Shown: in pieces, positions 1 through 61,778 of the stretch | How the letters are laid out: every line of letters starts with the position of its first letter | Position numbering within the stretch: the first letter of the stretch is position 1 | Virus record (IMG/VR): IMGVR_UViG_2778261381_000005 | Reading direction: 5' to 3' (one strand) | Origin: a virus | Lineage: Duplodnaviria > Heunggongvirae > Uroviricota > Caudoviricetes | Length of the DNA: 61,778 nt | Translations under genes and position numbers: made by a program | The notes under the pieces: model-generated | Told to the model about the DNA's origin: nothing | The model's database searches: none | What the model saw: only the letters and a program-made list of their open reading frames with translations

Positions 1-6
1 TCTGAG

Positions 7-306
7 GTGAGCATATCACCTCTGTTCAGGTGGCCAAATTCAGTAAACCACTTCAATAAGACCGCCTTCAACAAACTAGCGAAGAATGCCTTCAACGAGA
101 AAACAGGCTGTCGAATGCTCGAAGCGTTCAAGAGAAACATCACGCTAATGAACCTGATTGAGACGAAGTTTCCGCCTACCGAAATCGAAACAATCAAAGG
201 CAATCGTGACGTGAAAGCATTCGAGCAACTGTGCTACGAGCTGAATTTCCGTTCGTTCCTTGAAGACCTTGAAGTGTTTGTTCTTCCATTCGAAAGGTAT
301 TGCTAA
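7..306 (+). CDS. hypothetical protein (may continue upstream of window)
   Basis: ORF only; no recognisable motif. Confidence 0.3.
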   Translation: MSISPLFRWPNSVNHFNKTAFNKLAKNAFNEKTGCRMLEAFKRNITLMNLIETKFPPTEIETIKGNRDVKAFEQLCYELNFRSFLEDLEVFVLPFERYC

Positions 307-572
307 TGCTTAAATCGATTATTAATGGCGCTACAACCACCCCCACCCAACTGGCAAAAGAGATTGTCTTTTATCACGGTGAGTACGCTGTCATCGCACT
401 GCCGTCAATTCTAGGCGCTGCCGGAATGAAAGCGACAGATCGCGAGTTTGGATTAGTCAGCGAGCAGGTCGTAAAAATCCTCGCTCGTGTATCCAGACTC
501 CTTAATCACGATGCGATTGTATTAGACGAATCCGCCGCTTTAAAACGAATCAACGAAACAAAAGGAGCCTGA
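300..572 (+). CDS. hypothetical protein
   Basis: ORF abutting previous stop; no recognisable motif. Confidence 0.3.
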   Translation: MLMLKSIINGATTTPTQLAKEIVFYHGEYAVIALPSILGAAGMKATDREFGLVSEQVVKILARVSRLLNHDAIVLDESAALKRINETKGA

Positions 573-574
573 TC

Positions 575-2914
575 ATGGCAAAAGGAAAATCCGCACTGGC
601 ACTTGCTCTGAAAAAGAAAATCGGTAGCAACGACGAAATTCAGAAAGTAACTCATTGGATTGACACAGGCTTTCCTCCGTTAAACAAAGCTATTTCCGGT
701 CGTTACGATGGCGGTTTCCCATGTGGTCGTATCGTAGAAGTATTCGGGCCACCAAGCGCGGGGAAATGTGTTACCGCAGACACCATGCTGCTGACGGAGC
801 GTGGAATGGTAACAGTGAAAGAGTTGTTTGAGATTGAAGGGTACAAAGCGACATGCACTACTCGCGATGTAGAGCATAACGTTGGACTCATCAATGAAAA
901 TGGCGTGATAGAGAAGACCTCACACCTGACATGGAACAACCGTCGCAAATTCAAGCGTATTAAGCTGGCATCAGGCGGTTATATCGAGGCTACGTTCCGT
1001 CACCCAATCCGTGTGGTTGACGACTTAGGTAATGTCGTCTGGCGACATGCTGAAAAAATCAGTGTAGGCGACACGATTCCTTCAATGGTTGGCACACATC
1101 AATTCGGCGATCAGCACCTGGATGCCAATATCGCAAAACTGATGGGCTATTTAATTGCTGACGGATACGTGGCCTCTGAAAATTCAGTGAATTTTTCTAA
1201 CACAGATCCTTTCATCAAGGATGAGTACTACCGCCTCATTTCGCTGGTATCAGACAAGATGCCAGTTACGAGAAAACATAACGGCTCGGAAGACCATGTG
1301 CTGTTTAGCAAAGAGGTGCGTTCGCTGCTTTTTAAAGAATATGGTCTGGAGTATGAGAAAGCTGCTGGCAAGCAGGTTCCGTTGAGTGTGCGTCGCGCCA
1401 ATAGCGAGGCTCAAATTGCATTCCTTCGCGGCTACTTTGAGCTGGAATGCCACGTCAATGATGGTCGCTGCATTGAGGTTGTGAGCGCGAGTGGGCTGCT
1501 GCTACAGCAAATTCGCCTCATGCTCCTGAATCTGGGGATTACGTCAACTATCTCTGAAAAACACGTCGCGGGTTATGAAAATACATATTACCGGCTGTCA
1601 TTCAGTGGCTCTAATTACGACCTTTTTCTGTCAACGATTGGTTTCGAATCTCCGGCACGTTTATCAGTGGCAACCAAACGGGACATTGGTTTTGACCGCA
1701 CTTACTCAGGCTATGTTCCGCACATCAGCGGCTTAGTGAAATCACTCTACGAGTCGCTCACCAAGACCACCCGTGAAGACTACGCTCTGGTAGACCACGT
1801 TATTGGCCGCGGCGATCGTGTCGGAATAGACAAACTGCGAGAAATCTATGTCTCCTTCATTGGCAGAAAGAATCGTTTTAACGAGCATCTGTTTGCACAA
1901 CTGGCAGCGGTAATTGGCTCTAACTTGTTCTACGACGAAGTCGTGGCTATTGAGGAAGGTGAAGCACCAACGTTCGACGTAGCGATGCCGGAAACACACT
2001 CTTTCTGGTCTAACGGGATTATCAGCCACAACACATTCCTTGCAACAGCAGCGATGATCTCCGCTCAAAAACAAGATGGTCTGGCGGTATTCCTCGATCA
2101 TGAAAACAGTTTTGACGTTGGCCTGGCTGTAGCCAATGGCCTGAACGCAGATGAGGATGACGGTCAGTGGGTATACAAGCAGCCAGATACCTTCGAAGAC
2201 TCTGTAGAGTTGATCGGCACAATACTTAAATTGGTTCGTGATGAAGAGCTTATCCCCGAATCAGCACCTATCTGTATCGTGGCTGACTCTCTTGCGTCTA
2301 TGGTTCCGAACTCCAAAGCCGAGAAGTTCGAAAAGATGGCTGAAGGCACAGCCAAAGACAAAGATCAGCTAAACATGAACGACAATACGGCACTGGCTCG
2401 TGCGACGAGTGCGAACTTCCCTACTCTGGCTTTGTGGGCACGCAAATACAACGCCTGCATCATCTTCTTGAATCAGGTTCGCACAAAAATCGGTGTAATG
2501 TTTGGCGACCCTACTACGTCGCCAGGTGGAGATTCACCGAAGTTCTACGCTTCTGTACGTATCCGTCTTGGTGCATCGGTGATGAAGGATGGTAAAGAGA
2601 AGATCGGCCAGGACGTAGGCGCAGAATGCATCAAAAACAAAGTTGCACCACCGTATGGCAAATGCACCTGGAAATTCTACTTCGATCCTACTCGTGGCCT
2701 CGACGTTATCGAATCGCTCGTCGAGTACATGCTGGAAGAAGGATACCTGCCAAAGAACGCCAGCGGGCGAGTTGAAATTGGTGACAAGAAATACACCAAA
2801 TCGCAGATCGTCGAGATGTATCGGGAGAAGCCACTGGCTGAAATCATTGCGGCTTTGCAGGCAATCGACGACCGAAGAGCAAAAGACAACCCCACCGAGT
2901 CAGTAGAAGAGTAA
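575..2914 (+). CDS. RecA/UvsX-family recombinase (Sak4-like ATPase) interrupted by an intein
   Basis: RBS aaaggag 8 nt upstream; P-loop GPPSAGK then Cys...His-Asn insert, then T-FLATAAMISAQ...FLDHENSFD RecA-like core. Confidence 0.8.
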   Translation: MAKGKSALALALKKKIGSNDEIQKVTHWIDTGFPPLNKAISGRYDGGFPCGRIVEVFGPPSAGKCVTADTMLLTERGMVTVKELFEIEGYKATCTTRDVEHNVGLINENGVIEKTSHLTWNNRRKFKRIKLASGGYIEATFRHPIRVVDDLGNVVWRHAEKISVGDTIPSMVGTHQFGDQHLDANIAKLMGYLIADGYVASENSVNFSNTDPFIKDEYYRLISLVSDKMPVTRKHNGSEDHVLFSKEVRSLLFKEYGLEYEKAAGKQVPLSVRRANSEAQIAFLRGYFELECHVNDGRCIEVVSASGLLLQQIRLMLLNLGITSTISEKHVAGYENTYYRLSFSGSNYDLFLSTIGFESPARLSVATKRDIGFDRTYSGYVPHISGLVKSLYESLTKTTREDYALVDHVIGRGDRVGIDKLREIYVSFIGRKNRFNEHLFAQLAAVIGSNLFYDEVVAIEEGEAPTFDVAMPETHSFWSNGIISHNTFLATAAMISAQKQDGLAVFLDHENSFDVGLAVANGLNADEDDGQWVYKQPDTFEDSVELIGTILKLVRDEELIPESAPICIVADSLASMVPNSKAEKFEKMAEGTAKDKDQLNMNDNTALARATSANFPTLALWARKYNACIIFLNQVRTKIGVMFGDPTTSPGGDSPKFYASVRIRLGASVMKDGKEKIGQDVGAECIKNKVAPPYGKCTWKFYFDPTRGLDVIESLVEYMLEEGYLPKNASGRVEIGDKKYTKSQIVEMYREKPLAEIIAALQAIDDRRAKDNPTESVEE
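767..2032 (+). mobile_element. intein (about 422 aa) with LAGLIDADG homing-endonuclease motifs, inserted in the Walker A motif
   Basis: Begins with Cys directly after GPPSAGK, ends His-Asn followed by Thr; motifs LMGYLIADGYV and LRGYFELECHV. Confidence 0.75.
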
Positions 2915-2920
2915 ACACAA

Positions 2921-2943
2921 GGCGTCCACAGGACGCCTTTTTA
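2921..2943 (+). terminator. rho-independent terminator
   Basis: GGCGTCC aca GGACGCC hairpin followed by T-run, just after recombinase stop. Confidence 0.65.
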
Positions 2944-3005
2944 TCTCTTGAAAATATATAAGTACTTACTTATTATTTTCACATAACAACCACATAGGAA
3001 AACAC

Positions 3006-3206
3006 ATGATCAAAATCTATCTATTGGCAGTAGCCACAGGCCTTTCAGTGGCTCTCATCTACGGTTTACTGGTTCCGTCGCTGATTTCTACCAAGAGTGA
3101 TTTAGCCGTCATGTTTGGAGTTGTCGTTGGTTTTGGTGCTCCTGTAATCGGTCTTATTGCTGGTCGTAAGTTTATCAACTCATTAATCAAAGCAAAGGGG
3201 AAATAA
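3006..3206 (+). CDS. small membrane protein (possible NfeD-like partner of the downstream SPFH protein)
   Basis: 66 aa, two hydrophobic segments; immediately upstream of SPFH lipoprotein. Confidence 0.4.
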   Translation: MIKIYLLAVATGLSVALIYGLLVPSLISTKSDLAVMFGVVVGFGAPVIGLIAGRKFINSLIKAKGK

Positions 3207-3209
3207 GTA

Positions 3210-4040
3210 ATGAAGAAAGGTTTACTTGCAGTTGCTCTGGCGGCTATTTGCACAATGGGTCTTACTGGCTGTGATCGCGTGGAGCCTGGATACGTTGGCA
3301 TCAAAGTAAACAAATTAGGTGAAGACAAAGGGATTGGTGAAGTGGTTGGCGTTGGTCGCCAATGGACAGGTCTTAACACCGAACTTTACGTATTCCCGAC
3401 CTTCAAACAAATAAAGACCTACGACGAGCCGTTCACATTCCAGATGAGTGACGGTACTGCTATTGGTCACAAAATTGGCGTTGCGTATCTGGTTAATCGT
3501 GACAAGGTAACGACGGTGTTCCAGACCTATCGCAAAGGCGTAGACGATATCACCGAATCAGATCTGCGTCAGAAAATTGCCGACTCTCTAAACCGTTTGG
3601 CCAGCCGTATGACCACTGACTCATTTATCGACGGTGGTAAGGCACAATTGCTGGACAACGCACTGAAAGATATTCAGAAAGAGATGTCTCCGGTTGGTAT
3701 TGAGGTACTGAGCCTGTCATGGGTTGGAAAGCCTGATTACCCAAAAACTGTCATTGAATCTATTAACGCCAAAGTAACGGCTAACCAGCGTACTCTGCAA
3801 CGTCAGCAGGAAGTTGAACAACGTAAAGCTGAGGCGAATATGCTACGTGAACAGGCTAATGGTGAAGCTGATGCTATCCGTGCTCGTGCGCAAGCAGAAG
3901 CAGACGCCATTCGTCTGCGCGGTGAAGCTCTGCGTCAAAACCCGAACGTTATGGAACTGGAAGCCATCAATAAATGGAATGGCCAGTTACCGCAGTACAT
4001 GACTCAAGGGGCTAACACTCCTTTCATTACAGTGAAATAA
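3210..4040 (+). CDS. lipoprotein with SPFH/band-7 (prohibitin/HflC-like) domain
   Basis: Signal peptide with lipobox LTGC; C-terminal Ala/Glu/Arg-rich coiled region typical of SPFH proteins. Confidence 0.55.
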   Translation: MKKGLLAVALAAICTMGLTGCDRVEPGYVGIKVNKLGEDKGIGEVVGVGRQWTGLNTELYVFPTFKQIKTYDEPFTFQMSDGTAIGHKIGVAYLVNRDKVTTVFQTYRKGVDDITESDLRQKIADSLNRLASRMTTDSFIDGGKAQLLDNALKDIQKEMSPVGIEVLSLSWVGKPDYPKTVIESINAKVTANQRTLQRQQEVEQRKAEANMLREQANGEADAIRARAQAEADAIRLRGEALRQNPNVMELEAINKWNGQLPQYMTQGANTPFITVK

Positions 4041-4056
4041 CTCCCCTAAAAAGTTC

Positions 4057-4081
4057 AGGCGTCCAGTTGGACGCCTTTTTT
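4057..4081 (+). terminator. rho-independent terminator
   Basis: GGCGTCC agtt GGACGCC hairpin plus T-run; same stem as terminator at 2921. Confidence 0.65.
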
Positions 4082-4100
4082 ATCGCAATTATCTTATTAA

Positions 4101-4117
4101 GAAAACAATTTGTTTAA
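4101..4117 (+). promoter_or_regulatory. conserved palindrome AAAACAAnnTGTTT (motif 1) about 15 nt upstream of start codon
   Basis: gaaaacaatttgtttaa; same motif recurs before at least 12 other genes. Confidence 0.45.
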
Positions 4118-4131
4118 AAGGATAAGAAAAC

Positions 4132-4557
4132 ATGGCAGCTATTAAGAAACTCTACGATGCCGCAAACGTGGCTCTGGATGTTATTGATGATGAAGTAGCA
4201 AAAGGCTTTCCTGAACCTGATTGGGCGCATCAGCTACGAAACGCTATCGCAGAAATGACCCCACCAGATCCAACCCCCGACGAGACAGACTGGCAGCGAT
4301 TCATCCGTATGTACGCTCAGGAAATAGGTCCAACGCCAACGGCAGAGCAGGCAATGCTGCTGAAATACTTCAAAGAGGCGGGAGAGGATTTACCAATTGA
4401 TGACTCAGCATATTGGTTCCACTGCGCATGGCGTAAGTATGACGTGATATTCACACAAGGCATGGGAAGCAAAGATATGGTTGTGTGGCATCTACTCCAT
4501 ATAGACACAGCCGTTGACAGAGTTATTGAACAGTTTTTCCCTAAACAAGAAGATTGA
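4132..4557 (+). CDS. hypothetical protein
   Basis: ORF behind motif 1 and RBS. Confidence 0.5.
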   Translation: MAAIKKLYDAANVALDVIDDEVAKGFPEPDWAHQLRNAIAEMTPPDPTPDETDWQRFIRMYAQEIGPTPTAEQAMLLKYFKEAGEDLPIDDSAYWFHCAWRKYDVIFTQGMGSKDMVVWHLLHIDTAVDRVIEQFFPKQED

Positions 4558-4612
4558 TCGCCTATTCATAACTAACAAAATAAGTAAACACTAACCACAA
4601 AAGGAAAAACAC

Positions 4613-4888
4613 ATGAGAGTTTTAGTTCGAATCGTTACCAGCACTGTCTATGACGTGTTTCCGCTTTTTATGGTCAAAGCCGATGGCCTTAACGACGAAG
4701 AAACTGACGCGCTGATCCAGCGTATTCTCGTTGAATATACAGGTCATGACGCTGATTCAGTGATGGTTGATGATGATGGTGTTTGTTGGCATAACGGCAA
4801 CTGTTGGTACGTAGAAGAGACTCAACAAATCAGTGATGAAGATGCCGAACATCTTGAGCGTATTTTAAGCATCAGCACTTTTGAGTGA
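4613..4888 (+). CDS. hypothetical acidic protein
   Basis: ORF with conserved leader aaaggaaaaacacATG. Confidence 0.5.
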   Translation: MRVLVRIVTSTVYDVFPLFMVKADGLNDEETDALIQRILVEYTGHDADSVMVDDDGVCWHNGNCWYVEETQQISDEDAEHLERILSISTFE

Positions 4889-5103
4889 GTTTACAGTAAA
4901 ATTTATATAAGTTAGTATCTACCTATCATGAAGATTTTTATTGAATACTTGTTACTCATCGTTTCAATAGCTTTTGTCATCGACTGCATTTTCACTGGTG
5001 TCATTCGTAAAGTCTTTTCCCCGGTGCACGACGTAGTCATAAACGCTTTGGCTATCGTGCTCGTATTTAATTCAGCATTTGATGTAATCAAAGAGGTGGC
5101 AGC

Positions 5104-5439
5104 ATGAAGGCCATCCCATTCGCGCTGTTGTTCCTTTCTTCGATCGTTGTGGCCGACACCACTGTTTATCAGTGTGAAATGTCTGTAGCCGACGTTAAGA
5201 ATGGCGCTCTTACCGACGTCATAAAAGCACCATATGGAGCGATGGTCGTAGACAGCGGCGACCAGTTCTATGTTGTGCGTGACGATCGAGTGTTGTCATC
5301 CCCATATCTCACAAATCGTAATGGCAAATTAACCGGCGTCGGAGAAGACCACTTCGTATACAACAAATACAAGGGCTTCTATGGCGTTCACGCTTCTCAG
5401 CAAAGCTACCTTTTCGATGACTGCAAGGAGGTTGGATAA
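5104..5439 (+). CDS. hypothetical secreted protein
   Basis: N-terminal signal-peptide-like segment MKAIPFALLFLSSIVVA. Confidence 0.45.
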   Translation: MKAIPFALLFLSSIVVADTTVYQCEMSVADVKNGALTDVIKAPYGAMVVDSGDQFYVVRDDRVLSSPYLTNRNGKLTGVGEDHFVYNKYKGFYGVHASQQSYLFDDCKEVG

Positions 5440-5651
5440 TGGCATTAACACTGGCAGGTCTGGAAATCGAGAAAACAAGCGGATACTGGCGTGCTAAGGG
5501 TTTCAAGCAGCCTGGCATTCTTGAGCGTCTGGAACGTGAAGATGGGTATATCGTCCACCAGCGGCGTGAATGGCGTATGTACGATCCAGAAACAGGAAAA
5601 CTGACTACAAAAGCCGGAACACTTTGGGGTCTGTTGAAGAAAATACACTAA
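5439..5651 (+). CDS. hypothetical protein
   Basis: ORF overlapping previous stop. Confidence 0.4.
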   Translation: MALTLAGLEIEKTSGYWRAKGFKQPGILERLEREDGYIVHQRREWRMYDPETGKLTTKAGTLWGLLKKIH

Positions 5652-5696
5652 ATGCAAACTGACTGCGGCACGTTCCGCAGTCATATTTCATAGTCG

Positions 5697-6231
5697 TCAC
5701 CGCTGACAGCATACACAATCAACTGCCGCTGATAGCATATCGAGAGTCTATCTCACCGCTCACAGCATACTTTACTCGATTTTTTACCGCTGACAGCATA
5801 CTTAAGACATTGCATGAATAATGTGTACCGGTATGGGTATAACCAGAACAAAATTACCGCTGGCAGCATACGAAGGTCTGACATATGCCATTAATTACCG
5901 CTGATAGCATATCCAAACAAAAATTCCTCAATAAAACACCGCTGACAGCATACGTTCTATCAGGGAGCAGCAGGCAATAAATACCTTTCACTACAAGTAA
6001 TCAGCGCAATGGGAATAGAATGTTAGTGAGCGCAAACCTATATGGAATGCACTCTTCGAGGTTAGTAACCACTGGGGAGGTATAAAAGAGCATTGAGTGG
6101 TGATAGATGATTTACCGCTCACAGCATACGTTTATCTCACTATACCGCTGGTAGCATATCTTTAACCGTTCACAGCATACTTTTCAGAAAAATAGCCGCT
6201 GATAGCATACATTTCACCGCTGACAGCATAT
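5697..6231. repeat. iteron array, about 12 copies of ~17-bp unit (C/T)ACCGCTGACAGCATAC and variants, on the 3' side of rep
   Basis: Direct repeats e.g. at 5697, 5786, 5855, 5896, 5937, 6113, 6143, 6164, 6193, 6215. Confidence 0.75.
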
Positions 6232-7325
6232 CAAAGCAGTTTGAGACTATTGGAAAGGATCTCAATCATCTTGATATTTTCAGGCGTCAAATTCTGCGAA
6301 AGTTCGGTTATCTTATTGATAATGTTCTGTTTGGCATCAATTTCCCCGGCTTTCTCATCTGGTTTTTTGGGTTCGATGTCTTCAGGTTTTGGCGGTGCGA
6401 CTTTGAGTTTTGGATTGCGGCTGTGAATCTGGATATAGATCGACCGCCCACGCTTAATCTCGCTGTATTCGAGATAGCCCAAATCTTGGAGAGCTTTTAA
6501 GCCGTTACGTATAGTCTGATTCTGCGAGCTGACATTCCTGCTACTCAAATTGAGTCGCGCACGCAATCGAGCAAGCGATACCGGCGCAGGCTTGGTTGGA
6601 AGACTTTCGATGAAGGTGTACAGAGCCTGTGCTGTTTCTTTGCGTGGTAGCTTATTGATAACCTTTAACTGCAAAAGAACCTTATGGTCAAAGCGATATA
6701 GTTCGGCCAGCTTCGGTTCTGCATAGAACACCACCGTATCTTTCTGCTCGTTGTAGTCCACGCTATTGATGAGGTGCACCATCAGAAGCGAGATCTTGTT
6801 AGAGCCGTCGACGTTCTTTTCTTCATACGTTCTCTGGAAAGACAGAGTTGTACGCATGATCTTCAAAAGACTGTTTGTAAGCCGGTCGCGGAGTGTTTTG
6901 CGGATCTGTGACGATGGATAGCCACAAAACTTCGCAAATTTCGTGATGCTTAACTCGACACGACCATTAGGTTCGCCGTATTCTGCCAGCGAACGCACAA
7001 CGCCCACCCACGTTTTGAAATCATGATCCATGTCCAGGCGAGGACCGGTTATCTTGATATCGGAATAGCCTTCAGAACGGGCTACTTCGAGCTGGACAAG
7101 CTCCTTTGAAGCATCGATCTCATTTGGCTTGTTACGTTTACTGTATTTTGTTCCCTTAAGCGTGGGGACGAACAACCCCAGTCGCATCAACGCAATTGGT
7201 TGGACTGTATTGTTGCTATTAGGGACAAGTTCCCCTGTGTACAATTCAAGGGAACCTTCTTCAAAGTTGTCGATGTTATCTTCTACTTCTTTGTTATTTT
7301 TACCTTTTTTATTTTTTGTGGACAT
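6231..7325 (-). CDS. plasmid-type replication initiator (iteron-binding Rep), tentative
   Basis: Flanked on both sides by iterons; RBS aaaggtg before MSTKNKK start; basic protein; ORF-track start at 7445 rejected because it runs into iterons. Confidence 0.55.
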   Translation of the reverse strand: MSTKNKKGKNNKEVEDNIDNFEEGSLELYTGELVPNSNNTVQPIALMRLGLFVPTLKGTKYSKRNKPNEIDASKELVQLEVARSEGYSDIKITGPRLDMDHDFKTWVGVVRSLAEYGEPNGRVELSITKFAKFCGYPSSQIRKTLRDRLTNSLLKIMRTTLSFQRTYEEKNVDGSNKISLLMVHLINSVDYNEQKDTVVFYAEPKLAELYRFDHKVLLQLKVINKLPRKETAQALYTFIESLPTKPAPVSLARLRARLNLSSRNVSSQNQTIRNGLKALQDLGYLEYSEIKRGRSIYIQIHSRNPKLKVAPPKPEDIEPKKPDEKAGEIDAKQNIINKITELSQNLTPENIKMIEILSNSLKLL

Positions 7326-7344
7326 GTGGACACCTTTGTCATTC

Positions 7345-7446
7345 AACCGCTGACAGCATACTTGATTTGCCGCTGACAGAATACCAAAAACAGTTGGCAG
7401 CATACGGTGAACCGCTGACAGACTATCAATTACCGCTGACAGCATA
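7345..7446. repeat. iteron array (5 copies) immediately upstream of rep start
   Basis: aaccgctgacagcatac, tgccgctgacagaatac, gttggcagcatac, aaccgctgacagactat, taccgctgacagcatac. Confidence 0.75.
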
Positions 7447-7494
7447 CATGAACATGACTTCAGACCAGTCGTGGCGCGGCTTACAGCGATCGGG

Positions 7495-7560
7495 GATCTT
7501 ATTTGATCTATATAAGGATCTATCTATGGATCTCTTTATTAGGATCTATCCTGTGGATAT
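7495..7560. promoter_or_regulatory. origin-like GATC cluster (5 GATC in about 52 bp) plus DnaA-box-like TGTGGATAT
   Basis: GGATCT-containing repeats at 7495, 7505, 7517, 7529, 7543; TGTGGATAT at 7552-7560 (8/9 to DnaA box). Confidence 0.5.
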
Positions 7561-7646
7561 GTGAATAATTAAAACAGGCATTTACTACCTTCGGCGCACC
7601 TGGTGGGTTATCGTTGCCTCGGCTAACAATCACAGAAAAATGACAT

Positions 7647-8291
7647 ATGGATCTAAAACGCACGCGCTGGGTTCGTCGTCTTGAAGACGGCTCCTACACT
7701 ATCGAATCAAATTCCAACCTGAATAAGCAGAAGTTGCTTTGTGACATCTGCGGTATAGCGGCGAAGTGCCCGATCTACGAAACCAGAATTAAACTTGATA
7801 AGGCTGGTGTGAATTTTCATTTAAACAGTTGCATCAGGTACGTTCCATTACTCGCATTTCGTAAACCGATCATCGGATTGGATGCTCCCTACTTCAACAC
7901 ACTCCGTTCAGGTGTGACGTGGCGAGATCGTTTATCACCAGACAAGCTGATTTGCCTCGTATCCGCAGACACAGGGAAAATCATCCGTTTTGGGAAAGTA
8001 GACAAGGTTTACTCAGGCCCAGTAGACGAAATGTTGCGGAAACACAGCCGGTTTAATCATCTCTGTATGGGTGGTGAGAAAATCGAGAAAGTAGAAGAAG
8101 TGATCCGCAAATCCTACGGACACTTTCTGACCAAAGATAGCCTGCTCACCGCAATCTACATCAGACATGTAAAACGTGAGTTCGACCTCGAATACCACAG
8201 CGAAGAAGAGCTTAACCTTGTTGACCCACGTCCAAAAGCTGGCGTCATAAGCATAAACGCAGCGCGTAAAAAGCCCACTGACGCGCTGTAA
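7647..8291 (+). CDS. hypothetical protein
   Basis: ORF adjacent to origin-like region. Confidence 0.5.
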   Translation: MDLKRTRWVRRLEDGSYTIESNSNLNKQKLLCDICGIAAKCPIYETRIKLDKAGVNFHLNSCIRYVPLLAFRKPIIGLDAPYFNTLRSGVTWRDRLSPDKLICLVSADTGKIIRFGKVDKVYSGPVDEMLRKHSRFNHLCMGGEKIEKVEEVIRKSYGHFLTKDSLLTAIYIRHVKREFDLEYHSEEELNLVDPRPKAGVISINAARKKPTDAL

Positions 8292-8545
8292 CCCTCCAGA
8301 TCGTATATTGGCGTAGATAGAATCTACGCCCCCTCAAAATAGCTCTCATAGCGTTCTACAGTGATCCTGTCTTATTTTTAGTCATACAGACAAGCAAAGT
8401 TGCGCCACGATAAATAGGTATATACTTACTTATAAATTTTGTATATTAAGGCGCTCGTTTCATTCCTAACATACCGTTATGCATAGTTGTTTACCTCCTC
8501 ATTGCTCTTAGAATTTGTATCAAAATAACCACAAAGGAAAAATAC

Positions 8546-9631
8546 ATGACTTTGCCATACGGCGTCATTTCTGACTGCCACTACCACAAATGGGATGCGT
8601 TCTCCACGACGAACGCTGAGGGGCTTAACTCCAGACTTGAAATACAGTTGGAAGCAACGAAAGAAGCAGCCATCGCCATGAAGAAGGCCGGTTGTAAGTA
8701 CATGTTGGTTGCCGGTGATACATTTCACGTCCGAGGAACTGTGTCCCCTTCTGTTTTGCATTACGTAACTGAAACGTACAAGTGGATTATCAACGAGCTT
8801 GATCTGACAGTAGTAATGCTGGCCGGTAATCACGATCTTGAAACCAACGATTCAGTATATAGCGCCAACGCAGCAGCATCGCTGAGTTCTATCGGCGTGG
8901 TAATCGTATGTGGCAAGCGCCCACACTCAATAAAAATTGGTGATGTGACTGTCCACCTGATTAGCTGGCGTAACAATCATGCGGAGCTTATCAGCGATCT
9001 GAAAGCATTACGTAAGAGCGTAGAAGGTGATAATCATGACGTTGTTATCCATACATCCATTAACAAAGCCATTCCAACAATGCCTGACGTCGGTATCGAT
9101 GCGCAGGAGTTAAAGGATATCGGCTTTCGTCTCGTGCTTAGTGGGCATTACCACAACCACAAAGAGGTCATTCCTGGAGTTATCAGTGTCGGTGCACTGA
9201 CTCATCAAAATTGGGGAGATGTTGGATCTCTGGCTGGCTACATGATCGTAAACCCGGACGGCAGTTTCAGTCACTACGAAACCAGTGCGCCTAAATTCAT
9301 TAACCTGGAAGATGATGTTGCTGATGACCAAATTCGCGGCAACTACGTGCGTTTCCGCGCCGTAATTGAGAACGATGAAGAAGGCATTAAGTACCAGAAC
9401 ATCCTCAAAACAATGGGTGCAAAAGGTGTCGTGTGCAACTTCATCCGTAAGTCATCAATGATGGAAGGGACAGCCAGCACAACTGAAACCAGCAAAATCG
9501 ATAGCCTGGGAGAGTCGGTATCTGCTTATTGCAAGATTGTCCACGATACTGACGGCGGATTTGATCTGAGCAAATTGGATATTTTGTGTCAGGAAATCCT
9601 CACCGAAGCGGAGAGTTCGGAGGCTGTGTGA
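8546..9631 (+). CDS. sbcD: SbcD/Mre11-like nuclease (calcineurin-like phosphoesterase)
   Basis: Phosphoesterase motifs DCHYH, GDTFH, GNHD, GHYH; leader aaaggaaaaatacATG. Confidence 0.75.
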   Translation: MTLPYGVISDCHYHKWDAFSTTNAEGLNSRLEIQLEATKEAAIAMKKAGCKYMLVAGDTFHVRGTVSPSVLHYVTETYKWIINELDLTVVMLAGNHDLETNDSVYSANAAASLSSIGVVIVCGKRPHSIKIGDVTVHLISWRNNHAELISDLKALRKSVEGDNHDVVIHTSINKAIPTMPDVGIDAQELKDIGFRLVLSGHYHNHKEVIPGVISVGALTHQNWGDVGSLAGYMIVNPDGSFSHYETSAPKFINLEDDVADDQIRGNYVRFRAVIENDEEGIKYQNILKTMGAKGVVCNFIRKSSMMEGTASTTETSKIDSLGESVSAYCKIVHDTDGGFDLSKLDILCQEILTEAESSEAV

Positions 9632-9864
9632 AGCAAAGTCGTTATGGGAGCTTTCGAGACTTTGCCATCACGATGAAAAGACTTGAACGAGGCCAGACGG
9701 TGATGTTTCACAAGCCCTACCCGCCACAAGGAAATCCCGTAGCGTTTTATCTTGGAAGGTTAACAAGAAAAGGCGTATTGAGGCGCAGATCCTTCCCGGC
9801 GCATACGGAGTTCAGATTGAAAGAAGGCCAAAAGCTAACACACGGTATCAGAGGTGTTATATGA
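9628..9864 (+). CDS. small basic protein (GTG start), tentative
   Basis: ORF bridging sbcD stop and sbcC start; ATGA overlap with sbcC start. Confidence 0.3.
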   Translation: MKQSRYGSFRDFAITMKRLERGQTVMFHKPYPPQGNPVAFYLGRLTRKGVLRRRSFPAHTEFRLKEGQKLTHGIRGVI

Positions 9865-11777
9865 AGTTTTTAAAGCTCCAGGTTGAGAATTTTATGGCTA
9901 TCGCCAGCGCGGAGGTCGAGTTAGATCAGCGTGGTTTAGTGCTTATTCAGGGTGTTAATAGTGATGATAGTTCCGCATCAAGTAATGGCTCTGGAAAGTC
10001 AACTCTAATGAATAGCCTGATGTGGTGTCTTTATGGCGAAACAGCTCATGGTGTGAAGGGTGACGATGTGTTGTCTACCGACCATGAAAAGAACTGTCGT
10101 GTTGCAGTAACCATCGAGGATGAAGGCAAGAGATACGCAATCATTCGTCACCGTAAACACAAAGAGTTCAAAAATCGTCTTATCGTTCGTGGTGAAGATG
10201 GCGATATGACGAAAGGCAAAGATGCGCTGACGCAGGAGTTCGTCGAGCGTCTGATCGGTGCATCTAAAGAGGTTTTCATGGCTTCCATCTATGCGAGCCA
10301 AGAAGCTATGCCAGATTTACCTGGAATGTCCGACAAAAACCTCAAAACCATCGTAGAAGAAGCCGCTGGCGTTGACAGACTGACACGCGCCTACGCTATT
10401 GCTCGTGAGCGAGCTAATGCAGCTGCCGCACGTATGGATGTGGTTAAAACCAAATTGGAGTCGACAATCTCGACCATTGAGGCAACACAGTCAGAAATTG
10501 AGTCAGCGAAAGCCTCCTCTGAATCATGGGAGCAAGAGCGTTCTAAACGTTATGACGATGCCCTGGCTGGGCTGGCCAGTGCCGAAGTTGAGTTAACGGA
10601 AGTTGAACTTGAGATCCGCACTCTTCCCGAACAGATACGTGATACCGAGAAGGCAATCGAAAGTGAGCGCAAAAAGTTAGCCTCAAAAGAAGAACATGAC
10701 GCCAAGTTGCTCAAAGTTCGTGGTGCGATAACTGATATTCGGGCAAGCATCAAAGCTACAGAAAATAGTCAGGCTGATGCAATGAGCCGCGCGCGCAATT
10801 TTAAGACCAAAGCAGAAGAGGTTGGTACTAAAGTAGGATCACCATGCCCTACTTGTGGCAAAGCCTACTGCGAAGAAGATCTATCAACGGTGAAGGAGAA
10901 TTTCATTGAACAAGCACGTCAGGAAATTGGTCAGGCGAAGACACTTGCAGAGGCAATGGCTAAACACAAAACGAATCTTGAGAAAGCGTTAAGCATTGAG
11001 TCTGCCCTTGTTAAAACGACACCTGATGTAACGGCTATCATTGCCCGGATTGAAGAGCTTACGAAACAACTCTCATCTTTGCGTCATCGTGAGAAGGAGG
11101 TTGTTGCTATTGAGTCTCTTGTGACTCGTGCTCGTACTGAGGTCGATCGTATATCAAAAGAGATTAATCCGTTTATTGCTCTTATCGCCAGACACGAAGA
11201 TAACTTGGTATCCAGTAAGTCTACCTTCAAGTCCTTAAAAGATGAGTTGAAGGCTATTCAGGAACAAACGTTGCTATTGGAAAAAGCTCGTCAGGTCTAC
11301 TCTCCTGCCGGGGTGCGTTCTCATATTTTGACGTCTGTTACGCCTTTCCTGAATACACGCACTGCCGAGTATCTCAATACGTTGTCTGACGGGAATATTA
11401 CTGCTGAGTGGTCGACGATGGATGTCACTAAAAAAGGTGAGTATCGCGACAAATTCAACATTAGTGTGCAGAAGAAAGGTTCAAGTAAGTCGTTCCAGAC
11501 CCTCTCTGGTGGTGAGAAGCGGAAGGTTCGCATTGCGTGTTCTTTGGCATTGCAGGATCTGGTTAGTAACCGGGCGAGTAAAAACATCGATTTGTTTATC
11601 GGCGACGAAATTGACGATGCACTCGATACAGCCGGTCTTGAACGCCTCATGGGTATTCTGGAGTCCAAAGCTCGCGAGCGAGGTACTGTGCTGATTATCT
11701 CCCATAAAGAGATGAAGTCATGGTTCCGGGAAACTATTACGCTGGAAGTTAAAGAGGGGCGCAGCTATGTCGTTTAA
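9861..11777 (+). CDS. sbcC: SbcC/Rad50-like ATPase
   Basis: Walker A NGSGKST, central coiled-coil with CPTCGK zinc hook, signature SGGEKRK, Walker B IGDEIDDALD. Confidence 0.8.
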   Translation: MKFLKLQVENFMAIASAEVELDQRGLVLIQGVNSDDSSASSNGSGKSTLMNSLMWCLYGETAHGVKGDDVLSTDHEKNCRVAVTIEDEGKRYAIIRHRKHKEFKNRLIVRGEDGDMTKGKDALTQEFVERLIGASKEVFMASIYASQEAMPDLPGMSDKNLKTIVEEAAGVDRLTRAYAIARERANAAAARMDVVKTKLESTISTIEATQSEIESAKASSESWEQERSKRYDDALAGLASAEVELTEVELEIRTLPEQIRDTEKAIESERKKLASKEEHDAKLLKVRGAITDIRASIKATENSQADAMSRARNFKTKAEEVGTKVGSPCPTCGKAYCEEDLSTVKENFIEQARQEIGQAKTLAEAMAKHKTNLEKALSIESALVKTTPDVTAIIARIEELTKQLSSLRHREKEVVAIESLVTRARTEVDRISKEINPFIALIARHEDNLVSSKSTFKSLKDELKAIQEQTLLLEKARQVYSPAGVRSHILTSVTPFLNTRTAEYLNTLSDGNITAEWSTMDVTKKGEYRDKFNISVQKKGSSKSFQTLSGGEKRKVRIACSLALQDLVSNRASKNIDLFIGDEIDDALDTAGLERLMGILESKARERGTVLIISHKEMKSWFRETITLEVKEGRSYVV

Positions 11778-12510
11778 ATTAAGCCGCTCGCAGTTTTTGC
11801 AGGTATTTGCAGTGATGCAGTCGATAAAACTGATCAATGGGCATACTTCCAATGGTGCGGCTCCACGTATTCTGTGGGGCAGCAACAATATTGACGGAGT
11901 ACAATTCGCCGCGTTGCTTGGTCTAATATCCGAGACGCCATTGATGCAAAGTTTGAAATCACTACCACCTGGATGTATTGCGCCGATCCTGATTAATCCT
12001 TTTGTTGAGGGGGGATATCTTCCCAACGTCGGGCCTGGGTTTATTGCATCCCATGAAACTGAAGATCTTAACATTAATAGCGAAGGGTTCTTTGGGGGAA
12101 TGGGTGCGCATCACTGTATGGCTTTCACGAACCTTATTCGACTTGCCAATAAGCGGGTGGATAGTTTGGCATCGCCAGGTGATGCTTTTACTGGTTTCCT
12201 TATCCAAAGGAGGGATAAAAAGTACAGTGCGGACAAACTACAGTTTGTTGGTAAGTATGGAGAAATGGTAGAAATCGAACTTCAGCTCCCTCATGTTTTA
12301 GCAAACGATAGTGCAGACAGTCGGAGGCTATTGGGCATCATGCGTCATTTCATAGCAAGTGGTGTTAAACATGCCGCAGATAAACGTGTCACGCAGGAAA
12401 ATGAGTATTCAGACTTTGCAAACTATCCCCAACCAACGTTGCAAACGGCAATAGTAGCCAATTCGTTGGAGGCGAGATTATTGGAAAACCCTATATGGGG
12501 AACATGGTAA
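11767..12510 (+). CDS. hypothetical protein
   Basis: ORF overlapping sbcC stop. Confidence 0.5.
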   Translation: MSFKLSRSQFLQVFAVMQSIKLINGHTSNGAAPRILWGSNNIDGVQFAALLGLISETPLMQSLKSLPPGCIAPILINPFVEGGYLPNVGPGFIASHETEDLNINSEGFFGGMGAHHCMAFTNLIRLANKRVDSLASPGDAFTGFLIQRRDKKYSADKLQFVGKYGEMVEIELQLPHVLANDSADSRRLLGIMRHFIASGVKHAADKRVTQENEYSDFANYPQPTLQTAIVANSLEARLLENPIWGTW

Positions 12511-12519
12511 GGAGACTAT

Positions 12520-13089
12520 ATGAGTAAAAAAATCAGCGTAGTTGGTGTTGATCCCTCTATGAGCAACTTTGGGCTTGCTGTGGGCACTTTAGACCTTGAA
12601 ACGGACGAACTTGAGATTCACGGCCTTACTCTTGTTGAGACTAAAGCGGGGAGTAACAAAAAGACCGTTCGTGTGAACAGTGACGATCTGCGCCGCGCCA
12701 GTGAAATATGGCGTGTTGCGAAGCCAATCATTGATAAGGCAAATATGGTTTTTTGTGAGCTACCGGTTGGGAGCCAAAACTCTCGTTCGCAGACGTCTTA
12801 CGGTATTTGTATCGGTGTACTTGCGTGTGTGGATAAGCCATTGATCCAGGTTACTCCAAACGAAATCAAGCATTTTGTCGGCAATAAACTTACTACATCG
12901 AAAGAAGAGATTATCCAGTGGGCTACGAAAAAACACCCTAAAGCACCGTGGCTGCGTCGTAAGCAATCTGGACAGGATGTTCTCGTGAACAAAAACGAAC
13001 ATTTGGCTGATGCGGTGGCTGCCATCCATACCGGTATGCAAACAGATCAGTTCCGCCAGGTGCGCGATGTTCTTAAGTCTCTCATTTGA
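12520..13089 (+). CDS. RuvC-like Holliday junction resolvase
   Basis: N-terminal VVGVDPSMSNFGLAV and conserved acidic residues (FCELP, HLADAV). Confidence 0.6.
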   Translation: MSKKISVVGVDPSMSNFGLAVGTLDLETDELEIHGLTLVETKAGSNKKTVRVNSDDLRRASEIWRVAKPIIDKANMVFCELPVGSQNSRSQTSYGICIGVLACVDKPLIQVTPNEIKHFVGNKLTTSKEEIIQWATKKHPKAPWLRRKQSGQDVLVNKNEHLADAVAAIHTGMQTDQFRQVRDVLKSLI

Positions 13090-13096
13090 TTTCATT

Positions 13097-13118
13097 GATA
13101 GGTAAGTACTTATCTATT
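13097..13118. promoter_or_regulatory. intergenic palindrome ATAGGTAAGTAnTTAcCTAT (motif 2)
   Basis: gataggtaagtacttatctatt; recurs in at least 12 intergenic positions. Confidence 0.4.
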
Positions 13119-13162
13119 AACATGGGCCACTATATTTAGTGGCCCTCTTTATTTGGTGATAC

Positions 13163-15478
13163 ATGATAAGCATCGTAAAACGTAACGGCCAAACAGAGCC
13201 GTTATCCGAAGAAAAATACAACCGCGTCGTAATGTATGGCGTAGAAGGCATTCGTGGTGTAAGCGCATCCGCTGTAGCAATGGGAGCTGCGGCCAGCATT
13301 TTTGATGGGATTACCACCAGCCAGTTGCATGAGGCTTTGGTTAAATCTGCCGCTGATTTGATCTCACCAGAAGCACCAAATTACTCACAGGTGGCTGCCC
13401 GCCTGAACATTTTTAAAATCCGCAAAGATGCCTTCGGTCGTTACGACTATCCGAACTTCTACCAACACATTGTCAAGAACGTTAACAAGGGCGTTTATGA
13501 CAAGGATTTGCTGACACATTATTCGTTTGAAGAGATCGAAGAACTCGGCAATTACATTAAGCCGAAACGTGACGATCTTTTTGGCTATGCAGCTACGGTG
13601 CAGTTGCAAAGCAAATACCTCGTTCAAAACCGTGTTACTGGTGAGATTCACGAAGGCCCGCAACATATCTATATGCTGGTGGGCATGTGTCTGTTCCAGA
13701 ATTGGGAAGACGACTGCGCGGGCAAAACACGTATGGAGATGGTCAAAGGTTTCTATGACGTTACAAGTACGTTCAAACTGTCTCTGCCCACACCAATCAT
13801 GGCTGGCGTCCGTACTCCAACCCGTCAGTTCTCCAGTTGTGTGCTGATTGAGTCTGGCGATAGTCTGAAAGGGATTAGTGCAGCTTCAGCCGCAATTATC
13901 GACTACGTTTCACGTCGTGCTGGAATTGGTATTGGTTTTGGCCGTATCCGTGCGCTGGGCAGTGAGATCCGCAATGGTGAAGCCACCCATACCGGAGTTA
14001 TTCCATTCCTGAAGCATTTCCAGACTGCTGTTAAATCTTGCTCGCAAGGTGGTGTTCGTGGTGGCGCAGCAACAGCGTTTTACCCGATCTGGCATCTTGA
14101 AGTTGAAAGTCTGCTGGTGGTGAAAAATAACCGTGGTATTGATGAAAACCGCGTTCGCCATCTTGATTACGGCGTCATGAGTAACCGTCTAATGTACCGT
14201 CGACTCGTCAGAAGCGAGAACATCACTCTGTTCAGCCCGCATGATGTGCCTGATATGTACGAAGCCTTCTTCACAGACCAGGATCTGTTTGAAAAGCTGT
14301 ACCATAAATACGAAGCCGATGATTCAATTCGCAAGAAGTCAGTACCTGCCATTGAGCTGTTCTCATCTCTGATGCAGGAACGAGCGTCCACGGGCCGAAT
14401 TTATATTGCGAACGTCGATCATATTAATGAGCATGGCGCTTTCATTCCTGCTCTTGCACCTGTCCGCCAGTCAAACCTGTGCATGGAGATCACTCTACCC
14501 ACTCGTCCACTGGCATTTACCGACGACCCGAACGGTGAGATCGCGCTATGCACTTTATCCGCTTTTAACCTCGGAGCCATCCGTTCACTGGAGTCTCTTA
14601 AAGAGGTGGCGTTCTATGCCGTTGCTGCACTGGATTCGTTACTGGATTATCAAGACTATCCGATGGAGGCAGCCGAAGTGCCTGCCAAAGCTCGTCGTAG
14701 CTTGGGAATTGGTGTAACCAACTTTGCTTATTACCTGGCAAAGAATGGCGTTCGTTATTCTGATACCGCTGGCAATAAACTGGTGCATGAAACGTTCGAA
14801 GCTATCCAGTATTACCTTCTTGATGCCAGCTGCCGACTTGCTGAAGCAAAAGGTGAGTGTGACTGGTTTGAGCAGACCAAGTACGCAATTGGTCAGTTGC
14901 CGATCGACCATTACCGTTCTTCATTAGACGAAAGTGGCGAAACCAACTTTGAGTTAAAGATGCCGTGGGAAGAACTGCGTGAACGTATTGCAAAATACGG
15001 CCTTCGCAACTCCACACTGACGGCACAAATGCCATGCGAGACTTCCAGCCAGATCACTAATTCCACCAACGGCATCGAACCGCCTCGTGGCCCGGTGTCG
15101 GTGAAATCTTCTAAGGACGGCATCGTTAAGATGGTCGTGCCTGAGTTTGAAAAACTGAAGGAACAGTATGAATACCTGTGGGATATGCCGGACAACCGCG
15201 GCTATCTGACAAAGGTGGCGATCATCCAGAAGTTCTTTGACCAGGCTATTTCAGCCAATACCAACTATGACCCTTCTCGCTTTGAAGGCGATAAAGTCCC
15301 AATGATGACGCTACTGTCAGATTTGCTTCTCGCCTACAAGATGGGAGTTAAAACGCTTTACTACCACAACACCAGAGATGGGGCAGGAAAGCGTGATGAC
15401 GACGAACCGCAGAATCCACTGACGCAAGCTGTAGCCGTCGAGCCAGAAGATGAGTGCGACGGAGCCTGCAAAATCTGA
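13163..15478 (+). CDS. nrdA: ribonucleotide reductase class Ia alpha subunit
   Basis: N-terminal ATP-cone-like region; motifs SCVLIES, NLCMEI, PCETSSQ; size 771 aa. Confidence 0.9.
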   Translation: MISIVKRNGQTEPLSEEKYNRVVMYGVEGIRGVSASAVAMGAAASIFDGITTSQLHEALVKSAADLISPEAPNYSQVAARLNIFKIRKDAFGRYDYPNFYQHIVKNVNKGVYDKDLLTHYSFEEIEELGNYIKPKRDDLFGYAATVQLQSKYLVQNRVTGEIHEGPQHIYMLVGMCLFQNWEDDCAGKTRMEMVKGFYDVTSTFKLSLPTPIMAGVRTPTRQFSSCVLIESGDSLKGISAASAAIIDYVSRRAGIGIGFGRIRALGSEIRNGEATHTGVIPFLKHFQTAVKSCSQGGVRGGAATAFYPIWHLEVESLLVVKNNRGIDENRVRHLDYGVMSNRLMYRRLVRSENITLFSPHDVPDMYEAFFTDQDLFEKLYHKYEADDSIRKKSVPAIELFSSLMQERASTGRIYIANVDHINEHGAFIPALAPVRQSNLCMEITLPTRPLAFTDDPNGEIALCTLSAFNLGAIRSLESLKEVAFYAVAALDSLLDYQDYPMEAAEVPAKARRSLGIGVTNFAYYLAKNGVRYSDTAGNKLVHETFEAIQYYLLDASCRLAEAKGECDWFEQTKYAIGQLPIDHYRSSLDESGETNFELKMPWEELRERIAKYGLRNSTLTAQMPCETSSQITNSTNGIEPPRGPVSVKSSKDGIVKMVVPEFEKLKEQYEYLWDMPDNRGYLTKVAIIQKFFDQAISANTNYDPSRFEGDKVPMMTLLSDLLLAYKMGVKTLYYHNTRDGAGKRDDDEPQNPLTQAVAVEPEDECDGACKI

Positions 15479-15536
15479 CATATGGTGGGGGATATCCCCA
15501 CCTTCTCTTTGATTTGTAAGCCTTGTTTAAACACAT

Positions 15537-15558
15537 AAGATAACAACTTGTTTAAACG
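15537..15558 (+). promoter_or_regulatory. motif 1 palindrome upstream of nrdB
   Basis: agataacaacttgtttaaacg followed by leader aaaaaggaaaaacacATG. Confidence 0.45.
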
Positions 15559-15584
15559 CACCAAAAAAGAAAAAGGAAAAACAC

Positions 15585-16727
15585 ATGTCATATTCAACGT
15601 TCCGTTTGGGTGCTAATGATGCAACCAAAGAGCCTATGTTCCTCGGACAATCTGTCAACGTGGCACGTTACGATCAGCAAAAATACCGTGATTTTGAAAA
15701 GTTGATTGAACGTCAATTGTCTTTCTTCTGGCGGCCGGAAGAAGTTGATATTTCGAGCGATCGTATCGACTTCAACACGAAGCTGCGGGACCACGAACGT
15801 CACATTTTTCTGAGCAATCTCCGTTATCAAACGTTACTCGATTCAGTTCAGGGACGTAGCCCAAATGCAACGCTGCTGCCGCTTATCTCTATTCCTGAAC
15901 TGGAAACGTGGGTTGAAACATGGTCTTTCTCTGAGACTATCCATAGCCGCAGCTACACCCACATTATTCGTGGCATGGTGGACGATCCGAGTATTGTTTT
16001 TGACGGTATTGTTACGGATGAAGAAATCATCAACCGAGCGATCAGTATCTCTGCTGAATATGACAGGCTTTATAGGATGACCTGCGAGCGCCAGTCGTTA
16101 GGTGAGAAAGAGTTTGAACGTCTGTACGTAAATGAATATGGCTGGGAGCCATACCCTTTGCACCGTCAGCTTTTCCGCACGTTGGTGTCCATTAATGCGC
16201 TTGAGGCGATCCGTTTCTATGTAAGTTTTGCATGTACGTTTGCCTTTGGCGAACGGAAGTTGCTTGAGGGTAACACCAAAATTATGCGCTTTATTGCCCG
16301 TGATGAAGCTCTGCATTGCGAAGGAACTGAACGCATGATCCGCTTCATGCGTACCGGTCGCGAAGGTTTATTGTGGAAAGAGATTGCTGCTGATGAAGAA
16401 AACGTCATTTACGACACCATGAAATCAGTCGCCGAACAAGAAATGAACTGGGCAGACTATCTCTTCAAAGACGGTTCGATGATTGGTTTAAACGCGGATA
16501 TTCTGAAGACCTATGTAAAATACCGCACCAATCTGGCTATGAATCGTCTTGGCCTGAAGGCTTTATTTCCAGAAGTTACCACAGATCCGCTGGTCTGGAT
16601 GAACAAGTGGTTGTTAACCGACACACTGCAAATTGCACCACAAGAGGCAGAGCAAAGCACATATCTGGTAGGTCAGATCGATTCTACCGTGGACAAGGCT
16701 TCTCTAAGCCAGTTTGCAGACCTGTAA
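15585..16727 (+). CDS. nrdB: ribonucleotide reductase class Ia beta subunit
   Basis: 380 aa directly after nrdA; di-iron ligand-like E/H pattern ([18 protein letters not shown]). Confidence 0.85.
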
Positions 16728-16804
16728 ACCGATACAAAGCATTATGTGGCCTGGCAACGCTGGGCCACAATGGATCACAAGAATTAAGAAGGAACAAAAC
16801 TAGC

Positions 16805-17674
16805 ATGAACTTTACCAAACTGACTGACCACCTGAAACTTGCCACCGATCGACTCATTGGATTTAAGCCAGAACCATATGAGTTGCATGAAGGTCATGGT
16901 GTAGCTACTGAAAGTATTTACAAGATGGTCGATCAGTTTCATGAACTCTTCCAGCATCCGAGACGCGTTATGCCGACACCAGAGCTGCTTCGTCTCCGTG
17001 CAAGCCTGATTCATGAAGAAGCTGTAGTGGAAGGTATTCCAGCCGCAATGAATGGGGATATTGAGCAACTGCTGGATGCAATGGCCGACTTTTTATACGT
17101 TGGTGTTGGTACGATGGTCGCCATCAAAGGTGGTATTTCTACCGGCATGACCTATTACACGCAGGAACAGAGCATTGATCGCTTTATGCAGACAATTTTT
17201 GTGCCCGGTAACACTGTTTTCGATGATATGGCAATGCCATTTCAGGAAGCTCGTGAGGCGTCATGTATGCTCGAAGAGCTGGCAGATAAACTTGAGAAGA
17301 AGACTGTTAAGGATTCTGAGCTGATTCAGGAACTGCGCCGTGTAATGAACAAAATCTATGTGGCGTGCATGATGACTTATCGACTGGCTGATTTCCTCGG
17401 TATCAATGTCGTCGAGCTGGTTGGCGAAATTCATCGGTCTAACATGACAAAATTATGGCCTGCTGATGTTGAGGAACGTCGCCAGGCTGTGGCCAACTGC
17501 AAATACGACTCTTCAGATCTGGGATTCCGCCATGCTGATGGCACCGATAAGATGATCGGTTTTCGAATTTCCGATGGAAAGATTCTGAAGTCTCCAACCT
17601 ATAGTGATGTCGATTTATCCTCCTTTGTTGAGCAAGCTAAAGCCTCAGCAATGTACGGAATGATCAAAAAATAA
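16805..17674 (+). CDS. hypothetical protein, possibly MazG-like nucleotide pyrophosphohydrolase
   Basis: RBS aagaaggaa before ATG at 16805 (ORF-track start at 16607 overlaps nrdB and is rejected); EExxE-like acidic helices. Confidence 0.45.
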   Translation: MNFTKLTDHLKLATDRLIGFKPEPYELHEGHGVATESIYKMVDQFHELFQHPRRVMPTPELLRLRASLIHEEAVVEGIPAAMNGDIEQLLDAMADFLYVGVGTMVAIKGGISTGMTYYTQEQSIDRFMQTIFVPGNTVFDDMAMPFQEAREASCMLEELADKLEKKTVKDSELIQELRRVMNKIYVACMMTYRLADFLGINVVELVGEIHRSNMTKLWPADVEERRQAVANCKYDSSDLGFRHADGTDKMIGFRISDGKILKSPTYSDVDLSSFVEQAKASAMYGMIKK

Positions 17675-17742
17675 TTGTAGGTAGTTATCTATCTGTGTAT
17701 ATTTAACATGCGTAATAAAACTCTGGAATGACTATTCGTTTT

Positions 17743-17767
17743 GGTGGCCTATGGCCACCATTTTTTT
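17743..17767 (+). terminator. rho-independent terminator
   Basis: GGTGGCC tat GGCCACC followed by TTTTTTT. Confidence 0.65.
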
Positions 17768-17844
17768 ATCTGTCTGGTCTTGTTCTCTCAATGAATGTAA
17801 ACTCACACGATGAATAAGTAATTACTTATCTTTGTGAGGTTTTT

Positions 17845-18948
17845 GTGTCACTCCTTTTGAATCGAGAGCATACGAACGGTCAGGTAACAAACGCATCGTA
17901 TGCAAAAGTTATTGAGACGGTGCTTAAAAGCGGCGTGCAGGCTGATGATCGCACAGGCACTGGTACTTTAAGCACCTGCTACGTTCCCTCTTACTACATG
18001 CTTACTGGTGGGACTGTGCCGCTTATTTCTGGAAAGGCGGTAAATCTTAAGCCACTACTTGTCGAACTTGAGTGGTATCTGAAAGGCACGGGCAACATCC
18101 AATTTCTCAAGGATAACGGCGTTAAGATTTGGGATGCATGGGCCGATGAGAATGGCGATTTGGGGCCGGTTTACGGTAAGCAGTGGCGTCGATGGGAAGA
18201 TACCCGCATCGTGAGCCATAGTGAATATCTGAGCAAGATCGCTACTTTCCGTGAACGCGGGTACAAAGTCGAGGGATACCTGGGTATCAGTGAAGATCGC
18301 GTAGTGCTGTCCCGTGAAATCGATCAGCTACAGCGTATTGTCGATACACTGCGCACGAACCCTACCGATCGTCGCATCATGCTTAACGCATGGAACGTAG
18401 GCGAGCTTGAGGATATGAAACTGCCACCTTGCCACTTTGTCTTCTCTTTGTGGAGTCGTGAGCTGGATTTTGAAACCCGTTTAACGATGGCAACTGACAT
18501 TGGTCTTCAACACAGTCGCCTCGGTTACGAGTCTATCTACACCAAGATGCTATACGATCTGGAGATGGACGGCAGTGTTACTGAAGCTGAACTGGATGAA
18601 CTTGGAATCCCCAAACGCATCCTCAACTCCTGCCTCGTACAGCGTAGCGTAGACACTTTTGTTGGTATGCCATTCAATATTGCTGGCTATGGCATTCTCA
18701 CTCATTTTCTCGCGAAGATTACGGGTCACATGGCCGGTGCATTTGTGCATTTTGGCTTTGACGTGCATTTGTACAACAACCACATGGAAGGTGTGTGTGA
18801 GCTAATGAAACGACAGGCTCCAGAGCATTCAGATCCGGTCGTTATTTTCCCTCATGAATGGTCAGAGTTGGATGATTTCAAATGGGACGAGGTTTTAATT
18901 CTTGGCTATGACCCTCTACCGTGGATCAAGGTTCCAGTGGCGGTGTGA
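17845..18948 (+). CDS. thyA: thymidylate synthase (ThyA family) with two internal insertions
   Basis: DRTGTGT, IWDAWADENGDLGPVYGKQWR, RRIMLNAWNVGEL, LPPCH, QRSVD, PFNIAGY, HLYNNH, GYDPLPWIKVPVAV. Confidence 0.85.
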   Translation: MSLLLNREHTNGQVTNASYAKVIETVLKSGVQADDRTGTGTLSTCYVPSYYMLTGGTVPLISGKAVNLKPLLVELEWYLKGTGNIQFLKDNGVKIWDAWADENGDLGPVYGKQWRRWEDTRIVSHSEYLSKIATFRERGYKVEGYLGISEDRVVLSREIDQLQRIVDTLRTNPTDRRIMLNAWNVGELEDMKLPPCHFVFSLWSRELDFETRLTMATDIGLQHSRLGYESIYTKMLYDLEMDGSVTEAELDELGIPKRILNSCLVQRSVDTFVGMPFNIAGYGILTHFLAKITGHMAGAFVHFGFDVHLYNNHMEGVCELMKRQAPEHSDPVVIFPHEWSELDDFKWDEVLILGYDPLPWIKVPVAV

Positions 18949-18949
18949 T

Positions 18950-19363
18950 ATGGCAAGAGGTATGTATGTCTTATGCGAAATTGAAGGTGTGCTGGCAAAT
19001 GCCAGCCATCGTAAATCAGTATCTGACGCGGATGCAGGCCAGCTCATTGCCGGTGATGAACTCATTTTCCCCACCAGCCGTATGTTGCGTGGTTTTGCTC
19101 GCTCAGGGGCTGAAGTGGTGCTTATCAGTAGCCGCTCTGAAACTCTTGAAGCGCCAACTAAACGATGGCTGAAAGATTTTGGCGTTGATTATGACTGGCT
19201 TCATCTCGTACCGAATGGCACCAGTTATGAGAAGCATATTAAGCGCACATTAGCGGAGCATAAAGGCGATCTGCTTATCGCTGCGCTGGTGCACGATCCT
19301 CGACTCCGTGCCGCTTTAGCCGACTCTCACCATCGACCGGTCATCTATGAGGTGAGCAAATGA
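18950..19363 (+). CDS. hypothetical protein
   Basis: ATG 2 nt after thyA stop; overlaps DHFR start. Confidence 0.45.
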   Translation: MARGMYVLCEIEGVLANASHRKSVSDADAGQLIAGDELIFPTSRMLRGFARSGAEVVLISSRSETLEAPTKRWLKDFGVDYDWLHLVPNGTSYEKHIKRTLAEHKGDLLIAALVHDPRLRAALADSHHRPVIYEVSK

Positions 19364-19836
19364 AGATGATCGCTGCTGTTGGCCGTAACTATGAGATCGG
19401 CATAGCGAACGAACTGCCCTGGCGTTGTTCTACCGATCTGAAGCTATTTAAGAGACTCACCAAAAACGCCACTGTCGTTATGGGGCGTAAAACGATGGAA
19501 AGTCTCAAACGCCCTCTTCCAGAGCGTCATAACCTCGTTTTGACGCGCTCTCATGGCTTTGTACCAAATGGATTCTACCCTGCTGGTGTGGATGATGTGT
19601 TGCGATTACCAGAGCCTGTGTGGGTGATTGGCGGGGAACAAATTTACTCGCTATTCATGCCGCATGTTGAAGAGATTTGGCTCTCCCACATCGGCGTTGA
19701 TGTACCAAACGCCGATGCATTCTTCCCGGCAAGCATGATGCGTAACTTAGGCTTTGTGCCTGTTGAAACAGCTTATACCCAACGAGCCAGCGAGGAAGAG
19801 CCTGGCTTTTCGCAGATCGTATACAGAAGGTCGTAA
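19360..19836 (+). CDS. folA: dihydrofolate reductase
   Basis: IAAVGRNYEIG, LPW, VVMGRKT, VIGGEQIY motifs; 158 aa. Confidence 0.85.
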   Translation: MKMIAAVGRNYEIGIANELPWRCSTDLKLFKRLTKNATVVMGRKTMESLKRPLPERHNLVLTRSHGFVPNGFYPAGVDDVLRLPEPVWVIGGEQIYSLFMPHVEEIWLSHIGVDVPNADAFFPASMMRNLGFVPVETAYTQRASEEEPGFSQIVYRRS

Positions 19837-20480
19837 TGGATTACCGGATTGGGATCACTGGTGCTCAGGGCAGTGGGAAAACAACCCTGGCTAAATATAT
19901 CGACAAACATTACGGAATCCCTTACGTGGATGCTGGTGTCGGAAGTTTGATGAGCCGCCTCGGTGTTCGAGTAGGTGAGTCTATGCCTCTATATGAGCGG
20001 CTTCAGATTCAAATGGAAATAGCAAAGCATATAGAGCTACTTACACGTGGTGTTGAAGGCTTTGTTATCGATCGCACACCTGCTGATGTTATGGCCTACA
20101 CGTTGGATTTGGTCGGCCATACAAATGAAGATCGGTGTATTGAGTTAGCCCTCGATATCGAAAAGTTTTGCCACAAAACTGCTATTTCAAACTTTAACGC
20201 CATTGCTGGCCTACGCCCGGGGGTCGCTCTCTCAGAGCGAGATTACTTGCGATCACAACGAGCATCATTAGACCGTCTGTATGTCGCTCGTATTGATGCG
20301 TTGATGTGCGGGGAACTGACAAAAATTCACCTGCATCCGCAAAGGGGAGATCTGCAAACCTTCGTCGTTTCCAACCGATATCGCACGGTTGAAGCAAGAG
20401 CCAGATCAGTGATGAGAATGCTAGATAACGCTGTAGAAAAGATAGAAAACCGGTTCTGTGGCCGAGTAACCGTTCATTAG
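19836..20480 (+). CDS. P-loop nucleotide kinase-like protein
   Basis: Walker A GITGAQGSGKTT near N-terminus; position in nucleotide metabolism cluster. Confidence 0.5.
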   Translation: MDYRIGITGAQGSGKTTLAKYIDKHYGIPYVDAGVGSLMSRLGVRVGESMPLYERLQIQMEIAKHIELLTRGVEGFVIDRTPADVMAYTLDLVGHTNEDRCIELALDIEKFCHKTAISNFNAIAGLRPGVALSERDYLRSQRASLDRLYVARIDALMCGELTKIHLHPQRGDLQTFVVSNRYRTVEARARSVMRMLDNAVEKIENRFCGRVTVH

Positions 20481-20541
20481 AAATTGTTCGCCTCTTCGAC
20501 ATTGCGACAATAAAACTCTCAAAATGGGTTAAGGATAAAAA

Positions 20542-20961
20542 ATGTTTAGTGAAATGTTGCTTGAAGATGAACTGGATCGGAAAACAACAGAGGCTTTGAT
20601 TCGTGTAGCGGACGAACATTCCCGGTCGCTTATGAGCGATCGAGAGGCTCGTCTGGCTATTCGTGCCATATTCGAAACTGCGCAGGGGCTTGTTGGCGCA
20701 CAAGTAGGTGAAGCCATTAACATCGCCATGTCTCAGTTCAGTGAAGGCAGTAAAAAGCCTCTGTTTCCTATGCATTTGATGCTGGCTGGTGGCACGGTGC
20801 TTTATATCTCTGTTTGTCTGGATAGCAACCAAATCAATATTCTCAACACTGCGTCAGGTAAGTGGAAAGATCCGATTGTCTGTGAAACCAGTGAAGAAAC
20901 TTTGAAAAAAGCGGCTCAATTTGTACGTAGCGCACTACTTAAGGGCGCTAAGAAGTTGTAA
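20542..20961 (+). CDS. hypothetical protein
   Basis: ORF only. Confidence 0.45.
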   Translation: MFSEMLLEDELDRKTTEALIRVADEHSRSLMSDREARLAIRAIFETAQGLVGAQVGEAINIAMSQFSEGSKKPLFPMHLMLAGGTVLYISVCLDSNQINILNTASGKWKDPIVCETSEETLKKAAQFVRSALLKGAKKL

Positions 20962-20970
20962 GGAGTTCTG

Positions 20971-21528
20971 ATGACAACGATTGTTGCAGGCATCGATATC
21001 GAGTCTACGGGACTGGATTTCCTTGCTGGTCATAAAATTATTGAAATCGCAATTACCCGCTATGAACTGGAGACACAGAGACATATTGATAGTCTGGAGA
21101 TGCGTTTTAACCCTCGCAGAAACATAGATCCGAAAGCTCAAGCCGTTCATGGCATTTCATTGGAACAGCTCGCAGCTGAACCTTTGTTGTCAAATCATGC
21201 CAGCGAAATTGGCGCTTATATGGGGGCATGTAGTGTGTGGGTTGCTCATAACGGCGAAGCATTTGATATACCATTTATTCGACACGAGTTTTCAGGGTAT
21301 GGAGTAAGACTGCCAGAAGTTCCTGTTATAGATACTATGTTATCGGGATTGTGGGCCACAGAAGACGGTAAACGTCCCCGCCTTGAAGAGTTGGCCTTCT
21401 CTCTTGGCTTTATATACGATCATGCCAAAGCACATAGTGCCTTATATGACACAAACTTAATGATGCAATGCTTCTTTAAGGCACGTAATAAGTACGGATT
21501 TTTTAAATTACCCTCTGAAATTGTGTAA
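20971..21528 (+). CDS. DnaQ-like 3'-5' exonuclease (DEDDh)
   Basis: Exo motifs GIDIESTG, HNGEAFDIPF, HSALYDT. Confidence 0.7.
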   Translation: MTTIVAGIDIESTGLDFLAGHKIIEIAITRYELETQRHIDSLEMRFNPRRNIDPKAQAVHGISLEQLAAEPLLSNHASEIGAYMGACSVWVAHNGEAFDIPFIRHEFSGYGVRLPEVPVIDTMLSGLWATEDGKRPRLEELAFSLGFIYDHAKAHSALYDTNLMMQCFFKARNKYGFFKLPSEIV

Positions 21529-21532
21529 AACA

Positions 21533-21568
21533 AAAGCCTACTTTAAAAAGTTTAAAGTAGGCTTTTTT
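21533..21568 (+). terminator. rho-independent terminator
   Basis: aagcctacttta...taaagtaggctt hairpin followed by TTTTTTTT. Confidence 0.65.
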
Positions 21569-21686
21569 TTAAAGAACAGTCGCCTTTCAATCATTTTCTG
21601 CCTGTATTTAATACTTTTCCGCCTGATAGGTTTAGTCAAAATGCAGCCATCGAAACGCAAATGTAACCAAACAGAAGGAGACTTAC

Positions 21687-22496
21687 ATGAGTTCGGTTGA
21701 AAATGTAATGACAAATGATGATCTGGACGAGCTGACAGCCATGTTGCAATCACTTGATGAACCAGTAAAAAAAGCTGCACAGGTTGAAAATACTGATGAT
21801 ATTGACGATCTGCTGCTCGGCCTAGATGCTGGCGTAGCCATGAGTTCTGATGATGTTGCCGAAGAACTGTTCAATGAAGAAAAAGCAGGTGATTTCAGCT
21901 CTGCTTTAAATGAGTTGGAGTTAGCGCATGAGCCTATAAACGTAATTAACGCTGAAAGTGTTGAAGCTGCCGAAAACGAGCCAGAACAATTGGGATTTAT
22001 TGAGGTTGAAGAGTGTGTTGAGGTTAATGATGAATTAAAAGTTCAACAGTCAAATGATAGCAATACAAATAAAAAAGCGCGTACTGCAAGAGGTCCTCGT
22101 TTTACTTTAAGTGATAAAGATGATTCGTTTTTCAATAAAGCGGGCTTAGAAAAAGATATTTTCTTAGACGCTTACGATAACGCGCCTGTCAAAGCAAAGG
22201 ATAAGATATTAAACCTTCTTAATTGGTTTAGCGGAGGTCCAGATATTAGTGTTTACACGGTAATTTCCATGAGACACCTTCTCACAGAAAAGAAGGCTAC
22301 AAGTAATAGTATTAAGATTGCTTTAATGAGCAATCCAGAAAAACCGTATCCGCTTAACACTGCGTCAACTCAGGCTGGGCAAATGATGGCTGTATTTCCA
22401 GCGACAGGAATTGCCGTTAGAGACGGTGGAAATCTAACATTGAACGAAGAATCACCGATCGTTAAGAAGTTTGTCGCGGAGTACACTATTGGATGA
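21687..22496 (+). CDS. hypothetical acidic protein
   Basis: ORF with RBS aaggag. Confidence 0.5.
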   Translation: MSSVENVMTNDDLDELTAMLQSLDEPVKKAAQVENTDDIDDLLLGLDAGVAMSSDDVAEELFNEEKAGDFSSALNELELAHEPINVINAESVEAAENEPEQLGFIEVEECVEVNDELKVQQSNDSNTNKKARTARGPRFTLSDKDDSFFNKAGLEKDIFLDAYDNAPVKAKDKILNLLNWFSGGPDISVYTVISMRHLLTEKKATSNSIKIALMSNPEKPYPLNTASTQAGQMMAVFPATGIAVRDGGNLTLNEESPIVKKFVAEYTIG

Positions 22497-22679
22497 CGTT
22501 CCCCTACTTAAAATAAAGCCCATAGAGAGCTTTATAGTACTGGGTAAGCCAATCACATACCCAGCACCACAAAAACGCGCCAGAGAGCTTCTCGTTTGCA
22601 TTTCTGGCGCGTTTTATTTGATTGCCAGACATAAAATCAAATGCAAAAATAGGTATATACTTACCTATCGAGAAAGAAG

Positions 22680-23273
22680 ATGATTGCAGCCGAAAAAATC
22701 AAACAGCGAAAGCGCGACAACTCTCTTCGTGACCTCTGGAGAACACCTGACTGGCTGTTTTCTGCCATTCAACGTTATCTTGGAGTGACATTTGATGTTG
22801 ACGTTGCCTGCAACAAGGACAATGCAAAGCTGCCTAATTTCATAGGCGTTGAGCGTGATGCTTTGAAATCTGAATGGGGACAGCCAGGTACAATTGCCTT
22901 CCTCAATCCACCCTACTCCAAAATCTCCCCCTGGATTGATGCGGCTATACGTGAGCAGGCTCGTGGAGTTACAACAGTGATGCTAATTCCTCAATCCCTA
23001 GATACAAAGTGGTATGAGCGTGCAACAGAGTGTGCGAATGAGACGATTATTCTGTCTGGTGGCCGCGTAGCGTTTGTCGAGCCTGACGTAAATCTGGGTC
23101 AGGTAGAAGTAAACATCAACCCAGGTGGCAGTATGCTCGTTGTTTTTCGAGGATTCTGTCAGGACGCTGGGCACTCTATAAGCAAGATCCCTTTGGACGT
23201 CATGAAAAGTCTGGGAGGGTATGATCCTGCGAATGTGATCAGGAAAAAAAGACCATCAAAGAAGGCTGCTTAG
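22680..23273 (+). CDS. phage Dam-like DNA N6-adenine methyltransferase
   Basis: NPPY motif (AFLNPPYSK) and overall size typical of phage Dam-family MTases. Confidence 0.65.
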   Translation: MIAAEKIKQRKRDNSLRDLWRTPDWLFSAIQRYLGVTFDVDVACNKDNAKLPNFIGVERDALKSEWGQPGTIAFLNPPYSKISPWIDAAIREQARGVTTVMLIPQSLDTKWYERATECANETIILSGGRVAFVEPDVNLGQVEVNINPGGSMLVVFRGFCQDAGHSISKIPLDVMKSLGGYDPANVIRKKRPSKKAA

Positions 23274-23293
23274 TTTGTTCTGGCGTCTGTAAT

Positions 23294-23353
23294 TAGCCTG
23301 CTTCTGTATATATAAATAACTACATATTAATTATTAATATACGGAAGCAGGCT
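23294..23353. repeat. about 60-bp imperfect inverted repeat element with TATAAATA core (copy 1 of 2)
   Basis: agcctgcttctgtatatataaata...tatacggaagcaggct; near-identical copy at 52804-52861. Confidence 0.6.
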
Positions 23354-23459
23354 GTTTTATATCAGAGACTCCCAGACCTGAACACCACTACAGAATCCAC
23401 TAGAACCCCTTCCCAGACGCTTTAAAATCGATTTTATGAACCACTTTAAGGAAACCAAC

Positions 23460-23690
23460 ATGTCATACCCGACTAATGTCGTTGCGCTCGTAGAGAGCGA
23501 TTTTCTGGCCCAGGCTCGTGAAATGATGAAAGATCGTGAGCAGGCTTTCAACTTGTACGAATGGGCAATTAAGTGCTTGCATCTTGGGGAGCATCGCGAA
23601 CTTGTTGAACAGCTTTTAGGTGAGTTGATCAACGAGGTGTTTGCCTTGAATGTTCAACTACATGGTCGAAAAAATAATCAATCGAAATGA
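23460..23690 (+). CDS. hypothetical protein
   Basis: RBS aagga before ATG at 23460. Confidence 0.4.
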   Translation: MSYPTNVVALVESDFLAQAREMMKDREQAFNLYEWAIKCLHLGEHRELVEQLLGELINEVFALNVQLHGRKNNQSK

Positions 23691-24275
23691 TAGATAAGTA
23701 CAAACTATTCATAAAGTGAATTGTAAGTGCTAAGATCTGATAGTTTCCAGTCGTAGATTGGAGGCTCGACCTGATGGGTGGGGGTAAGCGTCACTGGCGT
23801 CAGGTTTAAAAAAGCTCACTACCAGCGTAGAACCGGCACCGTTTAGGGGTTGGGGAAGGGGGAACCAAAGTGAGCAGAGACAAGGGTCACTTTATGATTG
23901 TCGAGTCTGGGGTGTTTCGAGAGGTTGAATCCAGTACTCCCCTTCATAAAGTGTGGGAAGATCTCGGTTCTGGGGTGCTGTCATCCATAACTTCCCAAGC
24001 CTAAGCTGGCAGTAGACTTAGGTCATAACTTTTCAGGTTATGAAACGACCAGGTTGGTGAGGAAATTTTGTACTCACCTCCCTGGGAGAGTATTACCTGA
24101 AAAGACAACCTCTCACTTCGTTCGAGGTGAACTTCACTCACTTCGTTCGTTCAGTTCAGGTTTATAAAAACCTGTTCTGGGAAGTAATTTGTTTATTTTA
24201 ATAATTATTAACACGCACGCGTGTGCGCACGCGCGAGGAAAAAAAATCGGCGCGGCGCTTGATTCAGGAGTTTAT

Positions 24276-24866
24276 ATGACGACGAAGACACCAGCCCGAT
24301 CGCAAGCAAAAACTCGCAAAAATGACAAAAACAAAAATTCTCCCCGCACCAATTCCACAACGCCTGTCGTAGAGTTCAATCCCCAGCTTAAAACCGTGAA
24401 AATCTTCAGTGATGGCTCTTGCCTTAAAAATCCGGGTGGCCCGGGCGGTTACGGTATAGTTCTCCAGTATGGTGGTGAGGAACGCGAGTTCTCAGATGGT
24501 TTTCATAGCACCACCAATAACCGCATGGAGATGATGGGGGCACTTATCGGGCTGGAGCGTTTGAAATATCCATGCAACGTTATTTTGTACTCTGATAGCC
24601 AGTATCTGAAAAACGGCATGACACAGTGGATGAAATGGTGGAAACGCAATGGATGGATGACTTCTGACAAAAAACCGGTAAAGAATGTTGATCTGTGGAA
24701 GCGTCTGGATGAGGCCGCAAGTCGACATAATGTTCGCTGGAAGTGGGTTAAAGGTCACGCCGGGCATCGTGAAAATGAAATATGTGATCGACTCGCGAAG
24801 ATCGCAGCTTTTTCAGCAGCAGATATGCCTCACAAGAAAGATATTGGTTTTGTTTATAACAAGTAG
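24276..24866 (+). CDS. rnhA: ribonuclease H (RNase HI-like) with basic N-terminal extension
   Basis: KIFSDGSC...[35 protein letters not shown]; RBS caggag before ATG 24276. Confidence 0.8.
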
Positions 24867-25014
24867 TAAGTAAGTGTTTACCTATCATTTTAAATCATGT
24901 ATCTTATCAGCGTCAGGATGACAATGTGTCGGTAAGACACAGTTCCAGGATGGAACGAGAAAGGCGGCTGGCGATCGCCAGCCGCAACTCTTTCTGACAC
25001 TGGATGGAGTCCAC

Positions 25015-25509
25015 ATGGCACGTCAAACCTATTTCACTTCTGCAACTAAACGTCCTCGTTCTTTACGTCAAATTTTGGCCGAATTGTTTAGCGGTCGTGT
25101 TATGTCACGTCTTGATGAACTAGAGACTACCGTTCGGTTGCTGAATGAACGTTTAGATAATCAAGCGTCAGTTGTTGCGAACGTGGGGGCGATTGTTGCC
25201 TCTGGTTCTTCACGCGAAGCGAAAAGTACACGGCCTTTAGTGAAGGAGAAAAACAACAAGGACAGTTCGAATGGAAAATTTTCAAAGAAAGAGGCTGAAA
25301 CCAATGGCCTACGTTCTCATTATAGTTTCACTGGCGACGGTAGCCGTTCCAGCCGGCCAGAGCCTTTTGATGCCGGGTTCATCCATCACCACACCTCCGT
25401 CGACGACAATTACCACCACTCCAGTAGAGCGTCCTGTCACTCTGGATGGGATGACGGTGGATGCGATACCTCAAGTTCATCCAGTTACTCAGGATCATGT
25501 TGTGACTAA
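25015..25509 (+). CDS. hypothetical protein (C-terminal part overlaps another frame)
   Basis: RBS ggag before ATG; low-complexity Ser/Cys-rich C-terminus. Confidence 0.35.
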   Translation: MARQTYFTSATKRPRSLRQILAELFSGRVMSRLDELETTVRLLNERLDNQASVVANVGAIVASGSSREAKSTRPLVKEKNNKDSSNGKFSKKEAETNGLRSHYSFTGDGSRSSRPEPFDAGFIHHHTSVDDNYHHSSRASCHSGWDDGGCDTSSSSSYSGSCCD

Positions 25510-25522
25510 GGTGGTTGTATGA
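25304..25522 (+). CDS. small secreted/membrane protein, tentative
   Basis: RBS gaaagagg; hydrophobic N-terminus; ATGA-coupled to next ORF. Confidence 0.35.
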   Translation: MAYVLIIVSLATVAVPAGQSLLMPGSSITTPPSTTITTTPVERPVTLDGMTVDAIPQVHPVTQDHVVTKVVV

Positions 25523-25707
25523 ACTGGCTTTCAAATCACTTTGGGAAAATTTGGCTGGCAATTCTGGCTCTCATGGCCGCCGGTTGGGTATCCAACATTA
25601 TAAAACTCGTTTGCTCAGGTGATCTCCAGTTTCAGGCTGGCATGACCTTGGCTCGTGTAGTTGGGATTTTTATTTTTCCAGTCGGTTCGGTACTTGGTTA
25701 TTTCTGA
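25519..25707 (+). CDS. small membrane protein
   Basis: 62 aa, two hydrophobic segments. Confidence 0.45.
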   Translation: MNWLSNHFGKIWLAILALMAAGWVSNIIKLVCSGDLQFQAGMTLARVVGIFIFPVGSVLGYF

Positions 25708-25760
25708 CGGTTGTTAGTGCATATGCATTGACCGTCTTTGCGTAAGCAATTTATGTAACC

Positions 25761-25780
25761 AGAAAACAATTTGTTTTGAC
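25761..25780 (+). promoter_or_regulatory. motif 1 palindrome
   Basis: agaaaacaatttgttttgac followed by aaaggaaaacacATG. Confidence 0.45.
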
Positions 25781-25800
25781 AAATAGCAAAAGGAAAACAC

Positions 25801-26226
25801 ATGTTAGGTTTCTTCAAAAAGAAAACTCGTAAAGCTGTTATCGAAGTCAAAAAAATGGAGAACCGTGATGCGGTTGAAGCCACCGTGTGGGGCGGGTACA
25901 TGATCTCCTATGCCAACGGTACATGCGATGCAAAAGAAATTTCCATTCTTGAGAAAACAATTGCAGCTCTGCCTGCATTTTCTCCTTTTGCTGGTGAGAT
26001 TGCCCAGATGAGCGCCAATATCCGCGCTCAATACGAAGCCTCACCGCGCCGTGCTAATGCCCAGGCTTTACGTGAGCTGGCGGATGTGGCCGGGACTGAT
26101 GATGCAGTAGATGTACTGTGTCTGTGCCTTGATATTGCCGACCAGGACGGCATTGATGAACCAGAAGAGCAGGCGCTGAAAAAGATCGCCCAGGCGCTTC
26201 AGTTGTCACTGGATGCTTATCTCTAA
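25801..26226 (+). CDS. hypothetical protein, possibly TerB-like
   Basis: Acidic helical repeats DGIDEPEEQALKKIA reminiscent of TerB domain; weak. Confidence 0.35.
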   Translation: MLGFFKKKTRKAVIEVKKMENRDAVEATVWGGYMISYANGTCDAKEISILEKTIAALPAFSPFAGEIAQMSANIRAQYEASPRRANAQALRELADVAGTDDAVDVLCLCLDIADQDGIDEPEEQALKKIAQALQLSLDAYL

Positions 26227-26384
26227 TGCTTGAGAGATTCCGGCTTGTGACCGTCATTGCTCTTCTGGTGATAGCGGTGTTGGTGGATTTTACGGGAAAG
26301 ATGATGTCTGTCATTTCTGTTGGCGTCCTCATTGGTCTGGCGATCTACTTCGCTTATCCGCTAGTCCGTAAAGCAACGTGTTAA
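26226..26384 (+). CDS. small membrane protein (52 aa), not in ORF track
   Basis: TAATG overlap with upstream stop; two hydrophobic segments; terminator hairpin follows. Confidence 0.35.
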   Translation: MLERFRLVTVIALLVIAVLVDFTGKMMSVISVGVLIGLAIYFAYPLVRKATC

Positions 26385-26523
26385 TGACAAGGGCCAAATG
26401 GCCCTTGTGTTTCGTTGACCGAAATAGAGAGTTTGCACCTTTACGTTTAGCTTGCTCCCCTTTTATGCCACATCACAATAAAGCCAATAAGAAAACAACT
26501 TGTTTAAGCATTAGGAAAAACAC

Positions 26524-27093
26524 ATGTGCAAGAAATGCAAAGCGATAGCTGATGAACAAAACGCCTTATTCGAAGAAATGGATGCTAATGAACTGGTCAA
26601 AATGTTAGCCATTCTTCGAGGAATAGAAGACGTTTCCATATTTGAGAGAGTGGTTACAGCACTTAATTTTGAGTCCACCTTTGAAGAGCCAACTCAGGTT
26701 GTAGCTTTAGCACATCATTTCGGTGTTCATTATCTTGCTGAAAAAGAGCGCGCTGATAAGTTGCAGGCGACTTTGGATATGGTGAGCGAGACTCAACGAA
26801 CTGATGACACTAACAAGAGTGAGGCGATTATTGCCAGCAAAGATCGTGAAATTGCTGGGCTTAAATCCTCTCTAACGATGTTGATGTCTGCGTTCAATCT
26901 TATGTCTTCTCAGGCGGGTTATAAAATGCCATCACTAAACAGCGATGATCCGATGGCCGTTCGTCAGCTTTTGGGAGCAATGGCCGACCAACTCGACGAC
27001 ACAAAGAGTCGCCTTGAAGACATGATGCGTGAGTTAAGCCATCGACATAACCTCGCAACACAACCACACAAAGTCTTTCAAAGCTCTAATTGA
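26524..27093 (+). CDS. hypothetical protein
   Basis: Motif 1 and conserved leader upstream. Confidence 0.5.
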   Translation: MCKKCKAIADEQNALFEEMDANELVKMLAILRGIEDVSIFERVVTALNFESTFEEPTQVVALAHHFGVHYLAEKERADKLQATLDMVSETQRTDDTNKSEAIIASKDREIAGLKSSLTMLMSAFNLMSSQAGYKMPSLNSDDPMAVRQLLGAMADQLDDTKSRLEDMMRELSHRHNLATQPHKVFQSSN

Positions 27094-27147
27094 TCTGATA
27101 TGGCCGCATGATCGGCCATATTGTGTTGATAAAAACAAGGGTGAAAA

Positions 27148-27429
27148 ATGGCATACGGTACAGGGATTTACAACAATAAAGGAATTAACGTTACTGGCTT
27201 CCTTACACCTATTTTTTTTCTTGATCGATTTACGGCGTCATCAGGCTCTAAGACGTACTCTAATCCGCCACCGGGTAAATCACTACATGCCGTGTGGTCA
27301 TTAATGCCTCTTAACAACGACAACTACATCAATTTACCTGTTCCAAATGTTACTATTAATGGAAATACGGTTAGTTGGTCAAATTTATATACGGGGCTTG
27401 GTTCTTACATATACACATACTGGGGATAA
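27148..27429 (+). CDS. hypothetical protein
   Basis: RBS aagggtga; Tyr/Asn/Gly-rich. Confidence 0.4.
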   Translation: MAYGTGIYNNKGINVTGFLTPIFFLDRFTASSGSKTYSNPPPGKSLHAVWSLMPLNNDNYINLPVPNVTINGNTVSWSNLYTGLGSYIYTYWG

Positions 27430-27431
27430 TT

Positions 27432-28046
27432 ATGTTCGGGATGTCAATTACTCAATCAGATGGAAGTTTGTGGATGAGTCCTGAATTTACTCCGCAAAAT
27501 CTGATTAATAAAGGGACAATGTCTACATCTAAAGGTTCTGTTTTTCAAACATCAATCCCATCAAACAAATCATGCTTTTTCTTCATAAAAAGCAGCAATA
27601 AGGCGAACATGATGTTTATTCATGAACATAGTAACGGATACAATGCTCTCAGATTGCATCAGGTAAATGGTAGCCCCGGAACAATAACAGTTTATGCTTT
27701 TTCTGATATGGTGTTACCACATTCTGGCTATGGCATTGCCATGTATAACAGCGCAGGCGCAATGGTGTATCACGGTGAGATGATGCCCCTTGATGCAAAA
27801 CTTATCACTATTACTGACCCACAATTTACAATAGATATGGGGTATCCGTGCGCAGTAATGCCTGCTATGGTTGGGGTTTATAACTATAGACGAACCGATT
27901 ACGACAGACCTGTCTATGTAACTATGACCGGTGCAACTGGAAACCAAGTATATAACGGTCAATGGTATTCCGGTAATGTCACATGGGATATTAAGAAGAT
28001 TTATACAAACAAAATCCTGGTTATAAATACCTCAAAGTATGATTAG
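27432..28046 (+). CDS. hypothetical protein
   Basis: ATG 3 nt after previous stop; AT-rich codon usage. Confidence 0.45.
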   Translation: MFGMSITQSDGSLWMSPEFTPQNLINKGTMSTSKGSVFQTSIPSNKSCFFFIKSSNKANMMFIHEHSNGYNALRLHQVNGSPGTITVYAFSDMVLPHSGYGIAMYNSAGAMVYHGEMMPLDAKLITITDPQFTIDMGYPCAVMPAMVGVYNYRRTDYDRPVYVTMTGATGNQVYNGQWYSGNVTWDIKKIYTNKILVINTSKYD

Positions 28047-28149
28047 CAAATACCTTTATTTAAAGGATTGCCTGTTAATTTCTATTTAGCACCTTTTCAT
28101 TTTTGAAATAATTGCACTATTAAACAAATCTTTTCTTAATGGTGCAATT

Positions 28150-28626
28150 ATGAATACAGCTCTTTCCATCATCGACGATACCAACTCAAACACTGCTATC
28201 GATTATCGTCAGGAAATGAACGTCATCCACGAAATCGTAGCCGAGTGCGAGAAAGAGATCGCCTTCATGTATCAGGTTCACGACTTCGTTTATGGCGACG
28301 AACGCCACAACATGATTAATCGCCTGCTGCAACTGAACCATCGACCAGATGAAGAACGCTCACGTTTGAATCGAGCTTGGCTGGATAAAGTCGATCTGGA
28401 ATGGGTGAAACAGAATATTTGGGCCGAGTACTGGAGGAAGGTCACGGATATGACTAACGTTTTGCTGATCATGCCAGCTTCCCGTCGCGACGAGTGGCGT
28501 GAGCAGTTTATAGAGGGCAAACAGGAAGTCATCAAAACTGACAGAACCGGCTACCAGATGAAGGTTAAAGAGTTCGTTGGTGTACCTGAGTTCAAAGTGG
28601 ATACAAACATCCCTACGATGGTTTGA
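28150..28626 (+). CDS. hypothetical protein
   Basis: ORF only. Confidence 0.5.
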   Translation: MNTALSIIDDTNSNTAIDYRQEMNVIHEIVAECEKEIAFMYQVHDFVYGDERHNMINRLLQLNHRPDEERSRLNRAWLDKVDLEWVKQNIWAEYWRKVTDMTNVLLIMPASRRDEWREQFIEGKQEVIKTDRTGYQMKVKEFVGVPEFKVDTNIPTMV

Positions 28627-28684
28627 TCTGACAGCTATCTGCAATTTGCACAGATGTCTGCCAGATCTGGTTCAGATTAATACA

Positions 28685-31600
28685 CTATATCTGCCCACCT
28701 ACTCCTTTGAACTTTTCAATAAACGTGACGATTTTCTGGAAAACGGTCTGTTTTTTCGTTTTATATTGCGGGTTTAACGGACTAAGTTTTGGTAATGTCT
28801 CGTTTAATTCTGTGCCATTTTCGGTGGCGTATTCGCGTTTTAAAGACGTGCGAATATAGCGTTTCGCCGCCTCTTCATTGAGATTTTCTTCTTTTATCAA
28901 TGCTTCTGCTTCACGTTGCTGTTCGCGTTGAGCAAACGTAAAGAATGCCTCAATGATACTGGCTTTGTCTGGTAAATCATCCAGGTTCGTTTGCTGAATA
29001 AAATCGACCACCAGGCCCTCTTTCGCCCGGTTCCCCAGGCTTGAACGAATTAAGCGTTTGACCTCTTCGATCATTTCGCCCTTGCCTTTATTTTGTCTGT
29101 TGTGTTCGAAAATCAGTCCAAGGATATAATCCAGGTTTATTTCCTGAGACTTCAGCAAATCGACCTCAAAAACTACGTCATCCCAGTCAGTGGTTGATTT
29201 CTCTTTTTTCTCAGCTTCTTTCTCACGGCGCTGCCAGTCGCGAATATCGTTATAGGCAGAACGATAATCCTGAATCTTGCGTTCAGCAGGGAGACGAATT
29301 GTTTGCAATTCAGCGAACTTTTCATCATCCACATAATGTTCTGCTTTGAATTTTTCTACCGCAACAGGATCGCTAAGATCGATTTGTTGCAGGGCTTTCA
29401 GCGTGGCAAATTCATCATAGTTTTGCAGGATGTTCTCGGCACGCAGGTATTCACCAAACAGTTTTACGAAGTCTTTCTTCTCTTTTTCACTTTCAATACT
29501 GGCAGGGTCAGGGAACCGTTGTTCCAGTTCTGAAACTACTGCCATAAAGCCGCGTTTAGCTTCACCAGTGGCAGCATCTGTAAAGCCTTCCATATACTCA
29601 GCATAACTCTTTTCTAACACCACATTTTTAGTATTTTTATCACCAAACAGCGTTATGGCATCAATGGTTGAGCGTTCCAGATCCCGAAAAGTGACGATGT
29701 TACCGAAGGTTTTAGTAGCGTCATAAATGCGGTTGGTACGGGAGAATGCCTGCATCAGGCCGTGAAAACGCAAGTTTTTATCGACGAATAGCGTGTTCAA
29801 TGTTGGAGCGTCGAAGCCGGTTAAAAACATCCCAACGACAATTAACAGATCGATATCCTGATTTTTAACCCGTTGGGCTAAATCACGATAGTAGTTCTGA
29901 AAACCGTTACTGTCGGTGCTGAAGTTAGTTTTAAAATAGCTGTTATACTCACGAATTGCAGCGTCAAGAAACTCTTTAGCACTGCTGTCCATTGCGCTGG
30001 TATCAAAAGTTTCATCGGAAATTTCACCAATGGCATTTTGTTCTTCATTGGCGGCAAAGGAGAAGATTGTTGCAACACGCAGCGGTTTATAGGTAGCCGA
30101 TTTATTAGCTGCTTCCTCTTGTAACCGTTTAAACGTCGCGTAATAGGCTTTCGCGGCATCCACGCTACTCACTGCCAGCATGGCATTAAAGCCTTTGGAA
30201 CCTGGGAAAGTACGGTGGGTCTTCTGGCGGAAGTTATTCAGAATATATTGCGTAATTTCCTGTATACGCATGGGATGAAGAAATGCCTGCTGATTTTCAG
30301 CCGCACTCAGTTTTTTCTCGTCGGTTTCTGTCTCTAAAGATTTAAACTGTGGCCGCACATCGTTGTAGTCCACCTTGAATTTGAGCACTTTTTCATCACG
30401 AATCGCATCGGTAATTACATACGAATGCAATTCACGACCAAATACGCTGGCGGTCGTTTCTGAGCCTAAGGCGTTTTCCGGGAAAATAGGTGTGCCGGTA
30501 AAACCAAACTGATAATAGCGTTTGAATTTCTTCTTCAGGTTTTTCTGCGCTTCTCCAAACTGGCTGCGGTGACATTCATCAAATATAAACACCACTTGCT
30601 GATTGTATACAGGCAGGTCGCTTTCTGCTTTCATCAGGTTATTAAGTTTCTGAATAGTGGTGACGATAATTTTGTTATCGTCCTTATCCAGATTGCGTTT
30701 AAGACCTGCGGTATTTTCCGAGCCGTTGACGCTGTCTGGCGAAAAACGCTTATATTCATTCATGGTCTGGTAATCGAGGTCTTTCCTGTCGACCACGAAG
30801 AAGACTTTATCAATAAAGTCCAGCTCTGTTGCCAGACGCGCGGCTTTAAAGCTGGTGAGGGTTTTACCTGAACCGGTAGTGTGCCAGATATACCCACCGC
30901 TTTCCGGTTTTGACCAGTTCTTCGCTGTAAAGGAACTCTTAATTTTCCACAGAATGCGCTCAGTGGCGGCAATCTGGTACGGTCGCATCACCAGTAGCGT
31001 TTGGCTAACATCGAATACGCTGTAGTTCACTAAGACATTAAGCAGGGTATGTTTCTGGAAAAAGGTGGCGGTAAAGTCTTTGAGGTCTTTAATCAGCGTG
31101 TTGTCTGATTTCGCCCAATTCATGGTGAAGTCAAAACTGTTTTTATCGCGCTTTGTCGTGTTGGCAAAGTAACGGGTATCGGTGCCGTTGGAAATGACAA
31201 ACAGTTGCAGATACTTAAACAGAGAATTTTCGCTGTTAAAACTCTCTTTGCTGTAACGATGTATCTGGTTAAAGGCCTCACGAATCGCCACGCCGCGCTT
31301 TTTCAGTTCGATTTGTACCAGCGGTAAGCCATTAACCAGGATCGTGACGTCATAACGGTTAGCATGAGAACCCGTCTGTTCAAACTGCTGGATAATCTGC
31401 ACCTTGTTGCGCATGAGATTCTTTTTATCTATCAAATAGATGTTCTCAAGACGCTCGTCATCAAAAATAAAGTCGCAAATATAGTCGATATGGATTTTAC
31501 GGGTCTTATCCAGGATGCCATCGCTCGGGTTATCCAGATACTGCTCCGTGAAACGCCGCCATTCGCTGTCATTAAACACCACACCATTGAGGTTCTGAAG

Positions 31601-31801
31601 CTGTTCCCGAACGTTGGCCAGCATCGCCGACTGAGATTTTACGGAAATAAATTCATAGCCCTGATTCCGCAGATCCTGAATCAGTTCACGTTCCAGGTCC
31701 GATTCGCTCTGGTAGCTGTCGCCTGTTTGCTCGGCTTTGATGTACTTATCAAGAACGATAAAGTTATTGGATTCAGCAATGGTGTGTGTCTGATGAGTCA
31801 T
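28685..31801 (-). CDS. hsdR: type I restriction enzyme R subunit (EcoR124-like, type IC)
   Basis: 1038 aa; helicase motifs TGSGKT, DECHRS, SRTNR; N-terminus resembles EcoR124I HsdR as I recall it. Confidence 0.9.
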
Positions 31802-31922
31802 AGCGCATCCTTTGTGCCGTCTGGCAAGGGCCGGAAGGGCTTTAAGGGCGACTTCCGGCGTGTAAAAAATAGTCTCTATATAGACCGGATGTTAAGGTGA
31901 TCCGGTCGGTAGCAATGGTCAA

Positions 31923-33178
<1,256 letters not shown>

Positions 33179-33182
<4 letters not shown>

Positions 33183-34741
33183 GCCTGTACCTCGCTACCT
33201 TCAATCTCAGCAACAATCGCATCAATATCTTTACGCAACTGGTCGATTTTGCTGACCGTGGTTTTCAGCTCAGCATTCAGCTCAGCGATATCGATAATTT
33301 CGCGAGTATCTTTCGCTTCCACATAGCTGCTCACCGACAGGTTATAGTCATTCGCGACAACAGTCTCAAACGCAACAGATTTCGCCAGATGAGCAACATC
33401 TTCCTTGCTGGCAAATACCTGCATAATCTGTTCGATATGAGCATCGGTCAGAATGTTGTTGTTAGTCTCTTTTTTGAACAGTTCGCTGGCATCAATAAAC
33501 TGAACTTTGGTATCCGTTTTATGTTTAGACAGCACCAGAATATTGACGGCAATAGTGGTGCCAAAGAACAGATTCGGTGCCAGTGAAATCACGGTTTCGA
33601 CATAGTTATTGTCGACCAGATACTGACGGATTTTCTGCTCCGCGCCGCCACGGTAAAAAATGCCTGGGAAGCAGACAATCGCAGCGCGACCTTTGGCCGA
33701 AAGATAGTTCAGCGCATGTAATACAAACGCAAAGTCAGCTTTGGATTTGGGGGCCAGAACGCCAGCCGGGGCAAAACGTTCATCGTTAATCAGCGTCGGG
33801 TCATCGCTGCCAATCCATTTCACCGAATACGGCGGGTTAGAAACGATGGCATCAAACGGTTTTTCATCTCTGAAGTGCGGCTCAGTCAGTGTATTACCCA
33901 GCTTGATATCAAACTTGTCGTAGTTGATGTTGTGCAAAAACATGTTCATACGCGCCAGGTTATAGGTCGTATGGTTGATTTCCTGACCAAAAAAACCTTC
34001 TTCGATGATATGGTCATCAAACTGTTTTTTCGCCTGCAACAACAGCGAACCGGAGCCTGCTGCCGGGTCGTAGATTTTGTTAACGTGGGTCTGCCCGTGC
34101 ATAGCCAGTTGTGCAATCAGCTTAGAGACGTGCTGCGGTGTAAAGAACTCGCCGCCGGACTTACCGGCATTCGCCGCATAGTTAGAAATCAGGAACTCAT
34201 AGGCGTCACCGAACAGGTCAATCTGATGTTCATGGAAGTCACCAAGTTTTAGCCCTTCAACCCCTTTCAGAACCGCAGCCAAGCGGGCATTTTTATCTTT
34301 AACGGTGTTACCCAGGCGGTTACTGGTGGTATCGAAATCAGCAAACAAACCTTTGATGTCAGCTTCTGAAGGATAACCGTAAGCAGAACTTTCGATAGCA
34401 ACGAAGATGCTGTTTAAATCTGCATTCAGTCTGTCATTAGTATTTGCTTTCGCAGCTACGTTGCAGAAAAGCTGACTGGGGTAGATGAAGTAGCCTTTAG
34501 TTTTGATGGCATCGTCTTTAATGTCATCAGTAATTACGCTGTCATCCAGTTTCGCATAACAGATACTGTCATCACCGGCTTCAATATAACTGGAAAAATT
34601 TTCGCTGATAAAACGGTAAAAAAGCGCGCCCAAAACGTACTGCTTAAAATCCCATCCATCGACTGAACCCCTGACATCGTTAGCAATTTGCCAGATCTGG
34701 CGATGAAGCTCTGCACGTTGTTGAATACTTGTCATTTTCAT
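33179..34741 (-). CDS. hsdM: type I restriction-modification methyltransferase subunit
   Basis: 520 aa; N6-adenine MTase motifs DPAAGSGS and NPPY; operon order hsdM-hsdS-hsdR. Confidence 0.9.
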
Positions 34742-35093
34742 CCACTTATTTCAGGTTTAAGTAATTGGATGTGATTCTACAGCAACTTGGATGCTTTAGC
34801 AGTTCGGACATTAGGTAACGAATGACCTAATTAGAGCTTTTTGGAAAAGCGGTATTGTCGGTGCGATTTTAGCTATGTCTGGGTGTGCGATGGTGCAATA
34901 CAATGACGGTGAAAAGGTTAGCATCCAGTTCGATGGCTGGTATTGGCTTGGATAGCCTGCCAAAAAACGCAGATAAAGCCTGTCAGCAATACGGAAAGTC
35001 TAAAGCTGTATATCTGCATAGCGCGAACGCTAACCCTCATCTTGCGCCTGGTACGGGTGTTCAGAATACCATCTGGAAATGTGAGCCTTAAAC

Positions 35094-35345
35094 ATGAGCA
35101 ACTGGAACATAGCAGCCAAAAGCCAGGAAGAAAGGAATAAAGTTAACGTTGACCTGGCTGCCAGGGGGGTTGCCTACAAAGAGCGATTGAACATACCCGT
35201 CATAGCGGAACAGGTAGCCCGTGAGCAACCTGAGAACCTGCGCACCTATTTCATGGAACGGCTACGGCACTACCGGCAGTTAAGCCTCCTGCTGCCAAAA
35301 GGAAACGATCCGGTATATCAGAAAGAAGATATAGCCAAAAAATAA
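35094..35345 (+). CDS. hypothetical protein
   Basis: ORF only; weak RBS. Confidence 0.3.
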
Positions 35346-35405
35346 CGCGCCACCAGACGAGCGCAAAGCATCGCGCTATTGCACACTTCAAGCATCTTTA
35401 ATGTA

Positions 35406-35425
35406 TACTGTATGGATAAACAGTA
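35406..35425 (+). promoter_or_regulatory. LexA (SOS) box
   Basis: TACTGTATGGATAAACAGTA fits CTGT-N8-ACAG; 18 nt upstream of umuD'-like ATG. Confidence 0.7.
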
Positions 35426-35443
35426 CTCTGAGGTGAAAACGCT

Positions 35444-35833
35444 ATGGGCTTCCCTTCTCCTGCGGCGGATTATGCTGAGAGCCGTATTTCTCTTGATCAG
35501 CAGATAATTAGACATCCTTCAGCGACCTACTTCATGAGGGCAGCTGATAGTCATCATCGTGAGGGAATATTACAGGGTGCATTGCTGGTGGTCGATTCCT
35601 CACTTACCCCGGTTGATGGTTCTCTGCTTGTATGCGCTCTGGATGGGGAATATCGCGTAAAAAGATACCGGAAGTACCCACGTCAGCATCTGGAGGATTT
35701 AAGAACCGGTAAGAAGGAAGCATTGCCAAAGGATGACGATGGATGCACGGGCAGCAATGCCGTGTTTGGTGTGATCACTCACATTATCAACGACGCAAGA
35801 AGTGGCGAGTTTGATGATTGTCCCGTGATGTAG
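35444..35833 (+). CDS. UmuD'-like protein (S24 LexA-family fold lacking the N-terminal arm)
   Basis: Starts M-GFPSPAADY, aligning from Gly25 of E. coli UmuD (recalled); SATYF, VFGVITHII conserved; in-frame stop 13 nt upstream. Confidence 0.6.
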   Translation: MGFPSPAADYAESRISLDQQIIRHPSATYFMRAADSHHREGILQGALLVVDSSLTPVDGSLLVCALDGEYRVKRYRKYPRQHLEDLRTGKKEALPKDDDGCTGSNAVFGVITHIINDARSGEFDDCPVM

Positions 35834-35845
35834 GAGAACTGATTA

Positions 35846-35869
35846 GGCGGTGCAATGCACCGCCTTTTA
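35846..35869 (+). terminator. rho-independent terminator
   Basis: GGCGGTGCA atg CACCGCC followed by TTTT. Confidence 0.6.
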
Positions 35870-36970
35870 TCACACTGCGCGGAATGCGATTTCGCCAGGT
35901 ATTACTTCACCTTGCCAATACATTTGGGCGGCAACGCGATCTGCGAGGTCACGATAAATAGCCGTAAATTCGCTATCTGGACGACTAATAACGGTTGGTG
36001 TTCCGTTATCCAGATCTTCACGAAGAGAGATATGAAGTGGCATTTGGCCTAACAACTGCGTGTTGTATTTCTCGGCCAGTTTCTGTGCGCCACCGGTGCC
36101 AAAAATTGGCTCGTGATGACCGCAGTTACTGCAAATATGCACACTCATGTTTTCGACGATACCCAGTACCGGCACTTCGACTTTTTCGAACATCACAATG
36201 CCTTTCTTCGCATCGATCAGCGCGATGTCTTGCGGCGTAGTTACCACAACCGCACCAGTTACAGGAATGTTCTGCGCCAGCGTCAACTGAATATCACCAG
36301 TGCCCGGCGGCATATCGAGAACGAGATAGTCCAGATCAGGCCATAGAGTTTCCTGCAACATCTGCATCAGCGCCTTGCTGGCCATCGGTCCACGCCACAC
36401 CATTGCATTGTCGTCGGTGACCAGATAACCAATAGAGTTGGTTGCCAGGCCATGAGACATGATAGGTGCCATGTGAGTACCGTCAGGTGAGGTTGGACGT
36501 TGGTTTTCCGCGCCCAGCATGGTTGGAATTGATGGACCATAGATATCGGCATCCAAAATACCAACTTTCGCACCTTCAGCAGCCAACGCCAGTGCCAGGT
36601 TTACCGCCGTGGAGGATTTACCCACGCCGCCCTTGCCTGAGCTGACGGCGATAATGTTCTTAACGCCATTAATGCCTGGTTGGTTTTTGACGCGCTTAAG
36701 CGTGGCAATGTTGTACGACAGCTTCCAGTCAATAGCCTTTGCGCCAGTGATACGGAGCAGATCACCACTACATTGCTCTTTCAGGTCTTCAAAAGGCTTA
36801 TTCCACACGAAAGGCATGATTAGTTCGACATGCAGTGTGTCATCCATCAACGCAACATGGTGTAACGCTTTAAGCGTAGTCAGGTTGTGTTTCAGGGTTG
36901 GGTGCTGAAAATTAGCCAGCGTACCGGCTACCATTGCTCTCAGGGCATCCGGCGATTTGGACTCGCTCAT
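35870..36970 (-). CDS. mrp: Mrp/ApbC Fe-S cluster carrier ATPase
   Basis: P-loop SGKGGVGKS, C-terminal CSNCGH; divergent from metG as in E. coli. Confidence 0.9.
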   Translation of the reverse strand: MSESKSPDALRAMVAGTLANFQHPTLKHNLTTLKALHHVALMDDTLHVELIMPFVWNKPFEDLKEQCSGDLLRITGAKAIDWKLSYNIATLKRVKNQPGINGVKNIIAVSSGKGGVGKSSTAVNLALALAAEGAKVGILDADIYGPSIPTMLGAENQRPTSPDGTHMAPIMSHGLATNSIGYLVTDDNAMVWRGPMASKALMQMLQETLWPDLDYLVLDMPPGTGDIQLTLAQNIPVTGAVVVTTPQDIALIDAKKGIVMFEKVEVPVLGIVENMSVHICSNCGHHEPIFGTGGAQKLAEKYNTQLLGQMPLHISLREDLDNGTPTVISRPDSEFTAIYRDLADRVAAQMYWQGEVIPGEIAFRAV

Positions 36971-37127
36971 CCCGTCTCCTTTATTTTAATTTGCGCAATT
37001 GTCGCCTTGTAGTGTACTCCAGCTACGACATTTAATCATTTATGAGAAATGCTGTTATCACATGGCAGACATAAGGCCATTTTGTTACTATCAAGCCCCT
37101 TTTCACTACAAAGAAGTAATGCCTACT

Positions 37128-39161
37128 ATGACCCAAGTCGCGAAGAAAATTCTGGTGACGTGCGCGCTGCCGTACGCTAACGGCTCAATCCACCTCGGCC
37201 ATATGCTGGAGCACATCCAGGCTGATGTCTGGGTTCGTTACCAGCGAATGCGCGGCCACGAGGTTAATTTCATCTGTGCCGACGATGCCCACGGTACGCC
37301 GATCATGCTGAAAGCACAGCAGCTTGGTATCACACCGGAGCAGATGATTGGCGAAATGAGTCAGGAACACCAGACTGATTTCGCAGGCTTTAACATCAGC
37401 TATGACAACTATCACTCGACGCACAGCGAAGAGAACCGCCAGCTGTCTGAGCTTATCTATACTCGCCTGAAAGAGAACGGTTTTATTAAAAACCGCACTA
37501 TCTCTCAGTTGTACGACCCGGAAAAAGGCATGTTCCTGCCGGATCGTTTTGTGAAAGGCACCTGCCCGAAATGTAAAGCGCCAGATCAATACGGCGATAA
37601 CTGTGAAGTATGCGGTGCGACTTACAGCCCGACTGAACTGATTGAACCGAAATCGGTGGTTTCTGGCGCTACCCCGGTAATGCGTGATTCCGAACACTTC
37701 TTCTTTGATCTGCCTTCTTTCAGCGAAATGTTGCAGGCATGGACCCGCAGCGGCGCGTTGCAGGAGCAGGTGGCGAACAAAATGCAGGAATGGTTTGAAT
37801 CCGGCCTGCAACAGTGGGATATCTCCCGAGATGCGCCTTACTTCGGTTTTGAAATTCCGAACGCGCCGGGCAAATATTTCTACGTCTGGCTGGACGCGCC
37901 GATTGGCTACATGGGTTCCTTCAAGAATCTGTGCGACAAGCGCGGCGATACCACCAGCTTCGATGAATACTGGAAGAAAGACTCCACCGCCGAGCTGTAC
38001 CACTTCATCGGTAAAGATATTGTTTACTTCCACAGCCTGTTCTGGCCTGCCATGCTGGAAGGCAGCAACTTCCGCAAGCCGACCAACCTGTTTGTTCACG
38101 GCTATGTGACGGTGAACGGCGCGAAGATGTCCAAGTCTCGCGGCACCTTTATTAAAGCCAGCACCTGGCTGAATCATTTTGACGCCGACAGCCTGCGTTA
38201 CTACTACACTGCGAAACTCTCTTCGCGCATTGATGATATCGATCTCAACCTGGAGGATTTCGTTCAGCGCGTGAATGCCGATATCGTGAACAAAGTGGTT
38301 AACCTGGCCTCCCGTAATGCAGGCTTTATCAACAAGCGTTTTGACGGCGTGCTGGCAAGCGAACTGGCTGACCCGCAACTGTACAAAACCTTTACTGATG
38401 CCGCTGAAGTGATTGGCGAAGCATGGGAAAGCCGCGAATTTGGTAAAGCTATCCGTGAAATCATGGCATTGGCTGACCTGGCTAACCGCTATGTCGATGA
38501 ACAGGCTCCGTGGGTGGTGGCGAAGCAGGAAGGACGCGATGCCGATCTGCAGGCGATTTGCTCTATGGGCATTAACCTGTTCCGCGTGCTGATGACGTAC
38601 CTGAAGCCGGTACTGCCGAAACTGACTGAACGTGCAGAAGCATTCCTGAATACAGAACTGACCTGGGATGGTATCCAGCAACCGCTGCTGGCGCACAAAG
38701 TTAATCCGTTCAAAGCACTGTATAACCGCATCGACATGAAGCAGGTTGAAGCACTGGTGGAAGCCTCTAAAGAAGAAGTGAAAGCCACTGCCGCGCCAGT
38801 TACTGGCCCGCTGGCAGACGATCCGATTCAGGAAACCATCACCTTTGATGACTTCGCCAAAGTTGACCTGCGCGTGGCGCTGATTGAAAACGCGGAGTTT
38901 GTTGAAGGCTCTGACAAACTGCTGCGTCTGACGCTGGATCTAGGTGGTGAAAAACGCAATGTCTTCTCAGGCATCCGTTCTGCTTATCCAGACCCACAGG
39001 CACTGATTGGTCGTCACACCATTATGGTGGCTAACCTGGCTCCGCGTAAAATGCGCTTCGGTATCTCCGAAGGTATGGTGATGGCTGCTGGCCCCGGTGG
39101 GAAAGATATCTTCCTGTTAAGCCCGGATGCTGGTGCTAAACCTGGCCACCAGGTTAAGTAA
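37128..39161 (+). CDS. metG: methionyl-tRNA synthetase
   Basis: HLGHMLEH (HIGH), KMSKS, zinc knuckle CPKC...CEVCG; ORF-track start at 36999 rejected in favour of ATG 37128 (MTQVAKKIL). Confidence 0.95.
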
Positions 39162-39183
39162 TTAAACAACCTCTCTTCGCAAT

Positions 39184-39208
39184 GCCCGGCAACACGCCGG
39201 GCATTTTC
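39184..39208 (+). terminator. rho-independent terminator of metG
   Basis: GCCCGGC aacac GCCGGGC followed by ATTTTCAT. Confidence 0.6.
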
Positions 39209-39293
39209 ATATAGACACAATCCCTTCTGATTTACACAGTACCTAAAACAATTTGTTTTCTGCCTTTTGTTGATGGAGATAATAAACCACATA

Positions 39294-39312
39294 AGAAAAC
39301 AACTTGTTTTGG
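39294..39312 (+). promoter_or_regulatory. motif 1 palindrome (second copy at 39243-39262)
   Basis: aagaaaacaacttgttttgg; first motif 1 after the host-type block. Confidence 0.45.
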
Positions 39313-39313
39313 A

Positions 39314-39622
39314 GTGGTTGAAATGTTGAACATTACCCAAGCCTACCAGGTGGCATTGATCAGCTCATCTCATACATCAGAGGAAGATGCTCGCCGATTC
39401 ATGATCGCAAGCAATGAGCTGGATTGGGTTTCGCAAATTGACGGCGGTTGTATTGTCCACGCCGGGTTACAGGATGATGTCTGGAAAGACGACTTGCGTC
39501 GATATGGTATATCCGAAGGCGCGATTGCTAACATTCAGAAAGTACTTGATGTAGGCTTTGACTCTGTACATTTTGATTGTGGTGCGCCGGTCGTTGAAGG
39601 GCTTGAGTGCTGGAACTGGTAA
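39314..39622 (+). CDS. hypothetical protein
   Basis: RBS ggag then ATG directly after motif 1. Confidence 0.5.
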   Translation: MVEMLNITQAYQVALISSSHTSEEDARRFMIASNELDWVSQIDGGCIVHAGLQDDVWKDDLRRYGISEGAIANIQKVLDVGFDSVHFDCGAPVVEGLECWNW

Positions 39623-39749
39623 ATCTGCAAACAGATTCAAACCGTTGATAATGGCGGTCACAATTTGATTCTTTTCTATAAGAATCCGTTGATCGCCACT
39701 ACTCCCCTTCCATACCCGCAATCACATCCTTAAATATCAATAAGTTATA

Positions 39750-40560
39750 GTTGTTTATACAATCAAGAAAACAACTGAATAACAGATCAACGAAACATCA
39801 ACGCTTTCATCCGATTTGGTCTAAAAAATTGACGTTTTCACACATCACTGCTTATACCCGTAATTCTACGCAGCAGACAGCGCCACAGCGTCCAATTTTC
39901 ACCACAGACGACCCAACACACTACCAACAAAAACACACGCTCAAAATCGTTCCCGTTGCGTTACACAACCATATAAACAACTTATTTTCAGGCATAACAA
40001 AACAACTAAATAACACACATGCCATTCCCCAAAACAACCAACCTCTTTATGGCAGGCTACCGAAAAGACCCACCTCTTCTCCCCAGGCTACCGGACAACC
40101 AACCTAACTTTCACAGGCAATCCGAAAACATTCATACGCGCGATACCCACGACACGCCATTACCCAAACAGCGAAGAAACACCTGAACCGCTGAAACCCC
40201 AACGAAGCCTGTAACCGCAAGGTTTCTCTCAATCCCAAAAGACACGAAACATAACAATCACGGGAAACGCCATTACCCAATACACGAATAACTACAAAAG
40301 CCTTTCACACACTCCAGACAAACAACTCAAACACAATAACGAAAGCAATCGCCCACCTGCCATTACTCCATACACGGAGAAGAACAATCACCAAAACGAC
40401 GAGAACACCCCATAGAAGAACCACCGCAAAACGAACGAAACCATTTACACCGACAGAGAGAACAACACGCCCAATTCACCAACAGAAATAGTCGCCGTAT
40501 AGAACATTCTGGAAGGAGTGAGCATTAACGCCTATAGAGAGGTTGAGACAGATAAAACAC
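39750..40560. repeat. non-coding region with strong C+A over G+T strand skew and dispersed repeats
   Basis: Repeats ACGCCATTACCCAA at 40154, 40269, 40355; CAGGCTACCG at 40040-40110; ORF-track ORFs here are low-complexity. Confidence 0.6.
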
Positions 40561-40679
40561 AACATGTATAGCGAAGAAGCCAGGTATGTATAAGTGGGGA
40601 GGGAAGGAGGGGTGTCGCCTCCTTTTTCGTATTTATTCAACTCCTGATTTTATCCCCCGTAACACCCCTACGGTCAGCC

Positions 40680-40860
40680 TTCGGTCCATACAGGGAAAAG
40701 GTTGCATCCCGCTACAGAAACGGCTGGGTTGCCTTCGGGGAACGGCTGGAGGTTTTCAGGGAAACGGTCGAGTTGCCTGTGTGGGTTTCGGGAAAAGGCT
40801 CGATGCCGGTTCAGGAACGGCGGCGTACCGGTATAGCGTGAGGGAGAGTTGCGGCTACCC
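40680..40860. repeat. degenerate tandem repeats with GGAAACGG core (about 6 copies, 22-30 bp period)
   Basis: ggaaaaggttgc, agaaacggctgg, ggaacggctgg, ggaaacggtcgag, ggaaaaggctcg, gaacggcggc. Confidence 0.55.
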
Positions 40861-41154
40861 ACCTGTAATGTGCGGGAAGAAGAGAGGCGCTCACGTGCAG
40901 GCGAACTTACTTACCGCTGGATTCCCTCTGAATGCCCAGCTACAGCGTAATTGTGCCAGACAGCCAACGGGTCACAATCGATTTCAGTAGGTTTTCGGGG
41001 AGATGATTATTCTGCCCACCAGCCACCTTCGGCCACTAAATCAGAATAATGTAAAAAGTGTTCTCGGTACTGAACCTGAAAACTCACTGCCAAAACCACA
41101 TTCACCGGAATAAAATCCTTTTTCGCCTGTGCGTTATTGCGATAATAACACCAT

Positions 41155-41176
41155 CAAGAAAACATGTTGTTTAAGG
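41155..41176 (+). promoter_or_regulatory. motif 1 palindrome with extended upstream box CGATAATnACACCAnCAAGAAAAC
   Basis: caagaaaacatgttgtttaagg; extended box shared with 43265 and 43755 copies. Confidence 0.45.
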
Positions 41177-41184
41177 ATTGCTTT

Positions 41185-41514
41185 ATGTTTGCACATATCG
41201 ACATCAACCAAATCAAGAAATTGACTCAAAAAGAGTTTGACCAGTTCTATGAGCTGGAAGGTTGGTCTTCCACTCTGATCAATTCGCGGTGGGTGCTTGA
41301 GCTGATGACTCGTGATGATGCACCTGCTTTGATGATTTGCGACATGGGTGAAGATGCTGACTTTATGGATATGAGCGAATTTTGTGTGGACACATACAAC
41401 CGCAGCCAGAAGTACTACTTCACATGCGATAGCGAAAATGACGTGATTTCTAAGGTCTATCTTCACCTCGTCCAGCATTGGGACGTTCAGGAGTTTCTTG
41501 AGGTATTCGCGTAA
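41185..41514 (+). CDS. hypothetical protein
   Basis: RBS aagga; ORF-track ATG at 41164 lies inside motif 1. Confidence 0.5.
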   Translation: MFAHIDINQIKKLTQKEFDQFYELEGWSSTLINSRWVLELMTRDDAPALMICDMGEDADFMDMSEFCVDTYNRSQKYYFTCDSENDVISKVYLHLVQHWDVQEFLEVFA

Positions 41515-41582
41515 TCCCAACCAAAGCCAGCATTGCTGGCTTAATTTCTCTATAGCCGCAGGGAAGAACCTGCATATCGATC

Positions 41583-41978
41583 ATGCACCTGATCATTATG
41601 CTTTGTAGCCGTTTTCTTACTGGTATTATTTACGCCATTGAGAAAACAAGTTGTTTACGGAGTTGTGATGAAAAAATCATTGGTTCTTGGTCTGGACAAA
41701 GACCAGAAGAGAAAGAGAAGCCTGCGCTGGTTGCTCAATTAACTTTGCTGGACATCGTTGCCAATGGAACCTCTATTCGTCTGTTCCGTGAAACAGCGGT
41801 GTCTTTCGATAAAAACACCTTTACTCGTTATGTAATGAATGTTCGTCGCCAGCGTGGAAAAGGCTGGGTGGCATTTCAAAGAATGTGGCCGGAACATCAG
41901 CTCGAACTGGCCTTGATGGAAGTTAACCGCGTGGCCCAGCAAGAGATTCAGAGAGCATCAGTGATGGCAATAGCCTGA
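41583..41978 (+). CDS. hypothetical protein; start uncertain, possible frameshifted gene
   Basis: Motif 1 and RBS point to ATG 41668 in +1 frame, which stops after 24 codons; see findings. Confidence 0.3.
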   Translation: MHLIIMLCSRFLTGIIYAIEKTSCLRSCDEKIIGSWSGQRPEEKEKPALVAQLTLLDIVANGTSIRLFRETAVSFDKNTFTRYVMNVRRQRGKGWVAFQRMWPEHQLELALMEVNRVAQQEIQRASVMAIA

Positions 41979-42012
41979 TAATGTGCAAGTGGTAATTAGT
42001 CGACAGTACGAC

Positions 42013-42040
42013 AGCCCCGCCATCCTTACGGGGCTTTTTT
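42013..42040 (+). terminator. rho-independent terminator
   Basis: GCCCCGC catcctta CGGGGC followed by TTTTTT. Confidence 0.65.
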
Positions 42041-42104
42041 GTATTGTAAGTACATACTTACGATCATAGAATATAAAAATAACCAATACACTACGGAGAG
42101 TGAA

Positions 42105-42500
42105 ATGACCATTAAACGCGAAAAACTGACAGTTGATGTTTACTATGCCTCTGAAACCGCCGAAGGTAAGAATGTGGCAAAAATCACCGTTGTTACGTAC
42201 AACACCGAAACTGGCGCCGAAGTACAGGCCAGTACGATCGTGCGTAAAGGTGATGACTCCGACGGCGAGTACGCGACTCAATACCAGTCCATTCTCGATG
42301 CAACTGACCCGCTGCTGCTGAAAATCGAGAGCTACTTCCGCCAGGTTGATGAAGAGGTGTTTGAAACCATGATGAATATGGTTAACACCGTATTCGCCTC
42401 CAACCTGAATACCAACACTACCTGGATTGGTCAGTACGGCCTGCGCATTACCTCTGGCATTCCTGCCGACACCTTAATCCCTGAAAGCGTATTCGCTTAA
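42105..42500 (+). CDS. hypothetical protein
   Basis: RBS ggagag before ATG at 42105. Confidence 0.5.
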   Translation: MTIKREKLTVDVYYASETAEGKNVAKITVVTYNTETGAEVQASTIVRKGDDSDGEYATQYQSILDATDPLLLKIESYFRQVDEEVFETMMNMVNTVFASNLNTNTTWIGQYGLRITSGIPADTLIPESVFA

Positions 42501-42511
42501 TCCTCTTTAAA

Positions 42512-42537
42512 TGGCGCGTAAACCGCGCCATTTTATT
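42512..42537 (+). terminator. rho-independent terminator
   Basis: ATGGCGCG taaac CGCGCCAT followed by TTTATT. Confidence 0.55.
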
Positions 42538-42617
42538 AAGCCCGATAACAATTTGTTTTCTGCCTTATCTGATTTGTGAAAATGATTTCACTGAAGCAAC
42601 TTAATAAGGAAACCATC

Positions 42618-42992
42618 ATGGGACTTGATATCTATATCGAGACACAGCCTAAAAACGATCTGAATAACGAGGCATCCAGAAAGCAGGTTGCTTACTTCCG
42701 TAAGTTCAATGCGCTCGTTGGGTGGATGGAGCGCAACGTAGGTGAAGTCGAAAATTGTGAGCTTTTAGAATTAACGATGAATGACATTTGTTTTCTGAAG
42801 GCTCATTTGATGCACATAAACGAAAGTAATTGCGAAGAGTACTTGCCTACCCGGGAAGGTTTTTTCTTCGGCAGTCAGGAGTACGATGAAGGTTACTGGC
42901 ATGATGTGGGGGAGTTGAAAGAGCTTGTGGAAGATCTGATTAAGAACCACGACTTTCACAATAACAGACTGACCTTCTGCGCCTGGTGGTAA
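42618..42992 (+). CDS. hypothetical protein
   Basis: RBS aagga before ATG at 42618; motif 1 at 42544-42562. Confidence 0.5.
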   Translation: MGLDIYIETQPKNDLNNEASRKQVAYFRKFNALVGWMERNVGEVENCELLELTMNDICFLKAHLMHINESNCEEYLPTREGFFFGSQEYDEGYWHDVGELKELVEDLIKNHDFHNNRLTFCAWW

Positions 42993-43143
42993 ATATGGGC
43001 GATTTCAAGAAACGCCTGAAGGAAAGAGCCGAGATGGTCAGAAAGCAAAACGCCTCTTCTGTCATCAGATACGCAAGGCAGTTTAGTCGCAACAACAAAT
43101 CAGTTGAGGAAAAGATCCTTAGCGTAATCGGGCGATAATTATT

Positions 43144-43167
43144 AAGGCCACCAGCATTGGTGGTCTT
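43144..43167 (+). terminator. terminator hairpin, copy 1 of duplicated element
   Basis: AAGGCCACCA gcat TGGTGGTCTT; near-identical copy at 43613-43640. Confidence 0.5.
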
Positions 43168-43321
43168 AAATGACTTTTAATAACCGAAGGTTAGTTTGAA
43201 ACCTGGCTATCAACTTCCAGAACCTTTCTTGTGTATTCAGCCTGTATTAACTTCTTTTATGCCTTATCTACACTGCGATAATTACACCAACAAGAAAACA
43301 ACATGTTTACGCAGTGAGGAT

Positions 43322-43609
43322 ATGCTCATGACTGATTTCACCATTACCCCTAAAGCACAAAATGTATTTCTTGAATCATGGCTGGACTTGCCGGAAACAG
43401 AACAGCAAGAAATGGATCATGTGGATTATGACGAGCAGGTAAGCACGCGATTCTTCCACTTTGAGGGATGCGTTTACGACATTGCCGACTTCATGCGAGA
43501 TGACCGCTTCCCTGAATGGCACGCAAGCTATCCACTAAACGCCTTTGCCATGCTGATGATCCGTGTGGATGATTCAGGGGATACCATCGACATCGGTCTG
43601 CTCCACTAA
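43322..43609 (+). CDS. hypothetical acidic protein
   Basis: RBS gagga; motif 1 at 43290-43310. Confidence 0.5.
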   Translation: MLMTDFTITPKAQNVFLESWLDLPETEQQEMDHVDYDEQVSTRFFHFEGCVYDIADFMRDDRFPEWHASYPLNAFAMLMIRVDDSGDTIDIGLLH

Positions 43610-43612
43610 AGA

Positions 43613-43640
43613 TTAAGGCCACCAATGCTGGTGGCCTTAA
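43613..43640 (+). terminator. terminator hairpin, copy 2
   Basis: TTAAGGCCACCA atgc TGGTGGCCTTAA. Confidence 0.5.
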
Positions 43641-43813
43641 ATGACCATCCTGTTTCCCGCAGGCTAAAAACACCAACCTCTTACCTCCAGGCAACCGACA
43701 AACCCACCTGTTCCCGTCCGGCTACCGCAACTTTCCACTTTGACGCCTTATTCGTACAACGATAATTAACACCAACAAGAAAACAATTTGTTATTTACGA
43801 TAAGGAATTAATC

Positions 43814-44296
43814 ATGAATTTTATCGCTACTGTAAACGCACCCGCACATGGCAATATCGCTGTAACGTTCTCTGACATTGAAAAACGAGTACTTGGTGCA
43901 TGGCGCGACAATGAGACGGTAGAACTGTCAGCACAAGAAAAATGCATTATTGCACGCGACATCATTGGCAATCGTCGTTACTCGCGGGTATTTGAGAAAG
44001 CATATGTGGTAAATTCTGGATTCGGAACGTTCGTCTTTCCGGTGCGCTCCGGGCGATTCTGCCAGTCCAAGCTGATTGAGTTCGCTACGCAGATTTCTGT
44101 CTGGATTAAAACTCAATCGTCGTTCAAATTTTCCGACGATGAAGCAGTATCGCAGGGGATGCGGATCGCCAACAATGCGATTAAATGCAAAAACATTACG
44201 TATACCGCTGGCGTTGATACATGGAAACTGTTTTGCGCTAACTTTATGCTGAATGTATACGCAAGCAACCGCATCCACATCCTTGATGGCGTGTAA
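43814..44296 (+). CDS. hypothetical protein
   Basis: RBS aagga; motif 1 at 43785-43806. Confidence 0.55.
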   Translation: MNFIATVNAPAHGNIAVTFSDIEKRVLGAWRDNETVELSAQEKCIIARDIIGNRRYSRVFEKAYVVNSGFGTFVFPVRSGRFCQSKLIEFATQISVWIKTQSSFKFSDDEAVSQGMRIANNAIKCKNITYTAGVDTWKLFCANFMLNVYASNRIHILDGV

Positions 44297-44837
44297 CTGA
44301 GAAGAGGGCCAGAAACGGCCCTTTCTCTATAGCCACCAGCTGCCGCAGGGAAATTTTCAGAAACGGCGAGGAACGTATTCATGAGCCGACGGGAAACGGC
44401 CAGGATTTTTTCGGGAAACGGCTGCATTCGCCTTTATGTAGAAAAAAACATCGGGAAGCTGGTGGAATCCAACCAGCGGTTGTCGGACAGGCGAGCGGGG
44501 AAAATTATGATGACTTTCGTCGCCTGAGACATCCAGATTTCTTTCGTAGCATAATCACATACGTGATTAAGTGGTGTGATTATGTGAAAAATCACGCGCA
44601 CATAATACGCGAGCGGATACGGAACAAAACAAAATGCCGATCCGCGCCGACAAATAAACGCGGATCACATAGCAAGACTAAAAGCCAATGATTAACCATA
44701 CGCTATAGCGCAATATAACGCGTTTTAAGCGCGTTAATGTGTTAAGTAATGGGTATGTACTGGTAAGGATATAAAAGCGCGTTTATGGCGTTATTTTGGC
44801 GCTTATTTTTATGTTGTTGGAGTGAGTTAAAGACAAT

Positions 44838-44912
44838 AAAAAACGCGCCATCAATGGCGCGTTATTGTGGAAGTATTGGAAACGAAAAAAGCGCCCATAG
44901 TGGGCGCTCGAT
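44838..44912 (-). terminator. tandem minus-strand terminators
   Basis: AACGCGCCA tcaa TGGCGCGTT and AGCGCCCA tagt GGGCGCT, each followed by T-run on the minus strand. Confidence 0.55.
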
Positions 44913-44913
44913 T

Positions 44914-45144
44914 TTATTTGTGTAAACTGATTTTAAATCCCATTTCTACAAACGCTTTTAACATTAAAAATATATCAGCGTCGTTCACGTCTGCTTTTTT
45001 TCGCTCCTGGTCGCTCAATAAATCAATTTTACGCGTTGTTTCATCGATAAACTCGACTGCGCGCCCAGCGTAACCAGCGATCCCAGCGATGCGATTAACA
45101 TAATATTCGTTATGGACGTTAACGCCAGCGATAAGAACAAACAT
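44914..45144 (-). CDS. hypothetical protein
   Basis: Strong RBS aaggag; last gene of three-gene minus-strand operon. Confidence 0.5.
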   Translation of the reverse strand: MFVLIAGVNVHNEYYVNRIAGIAGYAGRAVEFIDETTRKIDLLSDQERKKADVNDADIFLMLKAFVEMGFKISLHK

Positions 45145-45164
45145 GATTAAGCTCCTTAAAAAAA

Positions 45165-45368
45165 TTAAATAGAATTTTGAAGTTTTCCGATTAATGCGCT
45201 TAAACGTAAGTATTCACGTTTGCGCTTGCAATCTCGCTTGCTGTTAAGCAAATCAGAAAACGTAAAATTTAATTGGTCGCGTTGCGCGATTAAATCATCG
45301 ATTAATTCTAGTTTATAAGCGCGATACTTTGCGCGATATTCCGCGCGGATCTTGTCATAGCTGACCAT
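45165..45368 (-). CDS. hypothetical basic protein
   Basis: RBS aaggag after intercistronic hairpin AGCGCCCACTATGGGCGCT. Confidence 0.45.
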   Translation of the reverse strand: MVSYDKIRAEYRAKYRAYKLELIDDLIAQRDQLNFTFSDLLNSKRDCKRKREYLRLSALIGKLQNSI

Positions 45369-45416
45369 TTTCAAAGCTCCTTTAAAGCGCCCATAGTGGG
45401 CGCTTGATTCCATTAA

Positions 45417-46067
45417 TTACGCTTTGAAAGCATCAGCTAAATAATTGTAGAAATCATTTTTAATGAAGCGATATTGCTGAGTACCAGCTTTCGCGCTCCC
45501 AGCTCCTTTGACTTTTTCAACAAGTCCAAGACGTTCGCAAAGATTGATCAACTGGTTGGCTTGAGTATAACCAGCGTCCAATTTAATTTCACACGCTTTT
45601 TTAGCTTCATTCATTAAATCGAAAACAGCGCCATTAGTGAACGTGTCGATCTCGTCGTTAATCATATCGATTAAAGCGAATACACGAGATCCAGACATAT
45701 CAGCGATGGAATAAACGCATTTACCAGATTTAATTGATTTAACCAGATAAACCAGTTTTTCCAGAGAATAACTATTAGTCATTGCATCACGGAAAAATAC
45801 TTCTGGCGCTTGTTTGCTTGCTTTAATCGCATAGTAGAAAACAGAGCATAATTTTTCGTCTTCTACTGCGTTTACGACGTTGTTGATGAAGTAAGCAAGT
45901 TTAGTGGTCGCAGCTTGCATATTTGCTTTGTCTGCTTTAGTGTGCGTACCATTTTTATAATGTTCGTTATATGTTTGAGTTGCCAGATCTGCTTTTTCGC
46001 GCAGTTCATCGGATACAATGGAAGCAGCTTCAATGATGGATTTTTTAGAAATGATAATGTTAGCCAT
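45417..46067 (-). CDS. hypothetical protein with highly-expressed-gene codon usage
   Basis: Codons dominated by GCT, GGT, CGT, AAA, GAA, ATC, TTC; AT-rich promoter region upstream. Confidence 0.55.
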   Translation of the reverse strand: MANIIISKKSIIEAASIVSDELREKADLATQTYNEHYKNGTHTKADKANMQAATTKLAYFINNVVNAVEDEKLCSVFYYAIKASKQAPEVFFRDAMTNSYSLEKLVYLVKSIKSGKCVYSIADMSGSRVFALIDMINDEIDTFTNGAVFDLMNEAKKACEIKLDAGYTQANQLINLCERLGLVEKVKGAGSAKAGTQQYRFIKNDFYNYLADAFKA

Positions 46068-46350
46068 GATAATTTTTCCTTATGTAAATTTAAAATTTAT
46101 TGTCGTTAGCGTCTTCGCTTTCGACGAGTTCAATTATCGATATGCGAAAAAAGATTGCAAGTGTTTTTTTTAAATTTTTTGCAGGGATGAAAGTCCTAGA
46201 AATAAAAGCGAGATCGTCGAAGGTGTTCCCTAAATAAATAATTGATTGCGGCTTTAGACCTTATATATATTTAGGTTATTTGATTTGTAGATATAAAGAA
46301 GTGATGTGAAAAATAATAACCGGACTTAGCCGGTTATTAACCTTATAGAT

Positions 46351-46659
46351 TTATTGAACAGACTCTACAGCCTTACGATTGGTGTCAAATAGCGCATCAA
46401 CGAACTGTGCCGATGACTCGCTAGATTCGCAATCCAACATTGCCCGTTCTTCATTTGCCACTTTCTTACACAGTTCCACATTCTCGCCTATCGCTTTTCC
46501 TGCTTTTACGGCTGCCGAAAATTGATACATGCAAACTGATACATTCTGAGACGTTGAGCACACGTCATTCATCAGCGACTGAATGACAGGCTTATAGTCC
46601 ATTGCATTTGCCGCAACTGAGCAAAGTAAAAATAATGGTGGTAACAATATCGATTTCAT
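46351..46659 (-). CDS. hypothetical secreted protein
   Basis: Signal peptide MKSILLPPLFLLCSVAANA; bidirectional hairpin after stop. Confidence 0.5.
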   Translation of the reverse strand: MKSILLPPLFLLCSVAANAMDYKPVIQSLMNDVCSTSQNVSVCMYQFSAAVKAGKAIGENVELCKKVANEERAMLDCESSESSAQFVDALFDTNRKAVESVQ

Positions 46660-46662
46660 AAC

Positions 46663-47187
46663 TCAAAAAGGCAAAATTCGTTCAACCCAATCGAACAAAA
46701 CAACTATTTTTCTACCGTTCTCGACACGTAGTGTAACCTGACAAGCATCTGCGCCTGCTGACACCCCCTCAATTTCACGGCCATCCGCCATGTACACCCT
46801 TATAGATTTGTTTGCTTTGTAGGCTTGGTTGCAAATTGCAAAAAAATCGCGGCGTGATGGCCGATTATCGACATAATCAGGGTGAACTGTTAGTCGACCT
46901 TTGAAATCGTGAGCGATACTGTCAACCACACCTGATTCAATTGTACTAATGCGTTCAAGTGGGAGCCTTATACGATTTTCTTTGTCAAAAGGGGCTGGGC
47001 AAAGGTCAACTTTGTTACGAGATGGCATGAGGCCATAAACGTACATGCAAAACGCCTGGCCATCTTCGAGAGTGACCCTTACAGGAATTTGTTCTCTGCG
47101 CCAGAACATCAGTAGTTTTTCAACGTTAGTGTAATCTCGCGGCCAGAGTTCAGCTTGGATACCGTAGGTAATATCTTTGGTTGTCAT
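46663..47187 (-). CDS. hypothetical protein
   Basis: ATGA overlap with upstream lipoprotein stop; start trimmed from ORF-track 47265. Confidence 0.45.
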   Translation of the reverse strand: MTTKDITYGIQAELWPRDYTNVEKLLMFWRREQIPVRVTLEDGQAFCMYVYGLMPSRNKVDLCPAPFDKENRIRLPLERISTIESGVVDSIAHDFKGRLTVHPDYVDNRPSRRDFFAICNQAYKANKSIRVYMADGREIEGVSAGADACQVTLRVENGRKIVVLFDWVERILPF

Positions 47188-47191
47188 GTCA

Positions 47192-47656
47192 TCACAGAGT
47201 TGTTGGCAGAATGTCGATGTCACCAGAATTGCTGGTAAACACCCTGAACGCTTTTGTGTCTCCATTCTTCAGAGTCGTTTCTCGCTCTTGACGAGCGGGG
47301 TTTAGAGCACATAAACCTGCACCTTCAAGAGATGCACCCACAATTAATTCTCCGGCATTTAAATGGAAAGTCGCTTTTTCGCCTGTAGCCAGTTTTGCGA
47401 CAGTTTCGCCGTTGATGAAAATGGAAGCATCACATCCAGCTCCTACAAAACCTGTGTCTCTCATTACCACCAACGTAGCTGGCGCTGCGCTTTGATACTT
47501 TAACACTTTGGCCTGCGGTGCTGGTTTGGCGTCATGGATTGATATTGGGTGTGATTGGCACGCGGCAAGCATCAACACTGGTAACGTTAGTAGAGGGAGA
47601 AGCGAGTATTTCATGATAGTTTTAGAACAGAAAGTGAACAGTATGGGAGACTTCAT
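47192..47656 (-). CDS. putative lipoprotein
   Basis: RBS agggaga; lipobox-like LAAC after hydrophobic stretch. Confidence 0.45.
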   Translation of the reverse strand: MKSPILFTFCSKTIMKYSLLPLLTLPVLMLAACQSHPISIHDAKPAPQAKVLKYQSAAPATLVVMRDTGFVGAGCDASIFINGETVAKLATGEKATFHLNAGELIVGASLEGAGLCALNPARQERETTLKNGDTKAFRVFTSNSGDIDILPTTL

Positions 47657-47682
47657 CTTTGTCTCCCTAATTGATAGCGTGA

Positions 47683-47961
47683 TTATTTTAATCTGCTTAA
47701 TAGCGTTTCGAGATCTTCCTTTGTCATATTAGAGTTCTCATAGATACGCATGATTTTCTCACGAGTCTTAGCGGAAGCCCCGACAGAAGATATAACCTTG
47801 TCAAAGTCGGCCATTGTCAATTGTTCCAGAATGGTATTTATGACTTCAGCCTTAGACATTTTGATATTTTTTTCTTTTAGTTTCACTTGAAACTTTCCAA
47901 GTTTGTCATTGGCCTTATCAGACAATGCTACCTGACAGTAAGTTGTTTTCTTTTCACTCAT
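47683..47961 (-). CDS. hypothetical protein
   Basis: ORF downstream of helicase gene. Confidence 0.45.
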   Translation of the reverse strand: MSEKKTTYCQVALSDKANDKLGKFQVKLKEKNIKMSKAEVINTILEQLTMADFDKVISSVGASAKTREKIMRIYENSNMTKEDLETLLSRLK

Positions 47962-47963
47962 AA

Positions 47964-49523
47964 CTAATCTCGTTTCAGAACTCCAAAATCGAATGCTCCA
48001 TCAATAGGCAATACACCTTCTGCAAAGCCAGGTGTGGTGTCGATGATGTGTTTTCGCTCATAAGAGTGAGACAACAGGTATTTGTTGCTAATGTCAATGA
48101 AATCGGTGATAAAACACACGTTTGCCTGATTTTTTTTGGCTCGTAAGCCACGACCGACACGCTGTCTCATTTCAACTTCTGCTTTCCCACCACCAGCAAG
48201 AATGACCGCACCAACGCTTGGCACATCAACACCAACATCCAGAATAGTCGAGCCTATTAAAACATCTATTTCACCAGACGCTAAACTATTCAGCTTTGCT
48301 TGCCTTGTCGTCTGGTTAGATTCCCCATAGATGAAATCAACTTTAAGACCTGACTCCTTCATCATCTCCATCAGGATTTGCCCGTGGCGTTTAAGACGAA
48401 CCAGAGTCATGCAGTTGAGTGAATGTTGCTTATAAAGCAATGCCTCGCGCACTATGGCCTCGTTACGTCCCAAATTATACACGATCCCCAACTGATAAGC
48501 CTTTTGGTAGGCGGTGCTCATACCAACTCTAAAATTGAGGTGTTTGTTGGCAAGTTCGGCCTTGATTCTGGCCTCGTCTGGCTTGTAGGCAACTTTATGA
48601 TAAAGGAAGTACGGCTTTGCCAGAATGCCTCGATCAATCAGGTACTTTTCTGTGACTTTAATTTCAATTCGCCCGGCCACCGCCATCAGGCGCATGTTGG
48701 CTTCCGTCGAATCCTTCATGAACGGCGTGGCTGTAAGCGCCAGACGATAGTCTGCGTTCACACATAATCTGGCGATGTCATAGAAATTTGAGCCTGAAGA
48801 CTCATGCGCCTCTTCCAGAATAAGAAGAGAGACACTTGAAAGGAAGCGTTTCACCAACTCCCGACGTTTGAGGTGGTAGCTTTTCTTATCTGGTGTTGCA
48901 TCGCGTGGTGGTTCTTCGAGGAAACTTGCAAGAGTTTGAACTGTAGCGACGTTGATATGTCGTGATACCTGGAACTCACCCGAGCCAATGACTCCAACCT
49001 TTTGGTCTTTTAACCACGGTTCGCCATTTTCGGCGCGGTAGTCGATGGATCTCTGGAAGTTTTCGGCCATTTGAAACATCAGAACAGAGCGGGTTGTTAA
49101 AAATAATGTCATTCGACCGATACGTGCAGCTGCTTTGCAGGCAACGTTAGATTTCCCGCCACCAGTAGCGATCTGCGCAATCATCATTCCCTCTCGAACC
49201 AGTGTTTCCACAGTCTGATCCTGATACGCATAATCAGGATTGTATGGGAATGGGTTAACCGCAGGATTTGGTTTACCAAGCGCCGGGGCTTTGTCTTTGC
49301 GGATATGAACACATTTGATGCCCGCCTTGTTCAAGTTCGCCGCTACAGGCTTGGCAAAGCCAGCAGGGAACGAGTTTTTACTCCAGTTGAACATCGTGCT
49401 TGTGCCCTTCCAGTCGCCAGTCTCGACTTCGTAGCTCAACATTTGCTGCACCAGTTGCTTTACCTTGTCATCTGCGCCAGAAATAAGCGCATTTACTGCG
49501 TTAGATACAATCCGAACAGTCAT
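47964..49523 (-). CDS. superfamily II DNA helicase
   Basis: Motif I ATGGGKS, motif II LEEAHE, motif III TATP, motif VI QRVGRGLR. Confidence 0.75.
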   Translation of the reverse strand: MTVRIVSNAVNALISGADDKVKQLVQQMLSYEVETGDWKGTSTMFNWSKNSFPAGFAKPVAANLNKAGIKCVHIRKDKAPALGKPNPAVNPFPYNPDYAYQDQTVETLVREGMMIAQIATGGGKSNVACKAAARIGRMTLFLTTRSVLMFQMAENFQRSIDYRAENGEPWLKDQKVGVIGSGEFQVSRHINVATVQTLASFLEEPPRDATPDKKSYHLKRRELVKRFLSSVSLLILEEAHESSGSNFYDIARLCVNADYRLALTATPFMKDSTEANMRLMAVAGRIEIKVTEKYLIDRGILAKPYFLYHKVAYKPDEARIKAELANKHLNFRVGMSTAYQKAYQLGIVYNLGRNEAIVREALLYKQHSLNCMTLVRLKRHGQILMEMMKESGLKVDFIYGESNQTTRQAKLNSLASGEIDVLIGSTILDVGVDVPSVGAVILAGGGKAEVEMRQRVGRGLRAKKNQANVCFITDFIDISNKYLLSHSYERKHIIDTTPGFAEGVLPIDGAFDFGVLKRD

Positions 49524-49565
49524 AAACCTCTTTCCTTAGTGCCTTTTGTATGTTATTTGGCTATT

Positions 49566-49591
49566 ATAATAAGTAAGTGATTACTTAGTGG
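49566..49591. promoter_or_regulatory. motif 2 palindrome in divergent region
   Basis: ataataagtaagtgattacttagtgg. Confidence 0.4.
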
Positions 49592-49605
49592 ATTGTAGCA
49601 ATAAA

Positions 49606-50286
49606 ATGGATGTAAAAATCACGATTTTGCAGGTTGATGTTGCCAACCTTCGCCCGAATACCTGGAACACCAATTCGGTTGGTGCGCAGAATTTTGAAAA
49701 ACTGAAAGGTTCTATCGAAAAATTGGGCTTTTTTAAGCCAATTTTGGCTCGTGAACTTGAAGATGGATTTTTTGAAATCCTCGGCGGCGAACATCGCTGG
49801 CGTGCTGCTATTGAGCAAGGAATTTCAACGGTTCCGGTGCTTTCTGTGGGCAAAATTAGCGATGTCGTAGCTAAACAGATGTCACTGGTGGACAACGAGC
49901 GATACGGTGAAGACGACCAAATCGCATTGCAACGCTTCATTGAAGAAATTCAGTCAGAACTTGACTATCAACTGTCTGAAATCGCTCCGTATGACGACGA
50001 AATCTCGATGGTTTTAGCAAAAGAGGCGGCAATCGACCTTGAAGCACTGGAGGCGTTGTCTCGTGGTAGTGATGAGCCTGTCGATACCGACAAACGAGAG
50101 AAAACCGAACGTGTGGGTGCGGAACATCAGACCATGCGCTTCAAAGTAACTTTCGATGCGTCAGATCGTGTTGCAGAAACCATAAAAAACATCATCAAAG
50201 AGCAGGCTATTAACACCGGTAATGAAATGGAGAACGCTGGTGAGGCTCTGGTGTGGCTGGTCGACTACTACAAGGAGCGTATGTAA
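49606..50286 (+). CDS. ParB N-terminal domain protein (ParB/Srx fold)
   Basis: ILGGEHRWRAA box; first gene of four overlapping genes. Confidence 0.55.
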   Translation: MDVKITILQVDVANLRPNTWNTNSVGAQNFEKLKGSIEKLGFFKPILARELEDGFFEILGGEHRWRAAIEQGISTVPVLSVGKISDVVAKQMSLVDNERYGEDDQIALQRFIEEIQSELDYQLSEIAPYDDEISMVLAKEAAIDLEALEALSRGSDEPVDTDKREKTERVGAEHQTMRFKVTFDASDRVAETIKNIIKEQAINTGNEMENAGEALVWLVDYYKERM

Positions 50287-50954
50287 TGACCAAAAAGTTT
50301 GAAATCGTATATCGCGACCCGGCAGATCTTATTCCCTATGAGATGAATGCCAAAAAGCATGATGAACAGCAGATCCGAGATCTAGCCGCAGCCATTAAAA
50401 AGCGCGGATTTGACCAGCCAATTACGGTCGATAAGAACGACGTAATTATTACTGGCCACGGCCGCCGTGAGGCTGCAATTTTTGCTGGACTTGAGCGCGT
50501 ACCGGTTATTGTTCGCGATGATCTCAGTGATGACGAGGTTCGTGCGAAGCGCCTTGAAGATAACCGACTTGCCAGCATTGATTACGATGCAATTAAGCTA
50601 CAGAAAGAGCTTGAGTCGCTTGTTCTGGACGATATCGAGGTTTTCGGCTTTGAAGAGCGTGAGTTGAATGTTCTCGTTGGCAGTATGACAGAAGAAATGG
50701 ACACCGACTCGCTAGTTATCGATCTTGGCGAAGAAACTAAACGACAGAAGGATGAACACACCGAGATCAGTCGTGAAGTTGCAGCGGAAGAAGTACGTGT
50801 TGTCGACGTATTGGGCTTTAAAACGCTCCCTGCTGGCTCTGCCATTGTTGTTGGTGATTTGCTTGCCCATATGGAAGAAATGACGGGAGAAAGCGGGGTA
50901 GACGCATTTGTGGCATATGCGGAGAAGATCTCTTCCGGGGAGATGGCTGCATGA
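50286..50954 (+). CDS. second ParB N-terminal domain protein
   Basis: ITGHGRREAA box; TAATG overlap with previous gene. Confidence 0.55.
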   Translation: MTKKFEIVYRDPADLIPYEMNAKKHDEQQIRDLAAAIKKRGFDQPITVDKNDVIITGHGRREAAIFAGLERVPVIVRDDLSDDEVRAKRLEDNRLASIDYDAIKLQKELESLVLDDIEVFGFEERELNVLVGSMTEEMDTDSLVIDLGEETKRQKDEHTEISREVAAEEVRVVDVLGFKTLPAGSAIVVGDLLAHMEEMTGESGVDAFVAYAEKISSGEMAA

Positions 50955-51616
50955 GCAAATACATCATCAACGTATCGTTTCAGACACGCGTAAATAAAAC
51001 CACGCGCACGTTGGAAATCGCTGAGTCGTTCGGGCTTGGCCTGGACGAAAAAGAGTGGACGCTTTACGACAATCTGGAGCTGGAAGTGAAGCAGGGCGAT
51101 GTGGTGTACATCACCGGCCAATCCGGTTCCGGCAAATCCGTTGTGCTGCGCGAGTTGCAACGACAGATGAAGGATGAAGGGCTGTCTGTAGCCTCCATCG
51201 ATGATTTTACCTTCGATAATGAGGTTAACGTCATCGATCAGTTGGGCAAAACGACCAGTGATGCGCTTGGGTTGTTATCTATGGCTGGTCTGAACGATGC
51301 ATATCTGTTTGTTCGCAAGCCTTCTGAAATGTCAGACGGCCAGAAATATCGTCTCAAGATTGCCAAACTGATTGAGTCAGGCGCTAAAGTATGGGCTGCT
51401 GACGAGTTCGGCGCTGTTCTCGACCGTGTAACCGCTCAGGTTGTGGCGTCTAACCTCCAGCGTGCCGCTCGAAAGGTTGGTGCGACGGTAATGGTGGCGA
51501 CGACTCACGAAGACCTGAAGAACGCGCTGCGCCCTGATATGCAGATCACCAAGCACTACAAAGAACGCGTGAAGGTGGAATATCACAATGGTAGTCATGA
51601 TGAGGTCCATTCATGA
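50951..51616 (+). CDS. small ABC-type ATPase
   Basis: Walker A GQSGSGKS, signature SDGQKYR, Walker B VWAADEF, H-loop TTHEDL; ATGA overlap. Confidence 0.6.
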   Translation: MSKYIINVSFQTRVNKTTRTLEIAESFGLGLDEKEWTLYDNLELEVKQGDVVYITGQSGSGKSVVLRELQRQMKDEGLSVASIDDFTFDNEVNVIDQLGKTTSDALGLLSMAGLNDAYLFVRKPSEMSDGQKYRLKIAKLIESGAKVWAADEFGAVLDRVTAQVVASNLQRAARKVGATVMVATTHEDLKNALRPDMQITKHYKERVKVEYHNGSHDEVHS

Positions 51617-52503
51617 CGGACATCATCATTAAACGCTACCGCCCTGAAGAGTTTCCGCGTCATCTGGACTTTCTGGAGCGAATGACTGTTACAAAGGGAA
51701 CTGTAGAGGACTGGCACGCTCTTAAGTCGCTTCACTACAAAACAGACGGCAAACCTTTCGCGCCAACTTACTATCGCTGCGAACTTGATGACCGTCTGGT
51801 GGGCGTCGTGGTTATGGCTTACCCGAAACTACTGTTGGCACCTCGCCACCGCATGTTTCCTAAGTTGAAACCAACCACTAATACCACCGTGGCTAACCAG
51901 TACTGGGGTCGGTACGTGAATAACAACTTTGCGGTGATCAGTCGCTCAGTTGTGGATACTCAGTATCGTGGCGTAGGCGTCTCTTATAGAATGATTAACC
52001 TGGTTAGCAGGATGCATGACCGGCCAATCATTGAGATCCAGTCCTCGATGAGCAAATACAATCCCTTCGCCATGAAAGCAGGGTTTAAGTTCATCCGCCC
52101 TGAGCGACCGAAGAGCTATGAAAGTGCACTGCGTGTGTTCCAGCGCCATTTCCGCTCCGACCCGGGTGATAACGAGGCGATCGTCAAAGAGTTGTTCGCT
52201 ATGAGCGAGTCTCGTCGTCGCCGTGCGCTGCGCGATTTGGTGGCGGACTACCATAAGAACAGTTCCCTGGCAAAAGCTGGGCGGAATCGTGGCACGACGA
52301 TTCAGGACATTGCCGACAGTCTGGTGGACGAGGCCAGCATTGTGAAGCTGCTCAAGGACATTCACAACCTGAGCTTTACGTCTCCGTTGTATGGTGTGTA
52401 CCGAAACCCTGACTTTGGCCGTCGACTGCCTGACACGCTGCCACTGCTGGCATTCGACAAACAACCTTTGGATAAACCGTTAGAAATTGCTTTACCGGCA
52501 TAA
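51613..52503 (+). CDS. protein with N-terminal GNAT-like acetyltransferase fold
   Basis: QYRGVGVS (motif A-like) and NPFAMKAGFKFI (motif B-like); ATGA overlap. Confidence 0.45.
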   Translation: MTDIIIKRYRPEEFPRHLDFLERMTVTKGTVEDWHALKSLHYKTDGKPFAPTYYRCELDDRLVGVVVMAYPKLLLAPRHRMFPKLKPTTNTTVANQYWGRYVNNNFAVISRSVVDTQYRGVGVSYRMINLVSRMHDRPIIEIQSSMSKYNPFAMKAGFKFIRPERPKSYESALRVFQRHFRSDPGDNEAIVKELFAMSESRRRRALRDLVADYHKNSSLAKAGRNRGTTIQDIADSLVDEASIVKLLKDIHNLSFTSPLYGVYRNPDFGRRLPDTLPLLAFDKQPLDKPLEIALPA

Positions 52504-52512
52504 GGATTTGCC

Positions 52513-52779
52513 ATGACGTTAACCGACAAACAAAAGGACATCATCAAAACGCTCAATCTCGGTTATGAGCGAGGTCATCTACTTGACCTGGACGAATTGC
52601 TTGAAGTTTTGCCGTACAAGACAACCAAGCAAAGTATCCAGTTCTCAATTCGCGCTCTGATAAAAAAGGGGCTGGTGGAGAAAGGGCATACGCGCCAACG
52701 CAGTGACAATCGCTATCACCGCCGGACTCTTGGGTTAACCACTTTAGGTCGAGCCAAAGCGAAGTTACTGGTGATGTAA
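52513..52779 (+). CDS. small DNA-binding protein, winged-helix-like
   Basis: 88 aa, basic C-terminus. Confidence 0.4.
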   Translation: MTLTDKQKDIIKTLNLGYERGHLLDLDELLEVLPYKTTKQSIQFSIRALIKKGLVEKGHTRQRSDNRYHRRTLGLTTLGRAKAKLLVM

Positions 52780-52803
52780 TCGGTCTGGGAGCTTATTTAA
52801 AGA

Positions 52804-52861
52804 CCTGCATCTGTATATATAAATAATAAGTAACTTATTAAATATATACGGAAGCAGGCTT
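52804..52861. repeat. about 60-bp inverted repeat element with TATAAATA core (copy 2 of 2), upstream of packaging genes
   Basis: cctgcatctgtatatataaataataagtaacttattaaatatatacggaagcaggct. Confidence 0.6.
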
Positions 52862-52974
52862 CGTAAGACATGCCAGACCTAATTAAACACCCCAGAAAAC
52901 AAGTTGGTTAGCAGATGCAGTAAACAAGTTGTTTTAGAGCGCATGGACGCGCTCTGTGTGTTTTAGAGGGATCT

Positions 52975-53607
52975 ATGACGGTCGAAAAAGACGAGGTAAA
53001 AACTCGCCTGACACCAGCGGAGTGGGCCGAAGCTGAAGCCAAATGGACGTCAGGCGAATATACACTCTCAAAGCTGGAGGAAGAGTACGGCATTCGTCGT
53101 GAAACACTCTCCAGACATTTCAAAAAGCGAGGATTAGAGAAAGGCGCGGACTCTGTTGGGAAGATGGTTCGTGAGTCTCTTAAATCTGACGCAGAGCTTC
53201 GCGCTAAAGCCCGTGCGGAAAAGATAGAAGAACGTCGTACACGTTATGACGGCTGGGCGTATGCGTTGGGGCAGATGGTGATGGTCGAAGTCACTACGGC
53301 CAAACGTGAGGGTAAGCCTTTAGGGGCGATTGAGGATTCTCTCAAGAGCTTACAGAGAGCCAGTAATACCCTTGCAAAATGCTTTGAAGTTTCGTCCAAA
53401 GCATTGGGCATGGATCATGCGGAAAATGACGAGGAAGAAATTCCGAACCTGGTATTTGGTGAGCTTACGCCTTCCCAGGTGGCGAAATTACGTCAGGAAG
53501 ACGACGAGCCTGAAATCATCGATGACGAATTGCTTGAGACGTTGGAAGAAGAAGCTCTAAGCGAATTTGATGCGACAGATGATGGAAGTGAAGGGGAGGA
53601 CGAATAA
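52975..53607 (+). CDS. terminase small subunit, tentative
   Basis: Directly upstream of terL; acidic C-terminal tail. Confidence 0.5.
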   Translation: MTVEKDEVKTRLTPAEWAEAEAKWTSGEYTLSKLEEEYGIRRETLSRHFKKRGLEKGADSVGKMVRESLKSDAELRAKARAEKIEERRTRYDGWAYALGQMVMVEVTTAKREGKPLGAIEDSLKSLQRASNTLAKCFEVSSKALGMDHAENDEEEIPNLVFGELTPSQVAKLRQEDDEPEIIDDELLETLEEEALSEFDATDDGSEGEDE

Positions 53608-54863
53608 TGGCAATCCCGTCCTCGCTCAGTCTTGTGCAACTGCATTCTGGACAGATGAAAGTCTTCCAGTCTCCGCATCGATTTAAAGTTGTTTGTGCTG
53701 GTCGACGCTGGGGAAAATCCCGGTTGTCGATCTCCACTATTATTCGTGCGGCGGCAAAGGAAAAAAAGCAAAGAGTCTGGTATGTCGCTCCTACTTACCA
53801 GATGGCTCGCCAGATTTTGTGGGACGATCTACAGGAAGTTCTGCCTCGTAAGTGGGTTAGGAAAAAGAACGACACCACGATGACAATCGTGTTGAAGAAC
53901 GGTTCGGAGATCGCCCTCAAAGGTGCTGATAAGCCTGACACTCTGCGCGGCGTAGCGTTGCATTTTGTAGTGCTTGATGAATTTCAGGATATGAAGGCTG
54001 ACACCTGGTACAAGGTGTTACGACCTACTCTTTCATCGACACGCGGCGGTGCACTGATCATTGGTACGCCAAAAGGCTTCTCGGAATTTCACAAACTGTG
54101 GACTATAGGCCAGAACGTAGAGCTGCAAAGAAAGGGACAGTGGAAGAGCTGGCAGTTTGTAACTGCCGATTCTCCGTTTGTACCTACGGCGGAAATTGAA
54201 GCTGCTAAGAACGATATGGACCCGAAATCGTTCGCTCAGGAGTACCTGGCGAGCTTTGAGAACATGTCCGGGCGCGTTTACTACCCGTTCGATCGTAACG
54301 TGCATGTAAAACCGCTTCAGTTCAACCCTCGGTTGCCTATATGGGTAGGGCAGGACTTCAACATTGACCCGATGTCTTCAGTAATTTTGCAACCTCAGCC
54401 AAATGGTGAGCTATGGGCAATTGATGAATTGGTGCTCTTTTCCTCTAACACGGCAGAGGTTTGTGATGAGCTTGAGAGACGCTTCTGGCGCTGGAAATCA
54501 CAGATAACGGTATTTCCAGATCCGGCAGGTGCTTATCGCCAACATGCTCGCGGGGAGTCTGACGTCGACATATTCAAAGAGAAGGGATTCTTACGTGTCG
54601 ATTATTCGAAAAAGCACCCGCCAATTGCGGATCGTGTTAATGCTGTTAACCGAATGCTGATGACCGCATCTGGAGATATCCGGCTGTATATCGATCCGAA
54701 GTGCAAGCATTTGATTGATTCACTGGAAAAAGTCATCTACAAGCCTGGAACACGAGATATGGATAAGACAGGTGGCATTGAGCATAGTGCAGACGCATTG
54801 GGCTATCCAGTACATCGTAGGTATCCAGTCAAAAACCGTGTTATTCTTGGTGGTTCTCGATAG
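53607..54863 (+). CDS. terL: terminase large subunit
   Basis: Walker A-like CAGRRWGKS, Walker B VVLDEFQDM; followed by portal gene. Confidence 0.8.
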   Translation: MAIPSSLSLVQLHSGQMKVFQSPHRFKVVCAGRRWGKSRLSISTIIRAAAKEKKQRVWYVAPTYQMARQILWDDLQEVLPRKWVRKKNDTTMTIVLKNGSEIALKGADKPDTLRGVALHFVVLDEFQDMKADTWYKVLRPTLSSTRGGALIIGTPKGFSEFHKLWTIGQNVELQRKGQWKSWQFVTADSPFVPTAEIEAAKNDMDPKSFAQEYLASFENMSGRVYYPFDRNVHVKPLQFNPRLPIWVGQDFNIDPMSSVILQPQPNGELWAIDELVLFSSNTAEVCDELERRFWRWKSQITVFPDPAGAYRQHARGESDVDIFKEKGFLRVDYSKKHPPIADRVNAVNRMLMTASGDIRLYIDPKCKHLIDSLEKVIYKPGTRDMDKTGGIEHSADALGYPVHRRYPVKNRVILGGSR

Positions 54864-54882
54864 GTAAGTAATTATCTAAGGT
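54859..54882. promoter_or_regulatory. motif 2 palindrome between terL and portal
   Basis: cgataggtaagtaattatctaagg. Confidence 0.4.
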
Positions 54883-54889
54883 TATTCAA

Positions 54890-56464
54890 ATGGAATTGAA
54901 CGACAAACAAATTAAGGATCTGGTGGCGCGACGCCACCCGGAATACGAAAAGAAAAAAGAACATTGGGACTTCCTCGCCAGCACTTACGCTGGCGGGCGT
55001 GGTTGGTTTACAGACAATATCTTTCGTTACTTTAAAGAGGGAGATCAGGAGTTTAAGGAGCGAGTTGAACGTGCTTATCGCTTCAACCACACTCGTGAGG
55101 TGGTAAACCTCATCAACAAATATCTCTTTAAAGAAGACATTCATAGAAATATCGAAGAGGCACCAGAGCAGATCCGCAATTTCTGGAAACGTGCGACTCG
55201 CCAGAATGCCTCTATTGACTCATTTATGGCCGCTATTGATTTGCAGTCGTCTATTTACGGTCGCATATGGGTTGTTGTCGATAGCACGATGAGTGGTGAT
55301 GTTGAGTCAGTAGCTGACGAGAAAAAGAAAGATGCTCGCGCCTACGCCTACTGGATTTCACCTCAGCAAATGCTGGATGTGGCATGGGACGACGACGGGA
55401 ATATGTTGTGGGCGTTAATTGTGGAAGTCGCTCGTGATGACGCAGATCCTTTTACTTCTACAGGTCAGGAATACCAACGTTATCGTCTGTGGACACAAAA
55501 CGAGTGGTATCTGTTCCGTGAGGAAGTGAAGAAGGGCGCTGGTGGAGCAGGTCGCCGTCAGGCAAAAGTTATTTTAGAGGATAGCGGTGAGCATAATCTC
55601 GGCGTAGTTCCTGTGTTTCCTGTTGATTGTATTGGAGAAAGTGAATCACCGTATTTCAGCCCATCGTTGATCGATGATATCGCTTATCTTGATCGTGCGG
55701 TTGCAAACTATCTGTCAAACCTTGATGCCATTATTCAGGATCAGACATTTAGCCAGTTGGCTATACCGGTACAGTCGCTTTTACCTGGTGATGAAAACCA
55801 CACTAAAGTGCTTGAAATGGGCACAAAGCGAGTCTTCACCTACGATTCTGAAGGTGGAAACCAGCCGTTTTATCTGTCACCAGACCCGAAACAAGCTCAG
55901 ATGATCATCACTACGATTAAGACGGTGATTAACGAAATCTACCATTCAGTTGGTGTAGCTGGTGAGCGAACGAAGCAGGACAACGCACAGGGAATCGATA
56001 ATTCATCTGGTGCCGCAAAAATGTATGACTTCCAGCGTGTAAATAGCTTGCTTGTCACAAAAGCAGAGCGTCTGGAAAGGGCTGAACGCCAAATCATGCT
56101 ACTGGTTGCGAAATGGATGGGGGTAGATCTGGACGAAGACCACTCTTTAATTGCATATCCAGAAAGTTTCGATATTCGTGGCCTTACTGATGAATTTTCT
56201 GTTGCCGAGAAACTGTCATTACTTCAGGCACCGGACTCTGTACGTCGTCACCAGATGGAAATGCTTATTGAGAAGATTTTCCCGAACATTACTGAGGCGA
56301 TGAAAAAGGAATTTGATAAAGATCTCTTGAATTTTCCTCCAAAAAATGATCTAAATACCCTTGAAAATAAGTCAGTACTTACTTATGATCGTGGTGCAGC
56401 CCAAGAAAGCGGGCAAGATCAACCCCGAGGGAATGGGGACTCATCTACTCAAGAGAACGAGTGA
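54890..56464 (+). CDS. portal protein
   Basis: 524 aa between terL and scaffold gene. Confidence 0.7.
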   Translation: MELNDKQIKDLVARRHPEYEKKKEHWDFLASTYAGGRGWFTDNIFRYFKEGDQEFKERVERAYRFNHTREVVNLINKYLFKEDIHRNIEEAPEQIRNFWKRATRQNASIDSFMAAIDLQSSIYGRIWVVVDSTMSGDVESVADEKKKDARAYAYWISPQQMLDVAWDDDGNMLWALIVEVARDDADPFTSTGQEYQRYRLWTQNEWYLFREEVKKGAGGAGRRQAKVILEDSGEHNLGVVPVFPVDCIGESESPYFSPSLIDDIAYLDRAVANYLSNLDAIIQDQTFSQLAIPVQSLLPGDENHTKVLEMGTKRVFTYDSEGGNQPFYLSPDPKQAQMIITTIKTVINEIYHSVGVAGERTKQDNAQGIDNSSGAAKMYDFQRVNSLLVTKAERLERAERQIMLLVAKWMGVDLDEDHSLIAYPESFDIRGLTDEFSVAEKLSLLQAPDSVRRHQMEMLIEKIFPNITEAMKKEFDKDLLNFPPKNDLNTLENKSVLTYDRGAAQESGQDQPRGNGDSSTQENE

Positions 56465-56485
56465 TAAGTAACAAAAGGAATTTTT

Positions 56486-57373
56486 ATGAATCTGTGGCAA
56501 ATGCTTTTGGCCCGTCGTGGTCTGATGGATGTCGCTGAAGCGCATGAGCGTGGAGGCGCTGGCGGTGTAGCTGCTGATAATGAGCAGAGTACACAAGATC
56601 CTGACAAACAGGGTGAACAAAAAGAGCAGCCGAAGGGCGATGACGAATACGCTGGCATGACTCAGGAAGAGTTACTGGCCGAACTTCGTAAAACCAAGAA
56701 AGCTGGTGCTGAACTGCTGAAGGAGAACATGAAGCGCAAAGAGAAAGAGCGCACATTGGCCGATCAGCTTGCTCAGTACGGTGATATCGATCCGGCTCGT
56801 GCTCGCCAGCTTTTAGAAGCTGAACAGGCCGCAGAAAACGCACGTCGTGAGGCGGAGCAAGCTGAACTGGAGCGTCGTGGTGAGTTCGATGCTGTTAAAA
56901 AACAGATGATCGAAGCACACCAGGCAGAGCTGGCACAGCGTGACGAACGTTATGCAGCACTGGAAAGTGAAAACGCATCACTGAAATCTCAATTAGTCGA
57001 GATGACCGTGGGCGCTTCCTTCAGTAACTCTCTCTTCCTACGTGACAAAGTTCTGATGACCCCGGCAAAAGCCCGCGTGATCTACGGTTCTCATTTTGAA
57101 GTGGGTGAAGACGGTAGCGTAGTGGGTTATGACAAACCGGCAGGTCACAAAGAACGAGCTGTTCTGGTTGACGGTGAAGGTAAGCCGTTGCCGTTTGAAT
57201 CCGCGATTGAACGCATTGTGCGGGCAGATCCGGAAGCTGACGCATTGATGCGTAGCGAAGCCAAGCAGGGTGTAGGCTCACATTCCAAATCGACCTACAC
57301 AATATCCCAACCGAAGAACAAGTCGACTATGGATAAGTTGGCCTCCGGTCTGGGGAAAATTGGACTTAAGTAA
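56486..57373 (+). CDS. scaffolding protein
   Basis: Long Ala/Glu/Arg/Gln-rich coiled-coil region; between portal and capsid genes. Confidence 0.6.
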   Translation: MNLWQMLLARRGLMDVAEAHERGGAGGVAADNEQSTQDPDKQGEQKEQPKGDDEYAGMTQEELLAELRKTKKAGAELLKENMKRKEKERTLADQLAQYGDIDPARARQLLEAEQAAENARREAEQAELERRGEFDAVKKQMIEAHQAELAQRDERYAALESENASLKSQLVEMTVGASFSNSLFLRDKVLMTPAKARVIYGSHFEVGEDGSVVGYDKPAGHKERAVLVDGEGKPLPFESAIERIVRADPEADALMRSEAKQGVGSHSKSTYTISQPKNKSTMDKLASGLGKIGLK

Positions 57374-57398
57374 CATCTAAATCAAAGGGAATTGATAG

Positions 57399-58274
57399 AT
57401 GCCATTACTGCGTGAAGAAGCTGAAAAGCTGTCTAACAACGAACTTGAACAGGGTGTGATCGAAACTATCATCGATCGCGATGACCTGTTTGCCATCCTG
57501 CCTTTTATGAAAATTAATTCAAAGGCATATCTGTACAACCGTGAAAAAACGCTGAGTGAAGCTACCTTCATCGACGTTAACGACACCATCCCTGAAGGTG
57601 CAGCAACCTTCGAAGAATGCGTTGCGAAACTGCGTATTCTGGCTGGTGACGTAGACGTTGATAAATTCCTGGCGACCACTATGGCCGACACCAACAACCA
57701 GTTGGCTATTCAGGTTCGTCAGAAAGTTAAAGGTCTGGCTCGTGCGTTCCGTCGCAACCTGATTTTGGGTGACTCCAGCTCCAACAACAAGGCGTTTGAC
57801 GGCATTCCACGCCTGATGCACGCAGATCAGAAGATCGATATCGCCGGTGCATCTATGACTTTCTCTATGTTCGACGAACTGGTCGATGCGGTGAAAGATC
57901 TTGGTGCTGACTGCATCATGATGCGTTCAGAGCACCTGCGTGCTTACCGTGCGCTGCTGCGTACAGTAAACGTAGGTCCGTCTGAAATCATGATGGAGAA
58001 CTTCGGTCGTCCGATGCTGTGTCATAACGGCGTTCCGTTCATCATCAACGACTTCATCCCGACCGATTCTGGCAAAGCAAGCATCTACTGCCTGCATCTG
58101 TCAGAAGAGAACGGCGTTACTGGTCTGTATGGCGGCGACAACGCAGGTATCGTTGTTGAAAACATTGGTACTGTACAGAACAAAGACGCAGTACGTACCC
58201 GTGTGAAGTGGTACTGCTCTCTGGCGAATAAGCACGATAAGGCTATCGCTGCACTGACCAATGTAAAAATTTAA
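57399..58274 (+). CDS. major capsid protein
   Basis: Position after scaffold; RBS aaaggga; strong terminator downstream. Confidence 0.65.
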   Translation: MPLLREEAEKLSNNELEQGVIETIIDRDDLFAILPFMKINSKAYLYNREKTLSEATFIDVNDTIPEGAATFEECVAKLRILAGDVDVDKFLATTMADTNNQLAIQVRQKVKGLARAFRRNLILGDSSSNNKAFDGIPRLMHADQKIDIAGASMTFSMFDELVDAVKDLGADCIMMRSEHLRAYRALLRTVNVGPSEIMMENFGRPMLCHNGVPFIINDFIPTDSGKASIYCLHLSEENGVTGLYGGDNAGIVVENIGTVQNKDAVRTRVKWYCSLANKHDKAIAALTNVKI

Positions 58275-58279
58275 TCAGT

Positions 58280-58303
58280 GAAGTAGATAAGTAATTATCT
58301 ATG
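58280..58303. promoter_or_regulatory. motif 2 palindrome
   Basis: gaagtagataagtaattatctatg. Confidence 0.4.
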
Positions 58304-58307
58304 TTAA

Positions 58308-58335
58308 AGGGTGGGCTATACGCCCACCCTTTTTG
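58308..58335 (+). terminator. rho-independent terminator after capsid gene
   Basis: AGGGTGGGC tata CGCCCACCCT followed by TTTTT. Confidence 0.7.
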
Positions 58336-58347
58336 TAGGAGCGAGAA

Positions 58348-59268
58348 ATGCCAGAACAAAAGATGAAGATTACGGAAGAGGCATTTTCGGATTTTACGGG
58401 GCATATGTGCCGTGCCGGATTTACCAATTCTATCTCCGATGAACCTTTAACCGAGCGACAACAAAGTCAGCTATCTGCTTGTTTGCAGGCGGTTCCCTTC
58501 TCCCAATCCGTAAACATAACCCCGGCTTCACCGTCAGTTTTGGTTGGGAAAACTGTTCAACTTAGTGCAGGTATTACTATGGGTAAGAGTGCCAGTTCAT
58601 TCACCTGGAAGTCAGCCAATGATCAAATTGCAACCGTCAACGGCACTGGATTAGTAACTGGCGTAGCACCAGGCAAAGTGAAAATTACCGCAACTGATCA
58701 GGAAACCCAGCTTTCCGCGTCAGTGGAAGTCACCGTAAATCCGGTAGCCGTTCAATCCGTAACGGTAACGCCAGACTCAACCTCTGTTGAGAAAGGGAAA
58801 TCAGTCAGTCTGAAAGCGAATGTTCAGCCGTCAAATGCGACGAATAAGGCAGTTACTTGGTCTTCCAAAAATGAAGACAAGGCAACGGTAGACCAGAGCG
58901 GGAACGTTACTGGTGTAGAAGTTGGCACTGCGACGATTGAGATCGTTTCCCAAGATGGCAGCAAAAAGGGAACTGCAACGGTGGAAGTAACTGCGCCTGT
59001 TGTGGCTGTTACCGGCGTCGAAATCGACCCAAATAGCACAACCGTTGAGGCAAACAAAACTGTTCAGCTGACCGCAAATGTCGAGCCGGCAGGAGCAACA
59101 AATAAAACCGTTACTTGGGAATCCAAAAATACCGAGTTTGCAACGGTGGATAGCGAAACCGGTGTTGTAACTGGCGTTGCGGCTGGTACTGCCACAATCG
59201 AGGTTACTACCCAAGATGGTAGCCACAAAGCGACAGCGACCGTAGAAGTCACTGCTGCACAGGAATAA
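58348..59268 (+). CDS. Ig-like (Big_2) repeat protein, probable head decoration protein
   Basis: Three ~90-aa repeats (VTP...VTGV..GTATIEV); RBS aggag. Confidence 0.7.
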   Translation: MPEQKMKITEEAFSDFTGHMCRAGFTNSISDEPLTERQQSQLSACLQAVPFSQSVNITPASPSVLVGKTVQLSAGITMGKSASSFTWKSANDQIATVNGTGLVTGVAPGKVKITATDQETQLSASVEVTVNPVAVQSVTVTPDSTSVEKGKSVSLKANVQPSNATNKAVTWSSKNEDKATVDQSGNVTGVEVGTATIEIVSQDGSKKGTATVEVTAPVVAVTGVEIDPNSTTVEANKTVQLTANVEPAGATNKTVTWESKNTEFATVDSETGVVTGVAAGTATIEVTTQDGSHKATATVEVTAAQE

Positions 59269-59312
59269 TCAATATTGGGCGGCGAAAGCCGCCCAAGTAG
59301 AGAGAATGCGTT

Positions 59313-59747
59313 ATGAAACCAGCAAAAATTGTTTTATTAGAACCGCAATTTTCCGGTTATTCGGGAATGTTGTGCGGCGTTCAGTTCGAGAACGGGGTGT
59401 CCGTAGCGGAGTTGCCTTTTATCGATCAGCAAAGGATTTGTGCCTCAATGCGAGCATCAACAGTCGAGGGCAAAAATGTTTCTCCGTCTGCCGCATACAG
59501 TGATCGTGGCGAGTTGACCGCAGACCTGATTACCGAGCCAGCAGCACCTGACATTGTGCCAATGAAACGTGGGACACCAGATGAACCGGCCAAACAGATC
59601 CAGACTTTCACACGAGAAGAGTTGGAGTCAATTGCAGACAATGAAGGCATTGCCGGTCTACGTGTGATTGGTAATCAGGTTGGTGTCAAAGCGAAAGGAA
59701 TTGTCGAGATGATTGAAGGCATCCTGAAAGCACAAGGCGGTGAGTAA
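59313..59747 (+). CDS. hypothetical head-associated protein
   Basis: Position in head module. Confidence 0.45.
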   Translation: MKPAKIVLLEPQFSGYSGMLCGVQFENGVSVAELPFIDQQRICASMRASTVEGKNVSPSAAYSDRGELTADLITEPAAPDIVPMKRGTPDEPAKQIQTFTREELESIADNEGIAGLRVIGNQVGVKAKGIVEMIEGILKAQGGE

Positions 59748-60580
59748 TGGCGCAGATCGACTCGTATCGTAGCGGTGAAGCTGTTTCCCTTTCATTTGCC
59801 TTCAACGTGCTGGATATCGAATCTGCTACCTACACAGTAAAGGACAGCACCGGGGCTATTCTCGTTGATGGCGAGCCGCTAGAAATTACCAGCGGTCAAA
59901 TGTCGATTCCGGTTGTCGTGTCGGCTGAATATAACCAGCTCTCTGAGAAAGAACGCGATCTGCGGTACGTCATTGTGAAGGCTGTTGCATCGGGTCTGAC
60001 GCATGAAGAGCGGCAAATGTATGTTCTGCTGAATAGTTTTGAACTGTCGATACCAGAACAGTCGTTTGCAACTGTCGCTGATGCTCAAATGCAGGCGATC
60101 GATATGCTGAATGGGGACACTTTGCTGTCGGATGGTGAAGGCTTAATGCGCAAGCGTCTCATTGAGGCTACCAGACGAATTAAAACTTTACCGTTCTCAA
60201 TCCGCAAAATTCTACGTATCGACTTTGACCGATACGATCGCCCTCAAAATATGCTGAATGTGTATGACATTCCGTGGGGAGCAGATGGAGCGTACCGGCA
60301 TGATTTAGTCGATTGGGAAAAGATGACGCAGGAGCAGTTTGAAGAGTTCCCTGACTACTTCAAAGAAGCGTTGATGCTTGCCGTTGTCAACGAAGCGTGT
60401 GAGATCGCAAATGGCAATGATGTTGCCGCAGCACGAGAGGATGGCATTTTGTCAGAGTCAATCGGTGAAACAACCAACATGTACCGTACCGGTAAAGCTG
60501 CAAACGTTCATGTGGCTCGCAGTACCTGGCGCTTGCTGGTCAGTTACATCAACAACCGTATGATTGTTCGCCGTGCGTAA
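59747..60580 (+). CDS. hypothetical head-associated protein
   Basis: ATGA overlap with previous gene. Confidence 0.45.
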   Translation: MAQIDSYRSGEAVSLSFAFNVLDIESATYTVKDSTGAILVDGEPLEITSGQMSIPVVVSAEYNQLSEKERDLRYVIVKAVASGLTHEERQMYVLLNSFELSIPEQSFATVADAQMQAIDMLNGDTLLSDGEGLMRKRLIEATRRIKTLPFSIRKILRIDFDRYDRPQNMLNVYDIPWGADGAYRHDLVDWEKMTQEQFEEFPDYFKEALMLAVVNEACEIANGNDVAAAREDGILSESIGETTNMYRTGKAANVHVARSTWRLLVSYINNRMIVRRA

Positions 60581-60659
60581 CGCCAGTCGCATTATTTACT
60601 TTTGGTCGAAAGGGTTTTTGGCCAGTAATGAGAGCGACCGACAACAACAGAGAGAGAGC

Positions 60660-61004
60660 ATGAATATTTCGTGGCAAACAGAAATTGCGATCTACCGCTT
60701 TGGCGCAAAGAACGTTTACGGCGAGGCGCAATTACAATTCGTCAGGAAGACGAATGTCGGCGTGGTTAAGTTCGAACAGAGTAATGAGAAATCGTCAGTT
60801 CGTGCTGATAGCTCTGGTAGTCGTGGTAAGGCGAGTCTGGAGCTGTTTGATGCTGTGTTAGTTGTCCCTTTAGAAGCGGCTGTACAACTTGATGATGTGC
60901 TGATCCTTGAAGGTCAAAAATTAAAGGTGTCCAGTGTTCATCGCCGCTGGGGGCTACGAGGAAGACCTGGGCATCTTGAAGTAGGGGCGAATATATGGGT
61001 CTGA
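60660..61004 (+). CDS. hypothetical head-tail joining protein
   Basis: RBS gagagaga before ATG 60660; ORF-track start 60564 overlaps previous gene. Confidence 0.4.
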   Translation: MNISWQTEIAIYRFGAKNVYGEAQLQFVRKTNVGVVKFEQSNEKSSVRADSSGSRGKASLELFDAVLVVPLEAAVQLDDVLILEGQKLKVSSVHRRWGLRGRPGHLEVGANIWV

Positions 61005-61468
61005 AATACGATGCGCATCAGTTCAAACGTGCGGGGAATCGACTCAACAACAGCCAGAAAGCATTTAAGCGATATCTTATCCGGGACATGGAAAAGCTGG
61101 CGCGTTTGGTTGAGCGTCTCAGCCGTGCAATGGCTCCGCTGGAAACCGGATCTCTGGAGACAGCTATCTTTGCCAGGGTGATTAAAGAAGGTTATTCAGG
61201 GCTGCGCATTGAGCTTTCTGTGTCTGGAGCAAAACCACGTCAGGGGCATCCGGGCGTAGAAGTAGGTGACTATGCTAAGTACATGGAGCTGGGTAAATAC
61301 CGACTCGGTTATCTTTCTCGAATGAAGAACGTGACAAACCCACCAATTGCCGGTGTTAAACCTCGTGTTGGGCCACACTTTCTGGAAAGAGCGGTGGAAA
61401 TTAGCGAGAAGCAGTTCTCAGAAGCGATTCTGGAGGCTGCCAGAAAAGCCGGTTTTACGAGAGGTTAA
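60995..61468 (+). CDS. hypothetical head-tail joining protein
   Basis: Overlaps previous stop. Confidence 0.45.
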   Translation: MGLKYDAHQFKRAGNRLNNSQKAFKRYLIRDMEKLARLVERLSRAMAPLETGSLETAIFARVIKEGYSGLRIELSVSGAKPRQGHPGVEVGDYAKYMELGKYRLGYLSRMKNVTNPPIAGVKPRVGPHFLERAVEISEKQFSEAILEAARKAGFTRG

Positions 61469-61778
61469 TGTGTTTATTGAAGCGTTTGCAAGTTTGATGC
61501 AGAAGGCAAAGATTGGCACGGTCGGGACTGATATTTTCTGTCACTACTTGCCTGCCAATGTGAAATCTGGCGTCCTGCTTATTAACCCAAATACCGGTAT
61601 CAGCATCGATCATGAGCTACAGGGCTTTTATCACGAATCATTCACAATCATTGTGCGTGGTTCGTTGAAGTGGTCAACAAAAACTGGCCACCGAGTTAGA
61701 GTTTTTTCCAGTATCGATTTTCCGATTCGTTTGGTGGTAACCCACCATTATATTCGTGCGGTCTTAGTGCGCTGTAAT
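61469..61778 (+). CDS. hypothetical protein, 3' end beyond window (GTG start assumed)
   Basis: Open frame from GTG at 61469 to window end with no stop. Confidence 0.3.

What the first reader, a model, noticed from the sequence alone, without database searches (positions are those of the whole stretch)
35406..35833. SOS-box-driven UmuD'-like gene encoded already processed, with no umuC
The ORF begins Met-Gly-Phe-Pro-Ser-Pro-Ala-Ala-Asp-Tyr, which aligns to E. coli UmuD starting at Gly25, the residue after the RecA-stimulated Cys24-Gly25 self-cleavage site. The whole N-terminal arm is therefore absent at the gene level: an in-frame stop lies 13 nt upstream of the ATG, so it cannot extend. A canonical LexA box (TACTGTATGGATAAACAGTA) and RBS sit directly upstream. 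No umuC/polV partner follows, only a terminator. A constitutively active UmuD' under SOS control could hijack host UmuC or modulate the damage checkpoint.
Basis: partly seen in the sequence, partly recalled or inferred. Interest (0 to 1): 0.7.

Follow-up and report, generated by a model that had tools for sequence, protein, structure and literature searches.

The report
HumD: phage-borne pre-cleaved UmuD' gene

Summary
A LexA box lies at 35406-35425, followed by an RBS and a 129-codon ORF (35444-35833). Gly2 of the ORF aligns with Gly25 of E. coli UmuD. An in-frame TGA lies just upstream, a strong hairpin lies downstream, and there is no umuC.

It scores 219.8 bits, end to end, against NCBI's curated "HumD family translesion DNA polymerase" model (cut-off 120). 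It is 91.5% identical to phage P1 HumD, and RefSeq annotates it as HumD on identical ~110-kb E. coli plasmids. The P1 record describes humD as LexA-regulated and as complementing UmuD'. [quoted passage not shown]

The shortened N-terminus, the upstream LexA box and the missing umuC are family-wide features, seen in P1, N15, phiKO2, HK639, HK140 and Citrobacter prophages. dN/dS against P1 is 0.05, so the gene is under purifying selection and is not a remnant. The host partner umuC is present in 5423 of 5426 complete E. coli genomes.

The only local twist is the setting: an SSU5-like phage-plasmid, with hot immediately upstream, P1's lxr absent, a type I R-M operon on one side and apbC/metG on the other.

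Interest is low. Novelty: already known.

The parts
35380..35409 (+). Predicted sigma-70 promoter (TGCACA, 18-nt spacer, TATACT) whose -10 hexamer overlaps the left arm of the LexA box
   Evidence: 9 of 12 matches; only a consensus match, and the shuffles gave a mean of 1.4 such sites. The stretch from TTGCAC through the ATG is conserved with P1 while the sequence further upstream is not.
35406..35425 (+). LexA (SOS) box TACTGTATGGATAAACAGTA
   Evidence: Only match in the window, none in 100 shuffles. It is 17/20 identical to the E. coli umuDC operator. The homologous site in P1 is annotated as a LexA binding site. LexA-type boxes also precede humD in N15, phiKO2, HK639 and HK140.
35429..35431 (+). 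In-frame TGA that closes the reading frame 12 nt before the start codon
   Evidence: P1 has the same TGA at the same distance.
35430..35435 (+). Ribosome-binding site GAGGTG, 8 nt before the ATG
   Evidence: Read directly from the sequence. Identical in P1.
35444..35833 (+). humD coding sequence (129 aa plus TAG): a UmuD'-like protein encoded without the N-terminal arm or cleavage site
   Evidence: NCBIfam NF051876 HumD, 219.8 bits. Pfam Peptidase_S24. PHROG 811 UmuD-like. 91.5% identical to P1 HumD. Gly2 aligns with UmuD Gly25. dN/dS 0.05 against P1. Annotated as HumD in RefSeq, WP_000506720.1.
35845..35870 (.). G+C-rich hairpin (35845-35865) plus T-run. Probable intrinsic terminator of humD. 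It lies in the 36-nt gap before the convergent apbC stop, so it may serve both genes.
   Evidence: the 50-nt stretch 35831-35880 folds at -20.3 kcal/mol, z -4.48. N15 and phiKO2 humD are also followed by annotated terminators.
35094..35345 (+). hot, a homologue of the DNA polymerase III theta subunit. It is the upstream neighbour and forms part of the same hot-humD module as in P1-like phages.
   Evidence: Pfam DNA_pol3_theta, 107.9 bits. 85% identical to P1 Hot. hot and humD are adjacent without lxr also in RCS47, 813R1 and D6.

Best explanation
The locus is an intact, LexA-repressed humD gene carried by an SSU5-like phage-plasmid of E. coli.

Proposed mechanism:
1. In undamaged cells, host LexA sits on the box that overlaps the -10 region and keeps humD off.
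2. After DNA damage, RecA-stimulated LexA cleavage derepresses it.
3. The product is a UmuD'-type protein that never had the 24-residue N-terminal arm. It therefore skips the slow RecA-dependent self-cleavage that normally delays UmuD activation.
4. It dimerises, binds the host's chromosomal UmuC and, with RecA, supplies the accessory subunit of a Pol V-type translesion polymerase. This allows error-prone bypass of lesions in host and element DNA.

Shown here: the identity of the gene, its truncated architecture, the operator sequence, purifying selection, the absence of umuC on the element and the presence of umuC in hosts. Taken from work on the P1 orthologue: complementation of UmuD' and binding of UmuC and RecA filaments. 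Inferred: LexA binding at this particular operator, and the benefit to the element.
For: - HumD equivalog model met end to end.
- 91.5% amino-acid identity to P1 HumD and 100% to phage Cyrano.
- RefSeq names the identical protein HumD on ~110-kb E. coli plasmids.
- Gly2 aligns with Gly25 of UmuD and residue 1 of crystallised UmuD'.
- The operator is unique in the window and close to the umuDC operator.
- The promoter-operator-RBS block is conserved with P1.
- LexA box, (M/V)GFPSP start and an in-frame upstream stop are shared by P1, N15, phiKO2, HK639 and HK140.
- 106 of the 120 best homologues start at Met-Gly.
- dN/dS is 0.05.
- No umuC in the window or the whole plasmid, whereas umuC is present in 5423 of 5426 complete E. 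coli genomes.
- P1 annotation: 'functionally complements E. coli UmuD'' and 'LexA binding site in the regulatory region of lxr and humD'.
- PMC7092418 states that HumD is the already-activated form.
Against: - No experiment exists for this allele. It differs from P1 HumD at 11 of 129 residues.
- The operator differs from P1's at 3 spacer positions, and LexA binding was not tested.
- The primary paper (McLenigan et al. 1999) is not held in the library. Its experimental content is therefore cited second-hand and from memory.
- From my recollection of that paper, HumD is poorly expressed and complements well only from a high-copy plasmid. The physiological role in a lysogen thus remains uncertain.
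- The structure model was too poor to add anything.
Confidence: 0.92

Rival explanations
1. HumD acts mainly on the replicative polymerase rather than through UmuC. Like UmuD/UmuD', it would bind Pol III subunits (alpha, beta, epsilon). Together with the adjacent theta homologue Hot, it would tune the host replisome, or the element's own DnaE-based replisome, during the SOS response.
For: hot lies immediately upstream of humD here and in P1-like phages. The element also encodes a DnaQ/RNase_T-type exonuclease and, outside the window, its own dnaE. The reference list of PMC4713147 cites work showing that umuD gene products disrupt the Pol III alpha-beta complex.
Against: humD in N15, phiKO2, HK140 and Citrobacter prophages has no hot next to it. 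In HK639, hot is about 16 kb away. The hot linkage is therefore not a family trait. The tested activity of the P1 orthologue is complementation of UmuD'. This rival does not exclude the main explanation.
Confidence: 0.1
2. The ORF is a decaying 5'-truncated remnant of a umuDC operon that lost its start and its umuC by deletion, and it has no function of its own.
For: It is shorter than UmuD and lacks umuC. Against NCBI's model for the autoproteolytic subunit it scores 87 bits, below the cut-off of 110.
Against: It has its own RBS, its own ATG placed exactly at the cleavage-site Gly, and its own LexA box and terminator. The same architecture is conserved in phages only 64-71% identical. dN/dS against P1 is 0.05, with about 44 synonymous and 12 non-synonymous differences. 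At least 646 PLSDB plasmid records carry copies at 80% identity or more.
Confidence: 0.01
3. It is an active S24 serine peptidase working in trans. With no cleavage site of its own, it would use its Ser36/Lys73 dyad to cleave host UmuD, LexA or a phage repressor within mixed dimers.
For: Ser36 and Lys73 align with the UmuD catalytic residues Ser60 and Lys97. The Lys is kept in 100 of 102 family members.
Against: The nucleophile position is Ser in only 58 of 102 family members, Thr in 42 and Ala in 2. Catalysis is therefore not under strict selection. No trans-cleavage activity is mentioned in the HumD material I could access.
Confidence: 0.04
4. The start codon is mis-assigned, and a longer UmuD-like protein with an N-terminal arm is made from an upstream start.
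For: Some database entries for homologues are longer, 135-223 aa.
Against: An in-frame TGA lies 12 nt before the ATG. The homologues listed as longer still contain Met directly before GFPSP, with one Thr exception, so they look like over-extended start calls. None of their N-terminal extensions resembles the UmuD arm.
Confidence: 0.005

Closest known systems
Bacteriophage P1 HumD (P1_gp103, YP_006569.1; McLenigan et al. 1999, J Bacteriol 181:7005)
   Same: Both are 129 aa and 91.5% identical, with the same MGFPSPAADY start. They share the RBS, the in-frame TGA 12 nt upstream and a LexA box at the same distance. Neither has a umuC, and hot lies nearby in both.
   Different: The host element is an SSU5-like phage-plasmid, not a P1-like one. 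P1's divergent lxr gene between hot and humD is absent. The downstream neighbours are a terminator and convergent apbC/metG instead of phd-doc. There are three differences in the operator spacer and 11 amino-acid differences.
E. coli UmuD / UmuD' (Pol V accessory subunit; PDB 1UMU, 1I4V, 8GMT)
   Same: Same S24 fold family, 42% identical over residues 25-139. The Ser/Lys dyad positions are retained. The LexA operator is 17/20 identical and equally placed. The mature form corresponds to UmuD'.
   Different: HumD has no residues 1-24 and no Cys24-Gly25 cleavage site, so no RecA-dependent activation step is needed. It is not in an operon with umuC. It has a conserved extra C-terminal tail of about 11 residues. 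Against NCBI's model for the autoproteolytic subunit it scores 87 bits, below the cut-off of 110.
UmuD-like proteins of linear-plasmid and lambdoid prophages (N15 gp26, phiKO2 gp23, HK639, HK140)
   Same: All are 127-129 aa, 64-71% identical, with an (M/V)GFPSP start and an upstream LexA box. None has umuC, and each is a single-gene insert near the tail-fibre end.
   Different: Several pair humD with a divergent dinI (phiKO2, HK140, Citrobacter prophages). This element has hot upstream and no dinI.
Plasmid-borne mucAB / impCAB / rumAB / samAB operons
   Same: They are SOS-regulated UmuD homologues carried on mobile elements.
   Different: They encode full-length, cleavable UmuD-type proteins together with their own UmuC-type polymerase. 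They are only about 38-42% identical, and the alignments begin at query Gly2.

Membership tests
HumD family (NCBIfam NF051876, equivalog) | Full-length match above the curated cut-off | tested here: met
   219.8 bits against a cut-off of 120; protein 1-129 matches profile positions 1-129 of 129.
HumD family | Encoded at the size of UmuD': begins at the Gly equivalent to UmuD Gly25, with no N-terminal arm and no cleavage site | tested here: met
   Gly2 aligns with residue 25 of 8gmt_B and residue 1 of 1umu_A. In-frame TGA 12 nt upstream. 106 of 120 homologues share the start.
HumD family | No cognate umuC in the operon or on the element | tested here: met
   tblastn with UmuC gives best E 3.4 in the window and 0.46 in the whole plasmid. 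A terminator follows the gene.
HumD family | LexA operator in the regulatory region | tested here: met
   The sequence is present, unique in the window and homologous to the annotated P1 site. Actual LexA binding cannot be tested with these tools.
HumD family | Functionally replaces UmuD': restores mutagenesis, dimerises, binds UmuC and RecA filaments | not testable with these tools
   Reported for the P1 orthologue (P1 annotation; title of McLenigan 1999 as cited). Not tested for this allele.
UmuD, autoproteolytic Pol V subunit (NCBIfam NF007621 / PRK10276) | Match above the curated cut-off | tested here: not met
   87 bits against a cut-off of 110.
UmuD, autoproteolytic Pol V subunit | N-terminal arm with a Cys/Ala-Gly self-cleavage site | tested here: not met
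   UmuD residues 1-24 have no counterpart, and Met replaces Cys24.
UmuD, autoproteolytic Pol V subunit | Ser-Lys catalytic dyad | tested here: inconclusive
   Ser36 and Lys73 are present in this protein. Across the family, however, the Ser position is S 58 / T 42 / A 2 of 102. The dyad is therefore present but probably not required.
UmuD, autoproteolytic Pol V subunit | Operon with umuC | tested here: not met
Peptidase S24 domain (Pfam PF00717) | Domain match above the gathering score | tested here: met
   37.9 bits against 23.3.
LexA repressor (TIGR00498) | Full-length match including the N-terminal DNA-binding domain | tested here: not met
   27.2 bits against a cut-off of 110.95. Only the C-terminal domain matches (profile positions 91-166).

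The most novel reading that the evidence does not exclude
On this SSU5-like phage-plasmid, HumD may not be only a borrower of host UmuC. The element encodes its own DnaE, a DnaQ-type exonuclease and the theta homologue Hot, which is adjacent to humD. HumD could be the SOS-inducible regulator of an element-encoded Pol III-like core, possibly through the HumD-specific conserved C-terminal tail (INDxRxGEFDDCPV), which UmuD lacks.
Probability: 0.07. Interest if true: 0.5.

Novelty: already known. Interest (0 to 1): 0.1.

Why it matters
It matters little as a discovery. HumD has been known since the 1990s, has a curated NCBI family model, and this exact protein is already annotated as HumD in RefSeq.

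It is a useful check on the scan: a reader with no tools correctly inferred, from sequence alone, the biology that was established experimentally for P1.

Biologically, SOS-inducible, pre-activated UmuD' genes on widespread phage-plasmids could raise mutation rates under antibiotic-induced DNA damage. At least 646 PLSDB plasmids carry copies at 80% identity or more, and this element also carries dfrA51. That is a general point about HumD, not a new finding at this locus.

Tried and rejected
1. Structure prediction from an alignment of 50 close homologues gave an unusable model (mean pLDDT 45.6, pTM 0.35). I ran no fold search and relied instead on the direct sequence match to solved UmuD' structures.
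2. I tried to read the primary HumD paper (PMC94175), the P1 genome paper (PMC523184) and the P1 hot paper (PMC2072811). None is held.
3. PMC4713147 lists humD and hot qPCR primers, but the passages I retrieved gave no humD induction data.
4. I looked for umuC, lxr and dinI in the window and the whole plasmid. None was found.
5. I considered a pseudogene remnant. It is rejected by dN/dS of 0.05 and the conserved start.
6. I considered an upstream alternative start. It is rejected by the in-frame TGA.
7. I did not compute a LexA heterology index, because I do not have the reference matrix and would not reconstruct it from memory.
8. A second CTGT-N8-ACAG at 41781-41796 has a G+C-rich spacer and is at chance level (0.89 expected). 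I did not pursue it.

Full report
**The observation**

- TACTGTATGGATAAACAGTA occupies 35406-35425, GAGGTG occupies 35430-35435, and an ATG at 35444 opens a 129-codon frame that ends with TAG at 35831-35833.
- The frame is closed by a TGA at 35429-35431, 12 nt before the ATG, so it cannot be extended.
- The box is the only site in the 61.8-kb window within three mismatches of the SOS-box consensus, and no shuffle produced one.
- The box is 17/20 identical to the E. coli umuDC operator. That operator sits at almost the same distance from umuD: it ends 19 nt before the ATG, against 18 nt here.
- A promoter-like TGCACA-18-TATACT places its -10 hexamer over the left arm of the box. This is only a consensus match.
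- Downstream, a 9-bp G+C-rich hairpin at 35845-35865 is followed by TTTAT. The 50-nt stretch around it folds at -20.3 kcal/mol, z = -4.5. It lies in the short gap before the convergent apbC gene.

**What the protein is**

- Pfam finds a Peptidase_S24 domain, and PHROGs places the protein in a UmuD-like family.
- NCBI's curated equivalog model "HumD family translesion DNA polymerase" is met end to end: 219.8 bits against a cut-off of 120, positions 1-129 of 129. The model for the autoproteolytic UmuD subunit is not met (87 against 110), and LexA is far below threshold.
- Against solved structures, Gly2 aligns with residue 1 of crystallised UmuD' (1UMU) and with residue 25 of full-length UmuD (8GMT chain B), E about 1e-22.
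- Ser36 and Lys73 align with the UmuD catalytic residues Ser60 and Lys97.

**It is HumD, and it is already annotated as such**

- tblastn against phage records gives 100% identity to Escherichia phage Cyrano. It gives 91.5-93% identity to HumD of P1, P7, RCS47, SJ46 and D6, and 64-71% identity to the UmuD-like proteins of phiKO2, N15, HK140 and HK639.
- The 1.4-kb surrounding stretch is 100% identical to many ~110-kb E. coli plasmids. RefSeq now names the product there "HumD family translesion DNA polymerase", WP_000506720.1.
- The P1 reference record annotates humD as "DNA repair; functionally complements E. coli UmuD'". It also marks a LexA binding site "in the regulatory region of lxr and humD".
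[quoted passage not shown] 1999. [quoted passage not shown]
- I could not read that paper, because it is not held. From memory, it reports that HumD restores mutagenesis in recA430 lexA(Def) cells, forms a dimer, and binds UmuC and RecA filaments. It also notes explicitly that humD is UmuD'-sized and lacks a umuC partner.

**The short form is a family trait**

- Of the 120 best database homologues (67-99% identical), 106 begin M-G-F/Y-P-S-P at residue 1.
- The longer entries listed still carry Met directly before GFPSP, with one Thr exception. They look like over-extended gene calls.
- In P1, N15, phiKO2, HK639 and HK140 the gene starts (M/V)GFPSP, has an in-frame stop upstream, and is preceded by a LexA-type box. 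None has an adjacent umuC.
- The same holds for chromosomal copies at the end of P2-like prophages in Citrobacter.
- Between this allele and P1's there are about 44 synonymous and 12 non-synonymous differences, giving dN/dS of 0.05. The gene is under strong purifying selection and is not a remnant.
- Within the family, the position equivalent to the UmuD nucleophile Ser60 is Ser in 58 sequences, Thr in 42 and Ala in 2 of 102. The Lys is kept in 100 of 102. This fits a protein that no longer needs to cut itself.

**Context**

- The window is an SSU5-like phage-plasmid. It matches plasmid pMB5646_2 (NZ_CP103659.1, 109.6 kb) at 96.7-100% identity, and at 99.6% across the humD region.
- That plasmid carries phage head, tail and terminase genes, RepB and ParB, dnaE, nrdAB, thymidylate synthase and dfrA51. 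dfrA51 is the DHFR gene characterised from phage-plasmid SSU5.
- Neither the window nor the whole plasmid has a UmuC homologue. By contrast, umuC is present in 5423 of 5426 complete E. coli genomes, so the partner is essentially always available in the host.
- Immediately upstream is hot, the theta-subunit homologue (35094-35345), 85% identical to P1 Hot. In P1 the order is hot, lxr (opposite strand), LexA box, humD, phd-doc. Here lxr is absent, as it is in the P1-like phages RCS47, 813R1 and D6.
- Homology with P1 upstream of humD starts only at the -35 region.
- Further upstream is a type I restriction-modification operon: hsdM 33179-34741, hsdS 31923-33182 and hsdR 28685-31801, all on the minus strand. 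Downstream are apbC and metG.

**Mechanism**

The best-supported account is the published one:
1. LexA represses humD.
2. DNA damage derepresses it.
3. The product is a ready-made UmuD'-type dimer. It bypasses the RecA-dependent cleavage delay and supplies host UmuC with its accessory subunit for translesion synthesis.

Shown here are the gene's identity, its architecture, the operator, purifying selection, and the absence of umuC on the element alongside its presence in hosts. The biochemical steps are taken from the P1 orthologue. LexA binding at this operator, and the benefit to the element, are inferred.

Four rivals were considered:
- **Replisome-directed role linked to Hot and the element's own DnaE.** Possible, but not supported across the family, because most humD genes are not next to hot.
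- **Trans-acting peptidase.** Weakened by the variable nucleophile position.
- **Pseudogene remnant.** Refuted.
- **Mis-assigned start.** Refuted.

**Verdict**

Novelty: already known. Interest is low. The only new element is that this humD copy sits in a hot-humD module on an SSU5-like phage-plasmid, flanked by a type I R-M system and host-like apbC/metG.

Noticed in passing
window 35789-35830 (HumD residues ~116-129): HumD proteins carry a conserved C-terminal tail (INDARSGEFDDCPVM; E122, D124 and P127 are invariant in 50 sequences) that has no counterpart in E. coli UmuD or in plasmid ImpA/UmuD homologues, whose alignments stop at about residue 116-120. Its function is unknown.
   Followed up: partly
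window 35549-35551 (Ser36 codon) and 35660-35662 (Lys73 codon): The residue equivalent to the UmuD nucleophile Ser60 is Ser in 58, Thr in 42 and Ala in 2 of 102 HumD-family proteins, while the Lys97 equivalent is kept in 100 of 102. Selection on catalysis seems relaxed, but the Lys is retained for some other reason.
   Followed up: partly
window 35094-35345 (+), window 20971-21528 (+), and plasmid NZ_CP103659.1 11555-15073 (outside the window): The element encodes a theta homologue (Hot), a DnaQ/RNase_T-type 3'-5' exonuclease (Pfam PF00929, 79 bits) and its own dnaE. Together these are the three components of a Pol III core. Whether they assemble is unknown.
   Followed up: partly
window 28685-34741 (-): A complete type I restriction-modification operon (hsdR 28685-31801, hsdS 31923-33182, hsdM 33179-34741) abuts hot-humD. 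The P1 record notes that sequences flanking its humD region are 96-98% identical to the flanks of the plasmid-borne hsd loci EcoDXXI and R124/3. That suggests a recurrent hsd/hot-humD recombination junction.
   Followed up: no
window 35870-36970 (-) and about 37128-39161 (+): The phage-plasmid carries host-like housekeeping genes: apbC/mrp (iron-sulfur cluster carrier) and a full-length metG (methionyl-tRNA synthetase). They are also present in phage Cyrano.
   Followed up: no
L009 2181-2884 (phiKO2), L011 1910-2890 (HK140), L012 5439-6390 (Citrobacter prophage): In several other phages humD is paired with a divergently transcribed dinI behind a shared LexA box. From general knowledge, DinI inhibits RecA-mediated UmuD cleavage, so the pair could block host UmuD activation while supplying a pre-activated substitute. 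There is no dinI on this element.
   Followed up: partly
window 19361-19837 (+), approximate, mapped from L003 4673-5149: dfrA51, a trimethoprim-resistant dihydrofolate reductase characterised from SSU5-type phage-plasmids (PMC12217456), lies in a nucleotide-metabolism cluster with nrdAB and thymidylate synthase.
   Followed up: no
window 41781-41796 (+): A second CTGT-N8-ACAG motif (CTGTTCCGTGAAACAG) with a G+C-rich spacer. It is at chance level (0.89 expected) and is probably not a LexA site.
   Followed up: no

Follow-up and report, generated by a model that had tools for sequence, protein, structure and literature searches.

The window, a stretch of 61,778 nucleotides analysed here at its full length, is an SSU5-like phage-plasmid of E. 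coli with 98% identity to phage Cyrano/pLF82. It carries a 15-base palindrome, AAAACAAnTTGTTTT (hereafter motif 1; core AAACAAnTTGTTT, full oriented form AAGAAAACAAnTTGTTTA), which adjoins the promoters of about 14 genes in the window. Two arrangements were recognized. In class D, the motif lies 12 nt downstream of an extended -10 element (TGnGATAAT), with its predicted centre at about +13 and just 5' of the ribosome-binding site, and in class U it is inverted and lies over the -35 region, with a predicted centre at about -38. The sites and associated elements are as follows.

4102–4116, plus strand: class D site AAGAAAACAATTTGTTTA, 15 nt 5' of the ATG of a DUF7238 gene (4132–4557; Pfam)
15540–15554, plus strand: class D site ATAACAACTTGTTTA in the nrdA-nrdB spacer, 5' of nrdB (15585)
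25763–25777, plus strand: perfect motif-1 palindrome 5' of a TciA/TerB-like gene (25801)
26492–26506, plus strand: class D site 5' of a gene for a 189-aa protein (26524)
39245–39259, minus strand: inverted class U site, ending 18 nt before GATAAT at 39278–39283; inferred centre about -38
39278–39283, plus strand: -10-like hexamer GATAAT between the U and D sites, promoter of a DUF5983 gene (39323–39622)
39296–39310, plus strand: class D site, perfect palindrome at 51 bp from the U site; the ATG at 39323 follows after 12 nt
39974–39988, strand not assigned: degenerate, weak site TAAACAACTTATTTT in a G-poor non-coding stretch
41138–41173, plus strand: putative promoter-operator cassette with TGCGATAAT (extended -10), AACACCATCAAG, class D site AAAACATGTTGTTTA (41159–41173), Shine-Dalgarno sequence and ATG
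41621–41657, plus strand: putative promoter-operator cassette with TGGTATTAT (extended -10), then class D site 41643–41657
42545–42583, minus strand: inverted class U site (42545–42559) with TGTGAAAAT, its -10 hexamer (42578–42583) 18 nt on
43274–43309, plus strand: putative promoter-operator cassette with TGCGATAAT, then class D site 43295–43309; gene start 43328
43760–43794, plus strand: putative promoter-operator cassette with -35-like TTGACG, CGATAAT and class D site 43780–43794; gene at 43814
52896–52935, strand not assigned: two motif-1 copies 25 bp apart, forward (52896–52910) and inverted (52921–52935), in the terminase/late operon leader (terS 52975)

Several of these sites have counterparts in related genomes. 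The nrdB-spacer site (15540) is retained at the orthologous position in Cyrano, SSU5 and pJN2-26, the 41138–41173 cassette is a conserved block in SSU5 and pJN2-26, and the same two genomes carry better copies of the motif at the position equivalent to the weak site at 39974. The terS pair, after which come a GC-rich hairpin and a T-run, is also found in Cyrano and SSU5. The gene behind the 41138 cassette starts at window position 41185 according to the annotation of a near-identical record (the first in-frame ATG is at 41164), the ORF at 41668 behind the 41621 cassette is frameshifted in the window, and 42545–42583 is a U-only promoter with the gene start at 42618.

Motif 1 occurs in many dispersed copies, far above chance, as for multi-copy repressor operators of the P1 C1 or KorB type. 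The exact pattern AAAACAANNTGTTT gave 11 matches on both strands against 0.07 expected from shuffles, a relaxed 13-mer with one mismatch gave 29 against 3.0 expected, and the 7-1-7 palindrome AAAACAANTTGTTTT with at most two mismatches yielded 15 window sites against about 0.26 in shuffles; the match at 46697–46711, within a gene, is at chance level. This amounts to about 14 sites in the window and 18–21 per genome. In Cyrano, whose genome is 86.8% coding, 15 of the 19 sites are fully intergenic (p=1.4e-10), and the other four lie in dubious or over-extended ORFs, one chance match included.

An earlier note, made from the sequence alone, had listed 13 motif positions, and all of them are present to within about 10 nt, the 15-mers starting at 4102, 15540, 25763, 26492, 39245, 39296, 41159, 41643, 42545, 43295, 43780, 52896 and 52921. 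The genome-wide search and the positions relative to gene starts agree with its picture of enriched, intergenic, gene-proximal sites upstream of genes with a ribosome-binding site, the end of the motif lying 10–63 nt from a start codon preceded by a Shine-Dalgarno sequence. The extended box CGATAATnACACCAnCAAGAAAAC was likewise recovered three times (41140, 43276 and 43760), with a 1-nt insertion in the third copy. Motif 1 does lie on both flanks of the type I restriction-modification block (28.7–34.7 kb), and the two phage arms belong, as proposed, to one genome, the entire window being a single replicon. The claim that the leader AAAGGAAAAACACATG often follows the motif was overstated: the exact form AAGGAAAAACACATG is limited to 4601 and 15573, close variants being present at 2997, 25792 and about 26510, and the leader is the phage's usual ribosome-binding context, separate from motif 1.

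We then considered the position of the motif relative to the promoter. A -10-like hexamer starts 18–19 nt before the 15-mer in class D and exactly 18 nt after it in class U, and this spacing is fixed although the spacer sequences vary among promoters and genomes. Where both classes occur, they are 51 bp apart in every pair. The -10 assignments were read by eye and include, at a subset of sites, an extended -10 (TGn plus a TATAAT-like hexamer): TGCGATAAT at 41138 and 43274, TGTGAAAAT at 42575 and TGGTATTAT at 41621; the class U profile reads TGtGAtAAT. A generic sigma-70 scan that requires a -35 did not call the motif-1 promoters, and no convincing -10 stands at the canonical distance from several class D sites (helicase, nrdB). 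In both classes the flanks are conserved and asymmetric, with AAG on the promoter-proximal and A on the distal side. Additionally, a box (T)GCCTT(A/T)T is conserved at about -29 to -22, some 10 bp from GATAAT. The T4 MotA box is (a/t)3TGCTTtA, centred at -30 and 11–13 bp from the -10; the box found here differs in both sequence and spacing, and a MotA-type middle promoter was rejected on these grounds.

The motif is conserved in relatives from Salmonella, Klebsiella and E. coli. It is found at the orthologous promoters of nrdB, tciA, parA, helicase, cobT, terS and the small-gene cassettes in Cyrano, SSU5, Klebsiella pJN2-26, PhiR41_1 and the divergent K. pneumoniae pfekpn2511-2, with diverged flanks in all of them. 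Among 120 IMG/VR loci containing the 18-mer, 103 are SSU5-like and the 17 others are single-copy; as a multi-copy element, motif 1 is confined to the SSU5-like family. The putative regulon that it marks, taken as early in the note, comprises parA, a helicase gene, cobT, nrdB, tciA and the terminase (late) operon together with small accessory genes. According to published RNA-seq data from a Cyrano lysogen, motif-1 genes are at background level, about 5–25 against a median of 9.8 (Misson et al. 2023, PMC9928086, S-table). The exception is the parA operon, which has a motif-1 site yet is expressed in the lysogen (PMC9928086).

We examined sequence variation in 77 distinct 15-mers out of 353 site contexts. 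The six inner base pairs showed 59 one-sided changes and no compensatory double changes, and the central base is free. Dyad symmetry combined with independent degeneration of the half-sites is the pattern of repressor operators bound by dimers. An RNA hairpin formed by the motif reaches only -0.6 kcal/mol, motif-1 leaders fold no better than their shuffles (z-scores near 0), and Rfam gave no match for motif 1. Given the weak hairpin, the lack of covariation and the absence of an Rfam match, a structured RNA element or known RNA family was rejected.

The earlier proposal of a promoter or operator for a phage regulator of a regulon is thus partly supported. Its cis-regulatory core fits sites that lie between genes and close to them, are kept throughout the family at a fixed spacing to the -10, and precede genes that are silent in the lysogen. 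The motif itself is not a promoter; its place is beside a predicted promoter of the sigma-70 extended -10 type, downstream of the -10 or over the -35 region. Because it adjoins about 14 promoters and is conserved family-wide, motif 1 is most likely where a single regulator docks to turn a set of phage genes on and off in concert. On balance, we favour the reading that it is a DNA operator for a dimeric repressor, with a regulon of about 20 promoters; repression rather than activation is what we infer here. A symmetric DNA-binding repressor, a product of the phage-plasmid or, with lower probability, of the host, would recognize the motif as double-stranded DNA at promoters read by the host sigma-70 RNA polymerase through an extended -10 (TGnGATAAT) and a poor -35. 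Starting 12 nt after the -10 hexamer, the class D operator would cover roughly +6 to +20 from the predicted start site, where a bound protein could block polymerase binding or escape, and the inverted class U copy would occlude the -35 region over roughly -45 to -31. The 51 bp between U and D copies, about five helical turns, would permit cooperative binding or looping across the promoter. The regulon would be off in the prophage-plasmid state and released upon infection or induction.

Among the candidates listed below and compared across relatives, no cognate DNA-binding protein was identified.

46666–47187, minus strand: candidate FljA-family (Flag1_repress) protein, which models as two tandem Hfq/Sm-like domains and belongs to the RNA-based explanation discussed below
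47683–47961, minus strand: candidate 92-aa protein, homologue of CYRAN_117; ribbon-helix-helix fold suggested by eye only
52513–52779, plus strand: candidate 88-aa winged-helix-like protein, homologue of CYRAN_123, immediately 5' of the terS sites; weak LexA_DNA_bind similarity only

The CYRAN_117 homologue is expressed in the Cyrano lysogen. CYRAN_37 is an unlikely binder of motif 1, being absent from the functional phage PhiR41_1, and so is CYRAN_45, which is absent from SSU5 and has a different palindrome in its own control region. The phage-plasmid also encodes two ParB-like proteins; no evidence links them to motif 1.

Without exception, class D sites fall within the predicted 5' leader adjoining the Shine-Dalgarno sequence, a position also expected of an RNA operator, and a purely symmetric protein-DNA model does not predict the conserved asymmetric flanks. 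As the main alternative, it is conceivable, though in our judgement rather unlikely, that the class D copies act in the mRNA as an operator (AAGAAAACAAnUUGUUUA, just 5' of the Shine-Dalgarno sequence) for the FljA-family tandem Hfq/Sm-like protein, which would repress translation of about 20 phage mRNAs and destabilize them. Salmonella FljA reportedly represses translation and destabilizes fliC mRNA, and T4 RegA is a translational repressor of T4 early mRNAs. A full-length Flag1_repress protein (Pfam E=1e-80) is among the products of the window, and its gene is a core gene of the family that occurs in 835 plasmid records; these include non-flagellated Klebsiella, where repression of fliC cannot be its role. 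The gene is transcribed in the lysogen at about twice background and rises strongly under stress, and the class D sites are in sense orientation, with conserved asymmetric flanks, 10–34 nt 5' of start codons. Pectobacterium Drgb1, which is without the motif, has an FljA-like protein with only 26% identity, from which the RRDFF segment, invariant elsewhere, is missing; in contrast, the motif is unchanged in pfekpn2511-2, where the FljA homologue has only 34% identity. The verified Salmonella/Citrobacter fliC leader (...AACAUCAAGUUGUAAUUGAUAAGGA...) has CAAGUUGU and 10 of 14 core positions in common with motif 1, but the resemblance is marginal (estimated p ~0.03-0.05) and is absent from E. coli fliC. 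Class U sites are inverted, upstream of the -35 and outside the regulated transcript, yet they are equally conserved and fixed relative to the -10. An exact dyad whose centre is free and whose arms show no compensatory changes typifies dimer binding to duplex DNA and not a site in single-stranded RNA. The regulated mRNAs are moreover at background in the lysogen, so an RNA operator would have to invoke RNA decay as well. Quite unlikely, too, is the broader idea that the transcribed palindromes are RNA operators, the FljA homologue a global translational repressor, and Salmonella FljA with its fliC target a domesticated offshoot of this system.

The poor -35 hexamers could also mean that the promoters need a positive factor, the palindrome being an activator or promoter-specificity site for a phage-encoded protein whose absence leaves the lysogen silent. 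Compatible with this are the GCCTT(A/T)T box conserved from about -29 to -22, the class U centre at about -38, which is near the position of class II activators, and the silence of motif-1 genes in the lysogen. However, most sites are class D, centred at about +13 past the -10, where activators do not normally act, and the occurrence of at least two motif positions relative to the -10 is a flexibility characteristic of repressor operators. An extended -10 TGn motif can also make up for a weak -35. We thus consider activation improbable. We would give very little credence to the view that motif 1 is a repeat maintained by descent or recombination, as part of a duplicated promoter cassette that spreads with small accessory genes and acts mainly as a homology patch for cassette exchange. 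The 39–44 kb region does consist of terminator-promoter-gene cassettes in series with near-identical promoter blocks, contains identical 28-nt hairpins at 43142 and 43613, and varies in gene content among relatives, but the 13–15 nt core is far better conserved than the remaining cassette, recurs with unrelated flanks at non-cassette promoters (nrdB, parA, helicase, cobT, terS) and survives in a relative whose proteins are 30–80% identical.

A DNA operator of the favoured kind would have several precedents. The P1 C1 repressor has more than 15 operators dispersed over the P1 genome, and, as proposed for motif 1, one short operator serves many separate promoters of a phage-plasmid (~100 kb), so that dispersed operons form a single regulon, silent in the plasmid prophage; the C1 operator is, however, an asymmetric 17-mer (ATTGCTCTAATAAATTT) and motif 1 a 7-1-7 palindrome. 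In the KorB/KorA system of the IncP plasmid RK2, a 13-bp 6-1-6 palindrome, TTTAGCnGCTAAA (compared with AAACAAnTTGTTT here), is present in about a dozen copies, some directly 5' of the -35 or covering it (at about -39), and plasmid operons are globally co-regulated, but the sequences differ and most motif-1 copies are downstream of the -10. Lac-type systems share a primary operator centred at about +11 to +14 and an additional upstream copy that faces roughly the same side of the helix, whereas the upstream motif-1 copy would overlap the -35 itself. In FljA-fliC of Salmonella and RegA of T4, a dyad or A/U-rich element separates the start site from the Shine-Dalgarno sequence, an arrangement that class D would share given its predicted start sites; RegA also acts at one site common to many early mRNAs, and an FljA-family protein is encoded by the phage-plasmid. 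Unlike either, motif 1 has inverted copies outside transcripts and strict DNA symmetry. The genome also has a second dispersed palindrome, TAAGTAAGTnnTTACTTA, at another set of promoters, which suggests that the genome is run by two parallel operator systems.

Resistance genes, for example that for CTX-M-15, are carried by SSU5-like phage-plasmids, which are frequent in E. coli, Klebsiella, Salmonella Typhi (pHCM2) and Yersinia pestis (pMT1). How these elements regulate their genes has essentially not been described in the literature that we reached. A family-wide operator would define a regulon of about 20 promoters and could serve as bait in DNA or RNA pull-downs to retrieve the regulator, and it would also help in building lysogeny/lysis reporters and in predicting co-expressed accessory cassettes, possibly including anti-defence genes.

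The palindrome lying close to the small-gene promoters, here called motif 1, was borne out as a real dispersed element. Its exact pattern matched 11 times in the window against 0.07 expected, and a relaxed 13-mer matched 29 times against 3.0 expected. The true form of the element is a 7-1-7 palindrome, AAAACAA-n-TTGTTTT; scored in this form with up to two mismatches, it occupies 15 sites in the window versus about 0.26 in shuffles. Every position listed in the earlier note is accurate to about 10 nt, and the extended box that it reported in three copies is found at 41140, 43276 and 43760, the last copy carrying a 1-nt insertion. The AAAGGAAAAACACATG leader said to follow the palindrome proved not to be motif-linked, being a common ribosome-binding context of this phage that occurs with or without motif 1.

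We compared the 39.0-44.5 kb region, which holds small-gene cassettes, with known genomes. Across its whole length it shares 98.2% identity with Escherichia phage Cyrano, which is plasmid pLF82 of E. coli LF82, and its identity to two plasmids of about 111 kb is 99.8-99.9%. More than 700 plasmids match it, mostly non-mobilizable and about 110 kb in size, from Klebsiella, Escherichia, Enterobacter, Yersinia and Salmonella. The matching records are annotated as SSU5-like siphovirus phage-plasmids, which combine T4-like replication, recombination and nucleotide-metabolism genes with a RepB-type replicon and a structural module. Given this annotation, and since the type I restriction-modification block at 28.7-34.7 kb stands where Cyrano has Ead/Ea22 genes, the two phage arms which the earlier note assigned to one genome are indeed parts of a single replicon.

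Three further features of this region were recorded. CYRAN_106, of 103 aa in Cyrano, has a homologue at 41668-41742 that ends after 24 codons through a frameshift in an A-rich run, with the remainder of the ORF running on in another frame (41583..41978). Either the gene is a pseudogene here or the frameshift is a sequencing error. Near-identical 28-nt hairpins, TTAAGGCCACCAGCATTGGTGG(T/C)CTTAA, end two adjacent small-gene cassettes at 43142-43169 and 43613-43640; together with the triplicated promoter box, they suggest that cassettes have been duplicated or shuffled in this accessory region (39-44 kb). Finally, the 860 nt at 39640-40500 (G 12.5%, C 31%, A 38%) hold no credible ORF, and the ORFs that relatives annotate there look spurious. 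Within this stretch, which is partly conserved in SSU5, a conserved gctcccgttgcgtta precedes a degenerate motif-1 site (39974); the stretch may represent a non-coding RNA or a region of Rho loading (rut-like).

Motif 1 recurs in similar numbers across the relatives.

Motif-1 sites with up to two mismatches
Cyrano: 19
SSU5: 21
Klebsiella pJN2-26: 19
PhiR41_1: 18
K. pneumoniae pfekpn2511-2: 14 in 50 kb

The proteins of pfekpn2511-2 share only 30-80% identity with those of Cyrano. Placement of the motif is orthologous, at nrdB, tciA, the DUF4942 methylase, parA, the helicase, cobT, terS and the small-gene cassettes, while the surrounding non-coding sequence diverges. A genome-wide check agreed with the earlier placing of the palindrome upstream of genes: of the 19 Cyrano sites, 15 lie wholly between genes, where coding sequence makes up 86.8% of the genome (p=1.4e-10), the others falling in dubious or over-extended ORFs, apart from one chance match within the gene for the FljA-like protein. 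Scanning IMG/VR for AAGAAAACAANTTGTTTA returned at least 120 loci, and among the matches listed 103 were SSU5-like and 17 others were single-copy. Motif 1 is entirely absent from the Pectobacterium plasmid Drgb1, a distant syntenic relative, as is the second palindrome, motif 2 (loci L023-L025). Promoters of Drgb1 retain the skeleton GAAATAAT-N9-AAGAAAA followed by unrelated A/T-rich sequence, which suggests that the palindrome was added to a leader element that is older and conserved; AATAAGAAAA is present seven times in this plasmid.

Examples of the Drgb1 promoter skeleton
L023, 680-796
L023, 6990-7102
L023, 8250-8365

Drgb1 also has an Hfq homologue of its own, directly upstream of the replicative helicase gene (L023 48354-48575).

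The anatomy of the sites was read from two alignments, one of 51 oriented sites in four genomes and one of 353 site contexts drawn from all loci retrieved. They give (A)AGAAAACAAnTTGTTTA as the oriented consensus, with the sites falling into two classes. Class D sites are forward relative to the gene, in the arrangement ...TGnGATAAT-aACACCAaCAAG-AAAACAAnTTGTTTA-(SD)-ATG, with the 15-mer beginning 18-19 nt after the start of the -10-like hexamer and lying 10-34 nt from the start codon. Class U sites are the reverse complement, cCT(T/A)AAACAAnTTGTTTTCTGCCTTtT-N-TGnGA(T/A)AAT, and frequently come directly after the terminator hairpin of the preceding gene; their hexamer starts exactly 18 nt past the 15-mer, despite spacer sequences that differ between promoters and genomes. 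Assuming that transcription starts 7 nt past the hexamer, class D would extend from about +6 to +20 and class U from about -45 to -31. Where both classes are present they are 51 bp apart, as in the window (39252/39303), in SSU5 (88325/88376 and 93668/93719) and in pfekpn2511-2, while the terminase leader carries two copies 25 bp apart. A generic sigma-70 scan of 39.0-44.5 kb called fewer promoter-like sites than it did in shuffled sequence, and the cassettes received no call; it is blind to these putative promoters because it demands a -35 element, and the hexamers of several of them carry the TGn extension.

We then weighed whether motif 1 acts as DNA or as RNA. An intrinsic terminator was rejected from its A/T-only stem and its position upstream of genes. 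An RNA hairpin or riboregulator was rejected as well: as RNA the palindrome forms a negligible hairpin of -0.6 kcal/mol, motif-1 leaders fold no better than shuffles, and Rfam gave no match for the motif. Covariation was also lacking, as the six inner positions of 77 distinct 15-mers show 59 one-sided substitutions and no compensatory pairs, and the central base is unconstrained. In sequence terms, the weak hairpin, the 59 versus 0 changes and the free centre are the signature of a putative symmetric protein on duplex DNA. Class U copies, which sit outside the regulated transcript yet at a fixed distance from the -10, support the same view. In the RNA-seq of the Cyrano lysogen, moreover, genes behind motif 1 are at background (median 9.8; CYRAN_101 7.5, CYRAN_105 12.8, CYRAN_110 6.7, terS 7.1), with the parA operon as the exception at 50-90 (supplementary table of PMC9928086). 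On the strength of the duplex-DNA signature, the placement of class U and this silence in the lysogen, our preferred model, held with slightly better than even confidence, is that motif 1 is a repressor operator flanking or overlapping sigma-70 extended -10 promoters. The earlier interpretation as a promoter or operator is thus partly supported, for an operator but not for the motif itself as a promoter.

The main alternative, that class D copies are translational (RNA) operators of the FljA-like protein, appears unlikely, although their position is exactly that expected of such operators. A full-length Flag1_repress protein (Pfam E=1e-80) is encoded on the minus strand of the window at 46666-47187; its gene belongs to the core set of the family and appears in 835 plasmid records. 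It is carried also by plasmids of Klebsiella, where its function cannot be flagellin repression because these hosts are non-flagellated. In Salmonella, FljA blocks translation by binding the leader of fliC mRNA; the verified leader, AACAUCAAGUUGUAAUUGAUAAGGA, has CAAGUUGU in common with motif 1, a marginal match at 10 of 14 core positions, but E. coli fliC lacks a motif-like match. The class U sites and the strict DNA symmetry of motif 1 also count against RNA recognition by this protein, as does pfekpn2511-2, where the motif is unchanged yet the FljA homologue is only 34% identical. The fuller evolutionary version, in which Salmonella FljA is a domesticated offshoot of the phage system, we consider slightly less likely.

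For the repressor-operator model, we compared candidate binders across genomes with and without motif 1. CYRAN_45, an XRE-HTH protein beside the integrase that is expressed in the Cyrano lysogen, is unlikely: the palindrome repeated in its own divergent control region is GGTAAGTGCTTACC, which resembles motif 2 and not motif 1, and the gene is absent from SSU5, where 21 sites remain. The small winged-helix protein CYRAN_37 has the right phyletic pattern insofar as it is absent from Drgb1, but the gene is deleted in the functional phage PhiR41_1, which has 18 sites, and its transcripts in the lysogen are at background. CYRAN_123 (homologue at 52513..52779, plus strand) and CYRAN_113 have putative recognition helices nearly unchanged in motif-less Drgb1, which argues weakly against them. 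CYRAN_117 (homologue at 47683..47961, minus strand; 114 in the lysogen) may adopt a ribbon-helix-helix fold, as judged by eye, but its predicted DNA-facing strand residues differ among genomes sharing an identical motif. Motif-compatible phyletic patterns were found for CYRAN_62 (Cra-like) and the FljA-like protein. A host transcription factor appears unlikely, multi-copy motif 1 being confined to SSU5-like phages among the IMG/VR matches listed; we know of no E. coli operator consensus that matches it.

Also next to the integrase is CYRAN_43 (184 aa; OV696614.1 40268-40822, outside the window), annotated without function and absent from SSU5, pJN2-26 and PhiR41_1; of all phage-plasmid genes it has by far the strongest expression in the lysogen (about 7000 versus a median of 10).

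Two structures were noted near terS. A large A/T-rich inverted repeat, CCTGCATCTGTATATATAAATAATAAGTAACTTATTAAATATATACGGAAGCAGG, lies upstream at 52797-52852, and in Cyrano (~31160-31215), SSU5 and pJN2-26 a second, similar copy lies downstream of the parA operon. The repeat may act as a centromere (parS), as a pac site or as an origin-like site. Directly after the two motif-1 sites of the terminase/late operon leader, a GC-rich hairpin (AGAGCGCATGGACGCGCTCT) followed by GTGTGTTTT (52936-52965) lies 10 nt ahead of the terS SD. It looks like a leader terminator, which, if correct, would imply antitermination control of the late genes.

The second dispersed palindrome, motif 2, reads TA(A/G)GTAAGTACTTAC(C/T)TA or TA(A/G)GTAAGTnnTTAC(C/T)TA and, with up to two mismatches, matched eight times in the window against 0.23 expected.

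Motif-2 sites in the window (palindrome scan)
2955-2972
8415-8432
17811-17828
24867-24884
42046-42061
49570-49587
52820-52844
56368-56385

Cyrano, SSU5 and pJN2-26 carry 15-21 copies each, of which 12 of 15 are intergenic in Cyrano (p=8e-9). They lie upstream of replication, nucleotide-metabolism and structural operons, among them sbcD, thyX, uvsW/parB and terS, and adjoin -10-like and -35-like hexamers (TTGAAA / TAT(C/T)AT-like). Repeats similar to its core, GTAA-N4-TTAC, occur in the CYRAN_45 control region; motif 2 may be the operator of this putative prophage repressor.

The literature we searched yielded no description of motif 1; its arrangement at two positions and the regulon that it would define across the family also seem to be undescribed there. 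The kind of device is familiar, multi-copy operator regulons being found in P1 and RK2. With motif 2 beside motif 1, the genome seems to be run by two operator systems.

Follow-up and report, generated by a model that had tools for sequence, protein, structure and literature searches.

A conserved gene-free stretch of SSU5/pHCM2-type phage-plasmids, a candidate cis-acting locus of the phage mode

Introduction

The closest described parallels to the locus reported here are iteron-bearing phage origins that depend on transcription nearby (lambda ori with pR, P1 oriL with P53) and origins whose repeats form two separated clusters (P4 ori/crr, SPP1 oriL/oriR). The stretch that we analyzed (positions 39623-41184 of the window, a 61,778-nt piece of DNA) shares with them direct repeats phased at ~22 bp, a candidate promoter directed toward these repeats and a second repeat cluster kilobases away; as in P1, it is distinct from the plasmid-mode origin. 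Unlike these origins, it has neither an adjacent or enclosing initiator gene nor a clear AT-rich unwinding element, a 0.65-kb A+C tract separates promoter and repeats, and its role as an origin is putative.

Origins primed by an RNA:DNA hybrid, namely ColE1 RNA II and T4 oriF and oriG, offer a second parallel, a long untranslated transcript that runs into a G-rich run. In our stretch such a transcript is proposed, and nowhere else in the window is a hybrid predicted to form as readily as at this run. The T4 hybrids are removed by UvsW, and the element studied here encodes both RNase HI and a UvsW-like helicase. However, RNA II is highly structured, whereas the tract RNA is structure-free and hybrid-neutral, and the hybrid is predicted.

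Other likenesses concern the RNA itself. Lambda tR1 and long 5' leaders with Rho attenuators are, like the tract, much richer in C than in G, unstructured and untranslated, but the tract is ~7-8 times longer than Rho would need, is depleted of U as well, and carries conserved repeated motifs. CsrB/RsmZ, which bind CsrA, and CrcZ, which binds Hfq, resemble it as non-coding RNAs with several copies of a short motif; in contrast, GGA and A-rich motifs are not enriched in the tract, a candidate RNA that is silent in the carrier state. Large non-coding RNAs of bacteria and phages in Rfam, such as OLE, ROOL and GOLLD, match its size class and location on mobile elements, yet they are highly structured, whereas the tract has no Rfam match and almost no folding potential.

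Results

The window derives from an SSU5/pHCM2-type phage-plasmid, 112.6 kb as a whole. The earlier note on this DNA, written from the sequence, had spoken of compact phage genomes, a wording that has to be qualified: the element is a phage-plasmid whose own plasmid-mode origin, repA with 15 iterons, lies 33 kb from the stretch. It encodes a helicase, a primase, Pol III alpha, a ligase and the RNase HI and UvsW-like helicase named above; because it has its own replication proteins, it needs its own origin. The stretch is located at the border between a variable cargo region and the conserved backbone, and is the sole long non-coding stretch detected within the window.

The region of ~1.5 kb that had been described as gene-free is so: nothing but short, unconserved ORFs lies between the end of the upstream gene (39622) and the start of the next one (41185). 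Most of the stretch is present in 214 E. coli plasmids, and in those of their records that were listed PGAP annotates no gene in it. Variable alignment columns fall on the three codon phases in a ratio of 54/51/55, without three-base periodicity, and indels between lineages include lengths of 1, 2, 7, 10 and 11, which shift the frame. These features, together with short and unshared ORFs, rule out a protein-coding reading, and the stretch is non-coding. Rfam covariance models run over the whole window gave nothing at gathering scores (one sub-threshold chance match falls in the stretch, E = 2.1), and no known RNA family or tRNA was found in the stretch.

Comparison with related genomes, which the earlier note had proposed, showed that the stretch is conserved, being carried at similar length by 839 plasmids from at least six genera. 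Its nucleotide identity among Escherichia, Salmonella, Klebsiella, Enterobacter, Citrobacter and Kluyvera is 65-73%; over the same comparisons the neighbouring protein (PHROGs phrog_2473) shows 52% and 36% amino-acid identity. These values support the view that the gene-free stretch is better conserved than the neighbouring gene compared and is under selective constraint. In the alignment of lineages, near-invariant islands lie directly beside unalignable segments. When viral contigs and one genome per species were scanned by motif, the same family alone was recovered, plus Kluyvera; no comparable tract exists in an N15-like Klebsiella plasmid that encodes a homologue of the neighbouring gene. 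The genes next to the stretch have no Pfam, PADLOC or PDB relatives and belong to PHROGs families of unknown function. Among the papers searched, none describes the stretch, and the conserved locus is not known to have been reported before.

Table 1. Features of the gene-free stretch and the downstream repeat array (positions in the window)
Feature	Position	Strand	Basis or remark
Conserved 5' block, left edge of conserved backbone	39638..39700	.	GTTGAY sites and inverted repeat
Conserved regulatory block	39763..39860	+	Near-invariant in 11 homologues
Left arm CTTATACC of 8-bp inverted repeat bracketing the A+C tract	39851..39858	.	Right arm 40587-40594
A+C-rich tract, nearly structure-free, untranslated	39860..40560	+	Composition, weak folding, no codon periodicity
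Copy of genome-wide promoter/palindrome module	39950..39995	+	Aligns with modules before eight genes
Three tandem 31-nt units, ACCCACCTCTT..CCCAGGCTACCG	40029..40120	+	Conserved in SSU5 and Klebsiella lineages
Dispersed repeat GCCATTACYCMATACACGGAGAAGAAC, core GCCATTAC	40156..40387 (copies 40156, 40269, 40359; variant 40021)	+	Repeat search
Right arm TGTATAAG of inverted repeat, then purine run GGGGAGGGAAGGAGGGG pairing with CCTCCTTTTT	40587..40628	+	Terminator scan
Six direct repeats, core GGAAAMGGCTGG, spacing 23-22-21-31-23 bp	40693..40835	.	Putative protein-binding iterons
Chi site GCTGGTGG	41016..41023	-	Conserved in lineages sharing the 3' segment
Promoter/operator module of next gene	41087..41184	+	Promoter scans, module alignment
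Second array of GGAAAMGGCTGG-type repeats, four copies	44310..44421	.	Directly after gene 43814-44296, outside the stretch

The strand skew noted for 39750-40560 is real, but the wording "almost devoid of G and T" overstated it: the segment is 39.1% A, 30.5% C, 13.7% G and 16.8% T, and with these shares of G and T it cannot be so described. The highest 600-nt A+C value reaches 73.7%, ~7.5 sd above the window mean of 49.7% (sd 3.2), and the best 400-nt value in the whole 112.6-kb plasmid is 74.8%, the runner-up being 61%. At about 70-74% A+C the tract is unique in the plasmid. It is ~0.65 kb long (709-972 nt between the bracketing repeats in 40 distinct homologues), contains 33% C and 13% G over 640 nt (C/G ~2.6), and retains its skew in all lineages (64-72% A+C). 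A and C are unable to pair with each other, so the tract cannot fold on itself. The + strand RNA has a folding energy of -0.16 kcal/nt (z = -1.8); stable RNA structure is unsupported on this strand and on the - strand (z = +1.7), and consensus folding of the stretch produced small local stems only. Within the tract no helical or other periodicity was detected, and for RNA:DNA hybrid formation it is thermodynamically neutral. The substitution spectrum, considered for separating selection from mutation bias, did not discriminate between the two, as A/C differences come close to what saturation would give.

Both repeat families that had been seen in the tract were recovered (Table 1). GCCATTAC is present in three exact copies and one variant, and occurs seven times in the whole window versus 1.45 expected. 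It forms the core of GCCATTACYCMATACACGGAGAAGAAC, which is found in 3-5 copies per element, and this core is nearly invariant among copies and genera. The CAGGCTACCG repeats are part of the 31-nt tandem repeat, three copies here and 2-3 per element, which is kept between genera. The cross-genus conservation of the internal motifs GCCAUUAC...ACACGGAGAAGAAC (3-5 copies) and of the 31-nt unit would call for sequence-specific recognition. An RNA array of a type III toxin-antitoxin system was rejected: there are three 31-nt units only, no gene follows them and PADLOC has no match nearby.

To the left of the tract, the 5' block contains two direct CCGTTGAT sites (39642-39649 and 39686-39693) and a 9-bp inverted repeat, TGGCGGTCA (39652-39660) and TGATCGCCA (39690-39698), around the palindromic core TTCTATAAGAA. 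Identity of the block is 80-87% to every lineage but Ecl411 (56%), in which its left part is replaced; the following 60 nt are unalignable (38%). RNAalifold recovered the 9-bp stem, and among 37 sequence variants the inner stem varies between lineages. The regulatory block comprises AAGAAAACAA (39765-39774), two TCAACG sites (39787-39792 and 39798-39803) oriented opposite to the sites of the 5' block, and a candidate rightward promoter with an A-run, TTGACG (39829-39834), an 18-nt spacer and TATACC (39853-39858), the -10 element being weak. A weight-matrix scan called this + strand site in 9 of the 11 homologues and a leftward site (-10 near 39772) in 10 of the 11, not in the window itself; a stricter consensus scan did not call the regulatory-block promoter.

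The arms of the inverted repeat that brackets the tract are CTTATACC...GGTATAAG in the SSU5 lineage and CTTATATC...GATATAAG in Klebsiella, with both arms changed. One sequence (L047) carries a G.U intermediate, and the two-arm change amounts to a single event. Inside the tract lies a copy of the promoter/palindrome module that precedes many small + strand genes of the element. Its palindrome (39975-39988) is AAACAACTTATTTT here and AAACAAGTTGTTTT in the SSU5 lineage; CAGG follows, and the start codon is absent. The module is present in 38 of 40 homologues, always 116-117 nt from the left repeat where that repeat was found. One Salmonella lineage carries a 56-aa ORF inserted directly after the module in + orientation, an observation that we counted for rightward transcription.

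To the right of the tract, the hairpin at 40601-40628 and its U-run form a predicted intrinsic terminator in the window lineage; the SSU5 lineage keeps the hairpin and lacks the U-run. Twenty variants preserve the hairpin, with many G.U pairs and a single GC/AU exchange, but the controls are weak: 81% of its positions are paired, versus 62-74% when the partners are slid. By computation, no other 30-nt segment of + strand RNA in the 61.8 kb is as prone to form an RNA:DNA hybrid as the purine run. Pairing of the run with CCUCUUCC repeats, as in a P4-type RNA immunity scheme, did not exceed that of shuffles (z = -1.0 to +0.7) and was discarded.

The array of GGAAACGG repeats claimed at 40680-40860 proved to consist of six copies (40693-40821) with the spacing given in Table 1. 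Their GGAAAMGGCTGG motif and spacing are kept between lineages and the spacer sequence diverges, a pattern that makes them probable protein-binding iterons. They are not iterons of RepA, which has 15 copies of a different repeat, ACCGCTGACAGCATA, at 5693-7446. With six copies conserved across lineages, the array has the at least three direct repeats at about two helical turns that characterize iteron origins. Both SSU5 and Y. pestis pFra conserve the second array, which lies 3.5 kb downstream of the first. The AT-rich segment left of the first array measures 36 nt, 72% A+T here versus ~58% in SSU5. Reading of the sequence revealed no evident DnaA box (the nearest DnaA-like 9-mer, TTATCCCCC, has two mismatches) and a sole IHF-like site, located in an unconserved segment. 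None of the neighbouring genes is an initiator gene adjoining the repeats, the RepA gene being 33 kb away, and cumulative GC skew gives no origin signal and tracks gene orientation. The stretch ends with the module of the next gene, composed of CTGCCA-18-TAAAAT (41087-41116), GATAAT (41141-41146), the palindrome AAAACATGTTGTTT (41159-41172), an AAGGA ribosome-binding site and the ATG at 41185; positions 41134-41175 are 81-88% identical in all lineages.

The tract is silent in lysogens. Published lysogen RNA-seq gives ~0 FPKM in overnight LB and <15 FPKM in other conditions. CYRAN_103, which covers the first 250 nt of the tract, has a log2(FPKM+5) of 2.32 in overnight LB, equal to 0 FPKM; the upstream gene CYRAN_102 reaches 6-9 while the tract is at the floor, and the downstream gene, served by a promoter of its own, is active while the tract is not. 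pFra/pMT1 lacks both the tract and the first array, and one plasmid, from a blood isolate, carries IS1 within the tract. The absence from pMT1 and the IS1 insertion argue that the stretch is not needed for plasmid maintenance.

Discussion

The best reading of these data is that the stretch is a conserved cis-acting locus that serves the phage (lytic) mode rather than the plasmid mode. We tentatively favor, at less than even confidence, a repressor-controlled, transcription-activated phage-mode origin or control locus, and infer its mechanistic steps as follows. Once repression is lifted, host RNA polymerase would transcribe the tract rightward into an untranslated, structure-free RNA. Transcription would end, or an RNA:DNA hybrid would form, at the purine run adjoining the repeats, and a phage protein would bind the phased repeats. 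Promoter, tract, purine run and repeats could together constitute a transcription-activated phage-mode replication origin, with the second array as an auxiliary site.

The fixed order of the parts (GTTGAY/inverted-repeat block, promoter-like sites and module, A+C tract, purine-run hairpin, six repeats) is consistent with this scheme. The rightward direction is favored by the flanking genes, all on the + strand, and by the fixed position of the in-tract module; the hairpin, whose G.U pairs form only on the + strand, and the U-run of the window lineage also support it. The weak -10 elements of the best candidate promoters and the loss of the U-run in the SSU5 lineage count against an origin, as do the points noted above on the AT-rich segment, DnaA boxes, an adjacent initiator gene, the hybrid-neutral tract and cumulative GC skew. 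Nor is it evident why an origin should require 0.65 kb of A+C sequence with two conserved repeat families.

The main rival, in our judgment rather doubtful, sees in the tract a gene whose product is a stand-alone lytic-phase RNA of ~0.65 kb. This RNA would be selected to stay single-stranded and to bear several copies of two sequence motifs, so that an RNA-binding protein could be held or titrated at many sites, and the adjoining array would be a separate DNA site. The candidate partners are host Rho and the element's core tandem-Sm (Hfq-fold, FljA-family) protein. The weak folding of the + strand RNA, a skew that persists where the sequence diverges, and the motifs and 31-nt unit kept between genera would all fit such an RNA. 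So would the tract's own promoter module and terminator hairpin, and the independent expression of the downstream gene. The C/G ratio would suit Rho, which prefers C-rich, G-poor, unstructured RNA, and the FljA-family gene (46663-47187) is a core gene even in non-flagellate Klebsiella, its product being modeled as two Hfq-like domains. However, GGA, ARN, AAnAAnAA and YC (the last sought with Rho in mind) are not enriched beyond composition, and the fliC 5'UTR, the known FljA target, shares just a 9-mer with the tract, below background score. Moreover, pFra lost the tract yet retains the FljA-family gene, and the terminator is not conserved as such in the SSU5 lineage. In its fullest form, a new kind of phage lncRNA of ~0.65 kb, selected against all secondary structure, made in the lytic phase only and bearing 3-5 plus 2-3 motif copies as a multivalent platform or decoy for Rho or the tandem-Hfq-fold protein, we consider the proposal unlikely.

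Three narrower RNA roles were rejected. A CsrA sponge, prompted by the resemblance of AUACACGGA to the CsrA consensus, is at odds with GGA z-scores of -0.5, 1.5 and -0.3 in three lineages, and an Hfq sponge or distal-face ligand with ARN and AAnAAnAA z-scores between -0.9 and 1.2. As an antisense RNA or sponge for the element's own transcripts, the tract gave best complementary matches to the rest of the plasmid of 12-16 nt (24-26 bits, versus 24-32 bits with shuffled queries), as expected by chance.

The tract might instead act as a very long Rho-loading (rut) zone, a transcriptional insulator or attenuator. Untranslated transcription from lysogen-expressed cargo genes or from leaky promoters would be halted in it, short of the array and the early genes. 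Its composition is that of a rut site, for which ~80 nt or more of RNA that is neither translated nor structured and holds clearly more C than G is required; its exact position at the cargo/backbone border and the drop from the expressed CYRAN_102 to the silent tract are also as such a zone would have them. Known rut sites, however, span ~80-100 nt, which leaves the conserved length of 650-770 nt and the internal motifs unexplained. U is depleted along with G, which Rho does not require, and lysogen transcription already ends before the tract, CYRAN_103 being near zero. This explanation appears improbable to us.

Far less probable still is a pac or cos-type packaging signal, with the repeat arrays as recognition sites of the small terminase subunit. 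The repeats are phased and direct, and their core GGAAACG presumably resembles the R sites of lambda cosB (CGTTTCC), a lead only. But 11.8 kb separate the stretch from the terminase genes (52975-54863). Nothing Nu1-like matched the small subunit, and the families matched by the large subunit are T4-type terminases, which are often associated with headful packaging initiated close to the gene for the small subunit. In addition, no phage record starts or ends at the stretch, and the non-phage plasmid pFra keeps the second array. Among the four functions that the earlier note had offered, a packaging site and a terminal-repeat boundary are thus unsupported, whereas a lytic origin and a non-coding RNA locus remain live. 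Finally, the stretch could be functionless, decayed sequence whose skew stems from mutation bias. This would accommodate the IS1 insertion, the loss in pFra and the module-like remnants inside the tract, but is the least credible reading given retention at similar length by 839 plasmids from at least six genera, conservation above that of the neighbouring gene, sharp near-invariant islands beside unalignable segments, and a skew 7 sd off the mean, unique in 112 kb and far beyond known transcription- or replication-linked mutation bias.

SSU5/pHCM2-type elements, which carry resistance genes, rank among the most common phage-plasmids of Klebsiella, E. coli, Enterobacter and Salmonella. We know of no phage-mode origin mapped for them. 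As the sole long non-coding stretch of the window, well conserved and silent in lysogens, the locus is therefore an obvious place to seek that origin or the switch from plasmid to phage. Should the tract instead function as an RNA, it would offer a rare example of selection that disfavors RNA structure of any kind, and might be a decoy for Rho or an Hfq-like protein; were Rho the partner, its titration could lead to phage-wide antitermination.

A conserved non-coding locus with a strand-biased tract

The region between a small DUF5983 gene and the next small gene holds only short, unshared open reading frames, in line with the lack of a credible ORF claimed in the earlier note. Of the 214 E. 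coli plasmids with most of the stretch, the listed records have no PGAP annotation in this region. "Hypothetical proteins" have been called in the phage-plasmid Cyrano of LF82 (CYRAN_103, CYRAN_104) and in Salmonella phage SSU5 (108, 109), and their reading frames are not conserved. A protein-coding reading was rejected: substitutions lack three-base periodicity (54/51/55), and the lineages differ by frameshifting indels.

The strand skew is real, but positions 39750-40560 are not, as proposed, almost devoid of G and T (A 39, C 30.5, G 13.7, T 16.8%). The peak 600-nt window reaches 73.7% A+C against 49.7 ± 3.2% for the window, and the A+C tract is unique across the whole 112.6-kb plasmid (74.8% versus 61% for the next best). 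All three repeat families lie where they were described. The first observation holds: this is a genuine non-coding locus, strongly conserved and undescribed.

Coordinates of the features (window positions unless another record is named)
Feature	Position	Strand	Remarks (identity among homologues)
Plasmid-mode replicon	5693-7446
RepB/RepA-type gene	6231-7445	-
Iterons ACCGCTGACAGCATA	5693-6230		11 copies, downstream of RepB/RepA-type gene
Iterons ACCGCTGACAGCATA	7340-7446		4 copies, overlapping gene 5' end
Cargo block	28685-39161		upstream of locus
DUF5983 gene	39314-39622	+	left flank
Gene-free stretch	39623-41184
Conserved block	39638-39700		80-87%, except one homologue with left part of block replaced
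Block	39701-39760		not alignable
Conserved block	39761-39865		75-80%
A+C tract	roughly 39860-40560		57-93%
IS1 insertion	near 40365		one E. coli blood isolate
Block	40501-40590		not alignable
Purine run	40582-40611
Hairpin block			75-83%
First array	40693-40835		six repeats, core GGAAAMGGCTGG, spacing 23-22-21-31-23 bp; 56-71%
Block	40851-41133		variable or replaced
Conserved block	41134-41175		81-88%
Small gene	from 41185	+	right flank
Neighbour gene	42105-42500
Gene before second array	43814-44296
Second array	44310-44421		four GGGAAACGGC repeats
FljA-family gene	46663-47187	-	Pfam PF03614, E = 2.5e-84
Palindrome sites	4102, 25763, 26492, 39245, 39296, 41159, 41643, 43295, 43780	+
Palindrome sites	42559, 52935	-
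Chi examples	41016 (to 41023), 43148, 44333	-
Chi examples	43627, 44458	+
SSU5_110	L002 5409-5651	-	equivalents in L013, L014
Insertion in tract	L013 about 2400-2650		Salmonella pN16S089-2
Isolated 460-bp fragment	L004 6001-6463		K. pneumoniae 207-kb IncFIB/HI1B plasmid; similar records exist
pFra deletion	L070 14210-15927

Distribution and genomic setting

By blastn the stretch occurs in 839 plasmids (Klebsiella 431, Escherichia 224, Enterobacter 90, Salmonella 49, also Citrobacter, Cronobacter and Shigella), and further in Kluyvera and 43 IMG/VR contigs. E. coli plasmids of ~110 kb (NZ_CP151018.1, CP091393.1) match it at 100% identity, Cyrano at 97% and SSU5 at 69%. The three main lineages, E. 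coli (including the window), SSU5/pHCM2 and Klebsiella, are 65-73% identical across it. The protein of a neighbouring gene retains just 52% (SSU5/pHCM2) and 36% (Klebsiella) amino-acid identity; conservation is thus higher in the non-coding stretch than in this gene. The SSU5/pHCM2 lineage has, in place of the 3' part (window 40860-41130), a ~300-bp segment with an 80-aa opposite-strand gene, SSU5_110, called by three different annotations. On large non-phage Klebsiella plasmids, an isolated fragment with the initial 460 bp (5' block, promoter block, tract start) stands beside IS elements, at 68% identity.

The window is a phage-plasmid by annotation, with a RepB/RepA-type replication gene and tail, capsid and terminase genes. 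The element encodes its own DnaB-like helicase, primase, Pol III alpha, RNase HI, ligase, NrdAB and thymidylate synthase. Its cargo (type I restriction-modification, Pol III theta, S24 peptidase, apbC and a full-length methionyl-tRNA synthetase, metG) lies upstream of the locus. Because the left-hand genes vary among lineages, 39638 marks the edge of the conserved backbone and the left edge of the locus is a cargo insertion hotspot. The 61.8 kb hold 16 copies of Chi (GCTGGTGG), pointing both ways (1.4 expected; maximum 7 in 100 shuffles).

Anatomy of the locus

The 5' block contains two direct CCGTTGAT sites, 44 bp apart, and a 9-bp inverted repeat (TGGCGGTCA / TGATCGCCA) around a palindromic core, TTCTATAAGAA, with inner flanks that vary by lineage. 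The second block carries AAGAAAACAA, two TCAACG sites in reverse orientation to the 5' block and a candidate plus-strand promoter (an A-run, then TTGACG, 18 nt, TATACC). In a weight-matrix scan, nine of the 11 homologues had the TTGACG-18-TATACC site and ten had a leftward one; a stricter promoter scan called neither. The tract is bracketed by an 8-bp inverted repeat, CTTATACC ... GGTATAAG, which in Klebsiella reads CTTATATC ... GATATAAG, with a G.U intermediate in one sequence. As judged from these sequences, the change is a single compensatory event; the repeat would fit a long-range stem and, equally, two sites of one protein.

The repeats of the tract are a 31-nt unit in three tandem copies and GCCATTACYCMATACACGGAGAAGAAC in 3-5 dispersed copies, with cores that are nearly invariant across genera. 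Since A and C cannot pair, the A+C strand has almost no folding potential (-0.16 kcal/nt for the plus-strand RNA). That the skew persists despite sequence divergence is an argument that selection acts on one of the strands in its single-stranded form. Within the tract, CsrA-, Hfq- and Rho-type motifs were not enriched beyond composition and helical periodicity was not found; the tract showed no complementarity to the remainder of the plasmid, and Rfam returned no match.

Behind the tract comes the purine run GGGGAGGGAAGGAGGGG, whose pairing partner is a pyrimidine run. In the window lineage the resulting hairpin and a U-run form a terminator-like site; other lineages keep the hairpin with different sequences and many G.U pairs, and the U-run is gone. 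Pairing is only weakly above controls (81% paired versus 62-74% when slid), since a purine run finds partners in a pyrimidine run whatever the register. The purine run pairs with the tract no better than with shuffled tracts. Nearest-neighbour energies make the tract neutral with respect to RNA:DNA hybrids. For plus-strand RNA, no 30-nt window of the 61.8 kb is more prone to form a hybrid than the purine run, and among 600-nt windows the one beginning at 40371 ranks highest.

The first array keeps identical spacing in the E. coli and SSU5 lineages while its spacers have diverged. The second array directly follows a gene, at the head of 1.1 kb of intergenic DNA with two back-to-back terminators at its far end; both SSU5 and Y. 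pestis pFra conserve this array. The window holds no further cluster of these repeats. They were considered as RepA iterons and are unrelated to the 15 copies of ACCGCTGACAGCATA flanking repA.

A promoter/palindrome module shared with small genes

Many small plus-strand genes of the element are preceded by a module of CCTTTT..., a GATAAT-type -10, ACACC, the palindrome AAGAAAACAA-NN-TTGTTT, a ribosome-binding site and ATG. The palindrome AAAACAA-NN-TTGTTT, mostly after AAG, has ~11 sites in the window against 0.5 expected, and most plus-strand sites lie between a GATAAT-type -10 and a small gene's ribosome-binding site. It looks like the operator, or 5'UTR hairpin, of one regulator, and resembles the scattered C1 operators of P1. 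Of 40 distinct homologues, 38 have a copy of the module inside the tract, 116-117 nt from its start, with a -10-like TTATAT/TATATT (degenerate in the window), the palindrome and CAGG, and no start codon. The next gene's module follows the Chi site within the 3' part of the locus. Right behind the tract module, one Salmonella plasmid carries a ~200-bp insertion with a 56-aa ORF in plus orientation.

Several features point to rightward transcription of the tract: the orientation of the flanking genes, of the tract module and of the ORF inserted in one Salmonella lineage, and the G.U-dependent hairpin with its U-run. Promoter predictions taken alone are weak.

Possible functions

From sequence alone, our tentative preference is for a phage-mode origin or control region, transcription-activated, a reading drawn from the anatomy, the element's own replication enzymes and the separate plasmid origin. 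A repressible promoter would drive a long untranslated RNA, followed by a G-rich run and phased repeats, with a second repeat cluster beyond. The nearest parallels are lambda ori with pR, P1 oriL, P4 ori/crr, SPP1 oriL/oriR, ColE1 and T4 oriF/oriG. However, the locus has neither a clear unwinding element nor an adjacent initiator gene, cumulative GC skew gave no origin signal, and an origin would leave 0.65 kb of A+C sequence and its conserved motifs unexplained.

The main rival, possible though somewhat doubtful, is that the tract itself is what is made: an RNA of the lytic phase, free of structure, that would act as a protein platform or sink. By composition, Rho is a natural host candidate. 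Another, putative lead is the FljA-family gene, which belongs to the core of the SSU5 supergroup: 831 plasmids have it, among them those of non-flagellate Klebsiella and Y. pestis pMT1/pFra, and its amino-acid identity across lineages is 77-80%. Its AlphaFold model (pLDDT 83.6) has two tandem Hfq-like Sm domains, and the top Foldseek matches are all Hfq; in these elements it probably targets an RNA of the element itself, not fliC. The fliC 5'UTR, the known FljA target, has just a 9-mer in common with the tract. Less likely than either reading are a Rho-dependent insulator, which is improbable, and a packaging signal or junk, both very remote, junk slightly the more so.

Expression and dispensability

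In published LF82/Cyrano RNA-seq (log2(FPKM+5); PMC9928086, table S1), CYRAN_103, which spans the first 250 nt of the tract, stands at 2.32 (0 FPKM) in overnight LB and reaches at most 4.27 in any condition, resembling late genes. The upstream CYRAN_102 ranges from 5.6 to 9.2 and the downstream CYRAN_105 rises to 7.8 (PMC9928086). As CYRAN_105 rises while the tract stays low, it has a promoter of its own, and the tract is not just a leader of this downstream gene.

The plasmid-maintained relative pFra/pMT1 of Y. pestis has lost the tract and first array beside IS1541. Its deletion removes the equivalent of ~13.1-43.3 kb of the window, tract included, and fuses the small genes after the second array to an AAA-ATPase block. 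Together with the IS1 within the tract of an E. coli isolate, this loss indicates that the locus is unnecessary for plasmid maintenance, and its dispensability in plasmid mode fits a role in phage growth.

Follow-up and report, generated by a model that had tools for sequence, protein, structure and literature searches.

The SSU5/pHCM2-like phage-plasmids form a group described in PMC7969092, and Escherichia phage Cyrano is the LF82 element (PMC9928086). The window, i.e., the whole stretch of 61,778 nucleotides analysed here (IMG/VR record IMGVR_UViG_2778261381_000005), is a phage-plasmid of this SSU5/pHCM2-like type, and is contig PGHY01000028.1 of the E. coli draft assembly GCA_002887175.1. 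The region considered below shares 96-97% identity with the Escherichia phages Cyrano, PhiR41_1, and CMS-2020a. Further matches are to plasmids of E. coli, Shigella, and E. albertii, more than 200 in number, which are non-mobilizable and ~110 kb long. Coordinates are those of the window, and features are on the + strand unless stated otherwise.

Among the genes of these elements is a small one, designated SSU5_113 in Salmonella phage SSU5 and CYRAN_106 in Cyrano, which in the relatives is intact and in the window is interrupted by the loss of a single base. We propose that this loss is probably a genuine and recent mutation private to the isolate, of a slippage origin, which would render the gene non-functional or strongly hypomorphic.

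The intact gene and its family

When four A residues (A4) are present where the window has three (A3), ATG 41668 opens a CDS of 312 nt, and this is how the gene has been annotated in Cyrano (CYRAN_106), PhiR41_1 (XSB42481.1), and plasmid CP091393.1 (K2839_25460); the same start is annotated in SSU5_113, pJN226_0038, and QBP27484.1. The product in the relatives has 103 aa, MKKSLVLGLDKDQKRKEKPALVAQLTLLD…MAIA, and begins with MKKSLVLGLDKDQKRKEKPALV…, not with MKKIIGSWSGQRPEE…, the N-terminus deduced in an earlier note on this DNA, which was written from the letters by themselves. Once repaired, the window protein is 100% identical to the Cyrano and CP091393.1 proteins, and its residues 1-103 match positions 1-103 of the PHROG 5125 profile (E value 3.2e-63). 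The results from tblastn include colinear 103-aa homologues with 62-64% identity in Salmonella phage SSU5 (SSU5_113) and in seven Klebsiella phage-plasmids. When 5.8 billion proteins were searched, only 22 clusters were recovered, all of them enterobacterial (Escherichia, Cronobacter, Buttiauxella, Citrobacter, Klebsiella, and Salmonella) and with a modal length of 103 aa. The 103-aa homologues of the SSU5, Klebsiella, Citrobacter, Cronobacter, and Buttiauxella elements have a common start, and the protein alignment places their N-terminal pattern, M..(S/M)(L/I)….L(D/S)K.Q.RK(E/D)KP, in the frame of ATG 41668. The exact intact protein is encoded on at least 1000 contigs, and dN/dS ranges from 0.11 to 0.31 where dS is unsaturated. 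Judged by these comparisons, the conserved, predicted monocistronic gene of 103 codons, with purifying selection in the relatives, is a real gene.

Searches of Pfam, NCBIfam, PADLOC, and a PDB profile for the function of the 103-aa protein returned no match. In the AF2 model the basic N-terminal tail is disordered, and the folded part comprises a beta-meander of four strands and a long C-terminal helix. Fold searches gave no significant match.

Reading frames of the window

The segment 41400-42200 was read and its ORFs were listed, and the description in the earlier note was confirmed: the GGAG, ATG 41668, the A6 run behind it, the 24-codon frame, the 131-aa ORF, and the frame which an added A would join to the ATG are all in the sequence as it had reported. 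The Shine-Dalgarno (SD) sequence GGAG (41659-41662) lies 5 nt 5' of the ATG and is invariant across the Escherichia, Salmonella, and Klebsiella elements. The ATG itself (41668-41670) is the true start, as the earlier note had supposed; it is the start annotated in the relatives and the one from which the PHROG 5125 profile matches over 1-103. The A6 run (41671-41676) is simply two AAA Lys codons, invariant in close sequences, unremarkable, and not the site of the lesion.

As written, the frame from ATG 41668, MKKSLVLGLDKDQKRKRSLRWLLN, stops at TAA 41740-41742 after 24 codons (41668..41742), of which the first 16 encode wild-type residues and the final 8 (RSLRWLLN) are read out of frame. The remaining 87 codons and the stop (EKPALVAQL…MAIA; 41715..41978) are now in the -1 frame relative to ATG 41668 and are otherwise identical to wild type. 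The uninterrupted frame of ~103 codons from the conserved ATG, which typifies the family, is therefore lacking in this disrupted copy, whereas the family context is retained, including a promoter/leader motif of its own and the same neighbour genes as in the SSU5-like elements.

The 131-aa ORF (41583..41978), whose frame is one base behind that of ATG 41668, is a chimera of 43 codons, which run through the promoter, the leader, and the wrong-frame 5' end of the gene, and 88 genuine codons. The earlier note had allowed for this ORF being conserved from 41583 as written. This is not so: in close relatives the ORF that begins at the counterpart of ATG 41583 is out of frame and only 69 aa long, and in SSU5 the frame of the gene is open for a single codon 5' of the true start. 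ORFs of 131 aa and 129 aa exist only where a frameshift fuses the upstream frame to the gene body. Moreover, ATG 41583 is without an SD sequence and precedes the conserved -10 element, and the promoter and leader context would thus place it outside the likely transcript. Because the ORF is not conserved, has no SD sequence, spans the promoter and leader, and starts 5' of the -10 element, we rejected it as a real gene. RefSeq lists its product as an ordinary protein (WP_252357477.1) rather than as a frameshifted pseudogene; from the frames described, the predicted protein is an annotation artefact, a by-product of the frameshift, and the entry should become a frameshifted pseudogene of the 103-aa family.

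Position and rarity of the deletion

The earlier note had suspected a one-base slip in the A6 run as a possible cause of the interruption. The interruption by one base is borne out, but its place is not. The lesion is a one-base deletion at 41712-41714, where the alignments and the locus survey give A3 for the window and A4 for all relatives. Against four phage records it is the sole indel in the gene (GAG-AAA-GAG in the window, GAG-AAAA-GAG in the relatives), such that GAGAAAAGAG in the wild type becomes GAGAAAGAG in the window, while the A6 tract is identical in the window and all four records. The closest plasmid, CP091393.1, differs from the window by the same A4 versus A3, and a 431-nt query has 99.8% identity to both MF554642.1 and NZ_CP151018.1 with the gap as the sole difference. 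In a survey of 33 loci, A4 was present in 30, and A3 only in the window and the window's own record (L035); A4 is likewise carried by each of the 25 loci retrieved from IMG/VR with the A4 pattern. The A6 tract, by comparison, was found in 31/31 close sequences including the window, i.e., in 30/30 relatives, and distant homologues have A5 or A2 at this position by substitution.

Adding one A to A6 in silico does join ATG 41668 to the frame ending at 41978. However, the resulting N-terminus aligns with no homologue, and the A7 product is absent from ~15 billion proteins. A lesion in the A6 tract was therefore rejected. The first 15 residues of the protein as repaired in the earlier note are wrong because the site it suspected is off by ~40 nt, the lesion being that far 3' of the A6 run. 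The case is a caution that the lesion behind a broken start need not be in the nearest homopolymer; here it was located only by comparison with relatives.

The deletion falls in a 16-nt purine tract, AGAAGAGAAAGAGAAG (41705..41720), in which two frameshift alleles have been observed. In the wild type this is an imperfect 7-nt tandem repeat, CCA-GAAGAGA-AAAGAGA-AG, and the lost A was at the junction of the units. The second allele is that of a metagenome contig from ENA (ERZ1311050 NODE_12130; L036 in the survey, 1017 bp), a more divergent copy of the gene in which one unit of the repeat, GAAGAGA, is deleted (7 nt, equivalent to window 41706-41712), yielding a chimeric ORF of 129 aa analogous to the 131-aa ORF of the window. 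At ~1x coverage, this 7-nt deletion may be a sequencing error. Other damaged singletons of the PHROG 5125 family are hit elsewhere in the gene.

The A3 allele is very rare. A 51-mer with A3, centred on the lesion, had no exact match in the 192 PLSDB plasmid records or in the 216 complete E. coli plasmid records, and among the matches listed for these two sets each spans 52 nt, i.e., carries A4. Exact-pattern scans found A3 in none and A4 in 25 of the IMG/VR contigs scanned, and A3 in none of the JGI metagenome contigs. The frameshift product has been recorded only from PGHY01000028.1 and from two contigs of 20-50 kb attributed to Logan re-assemblies of public read sets. Within these collections, the A3 allele is private to PGHY01000028.1.

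Promoter, leader palindrome, and terminators

The gene is preceded by a terminator-like hairpin with a T-rich tail, AATTTCTCTA (41524..41552; stem 41524-41542), which ends the upstream gene and which, by alignment, is kept in SSU5 and the Klebsiella relatives. It is followed by a second terminator-like hairpin (42013..42040), AGCCCCG-(9-nt loop)-CGGGGCT and a T run, which was read directly from the sequence after being missed by a terminator scan, its loop being longer than 8 nt. With such hairpins on both sides, the gene would be its own transcription unit. An extended -10 element, TGgTATTAT, is predicted at 41621..41629; it is invariant across the Escherichia, Salmonella, and Klebsiella elements, and the other copies of the motif described below carry the equivalent TGcGATAAT. 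A simple promoter scan did not call this element at 41621..41629. We infer that it would act as a promoter with a transcription start near 41636-41637.

Between the -10 element and the SD sequence lies motif 1, the palindrome AGAAAACAAGTTGTTTA (41641..41657) with arms AAACA/TGTTT, which is invariant across genera; AAACA-N3-TGTTT is the palindrome form of the leader at 41641-41657. The motif, already pointed out in the earlier note, is real: AGAAAACA-N3-TGTTTA has 19 matches at no more than 2 mismatches in the window, compared with 0.77 expected. Its recorded positions are 4100, 15538, 25761, 26490, 39245 (- strand), 39294, 41157, 41641, 43293, 43778, 52894, and 52919. Copies of the motif are situated ~10 nt 3' of a -10 element with the sequence GATAAT or TATTAT. 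The 22-mer is found again at 41157 and 43293, with the same upstream architecture. The other strong copies have the ATG of an ORF of at least 95 aa within ~12-30 nt, the copy at 41641 being the exception. The non-coding block GCCGTTTTC…TGGTATTATTTAC…AGAAAACAAGTTGTTTACGGAGT is nearly invariant in Escherichia, Salmonella, and Klebsiella, with the protein ~63% identical. Folding of the leader RNA at motif 1 gave nothing notable (z=-0.09). A leader RNA hairpin is thus unsupported as the role of the motif, and we prefer a reading as a DNA operator because the leader is without a notable RNA fold. Motif 1 is probably an operator through which many small genes share one regulator. Between genera the promoter and leader palindrome is more strongly conserved than the proteins downstream, and it merits separate study.

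One of these copies bears on the annotation of the neighbouring gene (41164..41514). The ATG of its longest ORF, 41164, is inside the motif-1 copy at 41157-41173, and the real start is probably ATG 41185 (109 aa), which has AAGGA 5' of it. The latter start is annotated in PhiR41_1, CP091393.1, and the gene call of the source assembly, while Cyrano has the longer form.

Other differences from relatives

Comparison with the relatives revealed several further differences, which are recorded here in their own right. On the - strand, hsdS has an extra in-frame 12-bp unit relative to CP091393.1 (32591-32602, within a repeat at ~32596-32631), such that T-A-E-L occurs three times in the type I S subunit of the window and twice in that of CP091393.1. 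Central-repeat changes of this kind alter the length of the spacer in the recognition sequence of type IC enzymes (EcoR124I versus EcoR124II). At 45385-45404, the loop of the terminator-like hairpin AAGCGCCC-ATAG-TGGGCGCT is in the opposite orientation (ACTAT-type) in CP091393.1 and in two loci from IMG/VR, and as aligned this is a hairpin-loop inversion polymorphism. At 57537-57544, CP091393.1 is without 8 nt (AACCGTGA) which are present in the window, the deletion being in the relative. The ORF concerned (57399..58274), in the structural module, is intact in the window (291 aa), while CP091393.1 has only an ORF of 197 aa and no listed CDS at this place; as predicted from the alignment, CP091393.1 carries a frameshift in its counterpart. 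Finally, intergenic A-runs are length-polymorphic among the relatives (A5/A6/A7 at 44442 and A6/A7/A8 at 45158), whereas the A6 and A4 tracts within the coding sequence of the 103-codon gene are not.

Origin and consequences of the deletion

Under the reading that we favour, one A would have been lost from A4 where the two 7-nt purine repeats meet, most likely through slippage during replication of the short repeat or the homopolymer. Ribosomes starting at ATG 41668 would then incorporate 16 correct residues and 8 wrong ones before stopping at 41740, and the remaining 87 codons, in the -1 frame, would go untranslated except for rare spontaneous -1 slippage. The same deletion would fuse the upstream out-of-frame stretch to the gene body, giving the 131-aa ORF.

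A less likely explanation, though one with a real claim to attention, is that the plasmid truly has A4 and an intact gene, and that a base was dropped from the consensus through a sequencing or assembly error. The uniqueness of A3 among hundreds of relatives is what an error would produce, as is the identity of the rest of the gene to wild type, and the other damaged alleles of the family are singletons scattered in draft assemblies, which resembles background noise. The gene shows no further decay, with wild-type identity except for the gap, as would be expected in equal measure of a very recent mutation and of an error. A3/A4, however, is a very short homopolymer, and the contig gives no sign of a systematic problem with such runs. 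Over 40.6 kb aligned to CP091393.1 at 99.5%, it has 166 substitutions and only 8 indels, among which that at 41712 is alone in removing or adding one base within an annotated gene. Of the other homopolymer differences, those covered by enough of the surveyed loci are the A-runs at 44442 and 45158, and at both the window has its allele in common with several independent relatives, and the sharing of such alleles argues against systematic homopolymer error in the assembly, for which the indel comparison likewise found no evidence. In addition, the identical frameshift product is present in the Logan-attributed contigs, and so the A3 allele seems to have been recovered by an independent assembler as well. 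A literature search by assembly accession (GCA_002887175.1) found no paper. From these observations we infer that the deletion is probably present in the DNA and is not an error.

If the deletion is genuine, its effect might be softened by the sequence that it leaves behind, since A_AAG is now in the zero frame at 41712-41715. The minimal site for a -1 shift in bacteria is Z_ZZN, in particular A_AAG, and deletion mutations have been compensated at sites of this type before (PMC5009743). At GAG_A_AAG_AGA (41709-41718), the tRNA-Lys on AAG could re-pair with AAA one base back, a geometry which we read from the sequence; the next codons would then be GAG AAG CCT, and the resulting …K-R-K-E-K-P… is exactly the wild-type protein. 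Nevertheless, it seems very unlikely that compensatory -1 slippage here makes a low level of wild-type protein. There is only the tetranucleotide A_AAG, within G_AGA_AAG, and no heptameric X_XXY_YYZ; the fold of 41716-41790 (MFE -14.2 kcal/mol, z=+0.27 versus shuffles) shows no notable structure; no SD-like (AGGAGG-like) stimulator lies upstream; and the arrangement is conserved in no relative. The product would be a small fraction at most, and nothing suggests selection for it. The fuller proposal, in which GAAGAGA-AAAGAGA is a mild mutational hot-spot and the -1 nt allele is a hypomorph with slippage at A_AAG restoring protein to about the percent level, likewise commands little credence, if marginally more. 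Were it true, the allele would offer a natural example of an indel combined with a compensatory frameshift, by which the dose of an accessory phage-plasmid protein is lowered. Programmed -1 frameshifting as a property of the gene was rejected, because the intact homologues are all single-frame proteins of 103 aa and there is neither a heptamer nor a structure.

The earlier note had also raised a homopolymer switch at A6. A phase-variable contingency locus of this sort, acting through A6 or through the purine repeat, we consider extremely improbable. In its favour are the two independent frameshift alleles in one purine repeat, i.e., the -1 nt allele of the window and the -7 nt allele of ENA NODE_12130. 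The latter, however, comes from a contig of ~1x coverage, and other damaged alleles of the family lie elsewhere in the gene. Phase-variable tracts typically have at least 7-8 identical bases, and the tracts here, A6 and A4/A3, fall well below the lengths found in known switches. Nor does tract length vary among hundreds of relatives to give ON and OFF frames: A6 is constant in the close sequences surveyed, its A7 form is missing from the protein databases searched, and A4 is present in all rows listed of the 192 and 216 plasmid records. Similarly, a site of transcriptional slippage needs a run of ~8-9 or more A or T (reviewed in PMC5009743), and the longest run here is A6.

A genuine loss of one base, as favoured above, would carry small biological weight, in that a small accessory gene would be, or would seem to be, lost from the phage-plasmid of one isolate.

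Comparison with known systems

The repaired window sequence is a full-length member of PHROG 5125, like SSU5_113 and CYRAN_106, whereas from the window copy as written the family protein cannot be made. The contingency loci of Neisseria, Haemophilus, and Campylobacter share with the window a mononucleotide run near the 5' end of an ORF, the length of which sets the frame, but the runs of the window are short (A6, A4) and constant across hundreds of relatives. In dnaX (A_AAA_AAG, with SD and hairpin stimulators), as in the window, a Lys AAG is preceded by A and would allow tRNA-Lys to re-pair in the -1 frame; unlike dnaX, the window has the tetranucleotide only, with no stimulators and no conservation, and its relatives are in frame. 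The 'savior indel' of the G-run in herpesvirus thymidine kinase (PMC5009743) resembles the window in combining an inactivating indel with slippage that could restore a trace of product, but there is no sign of selection for the indel of the window, and its run is A3 rather than G7.

The closest likeness is to the sporadic frameshift pseudogenes of draft genomes. In these, as in the window, a single-base deletion occurs in a short homopolymer or repeat in one isolate, the intact gene is conserved and under purifying selection in the relatives, and a spurious longer ORF is annotated automatically. There is no difference of substance between the two, the in-frame A_AAG being the sole unusual detail, and the event at this locus is probably an ordinary sporadic frameshift of an accessory gene.
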